Below are positions 1 to 64,000 of a stretch of DNA of 64,000 bases, in pieces (within the stretch, counting starts at the first letter, position 1; the number at the start of each line of letters is the position of its first letter). Under the pieces are notes generated by a model. The model was not told where the DNA came from and did no database searches. It was given only the letters and a program-made list of their open reading frames with translations. Both the position numbers and the translations under genes were made by a program. The stretch is from Bacteriovoracia bacterium (GTDB taxonomy: Bacteria > Bdellovibrionota > UBA1018 > CAIPTA01): NCBI GenBank assembly GCA_050246755.1, contig JBFWVL010000005.1, positions 128,001-192,000 of the forward strand. The letters run 5' to 3'.

Positions 1-78
1 CGGAACCTCGGAATCCTTCCCAAGATCACGCGGCCCCTGAAGAAAACCAGTATCTACCGGATGCTGATGCGCCAGTAA
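1..78 (+). CDS. 3' end of a CDS entering from outside the window
   Basis: Frame 1 is open from base 1 to TAA at 76-78 (…RNLGILPKITRPLKKTSIYRMLMRQ*). Confidence 0.4.
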   Translation, partial: RNLGILPKITRPLKKTSIYRMLMRQ

Positions 79-94
79 TGGGGTAAAAGGAGGG

Positions 95-895
95 ATGATG
101 ATTCTTTCTTTGCTCCTGTCTTTCTTGTTCTCTTCCGCCCAAGCTCGCGTGCCGCGGCCCTCCGAATGCCCCGATCTAGACAAGCTCTACCCCAAGCTCG
201 AGGCCACCTACGTGCGCAAGGCGCCCCTGTTCGCCAAGGCGGGTTGGGGCAAGCTCCAGGATTGGACCGGAGACGATTTTGAAGATTTCCGCCTCACCAT
301 CCTGCGCTGCCGCGAGCGGGGATTCCTGAAAAAATTCGATCCCGTTTTTCTCGAGTCCGACGTGGAAAAGAAAATTCAGGAAATGAAGCGCGAAGCCTCC
401 CGCCTCAAGGACGATAAAAAAATCGCCGCCACCCTGGCCGAATACCGCGCCAAGATCGACTCGCTCGCCAAGAATCTAAACGAAGAGAAGGCCGCGGAGC
501 TGAAAGACCTCAAGGTGCTCCTGCAGAGGATTACGGGCTTAGACGAATCCAGCTACTTCAATGAATCGGCGAAACTCCAAAATAGGATCGACCTCATCCT
601 GAAGAAGAATCCCGCGGCCAAGAAAGAAGCTCCGCCGAAGACGGAAATCGTTACCGAGGATTTGGAAAAGGCTAGAAAGGCCGAACCGGATAGATTCCAA
701 AAGTGCGAAAGCCTCCGGGCGGACTACGAAGCCCTCGTAGCTGAATCGCTAAGCATTGACAAAAGGAATCTAGCCGAAAAGGAAGTAGAGGCCATGAAAG
801 CGTTGGCCAAGCAAAAGGAAGATGTTTTGCACAAGCTCGAGAGCCTCACCATCCAGATGCGTGAGCTCACCTGCGCGAAGTATTTAGGCAAGTAG
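95..895 (+). CDS. Secreted helical hypothetical protein
   Basis: GGAGG RBS, signal peptide ending AQA, charged coiled-coil-like body. Confidence 0.75.
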   Translation: MMILSLLLSFLFSSAQARVPRPSECPDLDKLYPKLEATYVRKAPLFAKAGWGKLQDWTGDDFEDFRLTILRCRERGFLKKFDPVFLESDVEKKIQEMKREASRLKDDKKIAATLAEYRAKIDSLAKNLNEEKAAELKDLKVLLQRITGLDESSYFNESAKLQNRIDLILKKNPAAKKEAPPKTEIVTEDLEKARKAEPDRFQKCESLRADYEALVAESLSIDKRNLAEKEVEAMKALAKQKEDVLHKLESLTIQMRELTCAKYLGK

Positions 896-899
896 TGGG

Positions 900-1985
900 C
901 TATTGCAGGGATTTTCTCGTGGAGAAAATTTTCTCGAGTCCCAGAGGTTCCGGGGAGCCCCATTCGATTCCAGCCTGATCCGTTTCGAGGGCGGTGGTCA
1001 GCTTCCATTTGCGGGTCCTTTTGTCCCGGTTGTAGAGGCGTACCTGCATGTCTCCCGTGAGCGCTTCGTAGTCGTAGAACATCGCGCCCCGCGGGGTGGT
1101 GAAGGAGAGAAGCAGGAATTTTTCCTGGGGGGCGAAGGCCGAGATCTCTATCTTCTGGCCGTGCTTATTGATCGCAGTTATTTCCCACTTACCCCAGCGG
1201 ATATCGAACTTCACGTTGTCGCCGTCGGTGGTGCGGAAAATATAGTCTTTGCCCTCGTGGTGCAGGCCGATGCAAAGGCCGGCGAAAAGAGAGAAAGCAG
1301 AAAAAATCTTCGGTTTGCCGCCGCCGGCCGCGAGGGTGGTGCCGGGAGAATTCTTAAAATTATTGGAAACGAGCCAGCTCCACCATTCGGGAAACTTTCT
1401 TCCCCAGTTCCGGTCCTGGTAGGCGGGGGCGTCCTTTAGGTCGTAGTCGCGGCCGCGGAAGTGGATGGTTCCGGTCATCGTAGCGCCGGCCTGGGCGGGA
1501 TACCAGTAAATGCTCGAAAGCTCGGGCACGCGCATCGCCCAGCCCATCGCATCGAAGGTCCAGTTCTTCTTGATGTCGAGATTCCAGGAAATAGGGTTGC
1601 CTTGCTCGTCCACGATGGAGCCCGTGATGTTCTTGTCGGAGGCGGTATTGCCGGCGATATCCACCGCGGTGGCGTCTTTGCGCGCGCTGAAGTCGGTGAG
1701 GGGAAACGCTTTTTCGACCGAGATTTTCTGCGAAAAGGAACCGGCCTGCACGAGGCTCTTCGTGCCGCCTTTTTTCCCCGTTTTGTCTCCAGGATTTACG
1801 ATGCCGTAGGTGAAGAAGAAGGCTTCGTTGGTAACGGGATCCACCACTTTGTAGTACCACCACTCGTACCAGTCGCCCTTGTCGCCCGCCTTGTAGCGGT
1901 AGGTATTGAAGGGATCGGCCTTCTCGGCGGCGATCACGGAAAGCGGTAAAAACGATAGGGCCAGCAACAGCGCGAATATTTTCAT
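900..1985 (-). CDS. Secreted tocopherol cyclase-like (VTE1/CrtC-like) protein
   Basis: Signal peptide; WYEWWYY and YQDRNWG motifs typical of the family. Confidence 0.7.
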   Translation of the reverse strand: MKIFALLLALSFLPLSVIAAEKADPFNTYRYKAGDKGDWYEWWYYKVVDPVTNEAFFFTYGIVNPGDKTGKKGGTKSLVQAGSFSQKISVEKAFPLTDFSARKDATAVDIAGNTASDKNITGSIVDEQGNPISWNLDIKKNWTFDAMGWAMRVPELSSIYWYPAQAGATMTGTIHFRGRDYDLKDAPAYQDRNWGRKFPEWWSWLVSNNFKNSPGTTLAAGGGKPKIFSAFSLFAGLCIGLHHEGKDYIFRTTDGDNVKFDIRWGKWEITAINKHGQKIEISAFAPQEKFLLLSFTTPRGAMFYDYEALTGDMQVRLYNRDKRTRKWKLTTALETDQAGIEWGSPEPLGLEKIFSTRKSLQ

Positions 1986-2203
1986 CTTAGAAAAGTATCG
2001 ACGCGCAGCAGAGCTTCGTTAACTAAAAATTAGTTAATTTACCGGGTGGGCAGGTTGATTTCGGGTGGATTTCTTTCTCTTCGCCTAAATTATTCCTGTT
2101 CCGGTCCGAACCTGTAATCTTTTCCAACGCTCTGCGTTGATGGTGGGATTTCTGGCCTTTTCCGAATTCCTTCCCATACACTGAATCCTCACGGAGGGAT
2201 TTT

Positions 2204-3238
2204 ATGAAAGCATTGTTTTTACTCGTAGGGATTCTCATTGGCTCGGCGGCCTCCGCCTCTTCGGGACTGGTGATCCACACCGCTGAATTCGGCGTGGGCA
2301 AGTTTCACCGCCAGGATAATAAAGTGCATCGCTACGAAGCCGGCAATGCTTGGTCCTCTTTTATTCTGAAAGAAGGCGCGGATACCAACCGCCCGCTTAC
2401 CCAAAAAAATGCCGACGGTTCTTTCACCGTATTTTTTTCTACCCTCGATGAGCTGATCGCGAATGTGACGGCGATTGCGAAGAGCGAAAACAAGAAAGTT
2501 TCCGTGCTCAACGTGCACGGGCACGGAATGCCCGGTGCGATGTGGTTTCCGGCCAATGAGCAAGACCTCCGGGGCATCGCCTGCTGGCAGTGGTCGAACG
2601 CCGCGAGTGGCAGCGATATGGACAACTACAACCAGTACTATTCGGCCGTATCCGTAGACGATATCCGCCAGATGCGCCAGATCTCGAATAATCCCACTCT
2701 GCGCATGGGCTGCACCGTGGGCCTGCCCGAGTGGCAGCAGGGCGTGGCGAAGGCCCCCGAGTTCAAGAATATTTTCGCCGAAGACGCCCAGATCCATTTC
2801 GTTTCCTGCATCGTGGGCTTGGGCACTCGGGGCGATGCGTTTACGAAAGGCGTGGCCGAGCTTCTCTTGCCTAAGGGCGGCCGGGCTTATTCCTCGATGA
2901 ATTTTGGTCTCGGCGATTGGTCGATGCCCCAAGGCATGGGCTTCTGGGACATGCAAAGCGAAGAGCAAGTGAACCGCGACGGCGTTACGTACGTAGCGAA
3001 TAAGCGCGACAGCGAGATCGCCCAGAAAGGCACGATTCGCGTGGCCTCCAATAACGGGGCCGCGTGGGTGAGCGCGCTGCTCGCGAACCGCGATTTCTTG
3101 CTCCTCAGTGCGGAGCCGGCCGCGTTTTTGTCTTCGTCGGAAGAGATTTCCGTTTTCGATACCGGCTCGCTGGAAGCGCTTCCTAGTTCCGTGCGCGTTC
3201 CGGGAACGAATGCCTACGTCGGTGTCGAGCTTCGCTAG
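2204..3238 (+). CDS. Secreted hypothetical protein, possibly DUF4347/caspase-like fold
   Basis: GGAGG RBS, signal peptide, LNVHGHG and HFVSC motifs (possible His/Cys dyad). Confidence 0.6.
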   Translation: MKALFLLVGILIGSAASASSGLVIHTAEFGVGKFHRQDNKVHRYEAGNAWSSFILKEGADTNRPLTQKNADGSFTVFFSTLDELIANVTAIAKSENKKVSVLNVHGHGMPGAMWFPANEQDLRGIACWQWSNAASGSDMDNYNQYYSAVSVDDIRQMRQISNNPTLRMGCTVGLPEWQQGVAKAPEFKNIFAEDAQIHFVSCIVGLGTRGDAFTKGVAELLLPKGGRAYSSMNFGLGDWSMPQGMGFWDMQSEEQVNRDGVTYVANKRDSEIAQKGTIRVASNNGAAWVSALLANRDFLLLSAEPAAFLSSSEEISVFDTGSLEALPSSVRVPGTNAYVGVELR

Positions 3239-3239
3239 C

Positions 3240-5171
3240 CTAGGGCTTCAGCTTTCGCAGGTAAAAATCCTGGCCGAGGTCAATATCCCCGGCCCGGGGT
3301 TTTTCCAGCGACGAATGAAAGAAAAACCAGTCGGCGCTTGGTGGAATATTCAGCAGGCCACGGTCGAAATCATTGGTGGGCAGCACCACGCGGCTTAGCT
3401 TGGGCCCAAATAAAATATATTCGGGTTGGTCACCGGGAATTCTCGTAGCCAGCTGGCCTCGTTCGGGCAAGTTCTGTTCGAGTTTTTGGTATACGGAGAG
3501 AAAGTTGCCCCGGTTCCGCATCATTTGCTCAAGGCGAGAGCCCTGCGGGAAAAAGCTTTGGTTGTTTCGGTGGGCAATAGAGTAAACGTTCTGCGCGTAG
3601 AGAAATGCCAGGAGCACTACGCTAATAGTCCGCAGGCTTTTACTTCGCCAGGCGAGCTCCAGCCCTCTCGCGAGCAAGGGCACCAAAAAAATCAGCGCCG
3701 CCGAGAAATGTCGACCGTGCCAGGGATCATACCAAACCGTAAAGGAGTGAAAAAGGAAAAGGCCGAGGGCAGGCATGGACCAAGCCAGTAAAGTGGCTTT
3801 TTGCTCTTCCTTGCGAAGAAAAATAGCCACCGCGTATAGGGCAAGCAAGACGTACACAAACCCCGAATAAACCGGGTCTTCGTGGGCCAGCGAGGGCCGC
3901 TCGATGGTAAATTCTCCGCTGAGTTTGCCGGCGCGCAAGTCTTGGCCGAGAATTTTATTTCCTAGGTTAAGTCCGGCCGAGCGCCAGGCCTGTACCAGCC
4001 AATCCGCGGCCTTTATGCCGGGCCAGCCGTCGGGCGTGAGAGCATCAATCCCAAAGCGAAAAACGTTTTTGGTGCCTTCTTCGAGCATGTCCCCCGAGGT
4101 CAGCTTGTGCTGGGCTATCACGTCGGCCGGGCCGATTAGGCTGCCGTAGCGGAAAATATTCTTTCCGTACCCACAGCTGAAAAATAAAACCGCGGCGAGC
4201 AGGGCGCCCACGCAAGTACCAGGCGTTAGTTTTATTTTTTTATTTTTGTCGCGCATCACGTACGCCGCCACCGCCCAAACGGGAATTAAGGGCAGTGCCG
4301 TGCCTTTGGCGGCCGTGGCGAGTGCTAGGGAAATCAGCGAAATCGCGTTGGCCTGGCGGTGCTGGGAAAATAGGAAATAAAACGAGATGGCGCCGTAAGC
4401 CGTAACTAGCACATCGTTTCTTTCCGCCGTGGCGCCTAGCATCTGAATCAACGGGAAAAGAGAGAGGCTGGCAACCAGAAAAGCGCGCAGCGGAGTGCTG
4501 GCTTCTGCGTGTCCGGTGCGAGGAAAGAGGGCTTTCGCTATTCCGTAAATGGCCAGCGCGGTGATCATCCAGGCTAGGAACTGGGGTAGGAAGAGGAAGT
4601 GTTCGTTCGCGCCCACCAGGATGGAAAAAATCAGCCAGGCGGGGCCAAGCGTGGGATGCGTGATTTGCGGCCAGTAGGGCGTGGGGTAGGAGGCAAAGGA
4701 ATCAAACTGTAAAAAATAGAGCGCGCGGGGGAGATGGTAGGAAAGTACGTCCCAGTTGCCCGGTACGTTGAGCATGGCGGAAAAAAAATTCAGGGCCGCG
4801 AGAAAAAGAATCGGAATCGCCCAAAGTAGAGAATTACTTTTCCAGGATAAGGCACCCGCATCCGCCTGGAGCCTTATTTTCCACGGTTCGGCGAGAAAGG
4901 AGAAGGTAGCGCTCGCCATGAGCCACCACAGTGGATGAGAGAGGTTTTCGGCGAGGGATAGCAGGAGGGCGGTCCCGTAGACCTCCAGCGTAAAAGCTAG
5001 AAATACCAAAAGCATCCGTTCGATTGCTTCTTCCGCAAAGCGCAATGCAAAAGAACCGGCGGAGAAGGCAAAGAGGGAAAAAATCAGCAGGCCGAGCATT
5101 CCAGCTATTCTAGTAGAACAAAAAGAAATTGTAGATATTCTTAATAGGTAATCGTCGACGAGCGACGCCAA
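3240..5171 (-). CDS. Polytopic membrane GT-C/ArnT-like glycosyltransferase (true start probably near 5099)
   Basis: Many TM helices; NWDVLSYHLPR motif in the first loop. Confidence 0.6.
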   Translation of the reverse strand: MASLVDDYLLRISTISFCSTRIAGMLGLLIFSLFAFSAGSFALRFAEEAIERMLLVFLAFTLEVYGTALLLSLAENLSHPLWWLMASATFSFLAEPWKIRLQADAGALSWKSNSLLWAIPILFLAALNFFSAMLNVPGNWDVLSYHLPRALYFLQFDSFASYPTPYWPQITHPTLGPAWLIFSILVGANEHFLFLPQFLAWMITALAIYGIAKALFPRTGHAEASTPLRAFLVASLSLFPLIQMLGATAERNDVLVTAYGAISFYFLFSQHRQANAISLISLALATAAKGTALPLIPVWAVAAYVMRDKNKKIKLTPGTCVGALLAAVLFFSCGYGKNIFRYGSLIGPADVIAQHKLTSGDMLEEGTKNVFRFGIDALTPDGWPGIKAADWLVQAWRSAGLNLGNKILGQDLRAGKLSGEFTIERPSLAHEDPVYSGFVYVLLALYAVAIFLRKEEQKATLLAWSMPALGLFLFHSFTVWYDPWHGRHFSAALIFLVPLLARGLELAWRSKSLRTISVVLLAFLYAQNVYSIAHRNNQSFFPQGSRLEQMMRNRGNFLSVYQKLEQNLPERGQLATRIPGDQPEYILFGPKLSRVVLPTNDFDRGLLNIPPSADWFFFHSSLEKPRAGDIDLGQDFYLRKLKP

Positions 5172-5263
5172 GAATTCGGGCGATTTGCCGATCTGGCCAT
5201 CCCCGGCCGTGGCGGACGTTTCGGCGCCATCGGCAGGAACGATATTCTAGTGACCCCGGGGCT

Positions 5264-5653
5264 CTACTGCAGGGGCGTCTCGGTATGGTGGGCGCAAGCC
5301 CATTTTCCGCTTTTTCTTACCCAGGTGGAAGTGTCCACGGCGTTCAGGGACTGCTCCTTCCCTTTGACGGTCATATCTGCCTTCACCTGATACGCGATTA
5401 CGGCGAGGTTTTCGTTTATCAGGCGCACGGTTGGCTCGTCTTTGAAAGCCACGTGCACGGGATTATCTTTTTGGCTTTCGAACATCTCTTCGAATTGTTT
5501 CCGGTCTACTAAGCGGGCGCCCTGAGGGCCCGCCAAAAGGCAGGGAAAATCCGTCAGATCCAGCGCAGCATTCAGGTCGTGGTCCTGCATGGCTTGCCAG
5601 TATTTCTTTTCCAGGCCGATGAGTTCATTTGTCAATGGGGAATTTTTTTCCAT
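5264..5653 (-). CDS. NTF2-like/DUF4440 protein
   Basis: 129 aa, GGAGG RBS, C-terminal TWVRKSGKWACAHH typical of SnoaL/NTF2-like proteins. Confidence 0.8.
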   Translation of the reverse strand: MEKNSPLTNELIGLEKKYWQAMQDHDLNAALDLTDFPCLLAGPQGARLVDRKQFEEMFESQKDNPVHVAFKDEPTVRLINENLAVIAYQVKADMTVKGKEQSLNAVDTSTWVRKSGKWACAHHTETPLQ

Positions 5654-5691
5654 AGTGCCTCCAAATTAGGGTTCTTGCGCGAAGGCGTGCA

Positions 5692-7029
5692 TTGCATATG
5701 CCACACACGCACGAAAGCCCCGGGAACGGCAAATCGCCCATATTGCAGGGCCTTCCCAAATTCTTGATATGCTTCGTCGTTTATGGTCAGTTGAGGTTCA
5801 TGTGGACGAGTCTTTCCCTCCTGCGCCCAAAATTTCTGGGAATTTTCCTTCTGCTGGGTTTTGTGTCGGGGTTTTGGGTTGTGCCGCGGATTATCCGGAT
5901 TCCGGAGCCACAAAATGAAGCCCGTTTTCATCACCACCTGGGAGATGGATTCACCGAGCTTGGCGTGGTCAACGCCCATTTGTACTGGAAGCAAAATGGG
6001 TATGCGGCCACTAGTTTTTTACCGTGCATAACCGATTCCCACTTGGGTAGAAATGATTGCCCTCTCTATACGCATTACCCGGCGGGATTTTATTTATTTT
6101 CCTCCCTGCTGCTCGATGGCTTTGAAAAACTATTCGATGCAAGCACGGCGCTCCAGGCCACGCGGTATTTTTTGTACTTTCTTTCTCTCTCGCTGTCTGC
6201 CCTGGCGCTATTTCTTTTGTCCGAAGCATTGGGCCTGGGCATGCTTGCGACCGTCGTGGCCACCGCGACCCTCGGCCTATCGCGGGGTTTCTGGCTCTTT
6301 GCCGACAATCTATTCGGCAATGGTTTCGTGCTTTCGCTCTTTGGCATTCTAGTAGCCCTTATGCTCGGAAAGAAAAATCGCTTCGGGTGTTTTTTTCTCC
6401 TCTCGATAACCACAACGTTTTTTTCCGTGGAGCTGATTCCCGCGCTCTTTCTGTTGCCTGGGCTGCGGTGGATTTTTGCGCGTGAAATTAAAAAAAGAGA
6501 ACTTTTCTGCTACTGGGCGCTGGCCGCCGGCGCCGTGGCACTCATTATGGGAATTCGTATTTTGCAGAATGCCTGGTACGTGGGCAATCTCGGGAGCGCT
6601 GTGAGCGACTGGGTAGGCGTGGTGCGGTTTCGGGTGGCGGGCGGCACCTACGCAACCGCACCGGCCGAGCAGCGCATCGACGTTGCCTTCGACGAAAAGT
6701 TTTTCCGGAGTTTTCTCCCGGTATGGGTGGATCACCAGAGGCTTTTGGTCACCAAGCTGGGCCTATTGCTGCTATGGGGCGGGCTAGGTTTTTTGGCCGC
6801 TTTTCGGCAAAAGCGGGAGTTTCTGCTGTTGTTCGCTACTTATTTAATTGCTCTGCAATGGAGCTTCCTTTTTGTGCAGCATTCTATGATTCATCTATTC
6901 ACCGTTCGTTACGTAATCTGGGCGCTCGCGCTCAGCGCGGCGCTACTCACGGAGTTTATGGCGAGGCATTTAGGAATTTCTAGGGTTGAATCGCATACGA
7001 AAAATGATCAAACCGAAGTGGCGGTGTAG
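5692..7029 (+). CDS. Polytopic membrane protein, GT-C-like
   Basis: Multiple TM segments with a YTHYP loop motif; the start may lie further downstream. Confidence 0.55.
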   Translation: MHMPHTHESPGNGKSPILQGLPKFLICFVVYGQLRFMWTSLSLLRPKFLGIFLLLGFVSGFWVVPRIIRIPEPQNEARFHHHLGDGFTELGVVNAHLYWKQNGYAATSFLPCITDSHLGRNDCPLYTHYPAGFYLFSSLLLDGFEKLFDASTALQATRYFLYFLSLSLSALALFLLSEALGLGMLATVVATATLGLSRGFWLFADNLFGNGFVLSLFGILVALMLGKKNRFGCFFLLSITTTFFSVELIPALFLLPGLRWIFAREIKKRELFCYWALAAGAVALIMGIRILQNAWYVGNLGSAVSDWVGVVRFRVAGGTYATAPAEQRIDVAFDEKFFRSFLPVWVDHQRLLVTKLGLLLLWGGLGFLAAFRQKREFLLLFATYLIALQWSFLFVQHSMIHLFTVRYVIWALALSAALLTEFMARHLGISRVESHTKNDQTEVAV

Positions 7030-7081
7030 TAAAGCTGGGGTGTTTCTTGAGAAAATGCCTGGCCGAGCTTATTCTCCTCGA

Positions 7082-8119
7082 ATGATCAAAACCAAAGGTT
7101 ACGCCGCCACTTCCGCCAATGCCCCCCTGATGCCCTACGAGTTCGAGCGCCGCGAGCCCCGGCCCGACGACGTAGTAATCGAGATCAGCCACTGTGGCAT
7201 TTGCCATTCCGATATCCATACCGTGCGCAGCGAGTGGGGGCCGGCCGAATACCCTTGCGTGCCGGGCCACGAGATCGTGGGCCACGTGGTGCAAGTTGGC
7301 AAAAAAGTGAAGCGCTTCAAGGTTGGGGATCTCGCCGGCGTGGGCTGTCTCGTGAATTCCTGCGGGAAATGCCCGGCATGCAAAGCCAACGAGGAGCAAT
7401 TCTGCCCGAACGGAGTTTTCACCTACGACCGTAAAGATTACGACGGCACCGTTACCAAGGGCGGTTACTCCACCTGCATCGTGGTGCGCGATAAGTTCAC
7501 GCTCAAGATAAAAAAAGACCAGCCGCTCGAGCGGATCGCGCCGCTTCTCTGCGCGGGCATCACCACCTATTCCCCGCTCAAGCGCTTCGGCACCAAAAAA
7601 GGCAAAAAAGTAGGCGTGGTTGGTTTGGGCGGCTTAGGGCATATGGCCGTCAAGATCGCGGCCGCCATGGGCGCGGAAGTAACGGTATTCAGTACCTCGC
7701 CCGATAAAGAAAAAGACGCGCGGAAGCTCGGCGCGAAGAAGTTCGTGGTCACCCGGGATCCGAAAAATTTTGCTTCCCTAGCCGGATCCCTCGATCTCAT
7801 CATCGACACCGTGTCCGCGAGGCACGATTTCACGCCCTACCTCGGCACACTGAAAACGGGCGGCACGCACGTGTTGGTGGGGGCTTCCCCGGATCCGAAC
7901 GAGGTGCAGGCCTTCGCGCTGATCTTCGGGCGCAAGCATCTTGCGGGTTCCTTGATCGGCGGATTGAAAGAGACCCAAGAAATGCTGGATTTCTGTGCGA
8001 AGAAAAAAGTATTCGCCGATATCGAGCTGATCCCCGCTTCGCGGATCAATGAGGCCTACGAGCGCACTATCAAGAGCCAGGTGAAGTACCGCTTCGTGAT
8101 CGACGCGAAAACTTTCTAG
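7082..8119 (+). CDS. NADP-dependent Zn alcohol dehydrogenase (CAD/AdhC-like)
   Basis: CGICHSD, GHEIVG, structural Zn CxxCxxC…C and GLGGLG; start placed at ATG 7082. Confidence 0.95.
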   Translation: MIKTKGYAATSANAPLMPYEFERREPRPDDVVIEISHCGICHSDIHTVRSEWGPAEYPCVPGHEIVGHVVQVGKKVKRFKVGDLAGVGCLVNSCGKCPACKANEEQFCPNGVFTYDRKDYDGTVTKGGYSTCIVVRDKFTLKIKKDQPLERIAPLLCAGITTYSPLKRFGTKKGKKVGVVGLGGLGHMAVKIAAAMGAEVTVFSTSPDKEKDARKLGAKKFVVTRDPKNFASLAGSLDLIIDTVSARHDFTPYLGTLKTGGTHVLVGASPDPNEVQAFALIFGRKHLAGSLIGGLKETQEMLDFCAKKKVFADIELIPASRINEAYERTIKSQVKYRFVIDAKTF

Positions 8120-8127
8120 CGGGGAAC

Positions 8128-10596
8128 TTATTGTTCGCTATTTCCCTCGGAAGTATCCGGTTCTTCTTCCGGTGGGTTTTCCTCGGGGATATCTTGTTCC
8201 CGGATGATGGGTTCGTCGTAGGGCTCTAAGCCAAAGATTTGCTTGTAGCCTTTGGAGTCCGGATCGTTTTTGTCCCAGCTTTTCATTTGATTCTTGTGCT
8301 CTTTAAGGATGTATTTTGCCAAAGCTTCGGGGAAGGGGCCGCCGAAACGGTCTCCCGTAAGCATGTCGTTGGTATCGTTCATACGCGTTTCATTAAAGGG
8401 ATAATAAAACTTTTCCTTCCCGAAAAGCTGGAAGAAACGTGGGCTGGCGTCGGAATCGTCGCGGATATCGTATTGGGAGAAGTCGAAGTACTGTTTGGCT
8501 AGAGCTTCGTATCGATCGAAAGCGTGGCGGCCTGGATTGGCCTCGTCGAAAGCTTGCACTACCGCGGGAGTAAAGTATTTGGCCGCTCCCGATTTTCCGT
8601 CGGGAAAATTAGCGTAGGAACTCGGGCTTTCATCCGTGGAAGAAAGAAAAGGAATGAGGGCCGCCACGGTGGTGGGAGCGAGGCGGAGCTTGGTTTCCAC
8701 TTCCGCGTCCACGCCGCCATGCTCTTTGCTGCTCCCGATTTTTCCTCCCGGGTCCTTTTCTTTTTCTTTGGGCGAAACGAGCGTGTCTTCGTGCCCTTCG
8801 GGCTGGTGGAACTGCCCCACGTAGCCACTTTTTATGTCGCCGTCTAAGTAGAGCACCATATCCTTGGGGCCTAGCGCGGTCTTGGGCTGGTAGAGAAACA
8901 TTTCCTCGTCTTTGAAAAGCAAGGTGCGAAGGGCCTTATAGCCTTCGTGATCGTAATCATTGATATAAGAAGAGCTCTCTTCCAAGAAGGGATAGAGCTC
9001 GCGCCACGGGGGCTTGGAGAATAGTCTTCCCACCGAAACGCGTTTTTCCTTCGGTAAATTATCCAGAAAGTTCAAAAAGGTAATGGGATCGTTTTGAAGC
9101 TTCTCGTCGAGATTGCTGATCATTTCGAAGATGCGGGTAAGTAATGGGTGCGGCGTCATCATATACTGGCGCGTGTAGTTATGGGTGAGAACTTCACGCT
9201 GCTCGGCATTCATTTCATCCAGAAGATCGGCCATGGCCTTTAGGTCTTCGGCGCGGTAGGTGGCGGCTTTTTCGGGATGCTGGGCGAATTTTTGCAAGAG
9301 CTGACCCGCCGGAGTGGCTAGCTTCTTGTCGATGCGCTGGTGGCTGCGTTTGTCCTGGCACTTTTGGTAAGATTCGAACGTGAGCTGGCTCAGCTCTTCT
9401 TTGCAGAGAGCGGCGATCTTGGCGGAAGCCGTAATTTCTTTGTCGCTCGCATCCACCGTGAGGTCGTAGTCGCTATCGTCCCTTTTTGCTTCCACCACTA
9501 ATTTCAGGGCGGAGAAATCTATTTTTATTTGTGGCCGTTCTGGCGCGCGTTCGCGCCCGAGAAAGCTTTGCGACATTCCTTCGCGGCCCATTTCGGTGGA
9601 TTCCGGTATCGGTTGCCCGTTACCAAAAGAGCCCTTGCCGCCCGTGAAATCGGTATTGCTGTCGATTTTTCCGGTCATGGGCCCGGAAGGCTCACCGGCG
9701 GCCGCGTCGCTTGCATCCGCGATCAGGAGGTCGGCGTAGGTGGCTTCCGGCTTTACTCCCATATTGGTGAGCAGGCCATGGAAAAGAAGCGCGGGATCGT
9801 AGACCGGAGCACTCGGCGCGGCCTGTTCTTTATTCGTCACGAGGTCGAGAACGCGTTTCGTCTTTTTCTCGATCAGCACTGGTGCGATGTGGTCCGTATA
9901 GAGCTGCGCGCCGAGCTGAAAATCTTGAGGGGGATAGAGGCCAGCGTCTTGCAGGTGGGCCAACACCAGCTTCGTATTCGATTGGCAGTTACCGCATTTC
10001 TCTTTGGCGAAAAAGTTCGTGAGGTTGCCGTAGTCGCGGCAGTAGTGACGGAAAAAATTCTGGTGCAGGTAGCTCACGGCCTTCTCGATTTTTTCCAGCT
10101 GCTTGAGCTTGGAATCGTTGTAGATTCGCTTAAGCACCGTTTGGTCTTTTTTGTAGCGGCGCAGGGCTTGGGTGAGCAGGGTAAGGTCCGGCGGTTCTTT
10201 GCTCCTTATTTCCGATTGGATCAGGAGCTCGCCGTAAGAATATTTGTGGCCACGCTTCTTTTTGGCGGACAGTAAATTGTCTTGGGCCTTTTCTACGATC
10301 GTTTCCCTGGAGAGCAGCCGGCTCAAGGGGAGGTCTTCTTCTTTCGAAAAATATTTCTCGATCGCGCTCTTGGTAGGTTTTTTCGCCAGGGGCTTCTTCG
10401 GCTCGGGTTGCAGAGCCACGTAGGCACTAAGGCCGGCCGCGTGCACGCCGGCCGAAGCGGCCAGAATTTTTTTGTAGGGAGATTTAAGTTTGGCGTAGTG
10501 ATTCGCGCAGGAACGTTCGCCCACGCGCACTTCGAGGGCCTTGGCCGCGAAGGCGGGAAGCGGACATAGGAGGATGGCCAGCCAGGCAAATCGCAT
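8128..10596 (-). CDS. Large secreted protein with a possible transglutaminase-like domain
   Basis: Signal peptide; GNCQS…DHIAPV…D resembles a Cys-His-Asp triad; acidic C-tail. Confidence 0.55.
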   Translation of the reverse strand: MRFAWLAILLCPLPAFAAKALEVRVGERSCANHYAKLKSPYKKILAASAGVHAAGLSAYVALQPEPKKPLAKKPTKSAIEKYFSKEEDLPLSRLLSRETIVEKAQDNLLSAKKKRGHKYSYGELLIQSEIRSKEPPDLTLLTQALRRYKKDQTVLKRIYNDSKLKQLEKIEKAVSYLHQNFFRHYCRDYGNLTNFFAKEKCGNCQSNTKLVLAHLQDAGLYPPQDFQLGAQLYTDHIAPVLIEKKTKRVLDLVTNKEQAAPSAPVYDPALLFHGLLTNMGVKPEATYADLLIADASDAAAGEPSGPMTGKIDSNTDFTGGKGSFGNGQPIPESTEMGREGMSQSFLGRERAPERPQIKIDFSALKLVVEAKRDDSDYDLTVDASDKEITASAKIAALCKEELSQLTFESYQKCQDKRSHQRIDKKLATPAGQLLQKFAQHPEKAATYRAEDLKAMADLLDEMNAEQREVLTHNYTRQYMMTPHPLLTRIFEMISNLDEKLQNDPITFLNFLDNLPKEKRVSVGRLFSKPPWRELYPFLEESSSYINDYDHEGYKALRTLLFKDEEMFLYQPKTALGPKDMVLYLDGDIKSGYVGQFHQPEGHEDTLVSPKEKEKDPGGKIGSSKEHGGVDAEVETKLRLAPTTVAALIPFLSSTDESPSSYANFPDGKSGAAKYFTPAVVQAFDEANPGRHAFDRYEALAKQYFDFSQYDIRDDSDASPRFFQLFGKEKFYYPFNETRMNDTNDMLTGDRFGGPFPEALAKYILKEHKNQMKSWDKNDPDSKGYKQIFGLEPYDEPIIREQDIPEENPPEEEPDTSEGNSEQ

Positions 10597-10682
10597 ACTT
10601 AGGTATCGGTTTTAGGGCCTTTGGACTGGAGAAATCTCGCCGGGAAAATACCGTTTTCATCGTTTACACGGTTGCGGGAGCC

Positions 10683-11228
10683 TTAGTGTTTATGAGCCCC
10701 TAGGTGATTTTCAAGTTTATTGAACATCTCAGACCACCCTTGGCGACAGTCTTTTTGTAATTCGCTCGGAATACCCTCCTGAGAAAGTTTTACGCGGCTC
10801 CTATTTTCATCGAGGGAAGTGAAGTCGAACGTAATATAAACAAATTCTGGCCATATTCCGGGCATTTTTGCTTCTTGGGGCGAAATCGCGCGTCCGTTTT
10901 CGTCGGCAAACTGATCGGACATGACGATGAGCTCGTCTTCGATGATCTCCTTAAATTCACCGGTCATTCCGCCACCGCCGTCGGTGCCGTTTACCTTGCC
11001 TTTCATGTTGATGAAATACCTACCGCCTTCCCGAAAATCGAGTTCGGCTAGATCTGTTCGGAGTCCGTTGGGCCACCACCACGCTTTTATCTCCTTCGGG
11101 GTCTTGAACGCCGCGAAGAGCCGGCTTACCGGCACGCTGAATTCCCGTTCCAGCTCGAGCAGCGGGGCGGCGGGCGTGGAATTTTTATGGTTTTCTGGGC
11201 GACCGTTTTTCTCTTGAGATACTTGCAT
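10683..11228 (-). CDS. SRPBCC/AHSA1 domain protein
   Basis: AAGGAG RBS before ATG 11228; WWWP, LDFREGGRY and GWSEMF motifs. Confidence 0.85.
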   Translation of the reverse strand: MQVSQEKNGRPENHKNSTPAAPLLELEREFSVPVSRLFAAFKTPKEIKAWWWPNGLRTDLAELDFREGGRYFINMKGKVNGTDGGGGMTGEFKEIIEDELIVMSDQFADENGRAISPQEAKMPGIWPEFVYITFDFTSLDENRSRVKLSQEGIPSELQKDCRQGWSEMFNKLENHLGAHKH

Positions 11229-11423
11229 GGCGCTCCTTATGCTTTTTGTTTCTGAACCAGAGGCCTGCAAATTGCTGGCCTAACGAATAGGCGCTATTAA
11301 GTTAAGTTATTTTGGATTTAGAATTTCTTGAGGCTTCCTGCCCCGGGTGACGTTCGAAATTGCCTAGCATAGGCGTGGCTGGTTTTATCTATTAGGGGCT
11401 GCCGAGCTCTTAATCCGCATTAG

Positions 11424-11569
11424 CTGGCCTACTTGATTGTTGTTGGGAACCGCTAACCACATGCAGTCATTCGGCAATTCTTATAATGGTTTCGGATTTA
11501 TACCACCTAAGAGCTAGGTCAGCGAACTCACGCGCGAATCGCCATAAAAACAACAATCAAGTAGGCCAG
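11424..11569. repeat. Perfect 21-bp inverted repeat flanking a 104-bp spacer
   Basis: CTGGCCTACTTGATTGTTGTT (11424-11444) and AACAACAATCAAGTAGGCCAG (11549-11569). Confidence 0.9.
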
Positions 11570-11595
11570 GTCTTAATCATTGAGGTAGGTATGGT

Positions 11596-12255
11596 GTGTC
11601 GAGCCAAGACCGACTATTACCAGTGGCTATGAAGTTGTTTTTGGAGCGTGCACGCGAAATCGTTCTTTCGGTTTATCTCTACAACGAAGGACGCGGTTAC
11701 ATTTATCTAGAGGAGCTTCTACGTGTATTCGCATTGAAATACCCGCAAGAAGCGCAGCTTATTGCTTCGATCCGAAAGCATGCCGATGACGAACGCCGCC
11801 ATCATTCGCTATTCCAATCTTATTTTCGCGATAGGAACCGAAAGCCGTTTCAGGTGGGATCGTGGTACGGCTACTGCGATCAGATCGTCGCGCGGATTTT
11901 TGGAAAAACCCTCGATCAGCTGGAGCCCAGTGAGGTAATTCACGACGACAAGAAGTTTTTCCAGCTTTGCCGGCTCATTATGATTACCGAACTACGCGGA
12001 ATGAAGCAGGTGAATCTCATTCTGCGCAGTCCCCTGGTGCGAACTGAACCGGAGCTCGTGAAAATATTCTCGGTCGTTCAGCGCGACGAGCCTTCCCACT
12101 GCTATCCGTATCAGGCGTGGCTGAGGCGCCATGGCGAGCACGAGCCTTCGCTTCGGGAGAAGTTAGCGGACTGGAACGTGCACTATTCTTTGATGCTGCT
12201 AAAGCTGCCCGTTTTGTTTTTCAATCCATGGCTGCGGCGGCGAGAGGTTTTTTAA
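11596..12255 (+). CDS. Ferritin-like diiron domain protein
   Basis: Two DExxH motifs (ADDERRH, RDEPSH) with upstream Glu ligands. Confidence 0.75.
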   Translation: MSSQDRLLPVAMKLFLERAREIVLSVYLYNEGRGYIYLEELLRVFALKYPQEAQLIASIRKHADDERRHHSLFQSYFRDRNRKPFQVGSWYGYCDQIVARIFGKTLDQLEPSEVIHDDKKFFQLCRLIMITELRGMKQVNLILRSPLVRTEPELVKIFSVVQRDEPSHCYPYQAWLRRHGEHEPSLREKLADWNVHYSLMLLKLPVLFFNPWLRRREVF

Positions 12256-12415
12256 GGGGTTTGGTCTATGGGCCAAGCGCCTACTGCAGATTTCGGGCGT
12301 CTCTCGGCAAGCAGGCCGGATGGTCGCGAACCCGCGCGTCATAGTGGCCGTAGTCCTTGATTTGTTATGGTGGGCCGCTTAAATTAATAAGCTAATTCTA
12401 TCTCGGGGGAGCAAA

Positions 12416-13465
12416 ATGAAACTTCGAAACAGCCTCTTTCTTGGCCTATTCTTTCTCGCCATCACCGCCCATGCATCTACCCAGCTGAAGTGGATTTTCG
12501 CTCATGGGCCCGTGGACGAGCAGGTTCTAGATTTGATGAAGAAGTACTCTCGAAGCATCAGCGCGCAGTCTCAAAAAAAGATTACCGTGCAACTGGAGAA
12601 TCTGCCCCTTAATACCTGGGATTCGCATAAGGGATGGGTATATCGCTGGAACGAGGCGCTCAAAAAACTTTCCGATGGCTCAGTGGATGTGGGGCAAATT
12701 TATACCGATGAGCTGGTAGATAAATTACCTAAGTTAGAGGTATTTGATTTGCCTTTTTTGTTTCGCGATCACGAGCACGTAGAGAAGGTTTTGAATGGTG
12801 AGATTGGGCGCGAGTTACTCGCCGAACTAACCGCGGCGTCGGCGGGAAAAATGCGCGCCATTGCGTTCACTTATAGCGGTGGATTTCGCGTGGTGGCTAG
12901 TTCCCGTGAGATCAAAACCGCGGACGCCTTTAAGGACATGAGAATTTCCGAGGAGAGCACCCGCTATCGTTCTGGGACGAAAGTATTGCGCTTGGAGACG
13001 TTTAAGGCATTGGGTTCCAATCTCGTAAGTCCGGACAGCGTGGAGGGGCATATCTCTCTCTTCGCCAAGAAGAAGATCGATATGTATACCGCTCCTTGGA
13101 AAGAGGTCTTGTATGACTCGAAGCACTTCACGCCATCCACGCCGAAGTTCGTGAGCGACGACCGCATGAGCCTCTTCACCACGGTAATTTTGGTGAGCGA
13201 AAACGCGTTTCAAAAGCTCTCCCGTGGCGAGCAGAAGATCTTAACCGACGAAATCAACTCTTTGGCCAGAGAAGAACGCGAGCTTTTCATTAGAGAGGCC
13301 GTGGACGCAAAGGCGGAGCTGCAGAAGATGGGTGTGAAGACGGTCTCCATGGAAGCAACTGAGATAGAAAAAATGCGTCGGCTCGCTCAGCCCATTTATT
13401 TGAGTTTCACTCAAGCCTCCGAGGGGAACGACAGCTTGGTGAAGCGTATTCAATCCGTGAAATAG
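12416..13465 (+). CDS. dctP: TRAP transporter substrate-binding protein DctP (no dctQM nearby)
   Basis: Signal peptide; FDLPFLFRD and YSGGFR motifs. Confidence 0.85.
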   Translation: MKLRNSLFLGLFFLAITAHASTQLKWIFAHGPVDEQVLDLMKKYSRSISAQSQKKITVQLENLPLNTWDSHKGWVYRWNEALKKLSDGSVDVGQIYTDELVDKLPKLEVFDLPFLFRDHEHVEKVLNGEIGRELLAELTAASAGKMRAIAFTYSGGFRVVASSREIKTADAFKDMRISEESTRYRSGTKVLRLETFKALGSNLVSPDSVEGHISLFAKKKIDMYTAPWKEVLYDSKHFTPSTPKFVSDDRMSLFTTVILVSENAFQKLSRGEQKILTDEINSLAREERELFIREAVDAKAELQKMGVKTVSMEATEIEKMRRLAQPIYLSFTQASEGNDSLVKRIQSVK

Positions 13466-13481
13466 ACGCGGGCGGATAGAA

Positions 13482-14642
13482 GTGGATCGTCGCGATTTTC
13501 TTAAAACCACTGTTCTCCTGGCCGTCCCCGGCCTTCTGCTCGAGGGCTGTGCCCATTTTAATTTTTCCGAACCTTCTTCTTCCGGCGATGTCCTGCTCTT
13601 ACCTATGGTAGGTTCGCTGGGCATCTACCGCCCCAAGATCGATGAACTTCGTTTTATCGCCGTTCCCAATGTAAATACCCATTCGGTGGTCCCTAATCCC
13701 GCACGTCCGAGAGAGGTGCTTGTTTTGGACCAGGTTGAGACCCACGCTAGCCTGGTGGACATAGCTCAGGAGCGGCTATTAGCCACATGCTCGCCGGTGG
13801 ATGGTTTTGTATTTTCCGGGCATGGTTGCATCAGCGCCGATGGGCGCTATCTTTTCCTCTGTGAGAATCATAAGGACAATCAATCCCCGAGTGTGAAGAA
13901 AAAAATTCCCGGTCATATTACGGTGAGAGATGCATCTTCGCTTCAAGTGCTGCGGACGATTCCCGCTCACGGAGCGTGGGCGCACAACGTAATGTTCATG
14001 CGGGGTGAATCCATTCTAGCCGTCGGCTACCAAGCGACGGAAGGGGCCGCGAATGAGCCGAAGCGTGGGGCGGAGATGCTTTTTTTGTCGGCCTCAGAGG
14101 GTGCGATCCTCGAGCGTTTCGTTCCGCCGGACACTCATTGGTCGCTGAATCATTTCGATTTCACTCACGACGATAAAATTATTGTCGCGGCTCAAACGAC
14201 CTATGTCGATGGAGCGAAGGCTAGTGGCGACCTGGTTATTAAAGATCTCGTCGCTCCTGTGCTCATGGGAAAGCCAGGGCAAAAAAATTGGACGCAGAAC
14301 ATGCCGCCTTCTTTGGCGTCGAGCATGATTCGCAACCATACGGTTTTTGTAGACCGTGAGCGGAGGCGGGCTTTAGTTGCCCACCAATTGGGCGGCCACG
14401 TGAGTGTGTGGGATACGGATAAAGAGCAGTTAATTTCCGCACTGGAGATCGATAACCCTCAGGGTATCTGTGCCACGCTCGACGGCAGATATTATGTTGT
14501 GGTGAACAAAGAAAAGACGATTATTTTCTTGGAAGCCGAGACATTAAAAATTAGTAGACGAATCGATGGTCGGAATATGTCCCGTGCCGGTTTGGATGGG
14601 CCGCAACATATTGCCATGATTAAGGGTGGCGCTTCTGTTTAG
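13482..14642 (+). CDS. Tat-exported beta-propeller lipoprotein, DUF1513-like
   Basis: DRRDFL Tat motif, lipobox LEGC, FSGHG…DGRYL repeats. Confidence 0.7.
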   Translation: MDRRDFLKTTVLLAVPGLLLEGCAHFNFSEPSSSGDVLLLPMVGSLGIYRPKIDELRFIAVPNVNTHSVVPNPARPREVLVLDQVETHASLVDIAQERLLATCSPVDGFVFSGHGCISADGRYLFLCENHKDNQSPSVKKKIPGHITVRDASSLQVLRTIPAHGAWAHNVMFMRGESILAVGYQATEGAANEPKRGAEMLFLSASEGAILERFVPPDTHWSLNHFDFTHDDKIIVAAQTTYVDGAKASGDLVIKDLVAPVLMGKPGQKNWTQNMPPSLASSMIRNHTVFVDRERRRALVAHQLGGHVSVWDTDKEQLISALEIDNPQGICATLDGRYYVVVNKEKTIIFLEAETLKISRRIDGRNMSRAGLDGPQHIAMIKGGASV

Positions 14643-16399
14643 AGAGCTTCGGGCAAGGAAAGGCCGGTTTGCCGAGCGGTTTCCTGGGCCGTCTCTCGAT
14701 AGAGGTGAATCCAAGGCAAATCGTAGCCCATCGCCCAGGGTTTCAAGGCGGTAGTGAAATGAAGCACCTTGGGCCAACGAAGAGGGTTGTCATGCACTTC
14801 CGAAAATGCAGAACTGCGCCTCTGGTAATCGGCCATTTGATAGTTCCACTCGGGGTCTAATTCCTGGATTCGGCCGTGAAGCTGCACGTTGATCAGGTGT
14901 TGATCACAAAGGCCCGTGAGCTCGGGATGTCTGCGGGCCAGCCCGAAGCACTTTTCCACGAGCCGTTCTTTTCGCCAAATACCTAGATTAATTACGAGCA
15001 CGCCGGAATTGAAGTGGGCATCGTTTCCGTGAATTCCAAAGTTCGAGAGGTCGGGCAGATAGAGGCCCGGATGGCCAAAGCTTGCGAGGTAATCTTTGGC
15101 AGCCGCTAAAACATTCACGTGCCGCGCTTGCTCAATCAGGGAGGAAATACAGCCGAGAAAAAAAATATCGCAGTCGAAATAGACGCAATGATCGCCTTCG
15201 ATCGGAAGATTTGGAATTAATAGACGGGCATAGTTGCTTGGAGAAAAATGGTAATCGGTACGAAGATTGGAAAGGTCCATCGATGATACTGAGTGGATTT
15301 TGTAGCGAAAACGAGGATCTCGCGAAAAAGATTTTTTCAAAAGGGCGGAATTGGCGGCGAGGGTCCCGCAGGCCAGCACGTTGATAACGAGAGCCTCGGG
15401 CGAACGGTAGTTTTGGCTCAACGATTGTAGGGCTACTGCAAACGGAAAAAGGAAGCGTTCGTCCAGGGCGAAAGCGATTTCTACAGAGGGTTTCTCTTTC
15501 TTGATTTCTGTCTCAGCGCTTAGGTGCGATCGAGAAAAGTTTCCTACTCCTAAGGTGACAACCCGTTCGAGCCCATCCAGCTTGGCGTAGATCTGATTCT
15601 GATGGAGGGATTGGGTTACGAGGTTTCCGAAGAGAGCGTCACCTTCATTCGCTGCGCGGCGAACCCACTCCGCCTTCACTTTCAGGAGCTCCACATAACG
15701 GTATCTCTCATATTCCCGAACGAGGCCCCAATCCACGCCAGAGGGGCAATCGTTCAGCACGCTGAAATCTGCCGAAGTGCTCTCGCAGAAGGCAATCTCT
15801 TCGCGAAACCCTAAGCGGCCGGCTAATTCATACACTTCAAAAATTCGTGTACTTCCGGAAAATCTGAATTTTTCCCAGGATTGGCGGCGAATGAGGAAGG
15901 AGGGAGGCTCAAAAATAGGCGATTCGAGTAACCGCCAAGGAGTGATGATTCCGTTCCACCAGGGGCTATAAAGTTCGCGGCCGCGAACTTCCAGGCGGCC
16001 GTTTTCTATCAGGGTACGCGAATAATAAGACCGGCAGCAAACCGCAGATTTATCGCCCACCGCGGCCAGCATTTCGGCGAGAAAGCTCTCGGGCCACCAG
16101 TTGGTGTCGTCGAGCACGGCGATAAAGGCGCCACTGCCCTTGGCGGCCGCAAAATTGAGCTGCTCACCGTGAGGGTGGCCGTTGGTTGGAGCATCGTGCA
16201 GAATTTTTACCCGATCGGGATCGAGTTTCAGCGTCGCAACCAATGCCGAGATTGCGGCTTGATCACCACCATCATTCACGAGAAATAAGCGCCAATTGGA
16301 GTAAGTTTGCGCCCGCAGAGAAAGAAGGGCTCGCTCCAGCAGAGGCAGGCGATCCCGGGTCCGGGTGATCACATCGACAACGATGCTTGGGTGTTCCAC
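14639..16399 (-). CDS. Fused GT2 + GT8 glycosyltransferase
   Basis: N-terminal ITRTRDR/VNDGG/VLDD; C-terminal YFDCD, FNSGVLVINL, DQ and LHFT. Confidence 0.85.
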   Translation of the reverse strand: MEHPSIVVDVITRTRDRLPLLERALLSLRAQTYSNWRLFLVNDGGDQAAISALVATLKLDPDRVKILHDAPTNGHPHGEQLNFAAAKGSGAFIAVLDDTNWWPESFLAEMLAAVGDKSAVCCRSYYSRTLIENGRLEVRGRELYSPWWNGIITPWRLLESPIFEPPSFLIRRQSWEKFRFSGSTRIFEVYELAGRLGFREEIAFCESTSADFSVLNDCPSGVDWGLVREYERYRYVELLKVKAEWVRRAANEGDALFGNLVTQSLHQNQIYAKLDGLERVVTLGVGNFSRSHLSAETEIKKEKPSVEIAFALDERFLFPFAVALQSLSQNYRSPEALVINVLACGTLAANSALLKKSFSRDPRFRYKIHSVSSMDLSNLRTDYHFSPSNYARLLIPNLPIEGDHCVYFDCDIFFLGCISSLIEQARHVNVLAAAKDYLASFGHPGLYLPDLSNFGIHGNDAHFNSGVLVINLGIWRKERLVEKCFGLARRHPELTGLCDQHLINVQLHGRIQELDPEWNYQMADYQRRSSAFSEVHDNPLRWPKVLHFTTALKPWAMGYDLPWIHLYRETAQETARQTGLSLPEAL

Positions 16400-16773
16400 C
16401 GCTCGAAATTATTCTACCCTAAGAGCGAACGCAAAGAATTTATAACTTCGAATGAAGATTAGTGCTTGGACCGAAATGCTTTCGTGAGCGTAGATGCGGC
16501 CTTCCTGTAGGAAGAGAAAGTAAATTTATTACCCTCAAAATTAAGGGATGACAGACCGAGAATATTTAAAAAAATAGGCAAAAATGTGGCGAGGCTATCG
16601 AAAATAGAAGGGCCATTCGCAAGACCGGCTTTATTTAGAGGCTGGCTTTTCTCGTGGTACGGTTTCGAAAGTAGAGAATGGGAAGGTAAATCTTCAGGTT
16701 CTAGCTTTACGACGAATTGCTGAAACCATCGGCGTATCCATAGAAGCGTTTTTTAAATTTTAGCTTAATGAAG

Positions 16774-17586
16774 CTACCTTTCGTTGCCGATGTTAAAAAA
16801 ATCAACTGCATAGCAGTAAAGTTCCTCTTCCTTTGAGGCCTTTATCACCTCTATATTTTCCTTCATGTTCGCGAGAATAAGGTCTTTCACTTTTATAACG
16901 TCGGTTTTTGAGAGGCTAACCACCGCCGAATAGTGAAGTTCCCGAATGTCTTCCTTATCTAATGAGTCGAGGGCGCGCAGCCGCCAGTTTGTATGGTGTT
17001 TGATAATATTTTCCGATTCATTTCCGAGCCGAATTTGTGTTGGCCCAGGAGACAATTTCCCGGCTTCTTCCTTTATCAGTCCAGTCTTTTCCAAAAAATC
17101 TAATACTTCCCGCATTCTTTTTTTGGGCACTCGTAGAACTGAAGAAAGTCTTTCTCGTGATTGCAACTCTGGGATGGTCACTGCAATATGGGCGGCGGCA
17201 TAGTGCCAGGAGCTATAGTAAATCGATTGATCCTCTTTCGTGAGGGCTTTCCCGTGGCCCAAACGTTCTTTTACAGTAAGTCTTTTTTCTAATAATTCTT
17301 GGAGACGTTCAGAAAAATGGGCTTTCAATTCGTTTGTGCCGGCCCGATCTTTTTGCACGAGTGCGAGAAAATAATTTTGTTCCTCTTTAGATAATCCCAA
17401 AAACCTAGCGGCTTTTTCCGCCTGCTCCAGAGAGAAGTCCGCGGAGCTGTGAACGACTTGCGAGATATAGGTGGGCTGACATCCCAGGGCTTTAGCGAGC
17501 GCACTTTTTTGCCCTTTTCGCTGTTTCTTTCCGCCTAAAGTAGCCTGCAAAAAATCCTTATAAGTTTTATATTCAAATACTGTCAT
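16774..17586 (-). CDS. TIGR02147/DUF4423 family HTH protein
   Basis: 270 aa, N-terminal HTH, YYSSWHY motif, C-terminal ELYCYAVDFF. Confidence 0.8.
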   Translation of the reverse strand: MTVFEYKTYKDFLQATLGGKKQRKGQKSALAKALGCQPTYISQVVHSSADFSLEQAEKAARFLGLSKEEQNYFLALVQKDRAGTNELKAHFSERLQELLEKRLTVKERLGHGKALTKEDQSIYYSSWHYAAAHIAVTIPELQSRERLSSVLRVPKKRMREVLDFLEKTGLIKEEAGKLSPGPTQIRLGNESENIIKHHTNWRLRALDSLDKEDIRELHYSAVVSLSKTDVIKVKDLILANMKENIEVIKASKEEELYCYAVDFFNIGNER

Positions 17587-17738
17587 AACTCTTTCTAATC
17601 GAGTGGTTGGCTCTACAACTTAAGTATAGCTGCCTTAATATTGATTGTTTTCAGTAAAATCATCTATCTCCCGCGTCATCCATGAATTAAAACCGTCAAG
17701 AATTAAAGCGCAGCACCCGATAGGTGCAGGAGAAAGCT

Positions 17739-19052
17739 ATGAAATTACTTGGAAAAAGAAATCTGCTTTTAATGATAACCCTGGCTGTTGGCCTAACGTC
17801 TGCCGTGTCCACCTGGGCTAGAGAAGAAGGCGGTGTCTCCGACGGCGGTGGCAGCCAAGACGCCCAAACTGGCCGGATGGTCGATGCCTATTTGGAGCAG
17901 CATCGGTTCGTTGAGGGCATTCGGATAGCCTATAACCACGCTTATGCTGGAAATCCCGGTCCGCCTAATACGCCCGTAGAGGTTTTTCCATATGGCCCTA
18001 AGCGCGGCCTGTATTTTATTTTTATGAACGGCCTTATGCCGGCGGTTGTCGAAGCATTTACTACCCTGAACGATGTGAGTCTGAAAAAACCTTGGTACCT
18101 TGTTCCATTCGATAAAAAGCTTCTTAAAAAGGTAAATGAGCGCACCAGGACCGATTTGATTAATTCCGGATTTTTGCGAAATACGAATCAAGTTGCCATT
18201 CAAACTCCAGGTTACGTTCTAATCGACAAAAATTACTTTGATGCGCAAGTGCGCCGACTAAAGGCCAAAAATGAAAAGGTTCGTGACGAAGCATTCGATA
18301 ATATAGTGACGCTTGTGCTTCACGAAATGGTTCGCGATATGGAACTAAAGTCGCGTCGTGCTCCTGGGGAAACCGATGAGCAAGCAGTTGGTAAAGGGGG
18401 ATACCACAGGTACGGCATGCCTCCCATGACAGAAGAAAATGTCCTCATCATTACGGAGGGACTAAAAAAGACAGCTGCTATGATGGAAGAATATACCGAA
18501 ATGAATCGTAAGGAAAAGCGTGGCACTGGAGATGGAACAGAAGAAGCTCAGGGTGCCGTGGCAACTTTCGTTCAAGACTTACTGGCAAAAAATAATTACG
18601 GATATTATCTCAGCCGTAAAGTTCAGTGGGGCGACTTCAATCAAAAAGCCGAGCTTATTAATCATCGGATTGAAAAAGCTTGCGACGATAAAGACTACGG
18701 CACGATTCTCGATCAGCTTTTAGATTTACAGACTATCGCGCGCAGTGAATTGATTGGCGATAAACTCGGCGCATCGGGTTGGGCCAATTGGCCAAAATTA
18801 AAAGTCGCCGAGCGCGTGGAATATTTTGAGCTTTTAAACTCTTATTTGGCGGTTACGAAGCAAGGCCGCCTCAAAAAGTTTGAAGGACAATTTCAAGAAG
18901 ATGAAAACACGGCAAAGCAAATTTGCCGAGGTATCCGGATGGCCGATTTCGTAAGAAATCCTCTGCCGAAGGATATTGAGGGCGCAAAAAAAGAAGTTGA
19001 AAAGTCTTCCGCTCAAGGCGAAGCGGACAACCTTCTAATCCCTCAAGAATAG
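17739..19052 (+). CDS. Secreted hypothetical protein with GGxSxGGG N-terminal motif and LHE motif
   Basis: CAGGAG RBS before ATG 17739, signal peptide, EGGVSDGGG, LVLHEMV. Confidence 0.75.
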   Translation: MKLLGKRNLLLMITLAVGLTSAVSTWAREEGGVSDGGGSQDAQTGRMVDAYLEQHRFVEGIRIAYNHAYAGNPGPPNTPVEVFPYGPKRGLYFIFMNGLMPAVVEAFTTLNDVSLKKPWYLVPFDKKLLKKVNERTRTDLINSGFLRNTNQVAIQTPGYVLIDKNYFDAQVRRLKAKNEKVRDEAFDNIVTLVLHEMVRDMELKSRRAPGETDEQAVGKGGYHRYGMPPMTEENVLIITEGLKKTAAMMEEYTEMNRKEKRGTGDGTEEAQGAVATFVQDLLAKNNYGYYLSRKVQWGDFNQKAELINHRIEKACDDKDYGTILDQLLDLQTIARSELIGDKLGASGWANWPKLKVAERVEYFELLNSYLAVTKQGRLKKFEGQFQEDENTAKQICRGIRMADFVRNPLPKDIEGAKKEVEKSSAQGEADNLLIPQE

Positions 19053-19123
19053 TACCGATAAAAAAGATTTTTTAATTCGCCGGTTCCGGCAACGGTGCGG
19101 CTTTACCCAAAAAAGGAAAAACC

Positions 19124-19654
19124 ATGACACGATACTTATTTTTATTACTCTTGATTGCGGTTGGCGGCTCTGCCGAAGGCGCGAACATTAACAAAGGAAA
19201 TTGGGAGGCGTCCGGATCATTCGACTTTTCTCATAATTTTCAGGCAGACTGGGACTACAATAGTTATTCTAATTATGGAAAAAATTCTTTGAGTCTGGGT
19301 GGTGGCGCGCAGTATTTTTTGAGAGATCATTTTTCCGTGGGACTCGACGCTTCTTTTTTTTCGGCTGGCCGATATACTAATGGTGGCTCGATTGGTCCTG
19401 TGGCTACCTATTATTTCATGACACAAGAACGCATCGCCCCTTACATTCAATTGTCTCCGTTGCGAGTTTGGAAAATGGAGGGAACCACTAACCAGAATAT
19501 CTCGTTAGCTAGAGTCGGGACGAAATTCTTTTTTTATGATTCAGTCGCATTTGGACCTGCCCTTCAGTACCAGCATACTTGGCCACGAACCAACTATTCG
19601 AGTACCGGTAAGGACATGTTGAGTATCTTGGGATTATTCTCTATTCATCTCTAA
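19124..19654 (+). CDS. Small outer-membrane beta-barrel protein
   Basis: Signal peptide, alternating aromatic strands, C-terminal GLFSIHL. Confidence 0.75.
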   Translation: MTRYLFLLLLIAVGGSAEGANINKGNWEASGSFDFSHNFQADWDYNSYSNYGKNSLSLGGGAQYFLRDHFSVGLDASFFSAGRYTNGGSIGPVATYYFMTQERIAPYIQLSPLRVWKMEGTTNQNISLARVGTKFFFYDSVAFGPALQYQHTWPRTNYSSTGKDMLSILGLFSIHL

Positions 19655-19666
19655 AAAATGAACGGA

Positions 19667-19689
19667 TGCCTGGCGGGACTCGCCAGGCA
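19667..19689. terminator. Hairpin between convergent ORFs
   Basis: TGCCTGGCG-GGACT-CGCCAGGCA, 9-bp stem. Confidence 0.55.
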
Positions 19690-19691
19690 AA

Positions 19692-19922
19692 TTAGGTTGG
19701 CATTAGGTGACTTATGCTTTTGACCCATTCGGTTAAGGATTGTGCCGCTGTAGAATTTTCTGGCTCATGAGCTACAGCCTTCCTTTTGGGATATAGGTAT
19801 TCGCAGGCAGCCATTGCGGCACGAGCGCGAAGCTCTGGAGAAATAGAGTCTCGGGGGATATTGAGCGCTTCTGCATCCCCGTTAGCGAACAGTAAGAGAA
19901 TCGAAAACGGATCAATTCCCAA
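19692..19922 (-). pseudogene. Probable phage-derived remnant (terminase small subunit-like C-terminus)
   Basis: LRARAAMAACEYLYPKRKAV resembles phage small-terminase-like proteins; the upstream part looks broken and has no good start. Confidence 0.35.
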
Positions 19923-20335
19923 CGCCGAGGCCAGTTCCGCCTGACATTCAGTTTTTTTATTCGGGGTGACCAGCCTTTTGCAGATGGTGCAGTACGGAAA
20001 GGATGAATTTGGGCGTGCCCAAATAGCTTTACTTCATTTGTACGCCAGCGGTCGCCGGATGGGGCGGAATGACTACTTCCCAGCGCGAAACTTAAAAGGT
20101 TCCAGGGATGCCACTCTCCTCTGAGGGCAATATCTGTAGTGGGCTGAGTACGATAGGTGGAATCGAATTCGGTTATACCTAAGCCAGCTCCTAAGGAGAA
20201 TCTCGAGTTTTCAGTTAAGTCGTCGGCAAGGGCAGATTGAGTTAGAAAAAGTGAAATTAGTAGTAACTTGGCTAATTTTGCAAAAGAACCCCCTGAGTCT
20301 TAGTTGAATCATTACGGCTAACGAAAGTTTTGAAT

Positions 20336-21775
20336 TTAGAGCTGCGGCATGCGGAGGCCGTCAGGATCCACCGACATATTTTCAGTTCTGGTTGCCTTGT
20401 AGGCGATCAAGTCGTCGAGCCAGTAGTGCCATTCCGTAAAACGGCCGTCAGGCGACTCGCGCGTGAAAAGGTCTTCGAAAGAAACGATTGGGTAGGCAAG
20501 AGGCGATTTCTGCCTACGGCGTTGCTCTAGCTGCTCTTCAGTACCTACTGCCTCGGCTTTCAGCTTGATCTCTTGAAAGATAGGACCATTTATTAGGTTC
20601 AGCCAAGCATCGATCTGCTGGGTTGGGATATACCCGAGCTGAACTAAGCGATCCCTGAGATGGTTTGAGCTCAGTTTTTTACTTAGTTGCGAAATGGTGA
20701 ATCTTGCCCGCTCAGCAATAATCGCATTGAGTTCTCCGCGCAGTGCTTCGCGCTTCTCGGATGGCGGTAAGAGATCAACATAAGCTATGGCTTTATTCGC
20801 GTTGAATCGGCGCGTTTCGCGATTCTCCACACCATTTTCTCGCATGAGGGCGAGCACCTCAGCAGAGACTTCCCCTTCGGTGCGAGAACTAGGAGCAGCG
20901 CGGAAGCCATCGTCCATCCAGATCGGGGTTAGTTCTCGATCATAGGGATGAAGAATATAGGCCAATTCGGAAACCAGATGCAGTTGAGCGTAGGGATGCA
21001 GCTTCTGGATGGCGGGTGTGGAATCAACGAAGCCGATATCTTTCAATCTCTCAAGCACATCTACAATTCGCACATCGGGGGCGTTTTGCATCATCCAGCC
21101 CACTGCCAGGCGAGTGCGGCTACTATCGGTTTGGCCTAACTTCCGGCCCATGGCGTAGAGAAACTCATGGATAAAGAGGGCTGCCTTACTTTGCTCCGAA
21201 TGCTTGGGGTGGAAGAAAAGGCGGTCATCAATGAATAGGCGAAGATCAAAGCCCTCGCCCTCTTGCACGGCTAGCGGCACGAGAGTGCAATTCCCACCAA
21301 ATCGTATGGGAGTGCCTTCGTCGCCGAGGTGCACTAGGCTTGTGCCAGTCCATTCTATGTTTCGGCCGATGATATGGGTGAAGATGCTTTGGTAAGTATA
21401 AAGATAGTTACCGATCCCGCCTTCCAACGATGAGGAATGTGAGCCGATGGTATTATAGGCACGATCGGTGATGCGTTTTACGAAGCTCGTGTATTTCTCG
21501 CCTGGCATTGGCTCGGCAAGCGGAAGATTCGGAGTGCCTTCCATTCCGCGCGGGCGCTTCCATTCAAAGAGATCGAGCATCTCGATCGATTCGATATCAT
21601 TGAGCTCTTCAGCCATTACCATTCCGCTTCGCGCCTTTACGCGCGCAACGATATTTGGATCATTAAAGCAAACCACAGCCGAGCCGCCTCCACTGCTCCA
21701 AGAGCCAGCGAATGCGGAACCAGCAGTGGCGAACAGTATAAGTGAAAGTAGCAGGATGGATTTCTTAAGCTTCAT
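20336..21775 (-). CDS. Secreted hypothetical protein with GSxSSGGG N-terminal motif and IHE motif
   Basis: Signal peptide ending AFA, then GSWSSGGGSAVVC; LFIHEFLY. Confidence 0.75.
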   Translation of the reverse strand: MKLKKSILLLSLILFATAGSAFAGSWSSGGGSAVVCFNDPNIVARVKARSGMVMAEELNDIESIEMLDLFEWKRPRGMEGTPNLPLAEPMPGEKYTSFVKRITDRAYNTIGSHSSSLEGGIGNYLYTYQSIFTHIIGRNIEWTGTSLVHLGDEGTPIRFGGNCTLVPLAVQEGEGFDLRLFIDDRLFFHPKHSEQSKAALFIHEFLYAMGRKLGQTDSSRTRLAVGWMMQNAPDVRIVDVLERLKDIGFVDSTPAIQKLHPYAQLHLVSELAYILHPYDRELTPIWMDDGFRAAPSSRTEGEVSAEVLALMRENGVENRETRRFNANKAIAYVDLLPPSEKREALRGELNAIIAERARFTISQLSKKLSSNHLRDRLVQLGYIPTQQIDAWLNLINGPIFQEIKLKAEAVGTEEQLEQRRRQKSPLAYPIVSFEDLFTRESPDGRFTEWHYWLDDLIAYKATRTENMSVDPDGLRMPQL

Positions 21776-21912
21776 TTCGAACCCCTTCTATAGCTCATTC
21801 GACGCGCCACAACAATGGCCGACTTCGAGAGCCAACCTAACGAATAGGGGAGATGGAGTAAATTAAAAAGAAATCATTTTACATGCTGGAGTTTCTTTTT
21901 TAGAAACACCTA

Positions 21913-22737
21913 ATGAATATTTTCTCCCATGAATCCTATGTATCGCTCATTGAAGCTGCCGTGGAGGCGCGCAAAAAAACGGAACCGAGCTTTAGCTTTC
22001 AGAGACTGGCCACCATAGCCAATATCCAAAAATCTTATTTATCCAAGGTACTTCATGGCCGCGCTCATCTTAATTCGGATCAATTATATTCGATCGCGGA
22101 TTACCTCGGCTGGAAAGTGGAAGAGCAGTCGTTCGCCAATCTTCTGCTTGAACACAGTAGAAGCGGGCTAGCCACGCGCCGGAAGAAAATCGGCGAACAA
22201 ATTGCGGCCATCCGTGAGGCTAAACTGCAAACTAGTCATCATATCGAGGCCGGGGCCGTGAGTCTCTCCGCGGATGCCACGATGGAACTTTACCTACGGC
22301 CCTGGCTTCAGCTGGTGCACGTGGCCTTGGCGATTCCCCGGCTCCGTGCCTCATTGCCCAAGCTCGGCGAGTGTTTTGGACTAGAGCTCGAGGCAGTTAC
22401 CCAAGCGGTGGAACGGCTCACGCAGATAGGCATGGCAGAGTGGAAGGATAAAAAGATCGTACAAAAAAATCCCCACCTGCACTTGGGCAAAGACTCTCCC
22501 TACTATCAGGCATGGAGAAACCAGATGCGTATGATCTGCTTACAGCGCTTGCACTCTCACGAACAAGACGACGACTATAGCTTTAGTGTTACGTTTACCG
22601 CTGATCCCACAACGAGAAACTGGCTTCAGCAAGAGTTTCTGGCATTACTTTCGCGGGCGGAAACGCGCGTGAAAAATGCTGCGGATCAAGAAGTTTATCA
22701 GATGAACTTCGATCTCTTCCGCTGGACGAAAAAATAA
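21913..22737 (+). CDS. TIGR02147/DUF4423 family HTH protein (second copy)
   Basis: 274 aa, HTH LATIANIQKSYLSKVL, C-terminal VYQMNFDLF. Confidence 0.8.
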   Translation: MNIFSHESYVSLIEAAVEARKKTEPSFSFQRLATIANIQKSYLSKVLHGRAHLNSDQLYSIADYLGWKVEEQSFANLLLEHSRSGLATRRKKIGEQIAAIREAKLQTSHHIEAGAVSLSADATMELYLRPWLQLVHVALAIPRLRASLPKLGECFGLELEAVTQAVERLTQIGMAEWKDKKIVQKNPHLHLGKDSPYYQAWRNQMRMICLQRLHSHEQDDDYSFSVTFTADPTTRNWLQQEFLALLSRAETRVKNAADQEVYQMNFDLFRWTKK

Positions 22738-22746
22738 TATTTCAGA

Positions 22747-23007
22747 TTATCTGCGCTTGATCTTCTTCGAGCCACAAACCGAGCAATACCAACCGCAAAA
22801 TTTGATTGCTGAACCAATCCAGACGAATAGCCACAGACCGAACGAAACTAGGGTTAAGAGGAAATGGAGAACGTGATTGGTGCGCGCTTGCAGAATTCGA
22901 TATATTGTTTCCGAAGGGCAGGACGTAATGGATGCAGACAAGGAGATCGTGCAAAACGCACTCATTGAGCACATGGTTAAATTCGAGCGTGTTTTGAAGT
23001 CTCGCAT
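22747..23007 (-). CDS. Small membrane protein with C-terminal CxxC (possibly degenerate)
   Basis: TNHVLHFLLTLVSFGLWLFVW…YCSVCG; start uncertain. Confidence 0.45.
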   Translation of the reverse strand: MRDFKTRSNLTMCSMSAFCTISLSASITSCPSETIYRILQARTNHVLHFLLTLVSFGLWLFVWIGSAIKFCGWYCSVCGSKKIKRR

Positions 23008-23054
23008 TAAGGATTTGGAATTCGACTCTACCGATGCAGCTTAGCTAAAAAAGG

Positions 23055-24071
23055 TCAACTCAGGCTTTGGCTGGCTGCGATTGAATCGGTGATTACTTGT
23101 GAAAATCTCCCAAGAACATCCTCGTCAAACATCGAAGCTTTTCTTTTCAGTAGGCTTCTTTCCGGTCTGCTGATGTCGAGATGAGCTCTTAGAAATTCAT
23201 GCGCCTTACATGGAATGATTTCTTGGAGGACTGGGTATTGCTGTTTGATTAGCGCAATCTGCTCCTCGCCAAGCCCGAATCCTGTTCCCACCACAAACTG
23301 CCCATGCCCGGAATTAAAATCGTAGCCAAGCACATTCATATTTGCCTCGTGGTAGGCCACACCCAAAAAAACGATCGTATTCGAAGCTTTTAGAATTTCG
23401 CCCAGCTCTTTTCGGGGCTCAATATCATCTCCGATGAAGTCAAAGTTTGACGCACGAAAGAGGTTTTCGAAGACCTCATCATCCCTCATGGTTTGCTCAA
23501 TCCTGATCTCCAGCGAGCCGTCATTGGGGAATTCGTAATGAAACTCCCCACTGTACATATTTTCAGTTCCGTAATTGTGATAGCGCCGTGGATTGCGTTG
23601 CCGATTTAGGTCCTCGTGTCCGAGTGGGGCTAGGCGTCCATGAACGTGGATAATTTGTGCCCTGATCTTGTTCCGCTGATCTGTTTCGATTGAATTTAGG
23701 CGGTGAACCAAATAGGGAAGGCTACGGTCGTAGTTGTAGGTAATGATATTTACTTGATCGCCCTTTGATTCTGCTTTGGCGACCTGCCGTAAAAGAAGCT
23801 TATAGGTGTTGTCGTCGTTTCTAACTAGCTTTTGTACGTCTTCGCGGTCCCGAAGTATTTTCGCAACGATTCTACGGATTCTGTCTGCGTGCTTACTATA
23901 TCTCTTGGCGACTTCATCGACGGTCAGCGCGTAGCTGATCTGTAGGATTTCTTTTAGTTCCTTTTCCCGATCTTCGAGCTCATTCACGATCAGATTGCGA
24001 AGTTCCGTGCCGTCCGGGAAGCCGTATTCTTTGCCGAGTCCGGCTCCTAAAATAAAAGTTGTGGTCGCCAT
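23055..24071 (-). CDS. SIR2-like (SIR2_2/AbiH-like) protein, candidate anti-phage NADase
   Basis: FILGAG, IITYNYD, HVHG and VFLG motifs. Confidence 0.75.
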   Translation of the reverse strand: MATTTFILGAGLGKEYGFPDGTELRNLIVNELEDREKELKEILQISYALTVDEVAKRYSKHADRIRRIVAKILRDREDVQKLVRNDDNTYKLLLRQVAKAESKGDQVNIITYNYDRSLPYLVHRLNSIETDQRNKIRAQIIHVHGRLAPLGHEDLNRQRNPRRYHNYGTENMYSGEFHYEFPNDGSLEIRIEQTMRDDEVFENLFRASNFDFIGDDIEPRKELGEILKASNTIVFLGVAYHEANMNVLGYDFNSGHGQFVVGTGFGLGEEQIALIKQQYPVLQEIIPCKAHEFLRAHLDISRPERSLLKRKASMFDEDVLGRFSQVITDSIAASQSLS

Positions 24072-24123
24072 GTTAGAGTCTCGTTTAACTTTTTAACCTT
24101 TGAAGAAAATTTTTCTCTTCTAC

Positions 24124-24155
24124 AAAAACAAAAACCCCCGAATTATCGGAGGTTT
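24124..24155 (-). terminator. Intrinsic terminator just downstream of the tRNA 3' fragment
   Basis: Minus strand CCTCCGA-TAAT-TCGGGGG followed by TTTTTGTTTTT. Confidence 0.7.
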
Positions 24156-24179
24156 GTAGAAATCTCAAAGGTTAAAAAG

Positions 24180-24194
24180 TGGTTGCGGGGGCCG
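24180..24194 (-). repeat. att core: duplicated 3' end of initiator tRNA-Met
   Basis: Minus strand CGGCCCCCGCAACCA matches the canonical tRNA-fMet 3' end including CCA. No cloverleaf upstream. It lies 85 bp from the integrase stop. Confidence 0.8.
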
Positions 24195-24279
24195 ACCCTC
24201 AGTAACTTCAAGGGGTTAAATACCCTAGAAGCCACCGGAAGCCAATCTCCCGCATCTTCAGTTAAAAAGACTGCCTTAG

Positions 24280-25545
24280 TCATACTTGCTGAAGTTTCCT
24301 TGTGGCAAGAGGTTCTACGCTCTTCATTTCCTGCTCCGTTGGCCGGTAATGTTCGCCCACGGCCTGCATCATCGTTCGATTCGGACTGATCTGAGCCTCG
24401 GGGCTCGAAAAATCCAGGGCATCGGTCACGCCTTTGACGTTGATGCCTGAGAGCCGAACGTAATGGGTCATAGACTTCATATCCGCCCAACCGCCGACGG
24501 CCTGAACCTTAATTTGCGGCACGCCGCGCCTTAAGAGTTCCGTCGCGAAGCAGGCCCGAAGAGAGTGAAAGCAGATCGTCGAAATGCCGATCTCTTTGCA
24601 AAACTCCCTCAGCACCTTGGCCTGATAGCCATTTTGCCAAGTCCCAGGACGCGGAAGCACAAACTCAGACTGTGCCTTACTCGTCCTTGTGACCTCGTGG
24701 ATGTGCCAGCGCTTTAGCTCCTGAATCACTTCAAGAAGCGGCTGACAAATCGGAATCTCTCTCGATTCCCCAGTCTTCGTCTCTTTGTATTCTCTCGTCC
24801 GTTTGTTGTAGGACTGCTGAACACGAATCAACGGACTGTTTTCATCCATATCGAGGTCCGACCACTTCAGCGCGTAGAGTTCGCCGTTTCTCAAGCCCGT
24901 ATAAACCGCAAAAGACCAAATAAAGTACCACTGCGGCTCATACATTTTGGCGTAGACGAGGAGCTTTTTGATCTCCTCGCGGCTCAAGATTTCATCGCGC
25001 TTTCGTCGTCTCGACTTGATCGAGATGCCGGTCGTCGGGTTTCTCGAAATGCCTTTGATCTCGTGCAAGAGCGCAAGATCGAAGACCTTCCGTAAGTCGC
25101 CCAAGAAGCGAACGACCGTGGACCCAGCGAGCCCATCGGCTTCGAGCTTGTGAAGTAGCCTCGTCACGTTGACGGGAGCTATTTCCGAAGCTCTTAAGTC
25201 CAACCACTCCGTAGTGAAGCGATTGAGGCTTGAGAGCGAATCCTTAAAGCAGGGTTCGCGCTGCGACCAAGTGCCGTTTTTTAGACCCTTGAAACCTTCA
25301 GTTTCGTAAAATTCTAGTAACCGCCGCCAAGACATTCCTAACGATTCAGTCTCATAAACCAGCCTGTCGGCTTCGCGCTGAAGCCTTGCTTCTTCGCGAA
25401 CCGCTTTCTCCTCAGTCATCTTTTCGTCGATGACATCGTAGCGCTGTTTTTTCTGTTTCCGGACCGTTGGATCAATCTTGCTTCTTACATTGACCGTAAT
25501 CATACATTTCTTACGGCCTTCTTCTTCGTACCAAGTTATCGCCAT
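24280..25545 (-). CDS. int: Tyrosine recombinase/integrase
   Basis: TGLRNGEL, FHSLR, GGW and MTHY catalytic motifs. Confidence 0.95.
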   Translation of the reverse strand: MAITWYEEEGRKKCMITVNVRSKIDPTVRKQKKQRYDVIDEKMTEEKAVREEARLQREADRLVYETESLGMSWRRLLEFYETEGFKGLKNGTWSQREPCFKDSLSSLNRFTTEWLDLRASEIAPVNVTRLLHKLEADGLAGSTVVRFLGDLRKVFDLALLHEIKGISRNPTTGISIKSRRRKRDEILSREEIKKLLVYAKMYEPQWYFIWSFAVYTGLRNGELYALKWSDLDMDENSPLIRVQQSYNKRTREYKETKTGESREIPICQPLLEVIQELKRWHIHEVTRTSKAQSEFVLPRPGTWQNGYQAKVLREFCKEIGISTICFHSLRACFATELLRRGVPQIKVQAVGGWADMKSMTHYVRLSGINVKGVTDALDFSSPEAQISPNRTMMQAVGEHYRPTEQEMKSVEPLATRKLQQV

Positions 25546-25548
25546 GTT

Positions 25549-25782
25549 CTATCTCCCTTCGTTGGAGACGCCCACTAGGCGATCAAGGTCCTTTTTCAGA
25601 AACCGATTGAGCTTGCCGAATTTTTTCGGGAAAACTTCTCCGCGATAAATTCGGTTCTTCAAGCTGCCAATCGAAATCCTTAAGTAAGCAGCGGCTTCCT
25701 TTGTAGACAGCCATATTAACTTGTCAAAGAACTCAGGCGTTTGTCCGCAATTTGGACAAACAATTCCTATCGAATTGACCAT
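25549..25782 (-). CDS. xis: Excisionase-like HTH_17 protein
   Basis: WLSTKEAAAYLRIS…KFGKLNRF, directly upstream of int. Confidence 0.8.
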   Translation of the reverse strand: MVNSIGIVCPNCGQTPEFFDKLIWLSTKEAAAYLRISIGSLKNRIYRGEVFPKKFGKLNRFLKKDLDRLVGVSNEGR

Positions 25783-25841
25783 AGCAAACTCCTCTGAAAA
25801 TTCAATTCAAAACGATTTTTTTGCGCTGAATTTTTCATGCG

Positions 25842-26240
25842 TTACGCTTCGATTTTTCGCTCGGATACTGCTGCATTTTCGTCTTTGTTTTTTGCAGCAT
25901 CGGCGCGCAAAATTTGCGGCACTGCTTGTGCGGAAATGACGCCAAGAAATTCGTCCATCGTGATCGTGCCGAACTTCGCGCAGTATGCTTTGAAGTTCTG
26001 CTCCAGGCGGTCACGGCCCGAGAGACTTGCTTCCTGAAGCTCCAGCACGTCTTTGGCCGTGAGTTTCGGAAGAAGTACACCAAGGAGCGCGTCTATCTTG
26101 ACGCGTTTGCCTTGGGCCTTCTTGTTGATCTTGGCGAGTTCCGCGAGCAGTCGCTTTCGCGTATCGTTTGAAACGCGAATTGCGGAAGAAGACGATTTCT
26201 TGGCCTGCTTCGCAGGCTTTTGTGCATTGGTGGATTCCAT
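25842..26240 (-). CDS. Basic hypothetical protein, possible RHH DNA-binding protein
   Basis: GGAG RBS; AIRVSNDTRKRL strand-helix start. Confidence 0.6.
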   Translation of the reverse strand: MESTNAQKPAKQAKKSSSSAIRVSNDTRKRLLAELAKINKKAQGKRVKIDALLGVLLPKLTAKDVLELQEASLSGRDRLEQNFKAYCAKFGTITMDEFLGVISAQAVPQILRADAAKNKDENAAVSERKIEA

Positions 26241-26341
26241 AAACGGATTACTCCAGTTCGTGAAACCCCCGCCGCCGTTTGTGGTAGGTCGAGGATTGAA
26301 TTTTGTGCGCCTCGCGCTTGTGCCGCGTGGGCGAAAACTAA

Positions 26342-28186
26342 CTACAGACTGAAATCAGGGCCGCGCGCTTTGCTGCGCGCTCGCCCAGGCTCAAACGCCT
26401 GAACGTGTATGTCGAACGGGTTGAACCGTTCTTGGAACTTTTGCTGCGCCTTCTGGTCGTGCTCTCGCTCTTCCGCTCGCGCGGAATGCGCAAGATGCAC
26501 TTCCGAAATGTGGCGATTCGTAGCTAAAAGCTCATCGAGCCTGTGATGCGAACCCGCATCCAGCATTGCGAAATGGCTGGCTCCTCCTGCTGGAGAAACC
26601 GCGCCTTTTCCGTGCTGCAAAATGAATTCAAACGGATCGCGGTGGACGACGATTTGTTTTCCCTTTCCAATCGACTCAAAGAAGGCGCCAGACGGCTTGC
26701 CGTGGCGCTTGCCGCGCCACTGGCCGTTTGGCTCTTCACGAAACTCCATCGCCGATTCGTTCTTTTCTCCCATGAGCCAAATGCTGCGGTCGTGGCCGAC
26801 GTGCAGCCGATCGCTCTTAAGGAGCGTGTCGGCTGCGTCGCTCGCCATGCCACGCGCACGCGTAAACGCCGCCAGCGTTTTGCGTGCCTCGGGCGGCGAT
26901 GCCGCCCTCGGTTTTGGCACAAAGAAGGATTGAAACCCGCGCTTGTATTCGCCCATGACAGGCTCAAGTAGCAAGAGCCTCGGGTTCTTATTGATTTTCG
27001 CAACTGCGCGCAAATAGCTGGTCTCGTCGTGAATCGCAACGAAATCAATAATGGTGCCCTTCGTTTGGTTCTTCGTGTTCGTCCACTCGGAATTTCCGAG
27101 CACGACGAATTCTTTTCCGGCGAGCACCGTCTGACCTTTAGCATTCTGCTTTGTCTTGATCTTGTGTTCCGCGCAGTAGTCGAAAATGCTCATTTCGCGC
27201 GCTCGTTTCATCTCCTGATATAAAACGCCGCCGCGCTCATCAAAAATTGCAGGCAGATCAGCGCGAGCACGACTACGCTCAATTTTCGTAAACTGCCCAT
27301 AATCCTTGCTTCCGCCGCGTTGGTGGCTTCTTGATTCCAAAAGTAGATCGCTTGGAGTTCCCAGAGGATTTCCTTTTCCGTCAAAGGCGGCTCCAATGTC
27401 GGATCGGATTCGTTCTCGCAGGCCTGGCTGTTGTGCGAATTTTTCATCGTTCTCCTTGAAGACTTTCATCAAGCCTTCTTTGTCAAACTTGGTTCCCAGA
27501 CTTTTCCCGCGAACGCCCTTCGTGCGTTCACCGTAAAAGTAGGTAATGTTTTTGTCTTCAATGTGAGCGTCCACCCCGAGCGTTTTCAATTGGCCGCGAA
27601 GCTCATCGAAGCTTGTGCTTGCCGATCTTGCGTAGTCGATCTTATCGACCATATCGAGCACCCAAGATTTCTTTCCCTTCGCGATTAGTTTTCGGACGCC
27701 ATCGGGTAACTTCGCTTCGAGGTCCTTCGTGCGCTTCTGCATTTCGCGCATCCCATTTTCTCTCGCTAGTTCGTTGCTTATGTCGTGGAGCTTTTTTAGC
27801 TCTTTACGCGTATGAACGAGACCCTTTCCGGTTTGAGAATTGATCGCACAAATAACGATATGGTTGTGAACGTGGTCCTTGTCTGTGTGCGTGACCACCC
27901 AGGCCATGTGGCCGGGTGCCCACCGCTCGGCAAGTGTTTTCCCGAGCGCATTGAACTCTTCTATCGTTTTCATTCCGGCTTCTTCTGGATGCCAAGATTG
28001 ATAGATCGTGTACGCGAGGTTCTTTACGCGGCTCTGCGGGAATCGTGAATGCTCATTGCGAATCTCTTGAGCCATATTTTCTCCGGCCCCGTCGGGGTTA
28101 GAGACTTCGATGCCTTTCTCTTCCTTCGTGATGTATCGCGCGTAATCGTCCAAATCGTCCACCTTTTGAAATTCAACGTATGGCAT
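26342..28186 (-). CDS. MOBP-type (MobA/VirD2) relaxase with C-terminal primase-like extension
   Basis: N-terminal Tyr (YARYI), QSWHP and HTDKDHVHNHIV 3H motif; GTIIDFV in the C-terminal half. Confidence 0.9.
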   Translation of the reverse strand: MPYVEFQKVDDLDDYARYITKEEKGIEVSNPDGAGENMAQEIRNEHSRFPQSRVKNLAYTIYQSWHPEEAGMKTIEEFNALGKTLAERWAPGHMAWVVTHTDKDHVHNHIVICAINSQTGKGLVHTRKELKKLHDISNELARENGMREMQKRTKDLEAKLPDGVRKLIAKGKKSWVLDMVDKIDYARSASTSFDELRGQLKTLGVDAHIEDKNITYFYGERTKGVRGKSLGTKFDKEGLMKVFKENDEKFAQQPGLRERIRSDIGAAFDGKGNPLGTPSDLLLESRSHQRGGSKDYGQFTKIERSRARADLPAIFDERGGVLYQEMKRAREMSIFDYCAEHKIKTKQNAKGQTVLAGKEFVVLGNSEWTNTKNQTKGTIIDFVAIHDETSYLRAVAKINKNPRLLLLEPVMGEYKRGFQSFFVPKPRAASPPEARKTLAAFTRARGMASDAADTLLKSDRLHVGHDRSIWLMGEKNESAMEFREEPNGQWRGKRHGKPSGAFFESIGKGKQIVVHRDPFEFILQHGKGAVSPAGGASHFAMLDAGSHHRLDELLATNRHISEVHLAHSARAEEREHDQKAQQKFQERFNPFDIHVQAFEPGRARSKARGPDFSL

Positions 28187-28526
28187 GGTTCACCGAAAAG
28201 ATGCTTCGGAGCTCGACGAGCTGGCGCGCAATTGCGCTCAAGGCCTGACTCCATCCGGTCATCAGGCCCGAGTTCATTTTATGCGCGATCTGGTTCACAT
28301 TATTGCCGATGCGTTTCAGCTCAGTGATGATGCGATCTGCGTGCTCGCGGTCGTAGAGCGGGCGTTCAAGATCGACGCGATTGAACGTATTTCTCCTGAG
28401 AATTTCTGCGCGCGAGAATCCGGTCGCATGCTCCATTTTCTGAATCCTTGCGTATTCCAGTTCAGACACGCGCACGCAAATCCGTGGGCCGCGTTCGCTC
28501 TCTGGTTTGTGTTTCCGTTCGGTCAT
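28173..28526 (-). CDS. mobC: MobC relaxosome accessory protein
   Basis: RHH N-terminus and ELKRIGNNVNQIAH signature. Confidence 0.9.
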   Translation of the reverse strand: MTERKHKPESERGPRICVRVSELEYARIQKMEHATGFSRAEILRRNTFNRVDLERPLYDREHADRIITELKRIGNNVNQIAHKMNSGLMTGWSQALSAIARQLVELRSIFSVNHAIR

Positions 28527-28635
28527 GGTCGTTTTCCTTTTGATTGAAAAGGAATCCTCGCTTGTCGTCGGACCCCGAATTGCCTTGCTTCATTTTTCCC
28601 TTCCCTGCGGGATCGGGACGCCCTCTATCTGGCGT

Positions 28636-28815
28636 TCACTTGAACGCGGCGATGAGTGCTTTGAAAATCGTTGTGAGCCAGCCTTTGACCTCCTCGTGAT
28701 CGACTCCGGTTTGAGCCGCGGCTTTCGCCGCGTCCTTGACCGTCGCTCCGAGTTCGCCAGCGGCGCGTACAACTTCTTCGCCTGCATCAACGCTCGCTTC
28801 TTGCACTTCGCTCAA
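28636..28815 (-). CDS. Unannotated 59-aa protein (below the ORF-track cutoff)
   Basis: AAGGAGGTG RBS, TTG start; MSEVQEASVDAGEEVVRAAGELGATVKDAAKAAAQTGVDHEEVKGWLTTIFKALIAAFK. Confidence 0.65.
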   Translation of the reverse strand: MSEVQEASVDAGEEVVRAAGELGATVKDAAKAAAQTGVDHEEVKGWLTTIFKALIAAFK

Positions 28816-29152
28816 TTTCCACCTCCTTTTCGTCTTGTTTCATTAGTTTCATCGTCACGATCTCGTTTGCTTTGATGATCTCGTCGAGAGCGAGTGCGAG
28901 GTGCGCTTCGGCTTTCTTCAAGCTCTCGCTTTGAAGGACAGCCTGACTGACCTCTGGTTGCGCACGCTCTAACTTCACCTTTTGCAGAAGCACATTTTCC
29001 TTCGTCAGAATCTCGTGAACGGTTTGCTCCTTTCGGTCGATGCTGGCGCAGCCTGTGAGTAGAACCTGTAAGGTCAAACCTGCGGTGATTAGAATTGGAA
29101 TCGTTCGTTTTAAAAGTTGGTCTGTGCTGTTAATAAATTTGGGTTGTTGCAT
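28787..29152 (-). CDS. Lipoprotein, candidate entry-exclusion protein
   Basis: AAAGGAG RBS before ATG 29152, lipobox LTGC, lies downstream of traG. Confidence 0.65.
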   Translation of the reverse strand: MQQPKFINSTDQLLKRTIPILITAGLTLQVLLTGCASIDRKEQTVHEILTKENVLLQKVKLERAQPEVSQAVLQSESLKKAEAHLALALDEIIKANEIVTMKLMKQDEKEVEIERSARSER

Positions 29153-29208
29153 TTTTCTCCTTTGGTTTGTTTGGTTTCTTGTTTGCTTCTTTTTTGGGCA
29201 TTTTGGGT

Positions 29209-29302
29209 CCGGGCAAGATAGTGTGTGGGCGCCCACCACACGAAAAAAAGTGAGGGCCTTGCCCCCACACCCCCACGGGAGGGCGCTTGCAGCGCCCTCC
29301 CG
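29209..29302 (-). other. Putative oriT with IncP-like nic site and hairpins
   Basis: Minus strand CTATCTTG^CCCGG (RP4 is CTATCCTG^CCCGG); adjacent IR at 29221-29241; perfect 12-bp hairpin at 29276-29302. Confidence 0.75.
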
Positions 29303-29319
29303 AAATACAAAGAGCGGGT

Positions 29320-30855
29320 TCATAGAACCGCTCCCGCAGCGCCAGCGGCGGCGCTGCTAAGACCTCCGGTTGCGGCGCCGGGCACCGCACCGGAGACGGG
29401 TTCGAGGAAGTCGGGTTTTGCTTCCGCTTGGCCTTCCGACAACATGGGCTTGAGGAACATGAACGCCGATCCGGTGGTGAGTGTTGCGATCAGGAGCTGC
29501 ACCCAGGAGTAGATCGAATACATATAGTAGAGGCGATGGTTCACTAGGCTTGCCGAGTACAGCGATACTCCGTCGTTCATGTCGCCAAAGGCGCTCATCA
29601 CATCGGCAGACATCGCGATTCCGAGCATGACGTGATAGAGAAGCGTCCACAGCGGCGTCCAAAGAAGGACGGAGAAGTAAATCCAAAACCAGACGATCAA
29701 AACGCGGTAGTGGCCGGCCACTACGAAAAAGATCAGCCACGGAAAAATCGCTACCAGGATCATGCGAACGAAGCCCGCAACGTGTGGAGCCCGCGCCAGG
29801 TGTTCACTGAACTCCTGCGAACGCTTGGCAGCTTCCGCTGCTCCTTGGGTGTCGCGAAACCCAAACGTCCCGAGTAGGCCATCCCAGCTAAAGAAGCGGT
29901 TCATCGTTTGAAAGAATGAGCCCGCGCTGCCCGGAAGTTCGCTGGCCTTTTGAATGCCCATGCGGCCCTCGCGCTGATCGGCGTAGTAGTCCACCAGAGC
30001 CGATGAAACCGCATAGTTCTTGTAGTAGGACGGGTCGATCTTCGCGCCGTATCCGAGCGCCATCGCGGCCCCGCCAGGGATTCGGTCAGAGAACCCTTTG
30101 GTTTTTTCCGTCGCGTATTGGTTGAGTTTCTGAACCGTGGATTCCTTCACTTCAAGGCAGTTGGTCTGCTTTCCATTCCCAAGGTCGAGCGTCACGTCGG
30201 CTAGATCGCGGTCAAGTTTCTGGCCGGTCTTGAACATACCGTCTATCGCTGCCTGATTCTTGAATTCCTGGACGAACGGCAAAACCTTGGTGAAGCACTC
30301 GTCGGTATAGAATTGGAGCTGATCGCGCAGCTCGGGGTCTTCGATGCTAGTGGTGCCCGCGTACATGATCGCTTTGTAGAAGAGGTTCGGGGCCGTGAGC
30401 TGCGAGTTTCCAACCGCGAACACTTGGTCGATCACGCGTGCTAGAAGGCTCGTTAGCTCTTCAGCCGTGTGGCTGATGAGCTGAAAGACAACGCTGACCT
30501 TGTACTGGCCCTGCACGCCTTGGAAGCGGCCTTGAACGTAGGGGTTATCCGCCCAATTCTTGCCCTGGTAGTCGGACACTTGGGCCGTCGTACCAACACG
30601 CAAGATCGCGAGCCCCAGGAAGAGGCACGCGATCACCTTGACGAATTTTGAGAGTGGCAAGTGCCGACGCTCAACAAGTGAGCCCGGCACATAGCGGGAG
30701 ATAAATTTGAGCGCGGTCATGAAGAAACCCGCGCCGAAGATGAGTAGGATAAGGCCCTTGAAGAATGCCTCACCCGTAATCACTTCGATGAACTTCGCGT
30801 GCAGTTCAAGGCCGAGGATTTGATAGAGTGCCTCATAGGCGGTATTGGAAAACAT
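29320..30855 (-). CDS. traG: TraG N-terminal-like mating-pair stabilisation protein
   Basis: AGGAGG RBS before ATG 30855; TM-periplasmic-TM layout, FYTDECF, APHVAGFVRM; last gene of the tra operon. Confidence 0.75.
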   Translation of the reverse strand: MFSNTAYEALYQILGLELHAKFIEVITGEAFFKGLILLIFGAGFFMTALKFISRYVPGSLVERRHLPLSKFVKVIACLFLGLAILRVGTTAQVSDYQGKNWADNPYVQGRFQGVQGQYKVSVVFQLISHTAEELTSLLARVIDQVFAVGNSQLTAPNLFYKAIMYAGTTSIEDPELRDQLQFYTDECFTKVLPFVQEFKNQAAIDGMFKTGQKLDRDLADVTLDLGNGKQTNCLEVKESTVQKLNQYATEKTKGFSDRIPGGAAMALGYGAKIDPSYYKNYAVSSALVDYYADQREGRMGIQKASELPGSAGSFFQTMNRFFSWDGLLGTFGFRDTQGAAEAAKRSQEFSEHLARAPHVAGFVRMILVAIFPWLIFFVVAGHYRVLIVWFWIYFSVLLWTPLWTLLYHVMLGIAMSADVMSAFGDMNDGVSLYSASLVNHRLYYMYSIYSWVQLLIATLTTGSAFMFLKPMLSEGQAEAKPDFLEPVSGAVPGAATGGLSSAAAGAAGAVL

Positions 30856-30863
30856 CGAACCTC

Positions 30864-31103
30864 CTAATCCCGAACGGGCATGAGAGCCCGCGCGCGAAGT
30901 CCTGGACGAAGACCGATCTCGACTCCATCTTCCCAGCTTAAGAAGCGGAGGATCGCGTCTGAGGAGCGCTGCACGAGCCCTAAGAGCCACGCACCACTAA
31001 GGCAGAGTTCGAGCACCGTGCCGGTCTTCAACAGCTCATTCTCAAGCTTCCAGGCGTTCGGGCCTGCGGCTTCGAGAACGCCTTCAACGGATTTCACTTT
31101 CAT
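30864..31103 (-). CDS. Small hypothetical protein in the tra operon
   Basis: ATG overlaps the upstream TGA and the ORF fills the gap; 79 aa. Confidence 0.55.
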   Translation of the reverse strand: MKVKSVEGVLEAAGPNAWKLENELLKTGTVLELCLSGAWLLGLVQRSSDAILRFLSWEDGVEIGLRPGLRARALMPVRD

Positions 31104-32422
31104 CAGTGACCTCCTTCGCAAAGGACGCCATCGGCACAGTCGAAGTAGCGGGATCGGGCGTTCGACGACTCCAGAGCCGATTCATCTCTTTGGATTCTGT
31201 CGGCAGACAGACTTGCGCGAAGGCTTCCACCTTCTTGATTGATCTGCGCGACTACTTGATTCAGCGGCGCATTTTTCTCCCGCTGTAATTCCAAGGTGGC
31301 GTCAATAGACTGTTTCAGCGATTCTCGTTTGTCGGCGATTTCTTTCCGTCTACGGTCCGGCAGATTCGGGTTCTGGCTGGCTACAGCGAGCACGTCGAGC
31401 GAGCGGTTCATGTCTTCCGAAAACCGCGATGCTGCAATCGAATTGGCGAGCCGTTGGCAGTAGAGAGCCCGCGTTTTGAATGGCATAACCGCAAGGTTTC
31501 GCAGTGTCTGTCGATCGAGAACCGTTTGGTCGGTGCCGGTTATCGCCTTCAAATCAGCCGTGCGAATGAGAGTATTGGTTTGACTCGGATCAGAACCGTC
31601 AATCTTACCCATGAGGCCTGAGCAGAGCTTACTCTGAACGTCGCGCTCGATGCCCGCCAGGTGCGTTCGCGGGGTGATGCCGAAAGGCTTGTCGCCGTAA
31701 TTTACGGAGACATTTCCGCGGGCGATAACCGTGTCACCAACGAGACTCTGCACGAGTTTGATCGAGTCTTTGCCACCTTCTTGCGTGTCGAATCCTGCCC
31801 ACTTTGCAGAGCTGCCAATCAATTCATTGGAACTGCTCTTTTCGCCGTACTTTGATCCTGACCAGTTCGCGATGTCGGTGTTGAACATACTGCCGGAGTT
31901 ACAAGCCTGCATTGCGGCCTCGATGTTGCCGCCATTTTGCTCGATCTGTTTGTGTACGCAGGACTGGCGTTCTTCGTAGTAATCGGAAACCCGCGAGTCC
32001 GTGTACTTGTCCATCAGCGCGCACTGATTGAGCCGCATCTGCGACATGAAGTTTGCATTGATTTGCGAGTGTTTCAGGATTGCGCACCAAGTGGGACTGA
32101 AGTAGCACGCGAGAAGCATCGGCGACCCGGCCATGATGTCTTTTCCCATGTCGCCAAAGTATTTGCTGTCGAGGATGTTTTTGAGAGTGGCCTGAAGCGT
32201 GTTCTTGAAGTCCACGCGTCCGCAATCGGAGCCGATCCCGAGATTGATGCCAAGATCGACTGTGCGGAACTGATCGAACACCGGATCACGGCGCATCGGC
32301 TGGTTTTGGTAGAGATAGTCGCCCGAACCAAGTTCGCTCTGATTCATGTAGTAGTAGTCAGAATCCCTTGCGAACGCGGAGACGGACACCAAACATAGGA
32401 GAATTGAGGTAAGTACCTTCAT
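31103..32422 (-). CDS. TraH-like Cys-rich periplasmic protein
   Basis: Signal peptide, SDCGRVD resembling the TraH GCG motif; between traC and traG. Confidence 0.6.
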   Translation of the reverse strand: MKVLTSILLCLVSVSAFARDSDYYYMNQSELGSGDYLYQNQPMRRDPVFDQFRTVDLGINLGIGSDCGRVDFKNTLQATLKNILDSKYFGDMGKDIMAGSPMLLACYFSPTWCAILKHSQINANFMSQMRLNQCALMDKYTDSRVSDYYEERQSCVHKQIEQNGGNIEAAMQACNSGSMFNTDIANWSGSKYGEKSSSNELIGSSAKWAGFDTQEGGKDSIKLVQSLVGDTVIARGNVSVNYGDKPFGITPRTHLAGIERDVQSKLCSGLMGKIDGSDPSQTNTLIRTADLKAITGTDQTVLDRQTLRNLAVMPFKTRALYCQRLANSIAASRFSEDMNRSLDVLAVASQNPNLPDRRRKEIADKRESLKQSIDATLELQREKNAPLNQVVAQINQEGGSLRASLSADRIQRDESALESSNARSRYFDCADGVLCEGGH

Positions 32423-34956
32423 TACCGGCCTTCCTTTTCTGCAATCGCGTCGCGATCGCTTTCACTGTTGACCGACGTCTCTCGGTCAAGATCAGATTGG
32501 ATGTAGCGGAAAGCTCCTTGATGAGAGCTGTCCTTGTTGGTGTAGAAAACCTCTGCGAATTCATTCACGCGAGTTTCGAGACTGCTCACGATTTCGAGCG
32601 CGGCATGTCCAAGAAGCGACGAGGTTTCTTTGAGGTAGCGCACGTTATCGGGGCTCATTTTGAGGAAGAAGAAGTTGTCGGCTCCACCCCAGACTGCCTT
32701 TCCAGCTTCCGTCTCGAAAAATACGCGCGGATTCGGCGCGACTCCGAGAAGACTGAATCCCATCTTCCGCATACGTTCTGCCGCTTCGATCACGAATTCG
32801 CCGACAATGGGATTGTCTCTTCCGAGGCATCCGAGCTCTTCGATGTAGAGCACGCCACCACGCTTCAGACTCTCGGGCCGAGCCATGATCGACATGATTT
32901 CGTTAATCACGCACATGCTCATCAGCACTTTCAGCGTTTCGTCCACGTCGAGCGCTTCGAGGTCGTAAGCATAGAGGAGTTTGTCGTCACTGGACGAACC
33001 TTGGGCCTGACCCCGAAAGAACGGAGCGTAGATTCCATCTCCATAGAACGGCATGAGCCGGGTCACAAGATCGTCAATCGCGTCTTTCAGAGTTTCGAAC
33101 TCTTCTTCCGACGTGAGTGCCGCCATGCTCGAAATCACGTCATCCATCGAGACCGACACATGCGAGCGCTCCTTCAAGTGAATGAGCTGATCGTTTTCGT
33201 AACCGACTCCGACTTCGCGAGCGCGCCGAAGGTAGGCTTCCTTCACGGCGCGAGATACGATTGCGAGGTGGTGACTCTCTTTGTTGAAAGTCTGGCTGGT
33301 CAGCTTTACGGCGGTCAGAATCAAGTTCGTGAGAAACTGCACTTTGCTGTCATCGAAAGCCCCCCGAAACGGAGTGAAGGGCATTTTCTTTCGAGGATCG
33401 AAAACACTGAGGCTTCCGTCGAATTTCGCGCACAGCGCTTCGCAGCTCGCGCGTTTGTCGATTACAAATGCCATCGGTTCGGAACCTGGCCGATTCTTCG
33501 GATTGAGTTTCAGCGCTTGTACGCAGTCGAGGGCGAACTTACTTTTACCCGAGCCAGTGTCGCCGAGGATTGCGGTGTGATTCGAGATCGGATTAGCACA
33601 CCATGAGAAACGCACGAGATTGTTTTCGCGTGAGAGAAAGAGCTGCATGGGGTTCTCGATTCCTCGGTAGGAATCGAAGATCGGGAGCAGATTCGTCGCG
33701 TCCTTGTTCATGATCCTTACGAACCGTTGTGTGGATGCGTCGGCAGCGGGTGTGTAGAAGAGAGGGAGCGAATTCAAGCAAAGCCCGAGCCCAATCAGCT
33801 CCTCTCGAATCACTTCGCACTCCAGGTCGTTGTGAAAGACGCTCGTGATCGCCCGCGTGCGGGCGTTGAGCAGTTCTTCGGTTTCTGCTTCGACGACCAC
33901 GCAAAAGGTCATAAAGAGGCACCGCTCGTCGTGAGCGAGTCGCTCCTGGATCGTCTTCAGCTCTTGGAGCTGGCGCTTTGCCCGAGCGCTTGGACTGTTC
34001 TGGAGAAAAAACTCCTTCGTGTCGAAGTAGCTCTTCACCTTCGCAGGCTTGGGGAAGCTAAAATTGAGGGACAGCCGGAACGGAAAAGGTAGCTGAAGGA
34101 AGTTTGCCATTCCGCCCGGTACGACACGCCGAGGACTCGTCTTGAGCGTGATCGTGCGGGTCTTGATACCCTCGCGCTCTAGCCCTTCTAAGGAGCCTGT
34201 CGGGCCTGCATAGACGATCTGTTCAGAGATCGGGACATGGGGATTAAATGGGGCGAACTCGCGCGCGAGATACTCCTTCGGGTTGAAAAACCGACGAAGG
34301 AAGTCTACTAACCCTGCGCCCGTTAGTCGTGAGAGCGGGACGCGGGAGCTTTCTTGAAACTGCGCCAGGATTTGCGAGAGTTCGGCGACTTCCTTCGTGA
34401 TCGCATTCATTGAATCGAAGAGAAGCCCTTCGCCACGTTCGAGAAGTCGAAGAATGGTCTTTGAGTCACCGGGCTCGGGAAAGTAACGGATCGACAGCAG
34501 CGCACGTCTCCGCATGGGAGAGAGCTTTGAGCGACCTTGGCAGAAGTTGCGAAAGGTTTCGAGCCGCGCCTTGTAGATGGCAGCCGAGACTGGATGCGGA
34601 AGTTTCATGCCGCTCGATTCAAAATTCCAAATCGGATCGCGCGCCGGAATTTCTGCCTGATCGAAAAGAATTTGAAGCGTGCAACGCTCGGGCAAGAAAA
34701 ACCAAGACTTCATGCTCGAAACAAGATCCACGATTCTCTCGGCTTCAAGCGGCTCGTGTTCAATGAGGCCGATTTCGTAGATGGCCCCAAGAGAGCCATC
34801 TTTGAGGACAAACATTCCTGCTTCCGGCAGATACTCTTCGTAGGGCAGAATTTTGGCGAATGAGTCAGGCCGCTCGAATAGGGCCTTTACGAAAGACTTG
34901 CGACTGGCGAGCATACGCTCGATGATCTCGTCGCTCGATAAGCGAGTCCCAAACAT
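32422..34956 (-). CDS. traC: TraC/VirB4 ATPase
   Basis: LPYEEY N-terminus, GDTGSGKS Walker A, YIEE Walker B, RMRK. Confidence 0.9.
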   Translation of the reverse strand: MFGTRLSSDEIIERMLASRKSFVKALFERPDSFAKILPYEEYLPEAGMFVLKDGSLGAIYEIGLIEHEPLEAERIVDLVSSMKSWFFLPERCTLQILFDQAEIPARDPIWNFESSGMKLPHPVSAAIYKARLETFRNFCQGRSKLSPMRRRALLSIRYFPEPGDSKTILRLLERGEGLLFDSMNAITKEVAELSQILAQFQESSRVPLSRLTGAGLVDFLRRFFNPKEYLAREFAPFNPHVPISEQIVYAGPTGSLEGLEREGIKTRTITLKTSPRRVVPGGMANFLQLPFPFRLSLNFSFPKPAKVKSYFDTKEFFLQNSPSARAKRQLQELKTIQERLAHDERCLFMTFCVVVEAETEELLNARTRAITSVFHNDLECEVIREELIGLGLCLNSLPLFYTPAADASTQRFVRIMNKDATNLLPIFDSYRGIENPMQLFLSRENNLVRFSWCANPISNHTAILGDTGSGKSKFALDCVQALKLNPKNRPGSEPMAFVIDKRASCEALCAKFDGSLSVFDPRKKMPFTPFRGAFDDSKVQFLTNLILTAVKLTSQTFNKESHHLAIVSRAVKEAYLRRAREVGVGYENDQLIHLKERSHVSVSMDDVISSMAALTSEEEFETLKDAIDDLVTRLMPFYGDGIYAPFFRGQAQGSSSDDKLLYAYDLEALDVDETLKVLMSMCVINEIMSIMARPESLKRGGVLYIEELGCLGRDNPIVGEFVIEAAERMRKMGFSLLGVAPNPRVFFETEAGKAVWGGADNFFFLKMSPDNVRYLKETSSLLGHAALEIVSSLETRVNEFAEVFYTNKDSSHQGAFRYIQSDLDRETSVNSESDRDAIAEKEGR

Positions 34957-35047
34957 ACGGAAACCTCCGTTTGTGGGTCACTCGCCGGATGATCGGTAGA
35001 GAGACTCTGGAAAATTCACCCTCTTGAGTAGTAGAAGGGCTGAAACT

Positions 35048-35440
35048 CTAGGCCGCTGGTGCAACTGGCTTTGGTGGAGCCTTGGATTTTTTCGGAGGAG
35101 CGGCTTTCGGACGATCTGCTGTGCGTTTCGACTTTTTGTCGGTCTTTGGCACATCGACCTTAACCATCGCCCAACTCTCGTCTTCAACGACGACCGAAAG
35201 CCATGACCCCCAGAAGTAGACCTTCGAGGTCATGTCGTGCGGGAATAGCCAGCCGACGACGACCTTTTCAGGGACTCGTGTGGGAACGTACTTCACGCCG
35301 CCGCTTGCACCGAGGCTTCCAAGAGGAGGTCCCTTCACATCGTAGCCTGCGCGCTCCTCAAGAACGGTCTTCGTCGGAGCCGAACTACAGGCCACTAGAC
35401 TAATCGAGAATGCGAGTGAAATAAGAGTAGATACCTTCAT
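35048..35440 (-). CDS. traV: TraV lipoprotein
   Basis: Lipobox LVAC and PTRVPEKVVVGWLFPH signature. Confidence 0.8.
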   Translation of the reverse strand: MKVSTLISLAFSISLVACSSAPTKTVLEERAGYDVKGPPLGSLGASGGVKYVPTRVPEKVVVGWLFPHDMTSKVYFWGSWLSVVVEDESWAMVKVDVPKTDKKSKRTADRPKAAPPKKSKAPPKPVAPAA

Positions 35441-36641
35441 TGCTTTCCGTCCTTTCCTTTTTGAAAAACTCTTCGGGCAGGCTCACTTTGTCTTTCATTA
35501 CGATCCACACGTCGCGACCGGAGCCGACTTCGACCGTCGGCGAGAGACTTTGCGCCTGTTGGAGATACCACTGCGCCACCATGCCAGCGGCGTTCGCTGC
35601 ACCTCCCGCGACCATGTACTTCGTCGAATCGCCGGTAAGAACCGAAGATGAGCCTCCGAGGGGATTAACGCTCTGTGAAGTCTGCGCAGCTTGTACGGCC
35701 TGGCCGACACCTTGAACGATGCCCGAGAGAAACGCCATTGAAGCGACGCGACCTTGCTTCGAGTTTACTTTTCCTTTCATGGCGAACGAGCCGTCTTTGT
35801 CGTCAGCAATGAACCCATTCACATCGCGCTCGAACATTTTTCCCTTGCGAGAAACGCAACTCATTTTCGTCGCTTGCATTTGCACACGCTCGGTCGAGAG
35901 ATTTCCCTCGGCCTTCGCGATCATAAAACAGCCAGACAGATCAATCTTGTGATCGTTCGGAGCGACGTAGGAAAAGTCGAGCACCATCAGGACCGGATAC
36001 GTTTTCCCTTCAGGCACATCGACGCCCGTAAGAATTTTCGCTTTGACGTAACTACCGGCTGGAAGCATCACGCCATCTGTCTTTGCGTCTCCCTTTACTG
36101 GAAACGCGATCAGGTCAGGGCCACTGCTTGAACCGCGGACTCGCGCCCTTCGTGGTACGCCCGCGCTTTGGGATTCGCTGATGCGGGTTCCTTGAAATTC
36201 CTCCGTCGCCGAGTAGGTTTGGATTTCGCCATTCGTCACGGGAGACGCCGATCCACCGATGGAAGTCTGAGCTCCGTTTGCGGGTACGGTTGCGGGCGCC
36301 GCCGACATTTTCTTTTCTAGCTCTGCAAGGCGCGCCGCGATCTGTGCCTGTGCATCCATCATGGCTTGAGCCTTTTGCGAAAGCAGCCGTTCCTTTCCAT
36401 AATAGAACGTGCTTTCGCGGTCATTCAGGATGCGACCGTTTTGGAAATTCACATCGGCAGGCCGCTCGACAAATCGGCTCTCCTGCTGACTGCCAATTCC
36501 TACGATGTTAACGAGGAGAAGAACTCCCAGAACGGCGCCGCCGACCAAAAGCGGCTTCGTCTTAAAAATGTCTTTGAGGCGCTCCTCGTGGCGCTTCCAA
36601 TCAATACTCTTGAATGAACTAACCACTTTCGCCATTTCCAT
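35400..36641 (-). CDS. traB: TraB/VirB10 protein
   Basis: TM, coiled coil, LPAGSYVKAKILTGVD and GNLSTER. Confidence 0.9.
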   Translation of the reverse strand: MEMAKVVSSFKSIDWKRHEERLKDIFKTKPLLVGGAVLGVLLLVNIVGIGSQQESRFVERPADVNFQNGRILNDRESTFYYGKERLLSQKAQAMMDAQAQIAARLAELEKKMSAAPATVPANGAQTSIGGSASPVTNGEIQTYSATEEFQGTRISESQSAGVPRRARVRGSSSGPDLIAFPVKGDAKTDGVMLPAGSYVKAKILTGVDVPEGKTYPVLMVLDFSYVAPNDHKIDLSGCFMIAKAEGNLSTERVQMQATKMSCVSRKGKMFERDVNGFIADDKDGSFAMKGKVNSKQGRVASMAFLSGIVQGVGQAVQAAQTSQSVNPLGGSSSVLTGDSTKYMVAGGAANAAGMVAQWYLQQAQSLSPTVEVGSGRDVWIVMKDKVSLPEEFFKKERTESNEGIYSYFTRILD

Positions 36642-36643
36642 TT

Positions 36644-37483
36644 CTATTCACCTTTCTTCTGCGAGGCTTGCGCATCGGGCTCCAGCGCTTCCATCGCGAG
36701 AATTACGTCGCGGCTCGATGAGGTATTTTTCGCCACCACGCGAACCAGTGTTTGATGGGTGCCTTTGCCTTTCGGGAAAAGCCGCTCTTCATCACTCTGT
36801 GCCAAAATGGCGAGGTTTGGATCGCCGACGGAAATATGGCGAACGTCAACCTCAACGGTCTTTCGCCAGCTAGTGTTCGTGACGCGATAGACATACCCAT
36901 TGAAGGGCGAGCCTTTGTAAACGCGGAGCAGTTCGACGGAAGCACTATTAAGCTTCGAAGGCATGTCACTCATAAGGCGCGTGACTTTGTATCCGGATAC
37001 TTCGTCGTCTCGGACCATTGCCTTAAGAAGCTCAACCTCCGAGATTTTGGGCGCATTAGGATCGGACTGGTCAGAGTCGAGAGCATCGCGAGGTTTGAAC
37101 TCATAGAAACTATCAGCGGCGGGGTCGCTCGGGCTGACGACGATCTTGGTTTTGATAACAGTGCCGTCAGCCAGAAAGAACGCGACCTCATTCACGCCGT
37201 TCGTGAACCGAGGAGTGACCGACAAAACCGTGTACGTCGGATCGGCGTCGTTGGCGGGCTTGATCGTAAGCCGGCCAGCCCCAGTTATTGTTTGCACAGC
37301 TTTTTGAAAGCGGAAAATCGTAGAGCTACCGTGCCGAATCCTCACTTGTTCTGCGGTCGATCCATAGAAGACCGCCTTTGCGACAGCTTCATCGGGCATT
37401 GCCACTTCGAGGGCAAGCACGAAAGATGAGCAGAAGAGAGCTGCCTTTAAGAGCTTTTCAATTTCTTTGTTTCGCTTGTGCAT
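36644..37483 (-). CDS. traK: TraK-like secretin-domain protein
   Basis: GGAGG RBS before ATG 37483, signal peptide, ELLKAM motif; between traE and traB. Confidence 0.7.
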   Translation of the reverse strand: MHKRNKEIEKLLKAALFCSSFVLALEVAMPDEAVAKAVFYGSTAEQVRIRHGSSTIFRFQKAVQTITGAGRLTIKPANDADPTYTVLSVTPRFTNGVNEVAFFLADGTVIKTKIVVSPSDPAADSFYEFKPRDALDSDQSDPNAPKISEVELLKAMVRDDEVSGYKVTRLMSDMPSKLNSASVELLRVYKGSPFNGYVYRVTNTSWRKTVEVDVRHISVGDPNLAILAQSDEERLFPKGKGTHQTLVRVVAKNTSSSRDVILAMEALEPDAQASQKKGE

Positions 37484-37496
37484 ACGCGCCTCCAAA

Positions 37497-38228
37497 TTAC
37501 TTGCCGGTTTTCGGTTGATTGATCGGTTGCGCAGCTTTGAAACCATCAGCGCGCGACCGCTTTAACGAAGTGATTTCGAGATACCACTCCTTGCCCTTCA
37601 TGGGCGGTACAAGCCGCATCGTCAGTTCAATCACTTCATCGACACGACCAAGACTCTCGCTATTCGAATAGCGTTCACGGTTCGCGATGGCCGTCATTTT
37701 GTAGAAGCCTTCGCCCGTGGCGACAGCCTCACGATCAGTGATTCTCAGAATCTCTGAGATATTTTCGTTTTTGACCGTTTCTCGCCACTCAGCGACTTCT
37801 GCCTCGAACTGAACGCGGAGCTCGGGAGCCATGAACGTCGCCAGGCGCTTATACTGCTCGTCGATGTTTGCGGCATTTACGTTTCCGAGCATCGAGAGGA
37901 AACTCATTCCGGCATTTACGACATAGGAATCGCTAACGGTTTGCGGAGCCGCCGTCGTGAAATCCATCACACCAGGAGCGAGGATGTATTCCTTCTCGCG
38001 CAGTTTCTTTTCCAGTCCATGAATCTCGATTCGCGAGAATGCGAAATTTGCGGCGAACGCGGCGACATGGATTGCGAGGATGTATTGGAGAGTAAGACGC
38101 TCTTTCAGCATCGCCGCTTTGAATGCCACAAACTTCGGGAGCACCCGCAAATCGACGCCTTGATAGACGCCGACCGGCCGGGTCGCGACTTGCGCTGCTT
38201 CAATGCCCTTATCCATTGCTGTCAGCAT
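37497..38228 (-). CDS. traE: TraE-like protein
   Basis: Single TM followed by ILAP and VSDSYV…LGNV; start reassigned to about 38228. Confidence 0.7.
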   Translation of the reverse strand: MLTAMDKGIEAAQVATRPVGVYQGVDLRVLPKFVAFKAAMLKERLTLQYILAIHVAAFAANFAFSRIEIHGLEKKLREKEYILAPGVMDFTTAAPQTVSDSYVVNAGMSFLSMLGNVNAANIDEQYKRLATFMAPELRVQFEAEVAEWRETVKNENISEILRITDREAVATGEGFYKMTAIANRERYSNSESLGRVDEVIELTMRLVPPMKGKEWYLEITSLKRSRADGFKAAQPINQPKTGK

Positions 38229-38448
38229 CTCGTTTGCCTTTCCGCTTAGTTGACTTCTCAGTCGCTGGAGTGGCGGCTCCAGGCGCCTCGACAGCGCGAT
38301 TCTTAGCGATAACGTCAAGGTACTTAGCCGAGACGATCCAAGTTTCCACGCGCTTGAAAATCCAGTAACGACCATCGCGAGAAAGGCGCTGAGTAAGTTC
38401 GAGATTAGGTTTGCGCTCGAAGCGTTTCGGGTTGTCTCCATTTTCCAT
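38209..38448 (-). CDS. Small hypothetical protein (79 aa) between traL and traE
   Basis: GGAGG RBS before ATG 38448; MENGDNPKRFERKPNLELTQRLSRDGRYWIFKRVETW. Confidence 0.6.
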   Translation of the reverse strand: MENGDNPKRFERKPNLELTQRLSRDGRYWIFKRVETWIVSAKYLDVIAKNRAVEAPGAATPATEKSTKRKGKRDADSNG

Positions 38449-38498
38449 TGGGCCTCCATTTGGTCTTGTTTTACGCTCACGTTTAAGTCCTCTCTTGG

Positions 38499-38843
38499 TT
38501 AGTCCGAGTACAGCCGCTCGCGGCCTCTCGGATTGATTACGCCCGGCAGGTCCATTCGCAGACGTGCGTAGGGCCAATGAAAGAAAATCCCCTTCGGATA
38601 CTTCCGCTTGATGACCGGGCCTGCGCCGAGACAAAGCAAGAGAAGCGTGAACATCGTTCCCCATGAGTAAAAGAGGACGCCGAAGATCAGGATGATGAAG
38701 AGCGCAATGAACACGTCTTGAAGTTCCCAGAAATCGAACACCATAATTGGCGAGTCGATTGTCTGGCTTACAAGTGAGGCGTGGCGCGCTTTTAGTAGTT
38801 CTTGCTTACGCACGCATGGTCTCCACGGAGATAGCGGGCGCAC
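38499..38843 (-). CDS. traL: TraL-like membrane protein (start probably GTG near 38813)
   Basis: IDSPIMVFDFW plus two TMs and KGIFFHW; follows the pilin. Confidence 0.7.
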   Translation of the reverse strand: MRPLSPWRPCVRKQELLKARHASLVSQTIDSPIMVFDFWELQDVFIALFIILIFGVLFYSWGTMFTLLLLCLGAGPVIKRKYPKGIFFHWPYARLRMDLPGVINPRGRERLYSD

Positions 38844-39255
38844 TCATGGAAAAGATTCCGCCACCGCCGCCTATGTCGAAAATGTTCTTTACCCAAGTAG
38901 GTGCGGTTCCGAGAACGATGGCCGCTACGATGCACAGAACGGCGATCCCGAATCGTTGCTCCTTCAGATTCCAACCGGCTGACATCACGCAAAGACCCGC
39001 AAAGATTCTGGCTCCCCAGGAGAACAGAACGGAATCGACGATGCGGAGAAGAGTTCCCGCCGCCTCAAGTTTGTCGCTCGCGTCTTGCCCTGGAATACGG
39101 ACTGTTGCCCCGAAGGCTTGCGCGTGCGCAAACCAAAGGAGCAGCATTGTAATCAGCAGAAATAAAAACCATTCCTCACGTTGCCGAGGATTGGGACTCT
39201 TCAGATGTGAACCGTGGATTAATGATCCACACAGCAATAGGCGCTCTCCGAGCAT
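38806..39255 (-). CDS. Conjugative pilin (TraA/VirB2-like)
   Basis: AAGGAG RBS, long leader ending AQAFGA, two hydrophobic helices. Confidence 0.7.
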   Translation of the reverse strand: MLGERLLLCGSLIHGSHLKSPNPRQREEWFLFLLITMLLLWFAHAQAFGATVRIPGQDASDKLEAAGTLLRIVDSVLFSWGARIFAGLCVMSAGWNLKEQRFGIAVLCIVAAIVLGTAPTWVKNIFDIGGGGGIFSMSAPAISVETMRA

Positions 39256-39363
39256 AGGAATTCTCCTTCGTCGGAAGCCCGCTCGCCTTTGGTGGTGGAG
39301 AGACTTCTAAATTAGATTTTTTAGCTTCTGCACTTGGTAGTGGTGAGCAGAAGTCGTTTCATA

Positions 39364-40128
39364 TCAACCGCGACTGGCCTCGCGAAGCAGCGCCATCACT
39401 TCTTCGAATTCATGGTAGCCCTGAATTCCTGGGAGAAGCGCCTTTCTCTTCAGATCGGCGATCACCAGGAACGGAACTGCCGTTCCTCCATGACTCTTCA
39501 GCTCCGCAAGATTGGCTTTGCCTATCGGCACGCCTTTTTCATCCGGAGGCACTTCTCCGTCATCGAGTTGAAGGGCTTCGATTTTGTAGCCTTCGTCTTG
39601 CAGCCGCTTCAGTACGGAGAACATTCGCCGACAATGAGGACAATGAGAGTCGAAGTACATTCGGATTCGGAATCTCGACGGATCAGGCCGCACCTGTGGA
39701 GCGACTTTCGCATCATTCTTTGCAACCCGAGTGGCTATCTGAACCGCAAGGCCTGGCCCTTCTTGCTTGCTGAGATACTCTTGCATTCGAGTTTCGAGCC
39801 GCGCGGCGAGTTCGTTTTTTCGTTTCATAAACTCGAACCAGTTCTTGAGGTTCTCGTCCGACGGGTCCTTCGCAACTTCCATGAATGGCTCTGGCGGCGT
39901 ATAGTCGCCTTCCTTAAAGAACTCCTTGTTCTTCGGGTCGAGGTAGGTCTTCCAAGGGAATGAACCCTTTTCTCCTCGCTCGGGAACAAGTGGAGAAGGA
40001 ATGTCCTTTGTTTGAGCCTGAACACGTCCTTCGTTCCAGTAGTCGATCTTTTGATCGAAGTATTGGAGTTCACCGGCGCTCGCTGCGGTTGAGAATAAGC
40101 ACAGCGAGAAAACCCATTGGCTAATCAT
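39364..40128 (-). CDS. TraF/TrbB-like periplasmic thioredoxin-fold protein
   Basis: Signal peptide from ATG 40128, CPHC motif, AVP cis-Pro. Confidence 0.75.
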   Translation of the reverse strand: MISQWVFSLCLFSTAASAGELQYFDQKIDYWNEGRVQAQTKDIPSPLVPERGEKGSFPWKTYLDPKNKEFFKEGDYTPPEPFMEVAKDPSDENLKNWFEFMKRKNELAARLETRMQEYLSKQEGPGLAVQIATRVAKNDAKVAPQVRPDPSRFRIRMYFDSHCPHCRRMFSVLKRLQDEGYKIEALQLDDGEVPPDEKGVPIGKANLAELKSHGGTAVPFLVIADLKRKALLPGIQGYHEFEEVMALLREASRG

Positions 40129-41302
40129 TCGCACGCGACACCTCCAGGGAATCAATTTCTCCGCGAAGGACGCGCGCAAGGCGGGCCTCGTGGATCGTTT
40201 GGTGAACTTTGACGATTTTCTTTCCCTCTGCCGGTTCCATCGTTGCCCACTCAAGAACAGGAACACGCCCGCGAATCCCAGCGCAGCAGTTCGAGCATCC
40301 TTGCTCGAACCGCTCGCGGGCTCGCATTGCGGAAGGTCTCTTTCGGCGGTCGATGCGTTGGAGCCATGCAGCCGTATCCATTGAGGGCTCAATCGCGCAA
40401 TCTGCGCAAAGCCGCTGTTCCAAACGCTGCGCAATCGAGAGTCTCAGATTCGATTCCATCACGATACGTTCGACGCCGAGACCTGCGAGACGCTCGATAA
40501 CTTCGAGCGAACCGTTTGCGTGAAGTGTTGTGAAAACAAGATGCCCGGTTTCCGCCGCTTGAAAGCAAAGTTTTGCCGTTTCGGCATCTCGAACCTCGCC
40601 GACCAGGATCACATCGGGGTCCTGCCGTAGCACGGATCGCAGAGCATCGGCGAAGCTCATCTTGCGGCTGACCTGCACTTGATTGAGTCCTTCAATGCGG
40701 TATTCGATGGGATCTTCCAGCGTCACTATGTTGAAGCGCTTGGGGTTGATGGCTTTGAGGCACGCATAGAGAGTTCGCGATTTTCCACTTCCAGTCGGCC
40801 CGGAGACGACTACAACGCCATCTTCGAGTGAAATGGCTCGCCTAAGAGCGGCGATCTCGTTCTCCAGGAAGCCCAGGCCATCCAGCTCGAATGTCGCATC
40901 GAGGTTGAGCAAGCGCATGACGATCTTTTCTCCGAAGTGAGTAGGCAGAAGACTTACGCGTACATCCATTCGGAGACTTGGCATCGACGCGCGCCCATCT
41001 TGCGGGCGACCGCTAACGCCAATCGAGAGACCGAAAATTCGTTTGGCTTCTAAGATCAAGCTCTCCCTGTGCTCCAGTTCGACCTGCTTTTCAAGGATGA
41101 GATTTCCGTCCACGCGGAGTCTTAAATCAACTCCGCTCTCATGCGGCTCAATATGCACGTCACTCGCGCCGCGAGCCTTCGCCGCTTTCATCAGGTCGTG
41201 AAAGAGGCGCGCATAGGGACCGCTCTCCAAAAGCAACTGCTCGCTCGTTCGCCGTTTGGCGACGCTTACGCCGTGTTCCTTCTCAAGCATTATTTCCGTC
41301 AC
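40121..41302 (-). CDS. GspE/PilB-family secretion ATPase
   Basis: ASDVHIEP, PQDGR, GPTGSGKS, TLEDPIE, LRQDPDVILVGEVRD, TGHLVFTTLH and a Cys Zn site. Confidence 0.9.
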   Translation of the reverse strand: MTEIMLEKEHGVSVAKRRTSEQLLLESGPYARLFHDLMKAAKARGASDVHIEPHESGVDLRLRVDGNLILEKQVELEHRESLILEAKRIFGLSIGVSGRPQDGRASMPSLRMDVRVSLLPTHFGEKIVMRLLNLDATFELDGLGFLENEIAALRRAISLEDGVVVVSGPTGSGKSRTLYACLKAINPKRFNIVTLEDPIEYRIEGLNQVQVSRKMSFADALRSVLRQDPDVILVGEVRDAETAKLCFQAAETGHLVFTTLHANGSLEVIERLAGLGVERIVMESNLRLSIAQRLEQRLCADCAIEPSMDTAAWLQRIDRRKRPSAMRARERFEQGCSNCCAGIRGRVPVLEWATMEPAEGKKIVKVHQTIHEARLARVLRGEIDSLEVSRAND

Positions 41303-44300
41303 TGCGCACCTGCGCAGGCTGCGGGGATTGCGAGAGCTGCCGCTTGCGCCTGAACCGCAGTCGGCATTTCTTTACAGGCAGTGGTGCGGTTCCAGATCAC
41401 GAACAGATAGCCCTTCAGTTTGCCGCTCGCTAGCCGCATGGTCTCGCGTGAATTTTTGATCGTTTCGAGCAATCCTATATTTTGTCCTTCTCGGAAACAT
41501 GAACTCGATTGAGGGTAGATCATCTGCCACTTCTCATCCGGGCCGCTCGGCATTGTATGAAGGACTTCGGCAGACAAACTCTTGATTCGCGAGGCAATCA
41601 TAAGAGCGCCGGCCATCGAAGCAGGTCCCGTGTATGTGCCGTAGCGCGGATAGAAAGTCCCCCAGCCATTGCAGGCCGGATGCGAACTGGGAGGAAGAAC
41701 ACCGATATTCGGCATCGGAGTGCCGCACATTGCGGAGTCCGATGAGTAGCTACTTCCAGGCGTGCCGGAAATGCTTGTGGCCGCGCCTGCAAGAAGACAG
41801 GCTTTCGGACTCAGGCTCCAAGCCAAGAAAAGTGGCTGGGTCAGATCACCTTTGCCAGTGTTCCAATGGCTGCCAAAGTCTTCGCTCATCCCATCGAAAC
41901 ACATTTTCTCGTTGCGCGTGCCGCCTGCTGGCATGAGCTTAAAGGTCATACTAGCGAACGGCACCGCAATCGTTCGAGCCTGGAAGCTTTGCGTATCATC
42001 ATCGGCCTCCGCGCCAAAAGGCATCGGAGTGACCTTCGAGAGCTGCGCCGCCGCTCCCGGAATGGCCGTGAAGTAGCTCGTCTTTGCCTCCGGCCAGACC
42101 TCAATGAACGTCTGAGGAACGTAGTACGAAATGAGTGCGCACGGATGCGGCGGGTATCCGCAGGTACAACCGCCAACTGCCAACTCAAGGCAGGACGAAA
42201 AGGCCGGACTACTTGCAACCGAACACACGTTCGGAATTCCTGCGGCTTGGACATTTCCGGCAAGCAGGAGTGACGCGGCTACTGCACGAGAGTTCCGAGA
42301 AAAGCTTTTGAGCCACGCCACAAAGCCTCCCTTTTTTGTTACCCGAAGCATTTCGAGAACCGTTTCGTGCTTCGTATTGACCGCCTTCAAGAAGTCGGGC
42401 TTGAGGTAAAGCTTGAGGAACTTCGTCTCGATGCCATCGAAAACTTGCGCGAACGCCTCAAAGGTTCGGAGGCGCGAAAATTCTTTGCCGGTCAGAATGT
42501 CTTCCCGGCGTGTGCCACGGCTCACGGCCTCGTTGAGACTGGAGTTCTTGGAATCGAAACCACCCGCAAGAAGATTTAGCTTCGCGGATTGCGCCGTTTC
42601 GGAAAACGAATGCGTCTGCGACTCCACATCTTCTTTTCCGGCGAGAGCTTGAAACATTTTGATCGTTTCAAGATCGGAAGAATGACAAGCAACGCGCGTC
42701 CGGAAGTTCTGCACGAGTTCAAGCGCTGGACGCTCTCTGCCGACGGTGTTCATCAAACTACTGAGCGACTGAGTTGCAACGATCACGGCAGGCTTTGATT
42801 CGCGGGCTTTAGCCATAAAGGAATCGTCTCCAAGCGTTCCTCCGCCTCCGCAGGTAACTACGTCCTGATACTCGTCAATGATGAGCGCCGAGGTTACCGG
42901 CATGTTCTTTTCTTTGAGCTCGGACAACAGATTCAACACAGCTTGCTCGTAGTGCAGCTTTATGAACGTGCCCATTGACCGCGCGAGGCCAGGCTGCTGA
43001 ATATCGAACAGTAAAATTTTTCCGCTCCGAACAAAGTCCTCCATCGAATGAATCGAAAGGTGTTCCTTGCGCGGACAGAAAATCCGACTGGCCGCAAACT
43101 CCTGAAACTGGTTCACAAAAGCAGTGCTCGTTGCCACGATTCCGGTACGAACGCGGTCTTCAAGTTGCGAGTATTCGTTCTCGAAATACTCGATGGCGCA
43201 ACCGATGTTGAACGCCTCTTCTTGCGTGAAGTTTTTCTCTTTGAGCACTTTTCGCAAATCGTCGGCCAAGTTGTTCTTCGCTGCGCGCACGATTGTTCGG
43301 TATAGATCGAGGAGCGTAAAGTATCCGTGAACCGCCGAGCAGTACGCGATGGTGTTGCGAATCAAATGGGAAGAAGACACGTCCCAAAACGGCGAATCAG
43401 ACGACTTGCCCATAAAATTCACAGCCGCGCAGCGAACCATCTCAGCGAGTGCTACAAACTTCGAGTCTTGCAGCGGATTCTCCATGAAGACTGGGTTGAA
43501 GCTTACGTTTCCCTTAAGTGAGAGTCTGACGATGCGATCCCCAAGACCGAGACGCCGGATCATATTCTCTGCTTCACGCAGGAACGTGCCTTTAGGGTCG
43601 ATGGCGAGGATCGAGGGAGGTCCCTTTGGTTCCGCGAGAAGCTGGCGAAGGTATCGCAGAATTGTGCCTTGGGTTTTCCCACTACCAATGCTTCCAGAAA
43701 TGAACACGCCACCGTGTACGCCGCGGCTAGGGATCGTTACCCATTCTTCGCGATCCTTATCTTCGACAGCTTCAAGCGCCCCGGGCGTTGTCCCTAACAC
43801 CATGTCTCCGCTTTCCTGAACAGGGCGTTCTAGCTTATGTGTGTCGGAAAGGTTGAATCGCAGGCTCCCTGCCAGCCTTAAGATCATTCGACACACGAAA
43901 TAGAACGCACCCGCCAGATTCGCAGAAAGTCCTACTTCGGCGAGCGACGTTGCGTTTGCCGAAATGAGCCGAAGAAAAAATGGAGCAAGGTCAACGACCA
44001 CGCTTCGCTTCGCCCCGAGGTACGCAACGGCTGAGAAAATTGCGGCGAGAATCTCGGCACGAGTGATAGCCCATCGCTCGGCCTTACCTTGTAGAATCTG
44101 AAGTTTGCTTCCTTGGCGTTCAAGGCCCACGCTTCGCTTCAGGAAAATTCCGAGAAAAGAAAGGTTGCAGGCGAACGCCACGACCGACCACCACCAGAAG
44201 GCACCGTGCTGCTGCAAGAGCTCTTCAACGACGAGCATCTTCGCAGGTTCAAACCGCAGGAAGTTTAGATAAACGTATCCCGCTGCTACTACGACGAATG

Positions 44301-44352
44301 CCATCACAGCAATCGAAAGCGGAACATCGTTTTGGGTCTTGGCAGTGTTCAA
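41299..44352 (-). CDS. TraD/VirD4 coupling protein fused to a C-terminal TraU-like Cys-rich domain
   Basis: N-terminal TMs, GSIGSGKT, IIDEYQ and ATQS; then a signal-like segment, SYYVPQTFIEVW and WGTFYPRYG (TraU-like). Confidence 0.8.
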   Translation of the reverse strand: MNTAKTQNDVPLSIAVMAFVVVAAGYVYLNFLRFEPAKMLVVEELLQQHGAFWWWSVVAFACNLSFLGIFLKRSVGLERQGSKLQILQGKAERWAITRAEILAAIFSAVAYLGAKRSVVVDLAPFFLRLISANATSLAEVGLSANLAGAFYFVCRMILRLAGSLRFNLSDTHKLERPVQESGDMVLGTTPGALEAVEDKDREEWVTIPSRGVHGGVFISGSIGSGKTQGTILRYLRQLLAEPKGPPSILAIDPKGTFLREAENMIRRLGLGDRIVRLSLKGNVSFNPVFMENPLQDSKFVALAEMVRCAAVNFMGKSSDSPFWDVSSSHLIRNTIAYCSAVHGYFTLLDLYRTIVRAAKNNLADDLRKVLKEKNFTQEEAFNIGCAIEYFENEYSQLEDRVRTGIVATSTAFVNQFQEFAASRIFCPRKEHLSIHSMEDFVRSGKILLFDIQQPGLARSMGTFIKLHYEQAVLNLLSELKEKNMPVTSALIIDEYQDVVTCGGGGTLGDDSFMAKARESKPAVIVATQSLSSLMNTVGRERPALELVQNFRTRVACHSSDLETIKMFQALAGKEDVESQTHSFSETAQSAKLNLLAGGFDSKNSSLNEAVSRGTRREDILTGKEFSRLRTFEAFAQVFDGIETKFLKLYLKPDFLKAVNTKHETVLEMLRVTKKGGFVAWLKSFSRNSRAVAASLLLAGNVQAAGIPNVCSVASSPAFSSCLELAVGGCTCGYPPHPCALISYYVPQTFIEVWPEAKTSYFTAIPGAAAQLSKVTPMPFGAEADDDTQSFQARTIAVPFASMTFKLMPAGGTRNEKMCFDGMSEDFGSHWNTGKGDLTQPLFLAWSLSPKACLLAGAATSISGTPGSSYSSDSAMCGTPMPNIGVLPPSSHPACNGWGTFYPRYGTYTGPASMAGALMIASRIKSLSAEVLHTMPSGPDEKWQMIYPQSSSCFREGQNIGLLETIKNSRETMRLASGKLKGYLFVIWNRTTACKEMPTAVQAQAAALAIPAACAGAQ

Positions 44353-44366
44353 TCAAATTCCTTTCT

Positions 44367-44411
44367 AAAAAACCCACCTCGGAGGCCGGGGGAAACTGCC
44401 CCCGAGGTGGG
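44367..44411 (-). terminator. Intrinsic terminator between the lipoprotein gene and traD
   Basis: Minus strand CCCACCTCGG…CCGAGGTGGG followed by TTTTTT. Confidence 0.7.
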
Positions 44412-44431
44412 AAACACAGGAGGAAGAAAGA

Positions 44432-45445
44432 TCAGCGGTAGGTATCGGTCAGGTCGTCGGTAATAAGATCGCTAGGATAGAACTTCATCGAGACGGACTT
44501 TCCCATCATCGGAAGCGAATACGCCTTATCATTCGTGAACACAGTGAGATCACGAGTGAAGCGAAGAGTAGCCTCGTCATCGCCGAATCCCAGGTTCAGA
44601 ACGCCGTTGTACAGTTTGAGCGAACCGTTCACTCGGCTCCAGTAACCCGTGTCGATAATGTACGTCGTTACGAATCCCACGGTTGGCGCAGCTCCTTGCG
44701 CCACGATCGCGTATGAGCCGTCATTCTGAAGAATGAGGCGCATGTTCTTGATGAAGAATCCGTTGACGTAAATCTGCTGGTCTGAGTAGAGAGCGTTCAG
44801 TTGGATCGTCGAGCGGTCCGCACGCGCTTGAAACTTCTGGAACTCTCCAAGAGTGTCTTCCGGATTCGGGCACGTCTCACGCTCAGACTTGATCGCCGAA
44901 GTAGACCAAACCATGTGGCCCATAACCATGCGTCCACCAAGACCAGGGCTCATCATATCCTTCTTGTAAAGGATGTTCGCCTGAATCCGCTTATCGACCT
45001 CTCGACCGACAATCTCCATTACGTCGCCGAGAACGAGCTTCCCGTTCACTTGAGAGTAGTTTCCGGACACCACGCGCGATTTCATTTTCTTGTAGGCGTA
45101 ACCGCTGTCGGTGTACTTCAGGATGTATTTCTCGGTAATCTCCACTTCGAAACGCTTGTTCGGATAGAGCAGAATTCGCGAATCGACCATCACGTCCTGG
45201 CCGTCTCGCTGACCGATCACCACGTCGTCGGCAGTCAGGAGCTTGAAATAGAATCCTTGCTGTCCGCAGACTCCGCTCGTGTCGTAGAGGAAGCGGTTGT
45301 AGTCGAATGCTACGACGGGCTTCGGTTGATTCCCGGAATCGTCCGGCACGCCGACGCCACCGACGGTCTCGCTGGATTCGACTCTACCTGAGCACGCTGC
45401 GAGGGTGAGGGCCATCATCAAGAGGGCTGTGATCTTGAACTTCAT
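44432..45445 (-). CDS. Beta-rich lipoprotein at the head of the tra region
   Basis: Lipobox LAAC; two similar beta-rich halves. Confidence 0.75.
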   Translation of the reverse strand: MKFKITALLMMALTLAACSGRVESSETVGGVGVPDDSGNQPKPVVAFDYNRFLYDTSGVCGQQGFYFKLLTADDVVIGQRDGQDVMVDSRILLYPNKRFEVEITEKYILKYTDSGYAYKKMKSRVVSGNYSQVNGKLVLGDVMEIVGREVDKRIQANILYKKDMMSPGLGGRMVMGHMVWSTSAIKSERETCPNPEDTLGEFQKFQARADRSTIQLNALYSDQQIYVNGFFIKNMRLILQNDGSYAIVAQGAAPTVGFVTTYIIDTGYWSRVNGSLKLYNGVLNLGFGDDEATLRFTRDLTVFTNDKAYSLPMMGKSVSMKFYPSDLITDDLTDTYR

Positions 45446-45594
45446 ATCAGTTGTTCCTTTCAGATTCGTTGTTGTTGAAAAATGCCTTCAAACAAATCAT
45501 CGCGCGCACAAGGCGCACCGTTTGGCGCACGAGTGAGCGATTGCGCTGGCGCTCGGCGTCCGAAATCTTGTCGAGGACCCTTTGGAGTTGCGTC

Positions 45595-45852
45595 TCAATC
45601 GCCTGATCCATCGCGCGCCTCCTTTTGCTTCCTCGGCCCCGCGAAGCGCTCTGGACTCATGTAGCTTTTCTTGCGGGGCCAGTCTTCGACCCCTTGAAAG
45701 CGGCCGTCGTGGAAGATGAACCGGAAGCTGCCGAAGAGAAGGCCGCTGCCGGTTTCACGCGTATGCTGCGCCTGAAGCCGAGCGGCGGCCTCTTCCAGAA
45801 TTCGCGAATCTGGAATTTGGGCGAGCGTCGTGGAATCGTGTTTTGAATCCAT
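45595..45852 (-). CDS. Small protein, DUF2292/YezD-like motif
   Basis: AAGGAG RBS before ATG 45852; FGSFRFIFHDGRFQGVE. Confidence 0.55.
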   Translation of the reverse strand: MDSKHDSTTLAQIPDSRILEEAAARLQAQHTRETGSGLLFGSFRFIFHDGRFQGVEDWPRKKSYMSPERFAGPRKQKEARDGSGD

Positions 45853-46040
45853 ATTCAAACTCCTTGTCGGGCGAGCATCTGTTCGAGAACTCCGATTTCA
45901 AACGCAAGCTCACGGTTTGCAGCCAATTCCTTTACCGAGATCATTCCGTACCATTTGCGAAACTCGCGCTTCAGCACCGCCAAAGCAGATCGCAGACAGT
46001 AGTTAGAAAACCTTTTCGACTTGCTGTTCATAAGCGCACC

Positions 46041-46247
46041 TCAGAAATGACCGATAAGTCGCATCGCCTTGACACGATTTTGTTCGATATATTCCTGCTC
46101 AGGGGGCGCCGTAAAAATTGCGGTCAGGAGCCACCCAATCGGCCTCCAAACAGCAACGATCACCACTTTCACAGTCCTGGCTATCGCCTTCACTTCCAGG
46201 TACAGATTCGGTCGGTTCTGAACTACGAACGGTAGAATCTCTTGCAT
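46041..46247 (-). CDS. Small hypothetical protein (68 aa)
   Basis: AAGGAG RBS; follows the zinc-ribbon gene. Confidence 0.6.
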   Translation of the reverse strand: MQEILPFVVQNRPNLYLEVKAIARTVKVVIVAVWRPIGWLLTAIFTAPPEQEYIEQNRVKAMRLIGHF

Positions 46248-46266
46248 GACTATCTCCTTGAGTTTG

Positions 46267-46488
46267 TTAAACAGCGGCTCCGAGCGCGTATTCTTTCTCT
46301 CTGGGAAGAATCTCGCTCACGATTGATTTTGGTTTCACGGTCTTGAGAGCTGCGAGTGCCCAATCGGGAACAGCGCAGAGCTCTTCGGAGTGGGTCTCGT
46401 CATAGTTGCAGTTCACACAAAAGGCGTGAGTGCTGAATCTTTCCAAACCACGCTCACCACAACGGGGGCACATACAGAACTTGTTCAT
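46267..46488 (-). CDS. Small zinc-ribbon protein
   Basis: GAGGAG RBS; CPRC…CVNC. Confidence 0.7.
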   Translation of the reverse strand: MNKFCMCPRCGERGLERFSTHAFCVNCNYDETHSEELCAVPDWALAALKTVKPKSIVSEILPREKEYALGAAV

Positions 46489-46545
46489 GGGAATCTCCTC
46501 TCTCTGAGAGGAAGGTTTCCAGTTGCTCCTCTCACAAATATAAAT

Positions 46546-46561
46546 TGCAAGAAGATGCCCG
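46546..46561 (-). promoter_or_regulatory. Putative sigma54 -24/-12 promoter facing the transfer region
   Basis: Minus strand C-GG-GCATCTTCTT-GC-A (GG-N10-GC, TTGCA); the -24 element is imperfect. Confidence 0.5.
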
Positions 46562-46634
46562 AAATGGTCACAGCAGATAAATAGTGGGATTGCTGAAGGA
46601 ATCCGTAATCTCGGAAAAAACGAACTTTCTTAAA

Positions 46635-46757
46635 TGGTCTATCTAAATAGACCCGAGTCTTTTGAAATAGACCCGCGCCAGATTTTCTGGCTCAGGTCTT
46701 CGCTGCTGCGATCTGGATAAAGGGATCTTAGAGAAATGAGTCTACAAAAACAGACTC
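46635..46757. promoter_or_regulatory. Three copies of the GAGTCT-N8-AGACYC palindrome (candidate enhancer sites)
   Basis: TGGTCTATCTAAATAGACCC 46635-46654, GAGTCTTTTGAAATAGACCC 46655-46674, GAGTCTACAAAAACAGACTC 46738-46757. Confidence 0.75.
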
Positions 46758-46773
46758 GGGGTACGCGAACGCG

Positions 46774-47802
46774 TTAGCGTGCTGCGGAACTGAATGTCCT
46801 GCCGCCGAGAGACGCGGAAACTTCGCTTCCTCGAACTTGAACGGAGAAATCCGAATTGGATAGGGAGCATCCTTTGTCATTACTCAATAGCTTCGCAATG
46901 TAGAGGAAGCCTGTGGGCATCAGCGACGCGATTCGCCCTGAATTTAAAAGCTCCGAGACTAAAGACGCTTCACGGGCCGCGCCCTTCTCGAAAACAGCCG
47001 GAAGAGTCACGGGCAAGTAGTTGTCGTGCTGGTCTGAATAGGCATGAACCTGCGCTTCACCTACGAACTTAAAGAAATAGGGAACGTCACCTCGTCCGAG
47101 TTGCTCGACCTCGGAATCAAAAAGCGGAATTTCGGGTGGCTTCTGAAAAGCTAAGCGGTAGTGGATTGTATCTCTTAAGATATGGCGAATCGGAATCTTC
47201 TTGAACGTAGCTTGCTGGTCTTCGAACACGCGCTGTATCCCCGCAAGGTTCGAAGTGATGCACGAAAGTACGTCATAGTAACCGCGAAGAACAATCTCGA
47301 TTTGCTCAGAAGAAACAATCGCAAGGCTCAATATTGACGAAGCACCGCAGAGGTCGGCGTCGACTTCCTTAAACGGCAGTAAAAGCGTCTCATGCGGAAG
47401 CAGCAAGCGGGAAAGAACCACTTCAGCATCAACGACTTGAATGTGCGTCTCCGTCTTTACCACGTTATTTCTGTGCAAGTCGCGGATTCCGAAAACATAG
47501 CAGTATCCGAGGAGCACACCGAGACTGTACAAATGGGAGCCTGTACTTGGACCCATAGACGCGCGCACTTCCCGGGAAGACCCCTTGAAGTCAGCGCCCA
47601 TCTCTATTTCGAGATTGAAAATCGTCTGCGCAGGGGAAGCTGAGAACGTCGAATTTTTGAAGAAAAATGAGAGTGGACTGTCCTTACCAAAGAACAGCCA
47701 CTCCCAATAGATTGGGCGAGGTTTCTGAAAGATCATTTCAGAACCCCGTCCTATCTTTTGGACCGATTGTCCAAAATTATGGAAATCAGCCTCGAACTTC
47801 AT
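46774..47802 (-). CDS. Stand-alone minimal LanM-type dehydratase/kinase (DUF4135), no cyclase domain
   Basis: QKPR, DLHRNN, VDAE, RHILRDT and EQLGRGDVPYF match LanM dehydratase-domain motifs. Confidence 0.85.
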   Translation of the reverse strand: MKFEADFHNFGQSVQKIGRGSEMIFQKPRPIYWEWLFFGKDSPLSFFFKNSTFSASPAQTIFNLEIEMGADFKGSSREVRASMGPSTGSHLYSLGVLLGYCYVFGIRDLHRNNVVKTETHIQVVDAEVVLSRLLLPHETLLLPFKEVDADLCGASSILSLAIVSSEQIEIVLRGYYDVLSCITSNLAGIQRVFEDQQATFKKIPIRHILRDTIHYRLAFQKPPEIPLFDSEVEQLGRGDVPYFFKFVGEAQVHAYSDQHDNYLPVTLPAVFEKGAAREASLVSELLNSGRIASLMPTGFLYIAKLLSNDKGCSLSNSDFSVQVRGSEVSASLGGRTFSSAAR

Positions 47803-47808
47803 TGGCAG

Positions 47809-47889
47809 TTAGTTTGAGCTACTGCCAGAGATGTAAGAGTCTGCTTCGGCCTCAAGTGCCGCCAGATTAATTACGATTTGCTCTTGCAT
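47809..47889 (-). CDS. Unannotated 26-aa RiPP precursor peptide MQEQIVINLAALEAEADSYISGSSSN
   Basis: AAAGGAG RBS; TAA at 47809-47811, 6 nt before the DUF4135 ATG; acidic leader and Ser-rich C-terminus. Confidence 0.8.
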   Translation of the reverse strand: MQEQIVINLAALEAEADSYISGSSSN

Positions 47890-47910
47890 GGTCTCTCCTT
47901 TCTTTCTTGT

Positions 47911-49704
47911 TTAGATAACACCCAGAAAGGAAGCCTTTTCAGGCTGCCCCCCACTAATAACCGGTACAATTCCTAAATAGTCTTTCGACAGCCAACGCAC
48001 TCCGAGGCGGTTTGTCCGACTTCGTACTTCAGCGTTTTCCGCCATGCCCGAAATTAAGATACTTTCAAAAGACAGGCCAAATCTCTCGATCAAATCGAGT
48101 CCGCTCGCGTCCTCATCCTTCAAATCACAATCGAACAGATAAAGTCTTTCGCCGAATTCTCCATGACCATTGGCTTCAATCCAATTGGTGAACGCCTCCA
48201 CTGAGGAGAGGTGAACTACTTCTGAAGGTATGGTTCCGAGCTCAGATAGCCTTCGCTGCCAGAGCGAATGAATCAGCGAGTCGTCATCTACAATGACAAC
48301 CTTCCCCTTGGCGGGAAGTTCAACGCAGTCCAGGAAGAGGTCTACTTTCCTAGAAAGTGGAATTCTCACCGCGACAGTTGTTCCTTCACCGATGGAAGAC
48401 TCAATTTGAATTGAGCCTCCAACCTTTTGCAGAACTTCTTTCGCATGGGTGAGCCCAATGCCGTTGCCGTGAGGTTTGCCAAAAGTAATCCTCTCGCTAA
48501 GAAGTTTCGAAAGAACTTCCTGCGGAATTCCTGTTCCATTGTCCTTAAAACGTATTTCCAAAGTCTCTTCGACTTTAGTTCCCGCTATGGTAATTCGTCC
48601 GCCTGTCCCAATGGCCTCGAAAGCATTGTCCAGGATCGTTGCGAACACCGTTTCGAGATCGCCGAGTGTCATGGCGCAAAATGAACCGAAGAACGCAGAT
48701 TCGTTTACGAACTCAACAGACGCTCGGAGGCTGGCGTACTGCGCCCGCTTTGAATCAGAAACGGTTTTGATTGTAGATAAAATGTGAATCGGCTCTTGGG
48801 TGGAAATCGATTCCGCCAAAACATTCGCGGCGGAGCTGCGATTCAACAAGCTGCCCGAAACGTCCTTTAAAGATGCAACGCAATCATTTAGGCTACGCTT
48901 GTCCTTCAACGAAAGATTCGGGATTTCATTGATTCTTAGCTGGAGAGTCGCAATCACGCCCTTAATAGCGTGTGCAACTTGCTCAGCCAGAGCCAAACGC
49001 AACTTATCCATTCCGACTGTTGCTAGATTCCTTTCCAGAACGACAATCTGCTTTAGTAACGTGGAAATCGAAGTAGTCAGCTCCTCAATCTCAAGAATTT
49101 GCGAGCGAGCGACTGGAGGCTCCTGTGCATGAGCAGAGTCAGGAAGCCCTTTTGCTACAAATTTGAGCCACTGAATTCGATTTTCGAGCGGTCCAATTAC
49201 CAGGTTGATGGTCATTCGTCTCATCCACCACATCAAAACCAGGAATACGCATCCAATGAACAGCGCAATCGAGGCAAGCAGTAGAACTCCGGATTGGATG
49301 AAACTCGCCAGGCTGACCTCTACGATGATCGAAAGCATCTGACCGGAGGGAAGGGGCGTTGTCTCTTCCACTCGCGAATGGAAAATTCCGAAGGGCTGCA
49401 ATTGCCCAGCATGGCTAATCAGCTTGCCGTCGAGTGAAATGTCCACGCGTAAATCCAAGTCTTGGGTCTCTTTCCACGTTTGTGTGAATCGCGCGATCTC
49501 CTTGTCGATCTCGTTCACGTTCTGGGAGTTCACGCCTGCTTCGGCCAACGCCGCAACATGATTGGTTACGAATCGCATTGCTTGGGTTTCTGTCTTCTTC
49601 AGCGAGTAAACGGAGTATGCGAGCAAAGCCAAGCCCGCAGCCCCAAGGCTCAGGGCCAGGCCGCGTTTTAGAATGCTGAGAATGACAGAGTAGATCGAGG
49701 TCAT
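47911..49704 (-). CDS. Hybrid sensor histidine kinase with C-terminal receiver domain
   Basis: Two TMs with a short periplasmic domain, QVAHAIKG H-box, DNAFEA, DNGTGI, GNGIGL; receiver IVDDD…LFD. Confidence 0.9.
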   Translation of the reverse strand: MTSIYSVILSILKRGLALSLGAAGLALLAYSVYSLKKTETQAMRFVTNHVAALAEAGVNSQNVNEIDKEIARFTQTWKETQDLDLRVDISLDGKLISHAGQLQPFGIFHSRVEETTPLPSGQMLSIIVEVSLASFIQSGVLLLASIALFIGCVFLVLMWWMRRMTINLVIGPLENRIQWLKFVAKGLPDSAHAQEPPVARSQILEIEELTTSISTLLKQIVVLERNLATVGMDKLRLALAEQVAHAIKGVIATLQLRINEIPNLSLKDKRSLNDCVASLKDVSGSLLNRSSAANVLAESISTQEPIHILSTIKTVSDSKRAQYASLRASVEFVNESAFFGSFCAMTLGDLETVFATILDNAFEAIGTGGRITIAGTKVEETLEIRFKDNGTGIPQEVLSKLLSERITFGKPHGNGIGLTHAKEVLQKVGGSIQIESSIGEGTTVAVRIPLSRKVDLFLDCVELPAKGKVVIVDDDSLIHSLWQRRLSELGTIPSEVVHLSSVEAFTNWIEANGHGEFGERLYLFDCDLKDEDASGLDLIERFGLSFESILISGMAENAEVRSRTNRLGVRWLSKDYLGIVPVISGGQPEKASFLGVI

Positions 49705-51227
49705 TCAACGCTCATTTCGACGCTTTCAAGAGGGAGCGTGTGAATCCCAAGCGGATGCGACGGCACTGACTTCACCCGACGGCTCCAAAGCCCAGAGGCT
49801 TCAGATCCGAAAAAAAGCGGAATCACAGTATTGTGTGCCAGAATTTTCTTTTGGATGTCCTTGTAGGCGTTCGCTCTGTCTTCTGGATCAACAATTTGAA
49901 TCACGTTGAGCAGAGCACTATCGACAGCTTTATCATCGACGTAAAAGTAATTAGATTCGTATTTGCCTTTGAAATAACCAAGGACAGAAAAGCCATCGGG
50001 GTAGTCCATCGCTTTTCGTGCGATGATAGCTTGGGACTTTTTCCCGAAGAGGCGCTGGAGTTTCTCACCCTTTGACAGTGCATTGAGCTTCACGGTTACG
50101 CCAAGTAGCGCCCACTTCTCTTTTAGAAAAAGTGCCGTCTTCTCTTCCAAGTTTGATGCGCCCTCGTAGTCCATCTCAATGACGATTGGCTTCGACGGTT
50201 TTGCCGACTTCATCGACTTCAACTGCTCCACGTCGGTTGCACTAAGTTCTCCGGCTAGACCAAATGGAATCAGGCCAAATGCCGCGCGATAAGACTGATT
50301 GCCAAGACTGCGAATGATTTCTGCGGAATCTACGGACGAATAGAGCGCGCGCCGCACATCACTCGGGACCTTCTCAGGATTGAAAACTACAAAAACTTCT
50401 CCCGCAAGTTCAGTAGCGGCGGCGGCCCAGCCCTGCTTTTGGAGTTTGGCCTTCTCGATATCGTCGATCCGATAGTGGTCGAGTGTATCAATCTTTTCAG
50501 CCAGCGCGAGCTCAACGGGTTTCTCGGCGACCATCGAATACGAAATGGATTTAGGAGGCAATGGGCTGTCCAGAGCGTCAGGTCTCCATTTCTCGATGGT
50601 GAGATTGGTCTTTGTTACTTCGCCGACGAGTTTGTAAGGGCCGCTAAACGCTCCCTTTGCTGAAATCTCCGGATTCTGTTTGAAGTCGTCAATCGGAAGG
50701 ATTGAGCAATCGGCTACAGCGAGTTGCTTCAGGAAAATGGCCGAGGGCTCGCTCAGTCGGAATTCGACAGTTTGATCGTCGATTGGAACCACTCCGAATT
50801 TTCCGATCTCCTGCTGGGTCTTGAATGCCCTCGCACCAGAAATGTAGTCAATGTCAGCGGCCATCGACGCTCCGACAAGAAACATCCTAGCGAACGTCAT
50901 TTGGACATTCTTGGCGGTGATCGGTTTTCCATCGGAAAATGTGGCTTTGCGTATTTTGAAGCGGTACGTCTTGTGATCTTCCGATTCAGTCCACGATTCC
51001 GCCAGGTCAGCGCGGATATCTCCGGTCGTGTTGTATCGGAGAAGCCCACGGTACAACTGAGTAGCCACAGCCATCGAGTACGCGTCTTCCATTTTCTGCG
51101 GATCGAGATTCATCGCCACCGCCGGCAAATGAATTCGCAACCCTTCAATCGCAGGAGTTTTAGATTTTGTGCAACTGACCATCACAGCTCCTAAAAGGAT
51201 GAATGCAACACCTCTACAAACGTGCAT
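49701..51227 (-). CDS. OppA/DppA-family (SBP_bac_5) peptide-binding lipoprotein, no ABC permease or ATPase nearby
   Basis: Lipobox VSC, LDP, LAESW, FSDGKPITA and SGPYKL. Confidence 0.9.
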   Translation of the reverse strand: MHVCRGVAFILLGAVMVSCTKSKTPAIEGLRIHLPAVAMNLDPQKMEDAYSMAVATQLYRGLLRYNTTGDIRADLAESWTESEDHKTYRFKIRKATFSDGKPITAKNVQMTFARMFLVGASMAADIDYISGARAFKTQQEIGKFGVVPIDDQTVEFRLSEPSAIFLKQLAVADCSILPIDDFKQNPEISAKGAFSGPYKLVGEVTKTNLTIEKWRPDALDSPLPPKSISYSMVAEKPVELALAEKIDTLDHYRIDDIEKAKLQKQGWAAAATELAGEVFVVFNPEKVPSDVRRALYSSVDSAEIIRSLGNQSYRAAFGLIPFGLAGELSATDVEQLKSMKSAKPSKPIVIEMDYEGASNLEEKTALFLKEKWALLGVTVKLNALSKGEKLQRLFGKKSQAIIARKAMDYPDGFSVLGYFKGKYESNYFYVDDKAVDSALLNVIQIVDPEDRANAYKDIQKKILAHNTVIPLFFGSEASGLWSRRVKSVPSHPLGIHTLPLESVEMSVE

Positions 51228-52392
51228 AACCAGCTCTTTGCTTCGCCTGAAATCTCGGCAATGTCATAAGGCCGAGTACGATCGCGCAAAAGGCTCCTCG
51301 CCACAGTCCATCGGCAAATACCGGGAGAACCTTGCTCCACGATCCCACCAGGAGTTCGCCGCTCGCAAGAATGACAACCATTTGAGTCATGCGCGCACTC
51401 GTGACTGCTCCCATCTTTTCCTGGGGTGTATCCATCTGAATGTGCGCTGAGATTCTATGAAGAATCAGCCAGTAAAACGTATCTTTGGAGAGAGCGAGAG
51501 CAACCGTTATCCAGCCCATGCCAGAAAAGTAGCCGAGCATGCCATAAGAGACCGCAAGCCCGATCCAAAGAGACGATGAACGCTCACTAAGGGAATTGGA
51601 CCGCTCGATATATCCGGCAAACCACACGGCGACTCCGTAGATACCAATTAGAAGTGCCATCCACTTTTGATCGTCGCCCACCAGACGAGCTGTGAAGGAG
51701 GTCGTTCCCATCATTGAAATGGCCAAGAGCAAATCTAAGACGGCAGCGCGACTATTGTATCTGTAGAAGTCGGCGAACTTCGCGAAGACACTCTCGGCAA
51801 ACGAAGCTGCTCGCTCAATCGTGGGCTCCGCAATTGGCAAGAAGAATACAATGATTCCATTTGCCGTGAATGTCGCGAGATCGAACCAGATCGCAGTTTC
51901 GAATGTCGAATACTTAATGATGGGCCACGCGCAAAGACCGGCGAAAAGTGTAGCTCCTTGAGTTGCCTTGTTGAACCAGATTGCGTGACTTGCATTCGAG
52001 GCATACGAAGTGTCTGCCAAGAGCTTCGTGATCTTCGCTTTGCTGCCTGCCTGGAACGAAACGATGGAAGTTTTGAGTAGACTGAAAGCAACGAGTAGCC
52101 AGTATCCGTGGTGGCCCTGTTCCCAGGCCCAAAGAATACCGAGTGAAGCCGCAGCCGCACCAAGTTCAGCTACAACGATGGTCAGCCGCGGAGAAATAGA
52201 ATCGGTAACATGCCCGAACAGGCCAGCAATGATTATGGGTACTAACCGCTGAAGACCTAGAATTAAACTGATGTGAAAAAGGTCAAAGCCCCCCTGAACC
52301 ATGAAGGCAACCAAGCAGATATTGAACGTGAAACTCCCAATGGAAGAAAGGAGCGTGCCCAAGTAAAACCAAGAGGCTAGGTTCATTTTCAT
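51214..52392 (-). CDS. MFS transporter, probable peptide exporter
   Basis: About 12 TMs, GHVTD motif A-like loop, QMDTPQEKMG. Confidence 0.85.
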   Translation of the reverse strand: MKMNLASWFYLGTLLSSIGSFTFNICLVAFMVQGGFDLFHISLILGLQRLVPIIIAGLFGHVTDSISPRLTIVVAELGAAAASLGILWAWEQGHHGYWLLVAFSLLKTSIVSFQAGSKAKITKLLADTSYASNASHAIWFNKATQGATLFAGLCAWPIIKYSTFETAIWFDLATFTANGIIVFFLPIAEPTIERAASFAESVFAKFADFYRYNSRAAVLDLLLAISMMGTTSFTARLVGDDQKWMALLIGIYGVAVWFAGYIERSNSLSERSSSLWIGLAVSYGMLGYFSGMGWITVALALSKDTFYWLILHRISAHIQMDTPQEKMGAVTSARMTQMVVILASGELLVGSWSKVLPVFADGLWRGAFCAIVLGLMTLPRFQAKQRAGYARL

Positions 52393-53870
52393 GATACTGC
52401 CTCCTCGGTCTCCGCAGACTCGCCGAGAAGACGTTTCTTTCTGTTGAAGTAAGCTGCCTTCGACATTCCGAGAAGCGTATAGAGGAATCTGTTATTCCCA
52501 TCGAAAAGCTTCAATCCGCTGGCTAGATACAAGCGTTCCATCCATTCGAGGGCCGACTGAAATTGCGCTGCGGAAACATCCTCCTTCGAGCGCGGAAGCA
52601 GTCCATCGGGAATGAAAATTAGCTGATCCGGCGAAACAGCATTCGGATCAAGGCCAAGGTGTTCAGGTTTCAACACGGGCCTGGAGGAACCCTTGATGTC
52701 AATGTAAGCGCGTTCAACCGCATTCTGAAGCTCTCGAATGTTCCCACGCCAAGGATATGCAGCGAGCACCTTGCGTGCGGGCACGGAAATCTTTCCCATT
52801 GGAAGTCGGCGCTTCAAAAACTCCTCGGCCAAATATTCGATGTCCTCTGGACGCTCTCTCAGCGCCGGGACGCGAAGGGAAATCTGATTGAGACGGTAGA
52901 AGAGGTCTTCTCTGAAACGTCCCTTTTTGATTTCGGCTTCCAGGTCTCGGTTTGTAGCCGCAATCACGCGCACATTCACGGTAACGGGCTTGATGGCACC
53001 CACTGGAGTAAAGGTTTGTTCTTGGAGAACTCGCAAAAGCTTAGCCTGCATTTCCAAGGGAACTTCACCGATCTCATCGAGAAAGATGTCACCACCGTCG
53101 GCAAGCTTGAATTGGCCCTGCTTCGCCTCTGATGCCCCGGTGAAGGCGCCTTTTGCGTGACCAAACAACTCACTCTCGAAAAGGTTCGCCGGGATCGCGG
53201 CGCAATTGACGGCAATGAATGGTCGCGAGGGATCGTCTTCTTGAAGGTTGAGATTCCTGGCTACTAGCTCTTTTCCGGTTCCGTTTTCTCCAGTGATAAG
53301 AACGTAGGAATGTGTTCCCTTCATTCTCAGGATGTCGCGACGAAGCTTCAAAGTAACTTCGGAAACGCCCAATATCTCGTATGAACGAACATGCGTTGCG
53401 AGCTTGGCCGTTAATTTCCGATTTTTCTCAAACTGCGTTTCGTTTTCCTGAATCAGAGTCCGATTTCGTCGAAGGATCGCAGCTTTCTCCAATACGTTTG
53501 CCACGCGAAATTTTAGGTTTGCTGCAAATTCATCCGAGCCTTTGATGACGAAATCGGCCGCGCCAGCCTTCATCGTTTCAATAATGGTTTCGGGCTGACT
53601 ATTTCCGGTCAACATCACGACAGGGAGCTCGGGCATTCGGCGCTTGAGGAGCTTCAAAAATTCCAGCCCTGAAATTTGAGGTAAACCAAAGTCGAGAAGA
53701 ACTAGATCGGGCCGGAACTGGCCGAGGACCCGCATCGCTTCAGTCGGCTCATGGACCGTCGATACCTCGTGCTCCTGGCGAAAAAGAGCTACAACGGACT
53801 CAGCGAAACGCTTGTCATCGTCTACGAGCAGAATCCTTAAAGCTGGTGTTCCTTCTGGGCTTTCCGGCAT
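52389..53870 (-). CDS. Sigma54-dependent (NtrC-family) response regulator
   Basis: Receiver LLVDDD/LLD, GENGTGKE, ESELFGH, GAFTGA, FREDLFYRL, WRGNIREL, C-terminal HTH. Confidence 0.95.
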   Translation of the reverse strand: MPESPEGTPALRILLVDDDKRFAESVVALFRQEHEVSTVHEPTEAMRVLGQFRPDLVLLDFGLPQISGLEFLKLLKRRMPELPVVMLTGNSQPETIIETMKAGAADFVIKGSDEFAANLKFRVANVLEKAAILRRNRTLIQENETQFEKNRKLTAKLATHVRSYEILGVSEVTLKLRRDILRMKGTHSYVLITGENGTGKELVARNLNLQEDDPSRPFIAVNCAAIPANLFESELFGHAKGAFTGASEAKQGQFKLADGGDIFLDEIGEVPLEMQAKLLRVLQEQTFTPVGAIKPVTVNVRVIAATNRDLEAEIKKGRFREDLFYRLNQISLRVPALRERPEDIEYLAEEFLKRRLPMGKISVPARKVLAAYPWRGNIRELQNAVERAYIDIKGSSRPVLKPEHLGLDPNAVSPDQLIFIPDGLLPRSKEDVSAAQFQSALEWMERLYLASGLKLFDGNNRFLYTLLGMSKAAYFNRKKRLLGESAETEEAVS

Positions 53871-53883
53871 AAGCCGGAGACAT

Positions 53884-53900
53884 AGCTAGGTTCATGCCAA
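53884..53900 (-). promoter_or_regulatory. Sigma54 -24/-12 promoter of the signalling operon
   Basis: Minus strand TTGGCATGAACCTAGCT fits TGGCACG-N4-TTGCW with exact GG-N10-GC spacing. Confidence 0.75.
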
Positions 53901-53983
53901 AACGGAGGGCTTTACTCAACTACCTAAAATTGCAGGAGAATGGCTCTGGCAGCGGCTCTCGGGTGATTTCGAGGTATCTAAAA

Positions 53984-54003
53984 GAGTCTATATAGATAGA
54001 CCC
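53984..54003. promoter_or_regulatory. Fourth copy of the GAGTCT-N8-AGACYC palindrome
   Basis: GAGTCTATATAGATAGACCC, about 85 bp upstream of the -24 element. Confidence 0.75.
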
Positions 54004-54090
54004 GATATGTAGAACTTTCACGAAACTGACCAATCGGTAGCAGATTGACCCCATATACAAGAACCGTTTCCCAAACAAATTCAGTAGGTC

Positions 54091-54504
54091 CTAACGGAAT
54101 ATGGCGAAGCTCGCTATCAGCTTGAGCAGATCAGCACATGCTCGGCCGCCGATCACAGCTAGGAAAATTTCAGCCCAACGGGGAAAGCGGAAGACCGGGA
54201 ATTCCAATTTCCAAGAATTGAATCCGTACCCACTTCTACGGTGGCCGGAAGCGATTACAGCTTGGGCGTCGATCATGACGAGTTGAGCTTGGTGCATCTT
54301 CTCGGGACCGTAGTGTTGAAAGAGCCGATATAGCTCGCGGCAGGGAATTTCGGACGGCTTTTTTTCAATGTCTAGGAGTCTCGCTTCGGAGATTCCGAGG
54401 GAAGCCGCAACTTGTCCCGCACTTTCTCTTCGCTGCGTTCGTGCGCTGTAAAGAAAGCGACCCAGCTTCCGATTCATCGTAGCCCTTACTAATTCTCTGT
54501 CCAT
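54091..54504 (-). CDS. XRE-family HTH protein with C-terminal hydrophobic segment
   Basis: AAGGAGG RBS before ATG 54504; LYSARTQRRESAGQVAASLGIS. Confidence 0.7.
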   Translation of the reverse strand: MDRELVRATMNRKLGRFLYSARTQRRESAGQVAASLGISEARLLDIEKKPSEIPCRELYRLFQHYGPEKMHQAQLVMIDAQAVIASGHRRSGYGFNSWKLEFPVFRFPRWAEIFLAVIGGRACADLLKLIASFAIFR

Positions 54505-54528
54505 CGTGCCTCCTTCAGCGATCACGCC

Positions 54529-54592
54529 GCATACGATCGTATGCACATTAGTTCAGAAAACCATCGAAAATCAAGTGCATACGATCATATGC
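54529..54592. promoter_or_regulatory. Twin 16-bp operators between divergent XRE genes
   Basis: GCATACGATCGTATGC (54529-54544, perfect palindrome) and GCATACGATCATATGC (54577-54592). Confidence 0.8.
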
Positions 54593-54605
54593 GCGATTTT
54601 CGGGG

Positions 54606-54854
54606 GTGCAGGTGGCAGAACGTGATTCATTAACCAGTGGCGAAAAAAAGCTACTGAAAGTATTTGGGACCCGCGTCAGAGCTATCAGGGAGCAACAGAA
54701 GAAGTCGGTGTACGACGTTACTGGTGACGACATGCCAATAAAGACTCGGCAACACTGGCAGATGATAGAGGCCGGGAAGAAGAACATTCAGCTCACAACA
54801 ATTTCAAAAATTGCTGAATCGCTGGAGATTTCTTCCGGTGAATTATTTAAGTAG
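54606..54854 (+). CDS. XRE/C-protein-like HTH regulator
   Basis: FGTRVRAIRE…IEAGKKNIQLTTISKIAESL. Confidence 0.85.
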   Translation: MQVAERDSLTSGEKKLLKVFGTRVRAIREQQKKSVYDVTGDDMPIKTRQHWQMIEAGKKNIQLTTISKIAESLEISSGELFK

Positions 54855-54882
54855 GGAACCTGGGCCTCGGAAGAGATGGTTG

Positions 54883-55953
54883 TTAGGGCAGGCTCTTCCC
54901 AAGGCGTTCGCACGCGGCGACCAATTCATTGGGAGTGGACTCGCTAGAGTACTTTACAATCCATTCACGGCGCTCATCCACCAGTTTTGACAGCTCACGG
55001 ATTTGGCTTTGTACATCTGGAACCGTTAGCCGATAGAATCCATGACTCTCACCTAAGACCTCCGCGATCACCTGTTCCATCTGAATTGCAAAACGAATTA
55101 AGTGCAGAGGCTCCTGGTGGTTTGCCAACTCCAAAATTATCTTCTGATTTGAACTTTTCTTTCTCGAAAACAGCTTTGTCAGAAATCCGCGTTCGCTCGG
55201 GTTTGTCATCGTCTTCAAATTCGATTCCATATTGAGGAACCATCGGCAACGAAGCTCCTTGAGCTGATGCTTCATCGCAAAGAGGTGATTCTTGTATTCA
55301 CCGCTATCTGGAGCCGCAAGCCTCTCCTTTAAGCTCTCGTAGATCGCCTCCAACTGCGCACTCAAATCGTTGCCCAGGAGCTCAATCTGCAAATCTACTT
55401 TCTTATCAATTCTCCCGATTTTTTTTGCATTGTCGTACCCCGAAATGATGTGAGCAGTTCCTACAATCAGTGCGCCGATATTCGCAATACGCGAGACGGC
55501 GCTTGGATCGATCTGCTTGGCCTGGGAAATAAACCTGCGACCGTTCTTGTCTACGGCGATTAGTAACTTTTCTCCGTTCTTCGTTACTAACTGAACTGCC
55601 GATTCCTGTTCAAGGAGTTGAGCCGTTGCACTTGGAAACCTCGCCAAGATGAGGTCACGCGCCTGCGCCGAATTGACAACTTCCAGGCCAACAATGAGAG
55701 CATCGGAGGCGCCGTCCGTTAAATGGGAATTCACCTCGCTCAATAGGCGGCCAGAAATTTGCTCACCAAATCTTGCAAAGTGAATCGCATCGCGAAAGCT
55801 AATGCCGGAAGTCGCACGGCTGTATGACCGAGCGAAAGAGCCTTCATCTGCGGAAGTAATCTCCGTCCGACGAGAACTTCTGGCGCGATAGCGTTTCCAA
55901 AATGCGATTGAAAGGGCGGCGCATACGGCGATCGCCGCCAACATCCAAATCAT
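54883..55953 (-). CDS. Membrane-anchored helical hypothetical protein
   Basis: N-terminal TM from ATG 55953; follows the SNF2 gene in the same direction. Confidence 0.6.
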   Translation of the reverse strand: MIWMLAAIAVCAALSIAFWKRYRARSSRRTEITSADEGSFARSYSRATSGISFRDAIHFARFGEQISGRLLSEVNSHLTDGASDALIVGLEVVNSAQARDLILARFPSATAQLLEQESAVQLVTKNGEKLLIAVDKNGRRFISQAKQIDPSAVSRIANIGALIVGTAHIISGYDNAKKIGRIDKKVDLQIELLGNDLSAQLEAIYESLKERLAAPDSGEYKNHLFAMKHQLKELRCRWFLNMESNLKTMTNPSERGFLTKLFSRKKSSNQKIILELANHQEPLHLIRFAIQMEQVIAEVLGESHGFYRLTVPDVQSQIRELSKLVDERREWIVKYSSESTPNELVAACERLGKSLP

Positions 55954-56011
55954 CTGTGCGCTCACACTCTGTATCAAGTTCGATCCCCATGTCTTATCGT
56001 CATTCAGTTGG

Positions 56012-59000
56012 TCAGACGATTTCAAACGACCCAAATGCAATTAGTTCCGGCTCTGAAGCAATGCTAGTTTTACTTTCCAGCGTAGCTATAAGCTTTTTCT
56101 CGCGGTCTCGGGAGTTCCTGCCAACTTCCGCCAGCTCTTCGTCGATCTTAAGTTGTTTGTCCTTCAGTTTGGAAATCTCAGAATTGATTTCGCTCTGAGC
56201 TTTGAGGGGCAATTTCCGCCGTTCCTTCTTCAGCTCCTCAATGCGCTTTTGGAGGTCGTCTTTCTCATATCTCTTCTGTCTTTCAAGGTCTTCAAAGAGG
56301 TGTTCGATTTTTTCCAATTCTTCATGATACAGCTCCTCCGTGTTTCCCATGAGGATTGCCTTTTGCCGTTCGACTTCCGTTTTTAGAAAATCACGGCAAT
56401 GGGTTCCAGTTGGAGGTGAACATGGTTTTTGGTCCATCTCGCTGCTGACGGTAATAAGCTTCGTAGCAAGTTCGATGTCGAGAGCCTGTTGCCCAATTAG
56501 AAAAATAGGAACTAGTACATCGAAAGACTCGATCCCGTTAATTCTGACTCGATGGAGTTCAAAAGATCCCTTCTGGCCGACGTATGGCTCTAGTAGGGAA
56601 ATCCGGTGACGGCCCGACATATTGAATTTGACGTGACCACTTAACACCGACTTCGGCACTAGGTCTCGAAATCCATTGTGTCCCGAGTGGATAAGCTGAC
56701 AATCGTCGCCACTTGTCTTTACAAATTTGTATAGAACTTCGGCTTCAAGCCCGCGGAAATTTTCTTTCAGCTTCAATTCCTGTCCGTCGTACTGCCTGGT
56801 GGACTCAGGCACTATGGAGAGCACACAGTCGCGAACCAGTGCCTGTTTTGCGTCTATGGCGTCCTTCGCCTTCTGGTGTACGTCTTTCAATCTCTTTTGA
56901 ACGTCTTCGTCAAATTCAGCCAGTAACTTTTCGCGGGCACCTCTTAACCGTTCATCGACGGCCTCGCGATTGTTCTCCATCATTTCGGCGAATTTTCGGT
57001 CGATCTCTTCGGGCGTCCGGCACGAAAGGTAAATCCCAAGGATTTCCTTTTCCACATCTGTACCAGATTGAATTGCCCCTAAGACTTCGTCTGATACACC
57101 GAATGCACCTTCGAAAAGATGGAATTTCTCGTCCAGCAATTCAAGAACACGTCTGTCTGCGTGGTTTCTTTTATTTACGAAATTCACAACCACCACGTCT
57201 AGTTTCTGTCCGTAACGATGACAGCGCCCGATTCGTTGCTCAATACGTTGTGGGTTCCAGGGAAGATCGTAGTTAATAATCAAGTTGCAGAATTGTAGAT
57301 TCAGTCCCTCGGCGCCGGCTTCAGTAGTAAGGAAGACTTTCTTGCTGTCCCTAAATTCATTCACGAGTCTTCGGCGGCTCTCTGCATCGCCGACGCTACC
57401 ATTGAAGAGGACAATATCGTTTTCAAGCGTAAGTCCCATTTGCTGAAGGACGTTGATGACATACTGCTGAGTCGTTTTGAATTCCGTAAAAATGACGGCT
57501 TTTTCCGGCCATCCTTCCGCTCTAGCTTTGCGGAACTGCTCTTCCAAGGCTTTCTTCAGCGCGTCGCCTTTGGTGTTCTCCCGAATCTTTTTCGTTAGGC
57601 AGATAAATTGTAGAACTTGTCTGGCTTCGATTAGAACCGTGTCATGAGACGGTCGTTGCGCAGAGAGATCGTCTCCCAAAGCTTCTTCAAGGTCATCTTC
57701 GTCATAGTTTTCGGAGATTTCCTCCTCTTCGCCGATCAAGTCTTCTAGTTCCGAAGGCGCGACCGATTCTCGCAGACCTTCGTAAGATTTCGGCCGCACG
57801 TTTTTGTAGAGGAGTTTCTCGAAGTCTTCGAGTTCGAGAGAACGCTTACCGTTATCAAGGGTCAGAGTTTTGCTTATTTCAGCCATGAGCTTCTTGTGAA
57901 GCTCACGGTCGTCGGCCTGAACTGCATAGAGAACGAACCGTTTGTAGATTCCGAGGAGACTATTCTTTAGAGCAAATGAAGAACTCGCCAGAAGTTTGCA
58001 GTAGATGAGCTTTAGCAGGTGGGAGGCCATCGGAGGAATACCCAGAATATCATCCCGAGTGAGGTAAGCCTCAAAATCCTTCCGCAGTTCTTCCTCTTCG
58101 TCGTCCGGATCAAATTCCAGCGTTATTGCGTGCCTCTGGGTGTATTTGATGAAGTCGCTGACATTTTTGCGAAGTTCTCTATGAAAGAACTTCTTCATTC
58201 GATACTTGAGTTCCGCAAGGCGCTCCTCGCGATCCTCGTCAGGAATTTTTTGAAAGGTGCGTTGAAAGCTCTCTTGAGTGCCGAGAATCGACTCCTCTAT
58301 GAAGGAGGTCAATCCATAGAGTTCCATCAAGTTGTTTTGCATCGGCGTCGCGGTCAAGAGGACTTTCTTGAAGGGCCGAATCGTTTCTCGAATTAGCTTT
58401 GCTCTCTGAGCCTGCTTTTTACCGGGCCGCCATACGTTTCTGAGCTTGTGCGCTTCATCGACCACGATCAAATCCCAAGCAATGCTCGCCAATTTTCCCG
58501 AATACTTATTAAAGAAGTGCTCATTCGTGATAACGATTTTTTCTTTCGCGTCGAGCGGAGATGGCTGTCCATTCTTCGTCGTTGCCTTGATTGACTGCGT
58601 GTCAATGATCCGGCTTTCCAGGCCAAAGAGATTCTGCAACTCATCTTGCCACTGATGGCGCAGTGATTTTGGCGCCACGATCAGGAATGAGCGTCTACCT
58701 TCTGCCCATAGCTGGCTGAGGACGAGTCCTGTTTCAATGGTTTTTCCAAGACCGACTTCATCAGCGAGAATAACTCCGCCAGCCAATGGATTTCGAAACG
58801 CAAAGGTAGCTGCCTCGACTTGGTGTGGGTTTAGATCGACTTTCGCTTCGATAATTGCTTGGTCCGTGGACTCACGGTCCCATTTTGGTTTTCGAAGCGT
58901 GAGGAGATTCATGTAGTAGAAAATCTGAAGTTCCGAGAGCCGATTATAGGCGGCAGCGCTGTCGCTCTTTGAATCTACGTTCCTCACGCTAGGCCACCCT

Positions 59001-59017
59001 TTGGAGTTGTTGCTCAA
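56012..59017 (-). CDS. SNF2-family helicase/ATPase
   Basis: LADEVGLGKT, DEAH, LTATP, EGLNLQ and QRIGRCHRYGQ. Confidence 0.95.
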   Translation of the reverse strand: MSNNSKGWPSVRNVDSKSDSAAAYNRLSELQIFYYMNLLTLRKPKWDRESTDQAIIEAKVDLNPHQVEAATFAFRNPLAGGVILADEVGLGKTIETGLVLSQLWAEGRRSFLIVAPKSLRHQWQDELQNLFGLESRIIDTQSIKATTKNGQPSPLDAKEKIVITNEHFFNKYSGKLASIAWDLIVVDEAHKLRNVWRPGKKQAQRAKLIRETIRPFKKVLLTATPMQNNLMELYGLTSFIEESILGTQESFQRTFQKIPDEDREERLAELKYRMKKFFHRELRKNVSDFIKYTQRHAITLEFDPDDEEEELRKDFEAYLTRDDILGIPPMASHLLKLIYCKLLASSSFALKNSLLGIYKRFVLYAVQADDRELHKKLMAEISKTLTLDNGKRSLELEDFEKLLYKNVRPKSYEGLRESVAPSELEDLIGEEEEISENYDEDDLEEALGDDLSAQRPSHDTVLIEARQVLQFICLTKKIRENTKGDALKKALEEQFRKARAEGWPEKAVIFTEFKTTQQYVINVLQQMGLTLENDIVLFNGSVGDAESRRRLVNEFRDSKKVFLTTEAGAEGLNLQFCNLIINYDLPWNPQRIEQRIGRCHRYGQKLDVVVVNFVNKRNHADRRVLELLDEKFHLFEGAFGVSDEVLGAIQSGTDVEKEILGIYLSCRTPEEIDRKFAEMMENNREAVDERLRGAREKLLAEFDEDVQKRLKDVHQKAKDAIDAKQALVRDCVLSIVPESTRQYDGQELKLKENFRGLEAEVLYKFVKTSGDDCQLIHSGHNGFRDLVPKSVLSGHVKFNMSGRHRISLLEPYVGQKGSFELHRVRINGIESFDVLVPIFLIGQQALDIELATKLITVSSEMDQKPCSPPTGTHCRDFLKTEVERQKAILMGNTEELYHEELEKIEHLFEDLERQKRYEKDDLQKRIEELKKERRKLPLKAQSEINSEISKLKDKQLKIDEELAEVGRNSRDREKKLIATLESKTSIASEPELIAFGSFEIV

Positions 59018-60998
59018 TCTCGTTCTTCCAATGCTGGTAAATCATCACCATCGCAAGCGTATCGAGTTCACAATATTTGAGGAGTGCCCGAATTACGAAA
59101 TCGGTCTCCTTTGCGCTTATTTGAGTAAACTGCATTCGAGAATATGCGGTCATTGCAGCTCCTCCGTCTGCAATGCTGCCGTCAGTGATAACTGAATCCA
59201 TTTCCTCTGATGCGAGATCGTCGAAGATCGGCGGCAGAAGCTTGTATGGGTCTACAATCTTCCCGTGTTCGTCCTTTTGAATCCACGCCCAGCCGACAAA
59301 GTTGAGGCTCTTTTGAGAATTTGATCCGTAAGACGCTTGGGAATAGATGCTCTGGAGGTAACTCGATCCGTTGAGAATTGCGGGCAAAACCTTCTTGATG
59401 GAATTTGAGCCCTTGGTTTCCGGGTGATAGTAGAACCGCTTCACTAACTCGCACATATCAACCATCGCGCGAGGCCCTGTCCATGTCGATCCTGCGTCCT
59501 GTTGACCTTCGGTGATGGATTCGATAAACGCGATCAATTCCTCGCGATCTTCGACATCTGCTGCGTTCCGAAGTTGGTTCCGAATTTGACAGAGGACGGT
59601 ATTTTCATGGGTCGCGTAGCGGAAAATGGTGCCGTCGTTCTTTGAGAGGCAATCTCTCAAAGCTCGAACGAACTCGAAATTCGGGAACTGTCCCTTTTTC
59701 GCGCTGATGAACTGGTTCGCATGGCTGATTACTCCATCCTCGGTGATGATATGGTGAGAAAATTGAAATGCAATTTGCTCGTAGGGCCTTCGACCAATAT
59801 GAAACGGAATTGCGGCCAGCGTAGTTTCAAAGTCGATAAAGTTGAGAGGAAATTTCCAGGTGCGCATGTGAGCGGCGAGGCCGTCCACGTCGAGATAAGG
59901 TGACGGATCGGATTTGCGAATTTTTTCGACCTGAAGCCACTGTCGCTCGCTGCTTGAGAGCCCAGGCTTCTTGCGATCTGGGGTGGGAGAGATGTCCTCG
60001 ATGTCAACCTGTGCCATCCAAACCTTGCCAGCATCGAGAAGCTTTGAAGCTTTGCGAAAGTTCCAAATGTCGAAAACAAATGGTTTAACAAAATCGGATG
60101 CGGACAGCTTCTTGTCGTGCTCCCAGCATTTTTCAAATCCGCTTTCGAGTCCAAGTTTCTTCGACTTTTCATCAATCCGAAATTCACAGCTCTTGCAGTG
60201 TGAGCCAACAGTCGGCTTCACGAACTTTGTCTTTTGGCAGACGTCCGAAAGAAACTCTACGAACTCTTCGAATGGTTTTTCTTCAAAGTATTTGGAGCTA
60301 CGAAGCAACTCGATTTCGCGATCGACGCAAATCTTTACTAAGAGTGGTGCGCCCAAGGCTGCTTTTGTGGTTCCTCGCTCCGTTGTGGCGCGGCTTCGTC
60401 CTGACGAGTCTTTCTCAAGAAAGAATTTTTGATTTATTCCGTTAACCGTTGCGACGGCGGATTTGTCCGCCAGCATGAGGTGACTCGACAACTGAATTCC
60501 CGGCAAGCATTTTCGAATCACCAGTGATTGAAATGCGACGTCAATGAGATATGGCGCCCACTCGGAACTGAGTTTAGGATCACCTTTCTTAAGGCTCGTC
60601 TTGTTATAGAAGGGATCTTCTTCCGAAGGGTCGAAGCTTTTCGCTTTCACTTCTATGAGCTCGATTGAATCGCCGTTTTTCACAACAACGTCGGCTCTAA
60701 TGAACAAATTCTCGAAGCGAAATGCCGCCTCGTAAATCGTGACGGATTCTCTTTTCAAGAGCTCTTGAGTTTCCGAAACCGCAGAATCCTTGTCGAGCGT
60801 CGTAATTTCGATGCCGTTCGGGTGATAGACCTTTGCCAGTTCTCCAACTTGGAAACCACCTTCCGCGAGCGCTTCGAGAAAAGAGTTGTCGGTGTTGTTA
60901 TTCCCGAATCTTTTGTCATCGAGGTAGAAGAGTTTGGTTGGGCACTCGTGACCAATTTTAAATCTTGATTTGGTCAGGTATCGACTTTTGTTGCTCAT
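58989..60998 (-). CDS. DUF2779 protein (Cas4/RecB-like nuclease plus RNase H-like domain)
   Basis: LTKSRF…CP, ADVV…IEVK, HCKSCEF…C, IDFET, FQFSHH and YCELDT. Confidence 0.8.
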   Translation of the reverse strand: MSNKSRYLTKSRFKIGHECPTKLFYLDDKRFGNNNTDNSFLEALAEGGFQVGELAKVYHPNGIEITTLDKDSAVSETQELLKRESVTIYEAAFRFENLFIRADVVVKNGDSIELIEVKAKSFDPSEEDPFYNKTSLKKGDPKLSSEWAPYLIDVAFQSLVIRKCLPGIQLSSHLMLADKSAVATVNGINQKFFLEKDSSGRSRATTERGTTKAALGAPLLVKICVDREIELLRSSKYFEEKPFEEFVEFLSDVCQKTKFVKPTVGSHCKSCEFRIDEKSKKLGLESGFEKCWEHDKKLSASDFVKPFVFDIWNFRKASKLLDAGKVWMAQVDIEDISPTPDRKKPGLSSSERQWLQVEKIRKSDPSPYLDVDGLAAHMRTWKFPLNFIDFETTLAAIPFHIGRRPYEQIAFQFSHHIITEDGVISHANQFISAKKGQFPNFEFVRALRDCLSKNDGTIFRYATHENTVLCQIRNQLRNAADVEDREELIAFIESITEGQQDAGSTWTGPRAMVDMCELVKRFYYHPETKGSNSIKKVLPAILNGSSYLQSIYSQASYGSNSQKSLNFVGWAWIQKDEHGKIVDPYKLLPPIFDDLASEEMDSVITDGSIADGGAAMTAYSRMQFTQISAKETDFVIRALLKYCELDTLAMVMIYQHWKNEIEQQLQRVA

Positions 60999-61113
60999 CC
61001 GGTTAGTCCGCCTTAGCTGTAAGCCTTTGAATTCACTTAAGCTTATCGGTAGTGCCACGCTAAAGGTTTAGGCCCTACGACGCGTGCAATTTCATCAAAC
61101 GCTGTAGAACGAG

Positions 61114-61150
61114 GTATTACGCGTTGACACTGTTTCCGTGCGCGTTATAC
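61114..61150 (+). promoter_or_regulatory. Sigma70-like promoter bracketed by an inverted repeat
   Basis: GTATTACGCG (61114-61123) and CGCGTTATAC (61141-61150) flank TTGACA (61124-61129). Confidence 0.55.
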
Positions 61151-61182
61151 ACGCCATCACTAACGAACTGGACGAAGGACAG

Positions 61183-61392
61183 ATGTCGAGGACAAGGGCG
61201 ATCCGATTTTCAAATGATGAGGAGAAGCAGATTGAGGAGTTCCTAGAGAACAACTCGTTTCTGGATTTCTCCTCTCTCGCACGCTTGGCGATCCTGACCT
61301 TCATCAAAGAGCCGAAGATAACCATTCGGCCTAATAAGGAATCGCGCTCGGCGCCTGAACGGAGACAGAGACATGACCAACCAGAACAGTAA
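61183..61392 (+). CDS. Ribbon-helix-helix regulator
   Basis: GAAGGA RBS; MSRTRAIRFSNDEEKQI…FSSLARLAI. Confidence 0.7.
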   Translation: MSRTRAIRFSNDEEKQIEEFLENNSFLDFSSLARLAILTFIKEPKITIRPNKESRSAPERRQRHDQPEQ

Positions 61393-61401
61393 GGTATTGC
61401 G

Positions 61402-62892
61402 ATGAACTCTTTAGATAAGGACCCCGGAGTTCTGCTCTCGTTCCCCGAAGGAAGTCCAATTGCATTTCCGATTGAATCTGAAAAGCCCGGCTTCTCGGGA
61501 CCTGTCTCGGGACCCATGTGGGACAGTCTTTCCAAACTTGATTCTTCTTACGACGATACTTTCGATTATTCCGTCTATGACAAGTTGTACGCAAAGTTTG
61601 GCGATAACCAGCCTCGCGGCGGTGTCGTCTTCAAGTCCGCTCTACGGCTTGCCAACTTTCACGATAGCTGCTCGAAGTGTCATTACTCCTTCGAGATCGA
61701 CACTTATGGGCGAGGCTGCGTTCATAATTGCCATTACTGTTATGCGAAGGACAGTCTCACGAAACATGGAGCGTGGAATCGGCCGCATCCTTTTCCGTTC
61801 GACGTAGCGGCGATTCGCAAAATTTTCTACACCGTTTTCGAAACTGATAAAAAGACGAAGTGGCGTGCTGTTATGGGTAGGCGAACGCCACTGAGAATCG
61901 GCTCGATGTCCGATTCTTTTATGTGGATGGATCAAAAGTACGGCGTCACCCTTGAGCTCCTGAAAATTCTTAATCACTATAAGTATCCGCACATCATCTT
62001 CACGCGCTCAGACTTGATAGCGACCGAAAAATATTTGTCCGCCTTGAGACCCGATCTGGCTTCGGTTCAATTCTCTATCTCAAGCAACAACGAGGCTTTC
62101 ACAAGAAAGGCTGAACCTGGCGCGCCCAGTATTCAGCGTCGGCTTCAAGCATTGAAAGTGCTTAACGAAGAAGGATTTAGAACGGCAGTTCGCATTAACC
62201 CGCTGTTTCCCACTTATCCTGATGGATATTTCACCGATCCGGAGAGCATTCGAGCGCGTTTCGGATCGCATGAAAATGCGCCAAAGTTTGGATTCTTTGA
62301 CATTGAGACGGTTGGTGAGTTCTTAGATAAGATCAAGGAATCTAAAACGCCGACGATTCTGGCTGGCTTCGTAAGACTCACTCCTTACACGATTAACCGG
62401 ATGAGAGACATTTCTGGCGTAGACATGAGATCGTTCTTTCGCCCAGAGAACTTCAACACTGGCGTTCGAGGAAACACGGACAAGAATTATTCAGACCGCG
62501 AAATTTCCTTCTATTATAAAAAAATCCACGCAGAAGCCATGAGCCGCGGCCTTCGATTCACAACTTGTTACATTGGAAATGGTTTGAAGGATTATTTTCA
62601 GTACCAAAACCTTTGGAGCAACAAGAAAGACTGCTGCGACGTCAGCGGAAACGTGGCTTCGTTTAAGACTTCCTGCCAAGAAATCAGTTGGGAAGATCGT
62701 GCAAAGCACGCCGCAAAGAAAATGTTTGTCGATCGTGCAATGAAAGAGGAAGCATACTATACGGCTCTTGCTGAACGGGCTACTTCTGGGGTGGCTACTG
62801 TGGCTGAAGAATCCCTGGAATCTTCTACGGTCATTCCAAAATCGAAAATGCGCGAAAAGATCGACTTGTCCACGAACATGGAGAGTCCTTGA
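61402..62892 (+). CDS. SplB/Rv2578c-like radical SAM protein
   Basis: DTYGRGCVHNCHYCYA, RIGSMSD, EPGAPSIQRRL and RINP. Confidence 0.85.
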   Translation: MNSLDKDPGVLLSFPEGSPIAFPIESEKPGFSGPVSGPMWDSLSKLDSSYDDTFDYSVYDKLYAKFGDNQPRGGVVFKSALRLANFHDSCSKCHYSFEIDTYGRGCVHNCHYCYAKDSLTKHGAWNRPHPFPFDVAAIRKIFYTVFETDKKTKWRAVMGRRTPLRIGSMSDSFMWMDQKYGVTLELLKILNHYKYPHIIFTRSDLIATEKYLSALRPDLASVQFSISSNNEAFTRKAEPGAPSIQRRLQALKVLNEEGFRTAVRINPLFPTYPDGYFTDPESIRARFGSHENAPKFGFFDIETVGEFLDKIKESKTPTILAGFVRLTPYTINRMRDISGVDMRSFFRPENFNTGVRGNTDKNYSDREISFYYKKIHAEAMSRGLRFTTCYIGNGLKDYFQYQNLWSNKKDCCDVSGNVASFKTSCQEISWEDRAKHAAKKMFVDRAMKEEAYYTALAERATSGVATVAEESLESSTVIPKSKMREKIDLSTNMESP

Positions 62893-63338
62893 GTCGTACA
62901 AAGTCGATTCCCGGAATAAATATACAGTGGCCTTGGAGTCGCCTGATTGTTGACGGCAGCAAGACTGTCGAGACACGCCGTTATCCCATTCCTTCGCATT
63001 ATCTCGAAGTGCCGCTCGCGATTATTGAAACGCCTGGCCCAAAGGGAAAGTCGGAAGCCCAGATTCTCAAGGCACAGGTAGTCGGAATCGTCTGTTTTAA
63101 ACGTAGCTTTAGGTATTCAACCGCTGCTGACTGGCGCGACGATTTTAAACGCCATCAAGTGTCGGCAGATTCCCAGTTTCGCTTCGACTCAAAAAAAGAG
63201 ACGTGGGGATGGGAAATCATGTCGGTTACGAAATTCGCAAAGCCGTATCCCGCGCCCTCAAAGCGCGGGATCGTCTTTACTAAAAGCTGCAAAATCTCTA
63301 GCGGCGAGCCGTCTTCTTTTCTGTCGCCGGAGCTCTAA
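62889..63338 (+). CDS. ASCH domain protein
   Basis: IQWPWSRLIVDGSKTVETR (GxKxxExR); overlaps the radical SAM stop. Confidence 0.85.
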   Translation: MSRTKSIPGINIQWPWSRLIVDGSKTVETRRYPIPSHYLEVPLAIIETPGPKGKSEAQILKAQVVGIVCFKRSFRYSTAADWRDDFKRHQVSADSQFRFDSKKETWGWEIMSVTKFAKPYPAPSKRGIVFTKSCKISSGEPSSFLSPEL

Positions 63339-64000
63339 CCAATCCGGAACACAACTCATCCAAGTCTCCAAGGGCCTTTTGAAGGGCTTTGATTGAGACG
63401 TTGTCTTTTCCTACTCCGGGTTTCAGCTCCTGACGGTCTAGGACATTTCGAATGATCGTCGTTTTGGTGCCGCCCTTTAATAGGTTGCTGACGAGCCCCG
63501 AAATCTGTTCATAGTGCGACACAACCTTTTCCCGAACCGATTTTTGAGTCAGAAGCGTTACAGGAATTGGCAGGCGCGCCAACTGTGGTGTTCCAATCCT
63601 CAGAGCCCCGCCGTTGAGATGCAGCGACTCGAACATATTTGAGTAAATTTCGGTAGCAACAGACGAATTTAGGTAAGCGGCGATTGCCTTCAATTCCTCT
63701 TTGTCGCCGAAAATCATCGTTGTCGAAATTCCAGGCGCATATGATCCGTTGTCGAAATATGCTCGGAGCATTTGGGTCATATTAGGAATGATAATCTTCT
63801 GCGTTTGATACTGCTTCTTTCTCTTATCAATAATTTTAGAAGATGAGAGGTCGAGGTACGGACTTTCGTAGCCGGCCTTCAAATACTGCACTTTCTGTAG
63901 ACCCCAAGTACACGCGAATCCCAGGACGTTTCCGCTAACGATGAATTTCACGGATTGCTTCGGTCGCTTCTCGGTAATGTTCGGCTTAATGCACTTGTAG
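63298..64000 (-). CDS. C-terminal part (TaqI_C-like specificity region) of an Eco57I/type IIG-like DNA methyltransferase; 5' end outside the window
   Basis: Frame open to the window edge; KIIIP…AYFD, AYLNS and LPIP motifs. Confidence 0.7.
   Translation of the reverse strand, partial: YKCIKPNITEKRPKQSVKFIVSGNVLGFACTWGLQKVQYLKAGYESPYLDLSSSKIIDKRKKQYQTQKIIIPNMTQMLRAYFDNGSYAPGISTTMIFGDKEELKAIAAYLNSSVATEIYSNMFESLHLNGGALRIGTPQLARLPIPVTLLTQKSVREKVVSHYEQISGLVSNLLKGGTKTTIIRNVLDRQELKPGVGKDNVSIKALQKALGDLDELCSGLVRAPATEKKTARR

Follow-up and report, generated by a model that had tools for sequence, protein, structure and literature searches.

A candidate autoinduced modified-peptide signalling module linked to the transfer genes of Bdellovibrionota conjugative elements

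A six-gene operon on a mobile DNA element in the 3.55-Mb genome of a Bacteriovoracia bacterium (Bdellovibrionota) is read here as an autoinduced, self-contained modified-peptide signalling module, which Bdellovibrionota conjugative elements would have wired to their transfer genes. This reading is based on sequence comparison, and we consider it probable, though not strongly so. Two of its parts are well supported at that level, namely the predicted sigma54-dependent self-activation of the response regulator operon and the putative regulatory wire from this module to the tra genes. For the effect on tra we lean towards activation.

In the proposed circuit, a DUF4135 enzyme would phosphorylate, and most likely eliminate, one conserved C-terminal serine of a small precursor, or both, giving a peptide with dehydroalanine or, less likely, phosphoserine. 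The precursor would probably be trimmed after its Gly-rich motif to a core of 4 to 6 residues and leave the cytoplasm through the MFS protein, the presumed peptide exporter. The SBP lipoprotein may then bind the peptide, either periplasmically or extracellularly, and modulate the hybrid kinase, which would set the phosphorylation state of the response regulator. Bound to its palindromes, the regulator would turn on its own operon together with sigma54, forming a positive loop, and may also act on the tra-side promoter.

The operon is located on the minus strand of the window (the whole 64,000-nucleotide stretch of DNA analysed), upstream of T4SS, relaxase and integrase genes in the same orientation. 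The six operon genes are given in operon order, followed by the genes on the tra side.

52389..53870, minus strand: NtrC-type sigma54-dependent response regulator, with REC, AAA+ with GAFTGA, and a divergent C-terminal HTH
51214..52392, minus strand: MFS transporter, proposed peptide exporter (MFS_1 2e-4, weak, below cut-off)
49701..51227, minus strand: orphan family-5 (OppA-like) SBP lipoprotein, proposed signal receptor (SBP_bac_5 1.7e-35)
47911..49704, minus strand: hybrid sensor kinase, with 2 TM around a periplasmic part of ~100 aa, DHp-CA and a C-terminal receiver (HATPase_c)
47809..47889, minus strand: gene of the 26-aa precursor peptide, with AAGGAG as ribosome-binding site
46774..47802, minus strand: stand-alone DUF4135 protein of 342 aa, LanM dehydratase domain only, with kinase and lyase residues
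46267..46488, minus strand: first tra-side gene, encoding a 73-aa CxxC...CxxC zinc-ribbon protein (ORF and tblastn)
24280..45445, minus strand: conjugation and integration genes (lipoprotein, T4CP, VirB11-like ATPase, TraE, TraK (TraK_C), TraB/TrbI, TraC, TraG_N, NikA/MobC-like, relaxase, tyrosine integrase)

From the response regulator to the DUF4135 gene, consecutive ORFs overlap by 4, 14 and 4 nt and are then separated by gaps of 21 and 6 nt. The ORF coordinates, these short junctions and the Pfam domains agree with the tightly coupled minus-strand operon proposed in the first-pass annotation, and the transfer genes that it had placed downstream and co-oriented, among them T4CP, VirB11-like, relaxase and integrase genes, are present. 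The zinc-ribbon protein has no Pfam or NCBIfam match; tblastn located homologues of its gene at the equivalent place in loci L001, L009, L011, L012, L015 and L019.

The distribution of the module was explored by tblastn of the window proteins on 34 related Bdellovibrionota loci. The complete co-oriented array occurs in identical order in 16 of the 34; five further loci are cut by contig ends with the order unchanged, and in four distant loci the MFS-SBP-kinase genes are divergent from the peptide-DUF4135 pair. The DUF4135 family is patchy: it occurs in 28 of the 401 genomes sampled from the phylum and in 0 of 7 other genomes of the family to which the window genome belongs. A lack of any link to conjugative elements would have refuted the signalling proposal, but such linkage is frequent: of the 19 loci that extend 3 kb or more downstream, 10 have tra genes adjoining the module and 9 do not. 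Since about half of the modules lie away from tra, the module is self-contained, and its wiring to transfer occurs in some cases only. In genome G001, where it is not beside tra, the palindrome described below occurs only upstream of each response regulator gene, so the loop can exist without a visible output except itself; a search for a second target site in this genome found none (19 palindrome matches at one mismatch vs 20 in the control).

The response regulator matched Response_reg and Sigma54_activat (1.2e-65) in Pfam, and every NCBIfam equivalog model scored under its cut-off (LuxO, 282.7 vs a cut-off of 800). The DNA elements around it and on the tra side are as follows.

53984..54003, minus strand: palindrome GGGTCTATCTATATAGACTC upstream of the response regulator gene, its proposed enhancer (UAS), 104 bp ahead of the -24/-12 16-mer (start to start)
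53884..53899, minus strand: sigma54-type -24/-12 promoter TGGCATGAACCTAGCT, 0 mismatches to consensus
46738..46757, minus strand: tra-side palindrome copy 1, GAGTCTGTTTTTGTAGACTC, 2 mismatches in 14 specified positions
46635..46674, minus strand: tra-side palindrome copies 2 and 3, mutually adjacent (46635-46654 and 46657-46674), from a pattern search
46546..46561, minus strand: conserved TTGCA box, in the window also with GG-N10-GC spacing (CGGGCATCTTCTTGCA)

Taken alone, the promoter match beside the regulator is at chance level (4 matches at ≤1 mismatch vs 4.8 expected), and it is convincing because it is conserved in relatives. An equivalent -24/-12 site was found in all 14 relatives that have the region upstream of the regulator, the pattern among loci being TGGCAY-N5-TNGC, and in 15 of 15 loci a site with 9 to 11 of the 12 consensus positions lies 102 to 110 bp after the palindrome. 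A matrix made from these sites gave one strong site per locus. The genome encodes rpoN and the regulator has GAFTGA, and together with this arrangement they give good support to the earlier proposal that the regulator activates itself. Only 14 nt separate the end of the 16-mer from the regulator ATG (53870), so the transcript would have almost no leader unless the real start codon lies elsewhere.

The palindrome that the first-pass annotation had reported upstream of both the operon and the transfer region is far beyond chance. At ≤2 mismatches, GGGTCTATNTANATAGAC matched only 53984-54003, 46635-46654 and 46657-46674, with 0 expected in 100 shuffles, and at ≤1 mismatch the palindrome core occurs in the whole 3.55-Mb genome only in these two intergenic regions (control count 0). 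Palindrome classes vary among loci, with half-sites AGTCT, AGTTCG, TGTCGCC and GTGTAATC. In all 9 tra-linked loci with both regions (window, L001, L009, L015, L016, L019, L020, L022 and L033), the palindrome of the locus's own class (≤2 mismatches) closely precedes the first tra-side gene, with 1 to 3 copies per locus. L015 and L019 carry inserted extra genes, and there the palindromes remain with the tra genes. Comparison of the HTH region across loci showed that the recognition helix of the regulator varies together with the palindrome class; both classes track clades, and their agreement is partly shared ancestry.

On the tra side, each of the 10 regions has the TTGCA box 100 to 104 bp downstream of where the proximal palindrome starts, at a background of 0.0013 per position. 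The first-pass annotation had placed -24/-12 promoters on both sides; the one beside the regulator stands, whereas the tra-side one is weak. There, CGGGCATCTTCTTGCA is the sole GG-N10-GC, a weak -24/-12 match that falls under the threshold used for these regions (8 of the 12 consensus positions); the spacing is kept in only 2 of the 10 related regions, and a matrix scan of the tra-side regions for a sigma54 site found none. The regulator would thus be an enhancer-binding protein without an obvious promoter to activate there. Of the earlier claim that it activates tra, the palindrome wire holds in 9 of 9 loci; activation is no more than a candidate reading, and the regulator could instead repress tra, or a different sigma factor could act there.

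Under repression, the peptide would report the density of element carriers, and the activated regulator would repress tra through the 2 or 3 palindromes while activating its own sigma54 operon only. NtrC-type proteins can repress at non-sigma54 promoters. Several adjacent palindromes with no conserved -24/-12 element on the tra side, a canonical sigma54 promoter on the regulator side only, and a peptide encoded by the element, which marks donors, all fit this scheme. However, the palindromes lie at a fixed distance, 100 to 200 bp upstream of the TTGCA box, which is the geometry of an enhancer and not of an operator; a pattern scan of 45400-48000 gave 0 sigma70-like promoters overlapping them, and the box has GG-N10-GC spacing in the window and L001. 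We therefore regard repression as unlikely.

The enzyme had been described as LanM-type, which was overstated. The protein consists of the dehydratase domain by itself and has no cyclase, and a LanM identity was rejected. The N-terminal part of LanM, roughly 200 to 250 aa, is missing, so LanM-like substrate recognition cannot be assumed. The DUF4135 Pfam match (7.7e-13) covers residues 92-132 only. When matched by profile to CylM and LicM2, family D108, H110, N113, D125, R206 and T212 fall on CylM D347, H349, N352, D364, R506 and T512, and D6-x-H8 ... K27 near the N-terminus on the DSH...KPR motif of LicM2. None of these columns varies among 23 sequences. In CylM these residues serve phosphorylation and elimination (PMC4550811), and the protein keeps all nine of them. 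The family has 189 homologues at E ≤ 1e-3; the 120 listed are 245 to 361 aa long, and among these the sources that name an organism give Bdellovibrionota. Cluster representatives number 272 at E ≤ 1e-30, and the best 150 of the 272 are all 151 to 423 aa.

A small ORF in homologous clusters, the absence of which had been set beforehand as a refutation of the signalling proposal, was found in 26 of 30 loci, where it has a ribosome-binding site and precedes the DUF4135 gene. The Ser-Ser near the C-terminus is conserved among homologues, and in close pairs pN is far under pS (pS/pN of 0.37/0.08, 0.18/0.00, 0.46/0.14 and 0.59/0.04). The module holds no leader peptidase; one C39 match is present elsewhere in the genome.

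The same genes could form a bacteriocin-like RiPP cluster that is autoinduced and travels as cargo, with a peptide that is mainly antagonistic and not a signal. The MFS protein would then be the exporter, the SBP an immunity lipoprotein sequestering the product, and the two-component system a product sensor. That half of the loci are without tra and that the G001 module targets itself only would fit a product as output, and a 2025 survey (PMC12715929) reports class II lanthipeptide clusters near DNA-uptake and phage-defence genes. However, the predicted core has only ~4 to 10 residues, and since most cores have no Cys and there is no cyclase, no rings would form. Moreover, the SBP is a full-size family-5 protein beside a kinase whose sensor part is periplasmic, and the palindromes common to the regulator and tra regions indicate regulatory use. 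This explanation is likewise improbable, and we retain the signalling module.

For the sensing side of that module, the lipoprotein and hybrid kinase identities assigned earlier were sustained. At least 90% of 13 homologues retain the lipobox Cys19 of the SBP, the OppA, NikA and DppA models of NCBIfam all scored under their cut-offs, and the operon contains no ABC permease or ATPase gene. The MFS protein, which a protein atlas feature search puts among MFS_1/MFS_3 clusters, is kept in the module at 45 to 65% identity. The kinase alignment has invariant H245, N360 and D388/G390/G392, with D474, D525 and K574 at the C-terminus resembling a receiver domain; it is the fastest-evolving protein of the module (mean pairwise distance 0.69). 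Hybrid kinases normally depend on an Hpt relay. No Hpt was found in the module, and five Hpt matches lie elsewhere in the genome.

The SBP and kinase might instead sense a foreign ligand, such as prey- or cell-wall-derived peptides, leaving the small peptide another role, for example as an intracellular or periplasmic modulator. The co-variation of peptide and SBP predicted earlier was not detected with relatedness controlled (partial Mantel r 0.12, p 0.27; 14 loci, low power), nor was that of the peptide core with the kinase sensor (r 0.19, p 0.12; same loci and low power), and family-5 SBPs bind many peptides, nickel and opines, judging from NCBIfam names. Against this, the precursor-enzyme pair and the MFS-SBP-kinase trio stay together even in the reoriented L023, L024 and L026, and all module genes belong to one autoregulated operon, so we consider a foreign ligand quite unlikely. 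That there is no regulatory link, the palindromes being terminators or element-specific repeats in an accidental neighbourhood, is very improbable: two palindromes scored as terminator-like hairpins in a pattern scan, but 9 independent loci repeat the position, the spacing and the locus-specific co-variation, the palindrome occurs in the genome at these sites only, and the -24/-12 site keeps its distance in 15 of 15 loci.

We found no published description of such a module. Lantibiotic loci follow a LanA, LanM, LanT, LanI and LanRK logic to which its gene content corresponds one for one, a point that counts for the bacteriocin-like explanation. The repression of tra considered above would instead follow a logic like that of ICEBs1 PhrI, namely "do not transfer among donors".

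Six closely packed open reading frames (ORFs) occupy the minus strand from 53870 to 46774, with overlaps of 4, 14 and 4 nt and gaps of 21 and 6 nt. The first-pass annotation had read them as a single operon upstream of the transfer (tra) genes. This reading proved sound, as the domains and the tight co-oriented packing were both borne out.

Genes of the six-gene module in the window
53870-52389, minus strand: sigma54 response regulator (RR), 493 aa; Pfam Response_reg, Sigma54_activat (1.2e-65) and AAA_lid_14; GAFTGA loop by reading
52392-51214, minus strand: MFS transporter, 392-aa membrane protein; weak MFS_1 match, with a feature search leading to MFS clusters
51227-49701, minus strand: orphan OppA-like lipoprotein (SBP), 508 aa; SBP_bac_5 (1.7e-35); lipoprotein-type N-terminus
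49704-47911, minus strand: histidine kinase (HK), 597 aa, with a receiver-like C-terminus
47889-47809, minus strand: 26-aa peptide ORF, with an AAGGAG site in front
47802-46774, minus strand: DUF4135 protein, 342 aa; Pfam DUF4135 (7.7e-13)

The RR has the domain composition of the NtrC family, namely a receiver domain, an AAA+ domain with the GAFTGA loop and a DNA-binding C-terminus. The C-terminal helix-turn-helix is visible by eye and in the alignment only, Pfam HTH_8 giving no match. The protein falls below the cut-off of every NCBIfam equivalog model (AtoC, NtrC, LuxO and others), the LuxO model scoring 282.7 against a cut-off of 800. An alignment of 16 homologues of the kinase revealed an invariant phosphoaccepting histidine (H245), N and G boxes, and C-terminal D474, D525 and K574 resembling those of a receiver, which indicates a hybrid kinase. 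The module contains no Hpt domain; five Hpt matches lie elsewhere in the host genome, so that a host-supplied relay is possible. The operon has no ABC partner for the SBP and the module no leader peptidase, with one C39 match found elsewhere in the genome. Rfam gave no match at E ≤ 1 over positions 44000-55000.

Homologues of the 342-aa protein number 189 at E ≤ 1e-3. The 120 listed span 245-361 aa, and among the matches listed every source that names an organism names a member of the Bdellovibrionota. A profile searched against 1.84 billion representatives returned 272 proteins at E ≤ 1e-30, the best 150 of the 272 spanning 151-423 aa. Scanning species-representative genomes gave 34 related loci (L001-L034), which were sorted by tblastn with the proteins of the window. 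The complete co-oriented array of RR, MFS, SBP, HK, gap and DUF4135 gene is found in 16 of the 34 (L001, L003, L007-L010, L014-L022 and L033), and in five others the order is kept and the array is cut by a contig end (L002, L005, L011, L013 and L032). In four distant loci (L023-L026) the MFS, SBP and HK genes are divergent from the DUF4135 gene, and the remaining nine (L004, L006, L012, L027-L031 and L034) are fragmentary or have no module neighbours. Among these, L006 is a decaying module, where a Y2-type transposase gene (7667-8905) stands in place of the 5' portion of the HK gene and of all sequence upstream of it, with the peptide and DUF4135 genes still intact. Occurrence of the family is patchy, at 28 of the 401 genomes sampled across the phylum, and the DUF4135 gene is absent from the other seven sampled genomes of the window's own family; this distribution is compatible with horizontal movement. 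Three genomes carry two modules each, with the pairs L007/L014, L001/L022 and L015/L033. The two peptides of the first pair, which share genome G001, are identical except at 2 of 26 residues, and their palindromes (see below) are of one class, so cross-talk is possible there. The peptides differ within both other genomes, and the palindrome classes differ in one of the two.

The enzyme had been called LanM-type, an identity that needs correcting. A profile of 23 family members matches the lanthionine synthetases CylM (5dzt, E 4e-6) and LicM2 (6st5). Family residues D108, H110, N113 and D125 align with CylM D347, H349, N352 and D364, and R206 and T212 with CylM R506 and T512, while the conserved GDIPYF motif coincides with the matching CylM motif. 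Near the N-terminus, D6-x-H8 and K27-P-R align at equal spacing with DSH and KPR of LicM2, in a weak segment of 1.7 bits. All nine catalytic columns are invariant in the alignment of 23, the N-terminal three resting on this weak segment and on the spacing. In CylM, phosphorylation needs K274, D347, H349, N352 and D364, and phosphate elimination needs D252, H254, R506 and T512 (PMC4550811). By alignment of its invariant residues to CylM and LicM2, the short protein thus keeps the full kinase-lyase site. It starts at the P-loop, the N-terminal ~200-250 aa of LanM being missing; no LANC_like cyclase was matched in its 342 aa, and the NCBIfam LanM model scored 32.7 against a cut-off of 304. The absence of a cyclase domain, the length of 342 aa and the lack of a core Cys in most loci led us to reject LanM identity in favour of a stand-alone dehydratase domain. 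The search for fused relatives of 600-2000 aa found none at E ≤ 1e-5, which is weak evidence. Judging from the conserved residues, the enzyme most probably converts Ser to dehydroalanine, with phosphorylation alone as the fallback, and it is predicted to modify the 26-aa precursor.

The gap in front of the DUF4135 gene was inspected in 30 loci (L001-L029 and L033). The small ORF proposed in the first-pass annotation recurs in 26 of them, as a homologous ORF that is 23-28 codons long and preceded by a Shine-Dalgarno site, starting with ATG in 24 and with GTG in L021 and L024. These 26 are not all independent, since the peptides are identical in L007/L008 and in L005/L006/L010. A doubtful 16-codon ORF only is present in L027 and L028, and the gap holds no small ORF in L012 and L029. 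The N-terminal two thirds of the peptide are conserved (hydrophobic-x-I-[ND]-L-x-x-L-E-x-E) and are often followed by an aromatic residue, a small-residue pair (GG, AG or SG) and then x-S-S-x(1-3). Synonymous change is far commoner than nonsynonymous change in close pairs, with pS/pN of 0.37/0.08, 0.18/0.00, 0.46/0.14 and 0.59/0.04; over all 136 pairs mean pS is 0.70 and mean pN 0.50, both too high because ungapped comparison puts some pairs out of register. The pattern in the close pairs argues that the small ORF is a real gene under purifying selection. A short conserved ORF with a modifiable C-terminal Ser-Ser beside an enzyme gene is the arrangement of a RiPP precursor pair. The peptide of the window contains no Cys; a Cys at or near the C-terminus is seen only in L013, L021, L022 and L024, in Ser-Ser-Cys(-Gly) endings. 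Even with no cyclase present, such a Cys could react spontaneously with a neighbouring dehydrated Ser, or another structure could arise.

The RR had been proposed to activate its own operon through sigma54. A perfect TGGCAY-N5-TWGCW sequence lies at 53884-53899, which alone is not significant. The region upstream of the RR gene was examined in 15 loci, the window and 14 others. A generic consensus scan found exactly one GG-N10-GC site per locus, agreeing at 9-11 of 12 consensus positions, in all 15; the start of this -24/-12 site lies 102-110 bp downstream of that of a 20-bp palindrome, again in 15 of 15. A matrix built from these sites, and circular for them, recovered one strong site per locus except in L020, which has a low-scoring TTGCC-type site. 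The same matrix found no site of similar strength in the remainder of the loci or of the window, and no clear site in the distant loci L023-L029. An rpoN gene is present in the genome (215 bits). Self-activation of the RR through sigma54 is therefore well founded as a prediction from the conserved palindrome and -24/-12 site of all 15 loci and the presence of rpoN. The promoter of the window ends 14 nt before the annotated ATG of the RR, which implies either a near-leaderless transcript or a different true start.

The observation that one palindrome precedes both the operon and the tra region was likewise real and far above expectation. At up to two mismatches, it occurs in the window only at 53984-54003 and as two adjacent copies at 46635-46674 (none expected), and a fourth copy lies at 46738-46757. 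Throughout the 3.55-Mb genome, the core pattern at up to one mismatch is confined to these two intergenic regions (control 0). Four palindrome classes can be told apart by half-site, AGTCT, AGTTCG, TGTCGCC and GTGTAATC. Each locus's own class recurs at the tra side, at up to 2 mismatches of 14, in all nine tra-linked loci holding both regions (the window, L001, L009, L015, L016, L019, L020, L022 and L033), with expected matches of ~0.1 per 20-kb locus by our own arithmetic. There are mostly two or three tra-side copies, two of them ~20 bp apart, directly upstream of the first tra-side gene. L011 has no RR side, yet carries the sites of L009 at its tra side. In L015 and L019 the DUF4135 gene is followed by 1.4-2.9 kb of inserted genes, and the sites remain with the tra genes. 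In L017 two sites lie ahead of a gene for a DksA/TraR-type zinc-finger protein, which gave no significant match to the 73-aa zinc-ribbon protein that is first on the tra side of the window (E 0.25). The presumed recognition helix of the RR reads S-[KR]-A-x-[YF] with AGTCT, G-K-T-R-Y with AGTTCG and S-R-x-F-V-H in loci of the TGTCGCC and GTGTAATC classes. This match fits the RR as the candidate palindrome-binding protein, the classes being clades and so not independent evidence.

The first-pass annotation further held that the regulator activates tra from a second -24/-12 promoter. The regulatory link stands on the palindromes (9 of 9); what needs correcting is how, and in which direction, tra would be controlled. 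A TTGCA box lies 100-104 bp after the proximal palindrome in 10 of 10 regions (background 0.0013 per position). The GG-N10-GC spacing occurs in only two of these ten (the window and L001), so that a -24/-12 site with enhancer, found at the operon's own promoter in 15 of 15 loci, is not conserved at the tra side. The sole such sequence at the tra side of the window, CGGGCATCTTCTTGCA (46546-46561), has a poor -24 and a perfect -12 element. A sigma70-type promoter scan of 45400-48000 returned no sites. In L009, L011, L015 and L019 a sigma54 promoter formed from a TGGCAC before TTGCA was considered and rejected, the spacing being 19-20 nt and not 10. The interval between palindromes and TTGCA in the same four loci (~8645-8660 in L009) contains by eye a match to the IHF consensus WATCAANNNNTTR. 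Behind it lies another palindrome, TTGTGC-N5-GCACAA, which includes the perfect TGGCAC. The usual sigma54 layout places enhancer, bend site and promoter in that order. The leaders of the window (46489-46545), L001, L009, L011, L015, L016 and L019 share a conserved GTGAGAGG after TTGCA and then an inverted repeat, the arms of which change together across loci (GAGAGG/CCTCTC, GAGAGC/GCTCTC and GGAGCAC/GTGCTCC) and which could be a hairpin or an operator. For the leader of the first tra-side gene, RNAalifold predicted a weak and ambiguous fold of -6.15 kcal/mol with a positive covariation term.

Downstream of the module and co-oriented with it lie the 73-aa zinc-ribbon ORF, small ORFs, a lipoprotein gene and genes for T4CP, a VirB11-like ATPase, TraE and TraK, and further on for TrbI/TraB, TraC, TraG_N, a NikA/MobC-like protein, a relaxase and a tyrosine integrase. 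One block combines integrase, relaxase and coupling-protein genes with those for mating-pair formation, and the region is a conjugative element with an integrase. The window contains no tRNA, and DNA comparison with eight genomes of the same family showed 64-74% identity in scattered genes, too divergent for placing the ends of the element, of which the right one may lie outside the window. The stretch upstream of the module (54091-64000) encodes three ORFs with no family match, an SNF2-type helicase (1001 aa), DUF2779, radical SAM and TaqI-like specificity-domain proteins, which are probably defence or cargo of the element. In L015 and L019, homologues of a 79-aa ORF (54548-54787) sit beside the module but are encoded on the other strand. 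DUF4423 proteins recur near such elements (window 16774-17586 and 21913-22737; L017 17365-18459), one of them with HTH_3. On another contig of the same genome, C8:6697-7719 is a 68%-identical DNA copy of 44084-45100, the gene for a 337-aa tra-region lipoprotein, and may mark a second related conjugative element that lacks the signalling module; one DUF4135 copy only was found in the genome. A repeat of ~145 bp at 11421-11569, with 13 more near-full-length copies (69-93% identity) over six contigs of the genome, looks like a MITE/REP-like element.

Linkage of such modules to conjugative elements is frequent and not universal. It was counted in 19 canonical loci with at least 3 kb of downstream sequence, L002, L004, L008 and L018 being dropped for too little sequence. 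Genes of the tra type lie downstream in ten (L001, L009, L011, L012, L015, L016, L019, L020, L022 and L033) and were not found in nine (L003, L005, L006, L007, L010, L013, L014, L017 and L021), where absence means no tblastn match and no type IV secretion family in the subset of ORFs scanned. In G001 the palindrome has exact copies in front of each RR gene and nowhere else, with 19 one-mismatch matches against 20 in the control, which shows that the module can be a closed loop with itself as sole visible output. Such closed loops are also compatible with a bacteriocin-like reading in which the product itself may be the point.

The reading of the module as a signalling circuit would run as follows. 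The conserved C-terminal Ser-Ser of the 26-aa precursor would be converted to dehydroalanine (or phosphoserine) by the cyclase-less dehydratase, and the short modified product exported by the MFS protein. The lipoprotein would bind the peptide, the kinase would sense it and phosphotransfer to the RR would follow; elements would use the circuit, through locus-specific enhancer palindromes, to time the expression of their transfer genes. Export, binding, sensing and phosphotransfer are suggested by gene content and by analogy with LuxP/LuxQ/LuxO, CBP/ChiS, agr and nisin. The HK diverges fastest (mean pairwise distance 0.69), followed by the enzyme (0.63) and the RR, MFS and SBP (0.50-0.52). Partial Mantel tests over 14 loci, controlled for RR AAA+ distance and of low power, indicated weak co-variation of the peptide core with the DUF4135 protein (r 0.34, p 0.0125) and no detectable co-variation with the kinase sensor (r 0.19, p 0.12). 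Co-variation of peptide and SBP, which the first-pass annotation had put forward as a check, was not detected at this sample size and power (r 0.12, p 0.27).

The first-pass interpretation withstood both of its sequence-level checks, on the presence of the small ORF in homologous clusters and on their link to conjugative elements; it needs amending on enzyme identity, on how general the tra link is, and on the direction and mode of tra control. Autoregulation and a regulatory link to tra have strong support at the level of DNA sequence. We offer more tentatively, as a possibility somewhat short of probable, that the modules represent an undescribed class of Gram-negative peptide pheromone, in which a minimal dehydratase, a Ser-Ser precursor and a read-out by lipoprotein, HK and sigma54 gate conjugation in Bdellovibrionota. 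Each part belongs to a known family; the novelty lies in how the parts are combined, in the host phylum, in so minimal an enzyme and in the tie to conjugation. No description of the module or of short stand-alone DUF4135 proteins was found among the open PMC papers and bioRxiv preprints searched. If the proposal is true, RiPP-type quorum control of conjugation through sigma54 would be described for the first time, together with a new minimal class of RiPP in which a dehydratase domain alone acts on a core of 4-10 residues. Quorum sensing by peptides is commonly attributed to Gram-positive bacteria, a picture that a conserved Gram-negative peptide circuit with a binding protein and hybrid kinase as receptor would widen. 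The module also provides a testable case, with mapped cis-elements, of how a conjugative element may couple transfer to a self-made signal. Its natural variants (four palindrome classes, many peptides) are usable for specificity swaps, and pairs of palindrome and RR helix could act as orthogonal sigma54 switches. Genome-mining pipelines can miss so small a RiPP class: the DUF4135 network of the dehydrazole study was restricted to proteins of at least 500 aa, which left the short family outside it (PMC10676384).

The dehydrazole enzyme CcaM (LanMbC) uses a DUF4135 domain to make dehydro-amino acids without lanthionine rings, which it would have in common with the module enzyme; CcaM differs in its length of ~1015 aa, a class III-type cyclase domain needed for activity and azole-containing cores (PMC10676384). 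With CylM, LicM2 and lantibiotic loci the module shares the DUF4135 kinase-lyase core, its nine catalytic residues, an adjacent short precursor gene, and an exporter and two-component system within one locus. Unlike class II LanM, its enzyme lacks the LanC-like cyclase and the N-terminal ~200-250 aa, and most of its cores have no Cys and so would form no lanthionine. The module further has an MFS protein instead of ABC/C39, a sigma54 RR instead of an OmpR-type one, and a Gram-negative host. The nisin locus, with NisRK, is an autoinduced lantibiotic locus. Staphylococcal agr similarly unites precursor, maturation enzyme, HK and RR in one positively autoregulated operon; agr uses AgrB thiolactone chemistry and a LytTR regulator and has no binding protein, whereas the module has a LanM-type dehydratase, a binding protein and a sigma54 activator.

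Conjugation is controlled by peptides in Firmicutes (PrgZ with cCF10/iCF10 on pCF10, RapI-PhrI on ICEBs1) and by AHLs on Ti plasmids and ICEMlSymR7A. In these cases, as is proposed for the module, the element encodes the signal and/or an OppA-like lipoprotein and gates its own transfer on a density or neighbour signal. The peptides of pCF10 and ICEBs1 are imported and met by cytoplasmic receptors (PrgX, RapI), whereas the module, in a Gram-negative host, has a membrane kinase and a sigma54 activator, and its peptide would be enzymatically modified. ChiS of Vibrio cholerae is a hybrid kinase with a family-5 chitin-oligosaccharide-binding protein as co-sensor, which resembles the pairing of a family-5 SBP with a hybrid kinase here; the ligand there is a sugar, with no precursor/enzyme pair and no mobile element. 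In the LuxP/LuxQ-LuxU-LuxO system of Vibrio, a periplasmic binding protein and a hybrid kinase respond to AI-2, with output to sRNA genes. The module likewise pairs a binding protein with a hybrid kinase and has an NtrC-type sigma54 RR as output. It differs in that its ligand would be a ribosomal modified peptide, its binding protein is of family 5 and not LuxP-type, it has no Hpt gene, and its RR, which is not a LuxO orthologue, is predicted to autoregulate and has sites that precede tra genes rather than sRNA genes.

Follow-up and report, generated by a model that had tools for sequence, protein, structure and literature searches.

Palindromes above a predicted signalling cassette and a conjugation operon: probable enhancer sites for the sigma-54 activator of a Bdellovibrionota ICE

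The 64,000-nucleotide stretch of DNA analyzed here (the window) contains four short palindromes upstream of two operons, which raises the question of which protein binds them and what it controls. Downstream lies the conjugation operon of an integrative and conjugative element (ICE); the genes upstream form a cassette predicted to serve peptide signalling. We conclude that the four palindromes are probably enhancer sites through which the ICE's own sigma-54 activator (52389-53870) acts both on the operon that encodes it and on the conjugation operon, in a response that a predicted modified peptide would trigger.

The palindromes and the element that carries them

A pattern search located all four palindromes, which an earlier note on this DNA had reported, and confirmed that they are intergenic. 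Palindrome A (53984-54003) is a single site upstream of the six-gene cassette; upstream of the conjugation operon are palindrome B (46738-46757), the distal transfer-side site, and palindromes C (46655-46674) and D (46635-46654), the distal and proximal members of a tandem pair. The motif that the earlier note had given for all four, GAGTCT-N8-AGACYC, holds for A, B, and C; these are the only three strict matches in the window (53984, 46738, and 46655), where shuffled sequence predicts 0.01. Palindrome D is a degenerate copy (TGGTCT-N8-AGACCC) with two mismatches to GAGTCT and one to GRGTCT. The genome scan that the note had suggested found the strict pattern four times, three of them at these sites, and found the core common to all four copies, RGTCT-N8-AGACY, seven times in 3.55 Mb, four of them in the ICE region. 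The other strict match (C1:46166) was treated as unrelated: it overlaps the start of a gene, and there is no strong sigma-54 box close to it. When two mismatches were allowed, the count in the window equaled chance (7 found versus 7.3 expected). The distances to the GG-N10-GC elements (53884-53899 and 46546-46561) are 85 bp (A), 74 bp (D), 94 bp (C), and 177 bp (B), in agreement with the claim of three at about 75-95 bp and one at about 180 bp. Measured from the centre, A stands 94 bp upstream of the regulator operon's sigma-54 box, and 96.5 bp separate D from the G in the TTGCA of the transfer-side box.

All four palindromes lie in a 49-kb ICE integrated at tRNA-Met in a Bdellovibrionota genome. 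On the minus strand, the transfer-side operon begins with a 73-aa CxxC..CxxC zinc-ribbon protein (46267-46488) and four further small ORFs (68, 58, 87, and 54 aa; 45447-46247) with no significant Pfam match, followed by a co-directional conjugation region (25842-45445) encoding a coupling protein, a secretion ATPase, TraE/TraK/TrbI/TraC/TraG-like proteins, MobC, and a relaxase, and then by a tyrosine integrase (24280-25545). The left end of the ICE is an 11-bp copy of the tRNA-Met 3' end (24180-24190, plus strand; tRNA at C5:201546-201622). The hallmarks of an ICE are therefore present: integrase, relaxase, coupling protein, TraC/VirB4-type ATPase, and an att repeat at a tRNA 3' end. An excision check at the att region revealed no joint or loose end in the contigs of three runs. 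Contigs aligned to 46300-48100 covered it only in fragments and carry no weight here. The cassette occurs in none of the eight other genomes of the host family, and the closest activator comes from another class; this patchy presence, with the nearest relative elsewhere, suggests from sequence comparison that the ICE has been mobile in the past. Scans of viral contigs with the activator and MFS alignment returned no relative. A coupling-protein or TraC match was present in the fetched flank of only 10 of the 24 complete cassettes.

The cassette, whose gene order is conserved among homologous loci, comprises six genes, all on the minus strand. The activator (52389-53870) is an enhancer-binding response regulator with a receiver domain (D60), an AAA+ domain with GAFTGA, and a divergent Fis-type HTH, assigned by Pfam and alignment; Pfam HTH_8 missed the C terminus in 10 of 11 aligned activators, and hhalign aligned this C terminus with the HTHs of host activators (probability 96.5%). 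Next come a MFS-like membrane transporter (51214-52392), a predicted peptide exporter whose MFS_1 match (E=2e-4) scores below the curated cut-off and whose gene is conserved in the cassette, and a family-5 (oligopeptide-type) solute-binding protein (49701-51227) with a conserved Cys19 lipobox. The latter is encoded beside the kinase without a permease of its own, and no ABC permease was found among the ORFs scanned. The membrane histidine kinase (47911-49704) has a short periplasmic domain, an invariant His245, a HATPase domain, and a C-terminal receiver-like domain.

The last two genes encode an unannotated 26-aa precursor-like peptide, MQEQIVINLAALEAEADSYISGSSSN (47809-47889), preceded by a strong RBS, and a 342-aa stand-alone DUF4135 (LanM dehydratase-type) enzyme (46774-47802). 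The peptide gene was found in 14 of the 14 loci first examined. The peptides carry an I[ND]L leader motif and a Ser 15 residues past the Leu, invariant in all 22 correctly picked sequences (a set that leaves out L089, where the wrong ORF was picked, and L059 and L078, where none was). Third codon positions differ most among them (0.63 versus 0.41 and 0.31). When the dehydratase was searched against the PDB as a single sequence, nothing significant emerged; profile and fold searches did match, with LicM2 and CylM the fold search's only hits at E<0.001. Residues D6, H8, K27, D108, H110, N113, D125, R206, and T212 are invariant across homologues and match CylM residues in the available part of PMC4550811, covering all nine LanM residues of phosphorylation and elimination. 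The enzyme thus resembles the class II lanthipeptide synthetases CylM and LicM2 in its kinase-like dehydratase fold and catalytic residues, but it stands alone: no LanC-type cyclase, no LanT (C39-ABC) exporter-protease, and no recognizable leader protease were found among the cassette genes, the MFS-like protein takes the place of LanT, and 20 of the 22 peptides, including that of the window, lack Cys. A survey of DUF4135 proteins, in the part available, left out those under 500 aa (PMC10676384).

Two predicted promoters of unequal quality

The earlier note had claimed two sigma-54-type promoters. The one on the regulator side stood: its box (53884-53899, minus strand) is near-consensus (TGGCA-T-N5-TAGC), and the predicted start near 53873 is 3 nt ahead of the regulator ATG, making the transcript nearly leaderless. 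A strong -24 GG/-12 GC box, defined as the best-scoring 16-mer within 170 bp, precedes the regulator in 26 of the 27 loci having upstream DNA; L069 has no strong box there. In 7 of 26 loci the activator start codon falls 3-7 nt past the predicted start and has no Shine-Dalgarno sequence; in 18 it falls 15-23 nt past it and has one. An IHF-like box (53917-53929, minus strand) matches seven of nine consensus positions, and in 16 of 26 loci the best same-strand IHF-like match starts at -55 to -58.

The transfer-side box, CGGGCATCTTCTTGCA (46546-46561, minus strand; predicted start near 46535), fits GG-N10-GC only formally. When the -12 box was used as the anchor in all 17 loci compared, the GG was at canonical spacing in only 3, and in 7 a TGGCA was one helical turn too far upstream. 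Because only the -12 box (TTGCA) is conserved, we describe this promoter as sigma-54-like rather than canonical. Most transfer-side loci depart from GG by more than one base. In 11 of 11 loci, the distance between the TTGCA and the proximal site is 92.5-96.5 bp. In 11 of 14 loci the best same-strand IHF-like match falls at -53 to -55; the window is not among these, and a weak, degenerate copy there (46578-46590, minus strand) was placed by eye in the register of the homologues. The transfer-side IHF score is only modestly above that of shuffles (7.5 versus 7.06 ± 0.17, with a shuffle maximum of 7.71). No sigma-70-type promoter was found at either the regulator or the transfer promoter, and the host has one rpoN. 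TTGCA was also considered as a sigma-70 -35 box and as a variant -24 box, and both were rejected, the first for want of a -10 at 16-18 bp and the second for want of a GC 10 bp further on. The predicted 5' hairpin of the transfer transcript is no more stable than shuffles (z -0.53).

Could the activator bind all four palindromes without the transfer-side promoter functioning as a sigma-54 promoter? In that case the transfer-side sites might repress or might work with another sigma factor or a co-activator, or transcription might read through from the cassette. GG is a hallmark of sigma-54 promoters in the available parts of PMC7910581 and PMC2725144, so its scarcity at canonical spacing favors this reading, and no strong terminator follows the dehydratase gene. 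However, the spacing of TTGCA, IHF-like box, and tandem stays fixed even where 1-5 kb of cargo (L054, L072, L090, L092, and L055) or an inversion (L060) separates the operons, and single-base departures from GG do occur in working promoters (PMC7910581, in part). We regard this reading as unlikely and consider it quite probable, on comparative grounds, that the activator drives the transfer operon.

Which protein binds the palindromes

Homologous loci were then compared for the position and the sequence of their sites. The best palindrome in the 230 bp above the sigma-54 box is centred, like palindrome A, at 90-104 bp in 21 of 25 loci, a range that makes up 7% of the positions searched. For these counts each of nine duplicate locus pairs was reduced to one entry, DUF4135 loci that are distant and differ in gene order (L061-L066, L082, L085, and L097-L102) were left out, and the L052 palindrome is a hand-chosen site at 97 that replaces the automatic pick. 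Seven variants (GTCT, GTCTC, GTCC, GTTCG, GTCGCC, GTAATC, and GGCT) track activator clades and recognition-helix types. In 10 of 18 loci, the variant that belongs to the element reappears within the 3.2 kb downstream, usually as two tandem copies, and a third site lies 61-93 bp above the tandem in six of the loci compared. Scored on the downstream 3.2 kb, each element's own variant performed best (mean 20.7 versus 18.4, with 0 of 20,000 permutations as good; 21.1 versus 18.2 for nine class representatives). We relied on this 3.2-kb version of the test; a version with windows picked by the cognate model is circular. In L060, whose transfer genes are inverted, the side with those genes holds five further copies of its variant, and the upstream site of L069 is partly unlike its downstream sites. 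Downstream sites were not found in the fetched DNA of five GTTCG-clade loci (L051, L074, L086, L087, and L088), which ends or runs into cargo genes, and a tandem-pattern search of four GTTCG-clade genomes gave counts like those of the reversed control. Covariation of motif and activator is also expected from shared descent of the whole element.

Because the variants differ by activator lineage and recur downstream, the binder indicated is the element's own activator, which is also the only DNA-binding protein found in all loci, rather than an XRE protein or a host factor. XRE genes (54606-54854 and 54091-54546) do flank site A, a one-mismatch copy of the palindrome lies at 54376, a full copy precedes an XRE gene in L054, and the host encodes 23 activator-like proteins. 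Against an XRE binder, homologues of the two proteins (XRE82 and XRE151) occur in only 4 and 1 of 26 loci, respectively (upstream flanks of 0.2 to 8.6 kb), and XRE82 has a different operator of its own, conserved in all four; in the window, the XRE gene at 54606-54854 and its operator pair (54529-54544 and 54577-54592) form a separate plus-strand system (54529-54854). Against a host activator, the genome has 75 strong sigma-54 boxes, of which only the regulator's has even a relaxed site 60-220 bp upstream, and the variant changes with the element's activator even between elements that share a host (L054 and L055, both in G280). Binding by an XRE protein or a host activator is accordingly very unlikely.

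It is extremely improbable that the palindromes are RNA hairpins acting as terminators, or chance repeats. A terminator scan does return all four as weak stem-loops, and site B lies 17 bp past a stop codon. However, the total from that scan equals the shuffle mean (12 versus 13.1), the stems have only 3-4 G-C pairs, the folding z is -1.55, and site A lies above its own promoter, outside the predicted transcript. The arms often mismatch each other, yet each fits the half-site consensus, and copies occur as 20-21-bp tandems.

From these sequence comparisons, the ICE activator very probably binds the four palindromes. The earlier proposal of one factor that combines autoregulation with downstream activation thus gains comparative support, with the qualification that the downstream promoter is non-canonical at -24.

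The proposed signal and its place among known systems

We lean toward the cassette peptide as the signal and, with similar reserve, toward an activating rather than inhibitory effect. The DUF4135 enzyme would read the I[ND]L leader and dehydrate the invariant Ser; the MFS protein would export the modified peptide, with the leader presumably removed by a protease. The binding protein may capture the peptide and signal to the kinase, which would phosphorylate D60 of the activator. Bound at site A, the activator would open the strong promoter that drives its own operon and so create feedback; higher activator levels would then fill sites B-D and open the weaker transfer promoter, IHF possibly bending the DNA between.

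With the same binder and sites, the logic could be the opposite: the peptide would mark ICE carriers and turn the kinase off, so that transfer occurs when carriers are rare, an outcome like that of ICEBs1, where accumulation of PhrI lowers transfer (PMC5812530, in part). The sequence does not fix the sign of the signal. In Vibrio LuxPQ, too, the autoinducer switches the kinase off. The peptide gene, however, lies inside the activator-driven operon, an arrangement typical of autoinducing loops, agr among them; this is suggestive only. We consider the opposite logic possible but doubtful and retain the activating one.

In staphylococcal agr, a single operon likewise encodes the precursor, the maturase, the kinase, and the regulator, the maturase being AgrB and the regulator of LytTR type. 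The cassette, also a regulator-driven operon, shares this architecture, and architecture only, with a DUF4135 enzyme and a sigma-54 activator replacing AgrB and LytTR. Among other relevant systems, NtrC at glnAp2 is an NtrC-type sigma-54 enhancer system, LuxO is the sigma-54 output of LuxP-LuxQ, and TraR senses an acyl-homoserine lactone. The following comparisons draw on the available parts of the cited papers. NtrC-type systems such as Myxococcus Nla28 (PMC7910581) share the receiver-AAA+-HTH activator, sites some 80-150 bp above a -24/-12 box, tandem sites, and autoregulation, whereas the sites on the ICE form a new family (GTC-N10-GAC core, varying by lineage) and its second promoter keeps the -12 but mostly not the -24. 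AatJ-AauS-AauR and the Rbm motif of Pseudomonas syringae (PMC7386598) are similar in having a binding protein, kinase, and response regulator, and one inverted repeat above both their own locus and a second, secretion-related locus; unlike the cassette, that system is chromosomal, senses host amino acids, has an ABC transporter, and makes no signal of its own. In LuxP-LuxQ and CBP-ChiS (PMC8050422), an extracytoplasmic binding protein also feeds a kinase, and CBP is likewise SBP_bac_5, but the ligands are AI-2 or chitin oligosaccharides rather than an operon-encoded ribosomal peptide. Element-encoded signals set transfer in RapI-PhrI of ICEBs1 and TraR of ICEMlSymR7A (PMC5812530); PhrI, in contrast to the cassette peptide, is unmodified, re-imported, and inhibitory, and sigma-54 use was not found for either system in the available part of that source.

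A literature search found no description of the system, nor did it turn up any account of ICE transfer driven by sigma-54 or of signal production by a LanM dehydratase that lacks a cyclase. To our knowledge, modified-peptide quorum sensing is known mainly from Gram-positive bacteria. We give about even chances to a broader proposal, that an undescribed Gram-negative peptide quorum sensing controls conjugation of Bdellovibrionota ICEs. The dehydratase would make a non-lanthionine signal from a ruler-positioned Ser in a 24-28-aa precursor, flanked by element-specific residues (pherotypes); an orphan peptide-binding lipoprotein and the kinase would read it; diverged activator palindromes would insulate co-resident elements; and the displaced or missing -24 would set the threshold.

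The sites lay out how the circuit is wired: they connect the conjugation genes of the ICE directly with a cassette predicted to carry out peptide signalling. The family offers natural pairs of activator and site, in at least seven variants, together with natural peptide variants; specificity is therefore directly testable, and the parts might be used as orthogonal sigma-54 switches. For sigma-54 biology, a transfer promoter that is conserved yet lacks a canonical -24 box is an oddity open to testing; if the proposed reading is true, it may represent an unusual mode of sigma-54 promoter use.

Palindromic sites and the regulator promoter

The ICE in the window, whose host belongs to the Bdellovibrionota, encodes, entirely on the minus strand, an integrase, a relaxase, MobC, TraG/TraC/TrbI/TraK/TraE-like proteins, a secretion ATPase and a coupling protein, and an 11-bp copy of the tRNA-Met 3' end lies at 24180–24190, 49 kb from the tRNA itself. 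Downstream of palindrome A (53984–54003), a minus-strand cassette encodes a sigma-54 response regulator (the activator, 52389–53870), an MFS-like protein, a family-5 binding protein, a kinase and a DUF4135 protein (46774–47802). Palindromes B (46738–46757), C (46655–46674) and D (46635–46654) lie between this cassette and five small ORFs leading into the conjugation genes. Cargo at 54883–64000 comprises an SNF2 helicase, a DUF2779 protein, a radical-SAM protein and a methyltransferase-like protein that contains TaqI_C, and is possibly defence-related. A 337-aa lipoprotein-like ORF (44432–45445) precedes the coupling protein; by eye, an apparent close copy occurs on host contig C8 (~6700–10138), before a coupling protein 75% identical to that of the window.

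The window sequence carries palindromes at all four positions that an earlier note had assigned to GAGTCT-N8-AGACYC; site D keeps the core RGTCT-N8-AGACY but has two mismatches to GAGTCT. The window has 3 matches to the strict pattern, where 0.01 would be expected. The 3.55-Mb genome holds 4 strict matches (3 in the window) and 7 core matches (4 in the window), and the core with other spacers (4–13) gives 1–5 matches per spacer length. One strict match, a perfect extended palindrome at 46166–46185 of contig C1, lies across the start of a 629-aa gene and is probably unrelated. The claimed spacing to the promoter boxes (53884–53899 and 46546–46561) also held, at 85 bp for A and 74, 94 and 177 bp for D, C and B. 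As DNA elements, the sites belong to an already known type, with a novel sequence.

Our comparison set, the window among them, was 35 close, non-redundant loci from genome searches and a metagenome scan that yielded 19 loci. Among those with upstream DNA, 26 of 27 have a strong TGGCAY-N5-TNGC box before the regulator gene (exception, L069), and an IHF-like box starts at −55 to −58 in 16/26. The activator start codon lies 15–23 nt past the predicted transcript start with a Shine-Dalgarno sequence in 18/26 loci, and 3–7 nt past it without one in 7/26, the window included; this placement supports the predicted start (near 53873 in the window). Where at least 200 bp were available, the best-scoring palindrome within 230 bp upstream was centred 90–104 bp above the box in 21/25 loci, an interval covering 7% of possible positions and agreeing with the 80–150 bp range given in PMC7910581.

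Lineage-specific sites and the transfer promoter

The palindrome varies by lineage (GTCT in the window and L001; elsewhere GTCTC, GTCC, GTTCG, GTCGCC, GTAATC or GGCT), and the classes track the clades of the activator and the type of its recognition helix (for example SKAxYFNRKK, GKTRY or SRxFVH). When each upstream variant was scored on the unselected downstream 3.2 kb of 18 loci (the L052 model being set by hand), own loci averaged 20.7 versus 18.4 for others, and 0/20,000 permutations did as well, a figure that overstates certainty because related elements are not independent; for nine class representatives the values were 21.1 versus 18.2. Covariation of motif and activator would also follow from shared descent. 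Two near-perfect own sites were found within the 3.2 kb in 10/18 loci, mostly in tandem with a 20–21-bp period and often with a third site 61–93 bp above; the L059 tandem is weaker. The own tandem lies farther off in L092 (5 kb) and L055 (2.5 kb), in both immediately before the zinc-ribbon gene, and L060 has five more copies of its variant on the side of its inverted transfer genes. No downstream sites were found in the fetched DNA of five GTTCG-clade loci.

At the transfer promoter, TTGCA followed by an AT-rich stretch lies 92.5–96.5 bp from the proximal site in 11/11 loci, and an IHF-like box precedes TTGCA at −53 to −55 in 11/14, weakly in the window. The GG-N10-GC element described in the earlier note is present in the window but is not the conserved feature, since GG stands at the canonical distance in just 3/17 loci. 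TGGCA lies 19–20 bp from the conserved GC in 7/17; L054, L072, L090, L095, L050, L092 and L055 show a good TGGCA(C/T) −24-type box at 19–20 bp, not 10, from GC. A sigma-70 promoter scan found none at either the regulator-side or the transfer-side promoter. From its sequence, the latter may be a low-affinity sigma-54 promoter requiring more activator. In another element of the host genome (C1:1318728–1318898), a zinc-ribbon homologue shares the TTGCAATT box in its upstream region, with GG just 8 bp from GC. In L059 (8769–9197), a DksA/TraR-type zinc-finger gene comes first after the transfer promoter, replacing the zinc-ribbon gene (46267–46488, minus strand, in the window).

The candidate binding factor

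The activator carries D60 and a GAFTGA loop, and its C terminus matched the HTHs of host activators (hhalign, 96.5%); Pfam HTH_8 matched just 1/11 activators. The host has one rpoN. The genome has 75 strong sigma-54 boxes; the regulator's alone has the site upstream, and the other activator-led cassettes have different palindromes, with 0–1 relaxed matches to this one. An XRE protein could instead bind the palindromes, but XRE82 (54606–54854) was seen in 4/26 loci and XRE151 in 1/26, within upstream flanks of 0.2 to 8.6 kb, and in 4/4 loci XRE82 comes with a separate operator. Paired GCATACGATC(G/A)TATGC palindromes stand above this 82-aa gene at 54529–54592, and also in L054, L072 and L090; the pair is likely its autoregulatory operator. 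With one mismatch, the activator site recurs ~210 bp above the XRE82 gene (54376–54395), and a full copy lies ~170 bp above it at L054:3796; none was seen above the gene in L072 or L090. The two regulators are possibly linked.

The activator is the likely single factor that the earlier note proposed for autoregulation and downstream activation, a reading supported by spacing and element specificity; the one caveat is that the canonical −24 is mostly absent at the transfer promoter.

A peptide gene, a predicted dehydratase and the proposed circuit

A missed 26-codon ORF with a strong RBS lies between the kinase and DUF4135 genes (47809–47889) and was found in 14/14 loci first examined, with third codon positions the most divergent. 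In 22/22 correctly picked peptides, aligned on I[ND]L, a Ser stands 15 residues after the Leu amid variable neighbours; Cys occurs in 2/22. The DUF4135 protein has a confident predicted structure (pLDDT 90.7), and LicM2 and CylM were its sole fold matches at E<0.001. Counterparts of CylM D252, H254, K274, D347, H349, N352, D364, R506 and T512 are invariant in 14 sequences, the D347–D364 and R506–T512 regions being aligned on CylM and the N-terminal D/H/K motif on LicM2; PMC4550811 assigns these residues to phosphorylation and phosphate elimination. A cyclase domain is absent. Because an invariant-Ser peptide and LanM-type catalytic residues occur without a cyclase, the cassette resembles a peptide-signal circuit in its working and does not qualify as a lanthipeptide cluster. 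At distant DUF4135 loci whose genes are ordered differently (L062, L065, L082, L085, L098–L102), a small acidic precursor-like ORF whose leader is of the (I/V)(D/E)L type also stands directly upstream, and the peptide family therefore extends further.

Dehydratase matches occurred in 32/401 genomes of the phylum, distant forms included, and in 210 protein clusters; MFS profile matches occurred in four genome groups (17/182, 4/127, 3/237 and 3/109) and in 0/8 other genomes of the host's family. At least 10/24 complete cassettes had a coupling-protein or TraC match in the fetched flank, a lower bound because flanks were short and the queries were the window's proteins only.

No account of the system turned up in full-text literature searches, read as listings, of a collection with few subscription papers; PMC10676384 limits its DUF4135 survey to proteins above 500 aa, and in the parts available PMC12715929 does not mention Bdellovibrio. 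The proposed circuit is a new combination of parts, each known elsewhere with other components: a binding-protein-fed kinase (PMC8050422), an inverted repeat common to two loci (PMC7386598) and ICE transfer governed by a peptide (PMC5812530). It builds on what was observed: the sites and their spacing, the element specificity, the order of the genes, the peptide gene and the catalytic residues. The invariant Ser would be dehydrated and the modified peptide exported; capture by the binding protein would activate the kinase, leading to phosphorylation of the activator, which would then act from site A on its own operon and from sites B–D on the transfer operon, switching on both. We lean modestly towards an activating rather than an inhibitory signal.

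Follow-up and report, generated by a model that had tools for sequence, protein, structure and literature searches.

A 342-aa protein encoded on a mobile element of a Bacteriovoracia bacterium is predicted to be a minimal, stand-alone LanM-type dehydratase, and its gene closes an operon that also encodes a 26-aa precursor peptide, a transporter, a solute-binding protein, a hybrid histidine kinase and a sigma-54 activator. The operon lies within a probable integrative conjugative element (ICE), and palindromic sites found upstream of it recur upstream of the element's transfer operon. We propose that a dehydroalanine-bearing peptide signal controls ICE transfer in this Gram-negative host, a reading to which we assign a probability of about 0.5. 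Positions refer to the window, the whole 64,000-nucleotide stretch of DNA analysed.

A short LanM-type enzyme that begins at the P-loop

The enzyme is encoded by the following gene:

46774..47802, minus strand: minimal LanM-type kinase/dehydratase, 342 aa, with no membrane or signal segment

The open reading frame runs without an internal stop and is a real and whole gene. A first-pass annotation made from the sequence had called it a minimal stand-alone LanM dehydratase domain on the strength of several motifs, and all of these are present: K27-P-R, D108-L-H110-x-x-N113, D125-x-E127, R206-x5-T212 (in RHILRDT) and G238-D-V-P-Y-F. K27, P28, D108, H110, N113, D125, E127, R206, T212, D239, P241 and F244 are invariant in an alignment of 85 rows. 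The protein matches Pfam DUF4135 (E 7.7e-13) and gives only a local match to the TIGR03897 LanM model (32.7 bits, against a cut-off of 304). Searching the PDB with the single sequence returned no relevant match; a family profile was required, and in a search up to E 10 it found CylM (E 2.7e-6) and LicM2 (E 0.001) and no others. The AlphaFold model of the enzyme (pLDDT 95.2) likewise has CylM as its best Foldseek match (PDB 5DZT, E 1.9e-8). In the VIA comparison of the model with CylM, 285 residues aligned from CylM residue 247 onward, with a Z of 19.1 and an rmsd of 3.8; LicM2 (6ST5) was the second-best fold match (Z 15.7) and PI3K-family kinases ranked next (Z about 11). Profile, fold and residue conservation thus bear out the assignment to a LanM-like domain, whose activity is predicted.

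In CylM, residue 247 is reported as the start of the P-loop, the dehydration domain spans residues 4-624, and capping helices formed by residues 5-131 and 180-200 hold the KA domain (PMC4550811). The window enzyme begins at the P-loop; it has neither the capping helices nor the cyclase, and most of the N-lobe is missing too, so that it has no equivalent of CylM 1-246 and, at 342 aa against 624 aa, falls far below the length of that domain, as had been noted at first pass. Its C-terminus is predicted to form a small four-strand sheet. Folded alone, the last 83 residues gave a pLDDT of 89 and matched only pilin-like arrangements (Z at most 5.3); one idea, by analogy with three strands of CylM, is that the sheet could serve as a leader-binding element.

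Residues for phosphorylation and elimination are both retained

In CylM, phosphorylation is assigned to K274, D347, H349, N352 and D364, and elimination to D252, H254, R506 and T512 (PMC4550811). The first set corresponds to K27, D108, H110, N113 and D125 of the enzyme and the second to D6, H8, R206 and T212, so that all nine CylM catalytic positions are kept (9/9), in a mapping that rests on profile alignments and spacing rather than on superposed coordinates: DxHxxN, DxE and the R/T pair were aligned to CylM and D-x-H to LicM2, and K27 was placed by motif and spacing. The R-x5-T pair had been recognized at first pass, while D6 and H8 (CylM D252 and H254), the other half of the elimination set, had been missed. 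The complete D/H/R/T set is found in 111/113 near and 112/128 distant relatives (223/241 in all).

The first-pass annotation had left the choice between a dehydratase such as PoyF and a peptide kinase such as the phospeptin maturase. The latter, EmbM, is described as stopping at phosphorylation, with key elimination-site residues mutated (PMC9259500; PMC9505594). Because the window enzyme keeps all four elimination residues, the sequence comparison favours a dehydratase, which is more likely than a kinase. Against elimination, retention of the Arg and Thr is no guarantee if SrnM-10 is a guide, since that enzyme has both and is reported to leave phosphothreonine (PMC10235938). The absence of the capping helices, which hold the KA domain in CylM, also speaks against a dehydratase.

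The short form is a family trait

The enzyme belongs to a family of short proteins, with 274 clusters at E <= 1e-30 by the family profile. Among the best 150 profile matches, all are at most 423 aa and none has a fused cyclase, and the 342-aa reading frame itself gives no LANC_like match, in agreement with the earlier statement that a LanC cyclase is missing. The 241 relatives of at least 300 aa (drawn from 264 stored proteins after fragments, the peptide and a shorter call of the window protein were left out) range from 305 to 423 aa in length (median 345 aa), and their P-loop Asp is preceded by a median of 5 residues. Judged from these sequences, the short length is a family trait and not a truncation. 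A search for longer forms turned up 3 full-length LanMs as weak matches among 8000 scored candidates, a result that is weak either way. The ESM Atlas returned DUF4135 clusters only, and no relative was found on viral contigs.

A cyclase acting in trans was also sought. There was no PF05147 match in this genome (G000, 95.7% complete), but control genomes also gave none; tblastn with three LanM C-terminal parts found no match in the genome.

Almost all named relatives are labelled Bdellovibrionota. Within that phylum the family occurs in 32/401 genomes, and the cassette is absent from the 7/7 other genomes of the same taxonomic family that were searched, a patchy spread that fits mobile DNA. Such a family is easily overlooked. 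The database gene call for the window enzyme starts at Met23 and yields 320 aa, cutting off D6 and H8, and one published DUF4135 network had a floor that excluded proteins under 500 aa (PMC10676384).

A precursor peptide with one near-invariant serine

Immediately ahead of the enzyme gene is a short reading frame:

47809..47889, minus strand: 26-aa precursor peptide MQEQIVINLAALEAEADSYISGSSSN, with an acidic leader, a near-invariant S24 and a strong ribosome-binding site

Its stop lies 6 nt ahead of the enzyme start. Alignment of 43 distinct peptides (a forty-fourth, from L011, misfits the anchor pattern and was left out) reveals a leader motif, I-[ND]-L-x-x-[LI]-E, that leads into a run of acidic residues; the leader does not end in Gly-Gly. 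The position of S24, near the C-terminus and 9 positions past the end of the leader motif, is Ser in 41/43 peptides and Thr in 1, and the next position is Ser in 34. Cys occurs in 7/43 peptides and is lacking in that of the window; the core is about 9 residues long, polar and usually Cys-free. A Cys-poor tail with one hydroxyl residue that hardly varies would suit a dehydratase that has no cyclase.

A leader-type peptide was found directly upstream of the enzyme in 37/39 close, 8/10 intermediate and 3/24 distant loci, by a score that was tuned on the close loci, that 1.2% of 1500 random windows reach, and below whose threshold similar peptides sit narrowly in several distant loci. This score replaced a stricter regular expression, which had given 41 matches among 72 loci. 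The peptide gene varies most at the third codon position, the commonest class of change in 8/8 comparisons. NCBIfam gave no match for the precursor, and no nitrile-hydratase-like proteusin leader was found. Between loci that share an assembly prefix in their record names, the peptide cores differ in 6/6 pairs.

The enzyme and peptide belong to a sensor operon

Upstream of the peptide lie four more genes:

47911..49704, minus strand: hybrid histidine kinase, 597 aa, with H245, HATPase_c and a C-terminal receiver-like domain with D525
49701..51227, minus strand: solo family-5 (OppA/DppA-type) solute-binding protein, 508 aa, with a lipoprotein-like N-terminus
51214..52392, minus strand: MFS transporter, 392 aa, matching Pfam MFS_1 at E 2e-4, below the cut-off
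52389..53870, minus strand: sigma-54 activator, with a receiver, an AAA+ domain with GAFTGA and a C-terminal helix-turn-helix-like tail

The operon thus runs from the sigma-54 activator, whose true start may be a few codons downstream of the called one, through the MFS transporter, the solo OppA-type protein, the hybrid kinase and the peptide to the enzyme, and the frames of the first four genes overlap or abut. Membrane segments at about residues 15-33 and 126-164 of the kinase flank a short extracytoplasmic domain. The operon contains no ABC permease or ATPase to partner the solo binding protein, and no protease gene; S9 peptidase genes are present in two distant operons of the family. Relatives of the MFS transporter pass the Pfam cut-off, and its place in the cassette is conserved.

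The same gene order was found in 19/20 close loci with enough upstream DNA and in 0/4 distant ones, so that genes with predicted roles as precursor, maturase, exporter, receptor and regulator occur together in those 19. In the 4 distant loci, the MFS, binding protein and kinase genes, or the last two of them, are divergent to the enzyme. Among 10 further loci with enzymes of about 350 aa (9 of them distant), a family-5 protein and a kinase accompany the enzyme in 8, a kinase only in 1 and neither in 1, in a flank scan that covered 66/133 flanking ORFs across 12 loci. The presence of both sensor genes in 8/10 of these loci, in other orders, suggests that the link between enzyme and sensor survives rearrangement. 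H245 and D525 of the kinase are invariant in 23/23 rows. The activators (20/20) all carry the GAFTGA loop, either unchanged or with Ser replacing Ala or Thr. The enzyme and binding-protein trees largely agree; these trees and the pairwise identity correlations show inheritance as a unit, and not co-evolution. A complex prediction for the binding protein and the outer domain of the kinase scored 0.25, where the mark is 0.32.

A sister cassette lies elsewhere on the same contig (G000:C5:220042-226084), next to pilin and VirB4 genes. It encodes a sigma-54 activator, a radical SAM enzyme, a 112-aa protein with a signal-like N-terminal stretch (by eye), a family-5 binding protein and a kinase, and has no MFS gene. 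Because a signal-like stretch occurs there without an MFS transporter, and an MFS transporter occurs in the window cassette with a signal-less peptide, we infer that the MFS transporter is the peptide exporter.

The cassette lies in a probable ICE

The surroundings of the cassette are those of a conjugative element:

24180..24190, no strand assigned: 11-nt copy of the tRNA-Met 3′ end, probable attachment site
24280..25545, minus strand: tyrosine integrase
26342..44352, minus strand: conjugation region, with a TraD-like coupling protein, secretion ATPase, TraF-like and pilin-like proteins, TraE, TraK, TrbI/VirB10, TraC/VirB4, TraG_N and a relaxase
46267..46488, minus strand: 73-aa zinc-ribbon-like protein, the first transfer-operon gene in many related elements

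An integrase, a relaxase, a coupling protein, a VirB4-type ATPase and an attachment-site repeat are thus present around the cassette. The 11-nt copy sits immediately past the integrase gene and 49 kb away from the tRNA-Met gene (G000:C5:201546), and was found by direct comparison with the tRNA-Met 3′ end after BLAST and exact-repeat searches had missed it; there is no tRNA gene within the 64-kb window. The repeat, which is only 11 nt long, probably bounds an ICE of about 49 kb that encloses the cassette. A genus-level DNA search for an empty integration site yielded nothing beyond one genome of five (1/5) in which a portion of the integrase region matched at 67%.

Transfer genes lie at most 8 kb from the cassette in 13/19 distinct close loci, in two different arrangements. 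These loci have at least 6.9 kb of downstream sequence, with duplicates, short loci and two loci lacking a tblastn match to the enzyme left out. In the remaining 6/19 close loci, and in 10/10 distant loci with long flanks, tblastn found no transfer gene, with the transfer proteins of this genome as the only queries.

Candidate activator sites pair the cassette with the transfer operon

Candidate regulatory sites precede both operons:

53984..54003, no strand assigned: palindromic site 104 nt upstream of the sigma-54 site, putative activator-binding site
53884..53899, minus strand: sigma-54 promoter-like site TGGCATGAACCTAGCT of the cassette operon, with the same pattern in 18/20 loci
46738..46757, no strand assigned: distal palindromic site before the transfer operon
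46635..46674, no strand assigned: two tandem palindromic sites before the transfer operon
46546..46561, minus strand: candidate transfer-operon promoter with a conserved TTGCA box and, in this copy, GG at sigma-54 distance

The genome carries rpoN, which encodes sigma-54. A TGGCA-N8-GC site precedes the cassette operon in 18/20 loci, and by a fixed pattern a palindrome stands 102-108 nt upstream of the operon's sigma-54 site in 12/20; a candidate autoregulation site is therefore present, by sequence, at the operon's own promoter. With a matrix derived exclusively from the sites at activator promoters, the tested locus being left out each time, 17/20 loci proved to have sites within the 330 nt that precede the next operon. 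These 20 loci were chosen for zinc-ribbon or transfer genes and are related rather than independent, and L013 and L049 were included for palindromes already seen; without both, the count is 15/18. Site density was 38 in 6.6 kb (5.8 per kb) against 47 in 250 kb elsewhere (0.19 per kb). In 4/5 loci where 0.9-2.9 kb of unrelated genes separate the enzyme from the transfer operon, the sites persist before the latter, which argues that they belong to the transfer operon.

Two of the three loci missed by the matrix, L012 and L018, have a divergent activator recognition helix, and each carries different palindromes of its own, which stand 110 nt ahead of the activator promoter and recur ahead of the transfer operon. 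Across 12 elements, the sites of the others fit an element's transfer promoter less well, on average, than its own site does in 12/12, and its own site ranks first, ties included, in 9; this count includes L005 and L024, in which the automatically picked site is non-consensus. These matched sites, with their variation alongside the recognition helix, are, at the level of sequence, the best evidence for control of transfer by the activator. The palindromes score as terminator-like hairpins, but we reject a reading as terminators for the conserved arm sequence, the fixed distance to the sigma-54 site and the change with the activator helix. Genome-wide, 4 palindromes were found against 3.3 expected, and 3/4 are at the cassette, from which sites the pattern itself had been drawn, so that taken alone this count says little.

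The transfer promoter is non-canonical. Its TTGCA box has GG at sigma-54 distance in only 4/17 loci, the window copy included, and in 6/17 a TGGCA stands ten bases (one helical turn) further up, so that plain sigma-54 activation at this promoter is not established.

A proposed circuit and its alternatives

The proposed circuit would begin in the cytoplasm, where the enzyme, to judge from its fold and residues, would bind the acidic leader, phosphorylate Ser24 (perhaps also Ser25) with ATP, and then eliminate the phosphate to leave dehydroalanine, with no ring formed. Dehydration of Ser24 by this enzyme is the outcome towards which we lean. The MFS transporter would export the modified peptide, a host protease would trim it, possibly after the EAEAD segment, and the solo OppA-type protein would bind the modified C-terminal piece in the periplasm and alter the state of the hybrid kinase. 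We consider such export and, from gene linkage, such sensing likely, although the close-clade cassette has no protease gene and the peptide's mature form is a guess. The kinase would control the sigma-54 activator, which would bind a single palindrome upstream of its own operon, thereby feeding back on itself, and would occupy two or three ahead of the transfer operon, so that transfer would depend on the build-up of the element's own signal. Comparison of the paired sites makes it highly probable that the activator controls both operons, and the evidence for this control is stronger than that for the chemistry, for export or for the direction of the response, where activation of transfer is favoured. 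That the peptide acts between cells is reasonably likely. These steps are not independent of each other, and the non-canonical transfer promoter, the distant members without adjoining transfer genes and the unexplained passage of the peptide across the outer membrane all count against the circuit.

The same circuit could run on a different product, with the signal being either a phosphoserine peptide or a dehydroalanine intermediate that reacts on, by addition of a thiol or amine or by hydrolysis to a keto-acyl end after cleavage. We consider this unlikely, but it has more to recommend it than the other alternatives: EmbM stops at phosphorylation (PMC9259500; PMC9505594), SrnM-10 leaves phosphothreonine despite its Arg and Thr (PMC10235938), the capping helices are lost, the dehydrated residue of PoyF is described as becoming an alpha-keto group after cleavage, and 7/43 peptides do contain Cys. 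Against it, all four elimination residues are conserved across the family, whereas key ones are mutated in EmbM, and the Ser stands 9 positions past the leader motif, near the C-terminus, which is not a likely cleavage site. It is less probable still that the loop is private, with the peptide reaching only the producer's periplasm and acting as a self-feedback switch, timer or confinement sensor of the element. The exporter, binding protein and kinase are all predicted to be at the inner membrane, the cassette has no outer-membrane channel, and typical porin size limits are smaller than a 9-residue peptide such as the core. Yet the cores vary between elements (6/6 pairs differ), as expected if neighbours are told apart, although drift would also give that, and peptide signals that regulate conjugation between cells are known (PMC4010749).

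Two further readings seem to us very improbable. In one, the enzyme would be a PI3K-fold protein or lipid kinase acting on another target as an output or modulator of the two-component system, in the manner of CA_C0082, a LanM-like agr effector of Clostridium reported to be dispensable for signal synthesis (PMC10301443). PI3K-family kinases are indeed the next fold matches (Z about 11), and 21/24 distant loci have no peptide above the score, but that score was tuned on close loci and similar peptides lie just below threshold in several distant ones. Moreover, CA_C0082 is described as lacking catalytic residues (PMC10301443), whereas in this family all of them are kept, the LanM-specific elimination residues among them. 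The peptide gene also directly adjoins that of the enzyme and encodes a near-invariant Ser. In the other, least probable of all, the product would be an antimicrobial or effector peptide, with the MFS transporter serving efflux or immunity, the two-component genes regulating production in the way known from auto-regulated lantibiotic clusters, and the link to transfer merely positional. LanM clusters with a kinase and regulator do make antimicrobials (PMC10235938), and distant family members have no nearby transfer genes; however, a polar, usually Cys-free core of about 9 residues is not cyclisable by this enzyme, and the activator sites travel with the transfer operon despite intervening genes and vary with the activator helix.

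Relation to known systems

Likeness to CylM and LicM2 extends to the lipid-kinase fold from the P-loop on, the nine catalytic residues named for CylM and an adjoining leader-core peptide. Unlike LanM systems, the window enzyme has no LanC cyclase and ends in a four-strand sheet, its peptides are mostly without Cys and without Gly-Gly at the leader end, and its operon has no peptidase-containing ABC transporter. By sequence, then, it resembles a LanM dehydration domain but is not a LanM, as both the cyclase and the Cys are wanting. With PoyF, going by published descriptions, it shares a cyclase-less LanM-type domain with elimination residues, and its predicted reaction resembles the single dehydration that PoyF makes on a linear peptide. 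PoyF is described as acting with several other enzymes in a proteusin pathway, which has a nitrile-hydratase-like leader and a protease of its own, whereas the window enzyme would be the sole maturase of a 26-aa peptide in a sensor operon. EmbM, again compared by description, is also a sole cyclase-less maturase of a Cys-free peptide, with kinase and regulator genes in its cluster (PMC9505594; PMC9259500), but it differs in its mutated elimination residues and its Nif11-type Gly-Gly precursor; by its residues, the window enzyme is not EmbM-like.

The first-pass annotation had held that a signalling context for such an enzyme would be new, which is too broad: a LanM is reported with a histidine kinase and regulator in the salivaricin 10 cluster (PMC10235938), the phospeptin cluster has kinase and regulator genes too (PMC9505594), and LanM-like genes adjoin agr operons in Clostridium (PMC10301443). 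Signals encoded by an element and regulating its own transfer are likewise known from RapI-PhrI of ICEBs1, cCF10/iCF10-PrgX of pCF10 and TraI/TraR of the Ti plasmid, the last with positive feedback (PMC4010749). According to the same review, conjugation control relies on lactones, opines or the SOS response in Gram-negative elements and on peptides in Gram-positive ones; the Gram-positive peptides are taken up and meet their receptors in the cytoplasm, and the signal of the Ti plasmid is an acyl-homoserine lactone (PMC4010749). The window circuit differs from all three in combining a maturase, a periplasmic binding protein, a membrane kinase and a sigma-54 activator.

The LuxP-LuxQ-LuxU-LuxO relay of Vibrio also joins a binding protein and a hybrid kinase to a sigma-54 activator. 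Against the LuxO model the window activator scores 282.7 bits, far below the model's 800-bit cut-off and similar to what other NtrC-type models give. Unlike that relay, the window operon has a family-5 binding protein, and no phosphotransfer protein was seen in it. In open-licence PMC and bioRxiv texts, we found no description of the short LanM family or of its circuit, in which a Cys-poor peptide, a solo OppA-type protein, a hybrid kinase and a sigma-54 activator are linked with ICE transfer genes in a Gram-negative phylum.

A bolder case can be put, tentatively and somewhat short of even odds: that pheromones of an undescribed class, peptides modified by enzymes, are in use among Bdellovibrionota and their mobile elements, with a fixed sensing scaffold (solo OppA-type protein, hybrid kinase and sigma-54 activator) served by interchangeable maturases. 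Here, the product of a half-size LanM would be a linear pheromone with dehydroalanine, able to pass the Gram-negative envelope and to switch ICE transfer, and element-specific cores and operators would keep the channels separate. If the main reading is true, modified-peptide signalling would be added to the repertoire of Gram-negative bacteria and to the control of conjugation. About 340 residues would be enough for LanM phosphorylation and elimination without capping helices, and the enzyme could become a compact tool to install dehydroalanine.

Second cassettes in the same genome and in relatives

The source genome of the window (G000) carries a second cassette on contig C5, in which a sigma-54 activator is accompanied by a radical SAM enzyme, a 112-aa protein, a family-5 binding protein and a kinase, with pilin and VirB4 genes coming after the kinase. 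The 3′ end of tRNA-Pro is nearly repeated over 17 nt, at 207549 and 240395 of this contig, and these two sites probably bound the second ICE that carries the cassette.

G000:C5:220042-226084 (L119:8042-14084), second cassette

On contig C8, a remnant-like stretch (G000:C8:3814-10192) combines a helix-turn-helix gene and an ORF for a 652-aa regulator with the greater part of the coupling-protein gene, at 75% identity, and a portion of the 337-aa lipoprotein-like gene, at 71%; the remaining transfer genes are missing from it.

Several assemblies among L001-L024 (L-numbers denote stretches around the enzyme gene or a related cassette) have two cassette copies, and the peptide cores differed in all six two-copy pairs with both members read. 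At L112:7930-17563, two binding-protein/MFS/kinase sets lie side by side together with a second, partial enzyme gene, an arrangement that could be a duplicated circuit.

Other genes of the window's ICE

window 41299-44352, coupling-protein ORF, 1017 aa
window 56012-63951 and G000:C5:195867-200798, ICE cargo

The coupling-protein ORF is possibly a fusion of two ICE genes; its C-terminal ~340 aa are not TraD-like, and match TIGR03756 weakly. Immediately upstream of the cassette promoter lies a helix-turn-helix gene pair (window 54091-54854), whose 82-aa member was found again at the same place in L011, L015 and L046. The cargo includes a SNF2 helicase, a DUF2779 protein, a radical SAM protein and a TaqI-like specificity domain, as well as SRAP, CoiA-like and AbiE-pair genes.

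Start of the transfer operon

In 6 of 17 loci, the gap between the TGGCA and TTGCA boxes exceeds that of a canonical sigma-54 promoter by ten bases. Small regulator genes stand among the first genes past the palindromes in seven loci, and may encode second-tier activators of transfer. In L022 and L044, the place of the transfer genes is taken by an AAA+/peptidase M41 protein encoded immediately downstream of the enzyme gene.

L009, L011, L015, L017, L019, L046: wide-spaced boxes, about 55-90 nt upstream of the zinc-ribbon gene
L011, L017, L024, L037, L049: small regulator, sigma70 region 4 only
L013, L050: small regulator, DksA/TraR finger
L022:9318-13139; L044:9177-13001: AAA+/peptidase M41 protein, 1274 aa

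Distant and longer enzyme relatives

L107:13345-15447; L109:11747-13867: S9 prolyl-oligopeptidase genes
L115:9305-10960; L116:7806-9566; L097: longer enzyme subfamily

The S9 prolyl-oligopeptidases, encoded within distant operons of enzyme, binding protein and kinase, are candidate leader peptidases. Members of the longer subfamily (552-587 aa) adjoin glycosyltransferase genes, and a Cys- and Thr-rich precursor lies upstream in L096 and L097; this subfamily possibly makes a peptide product of another kind.
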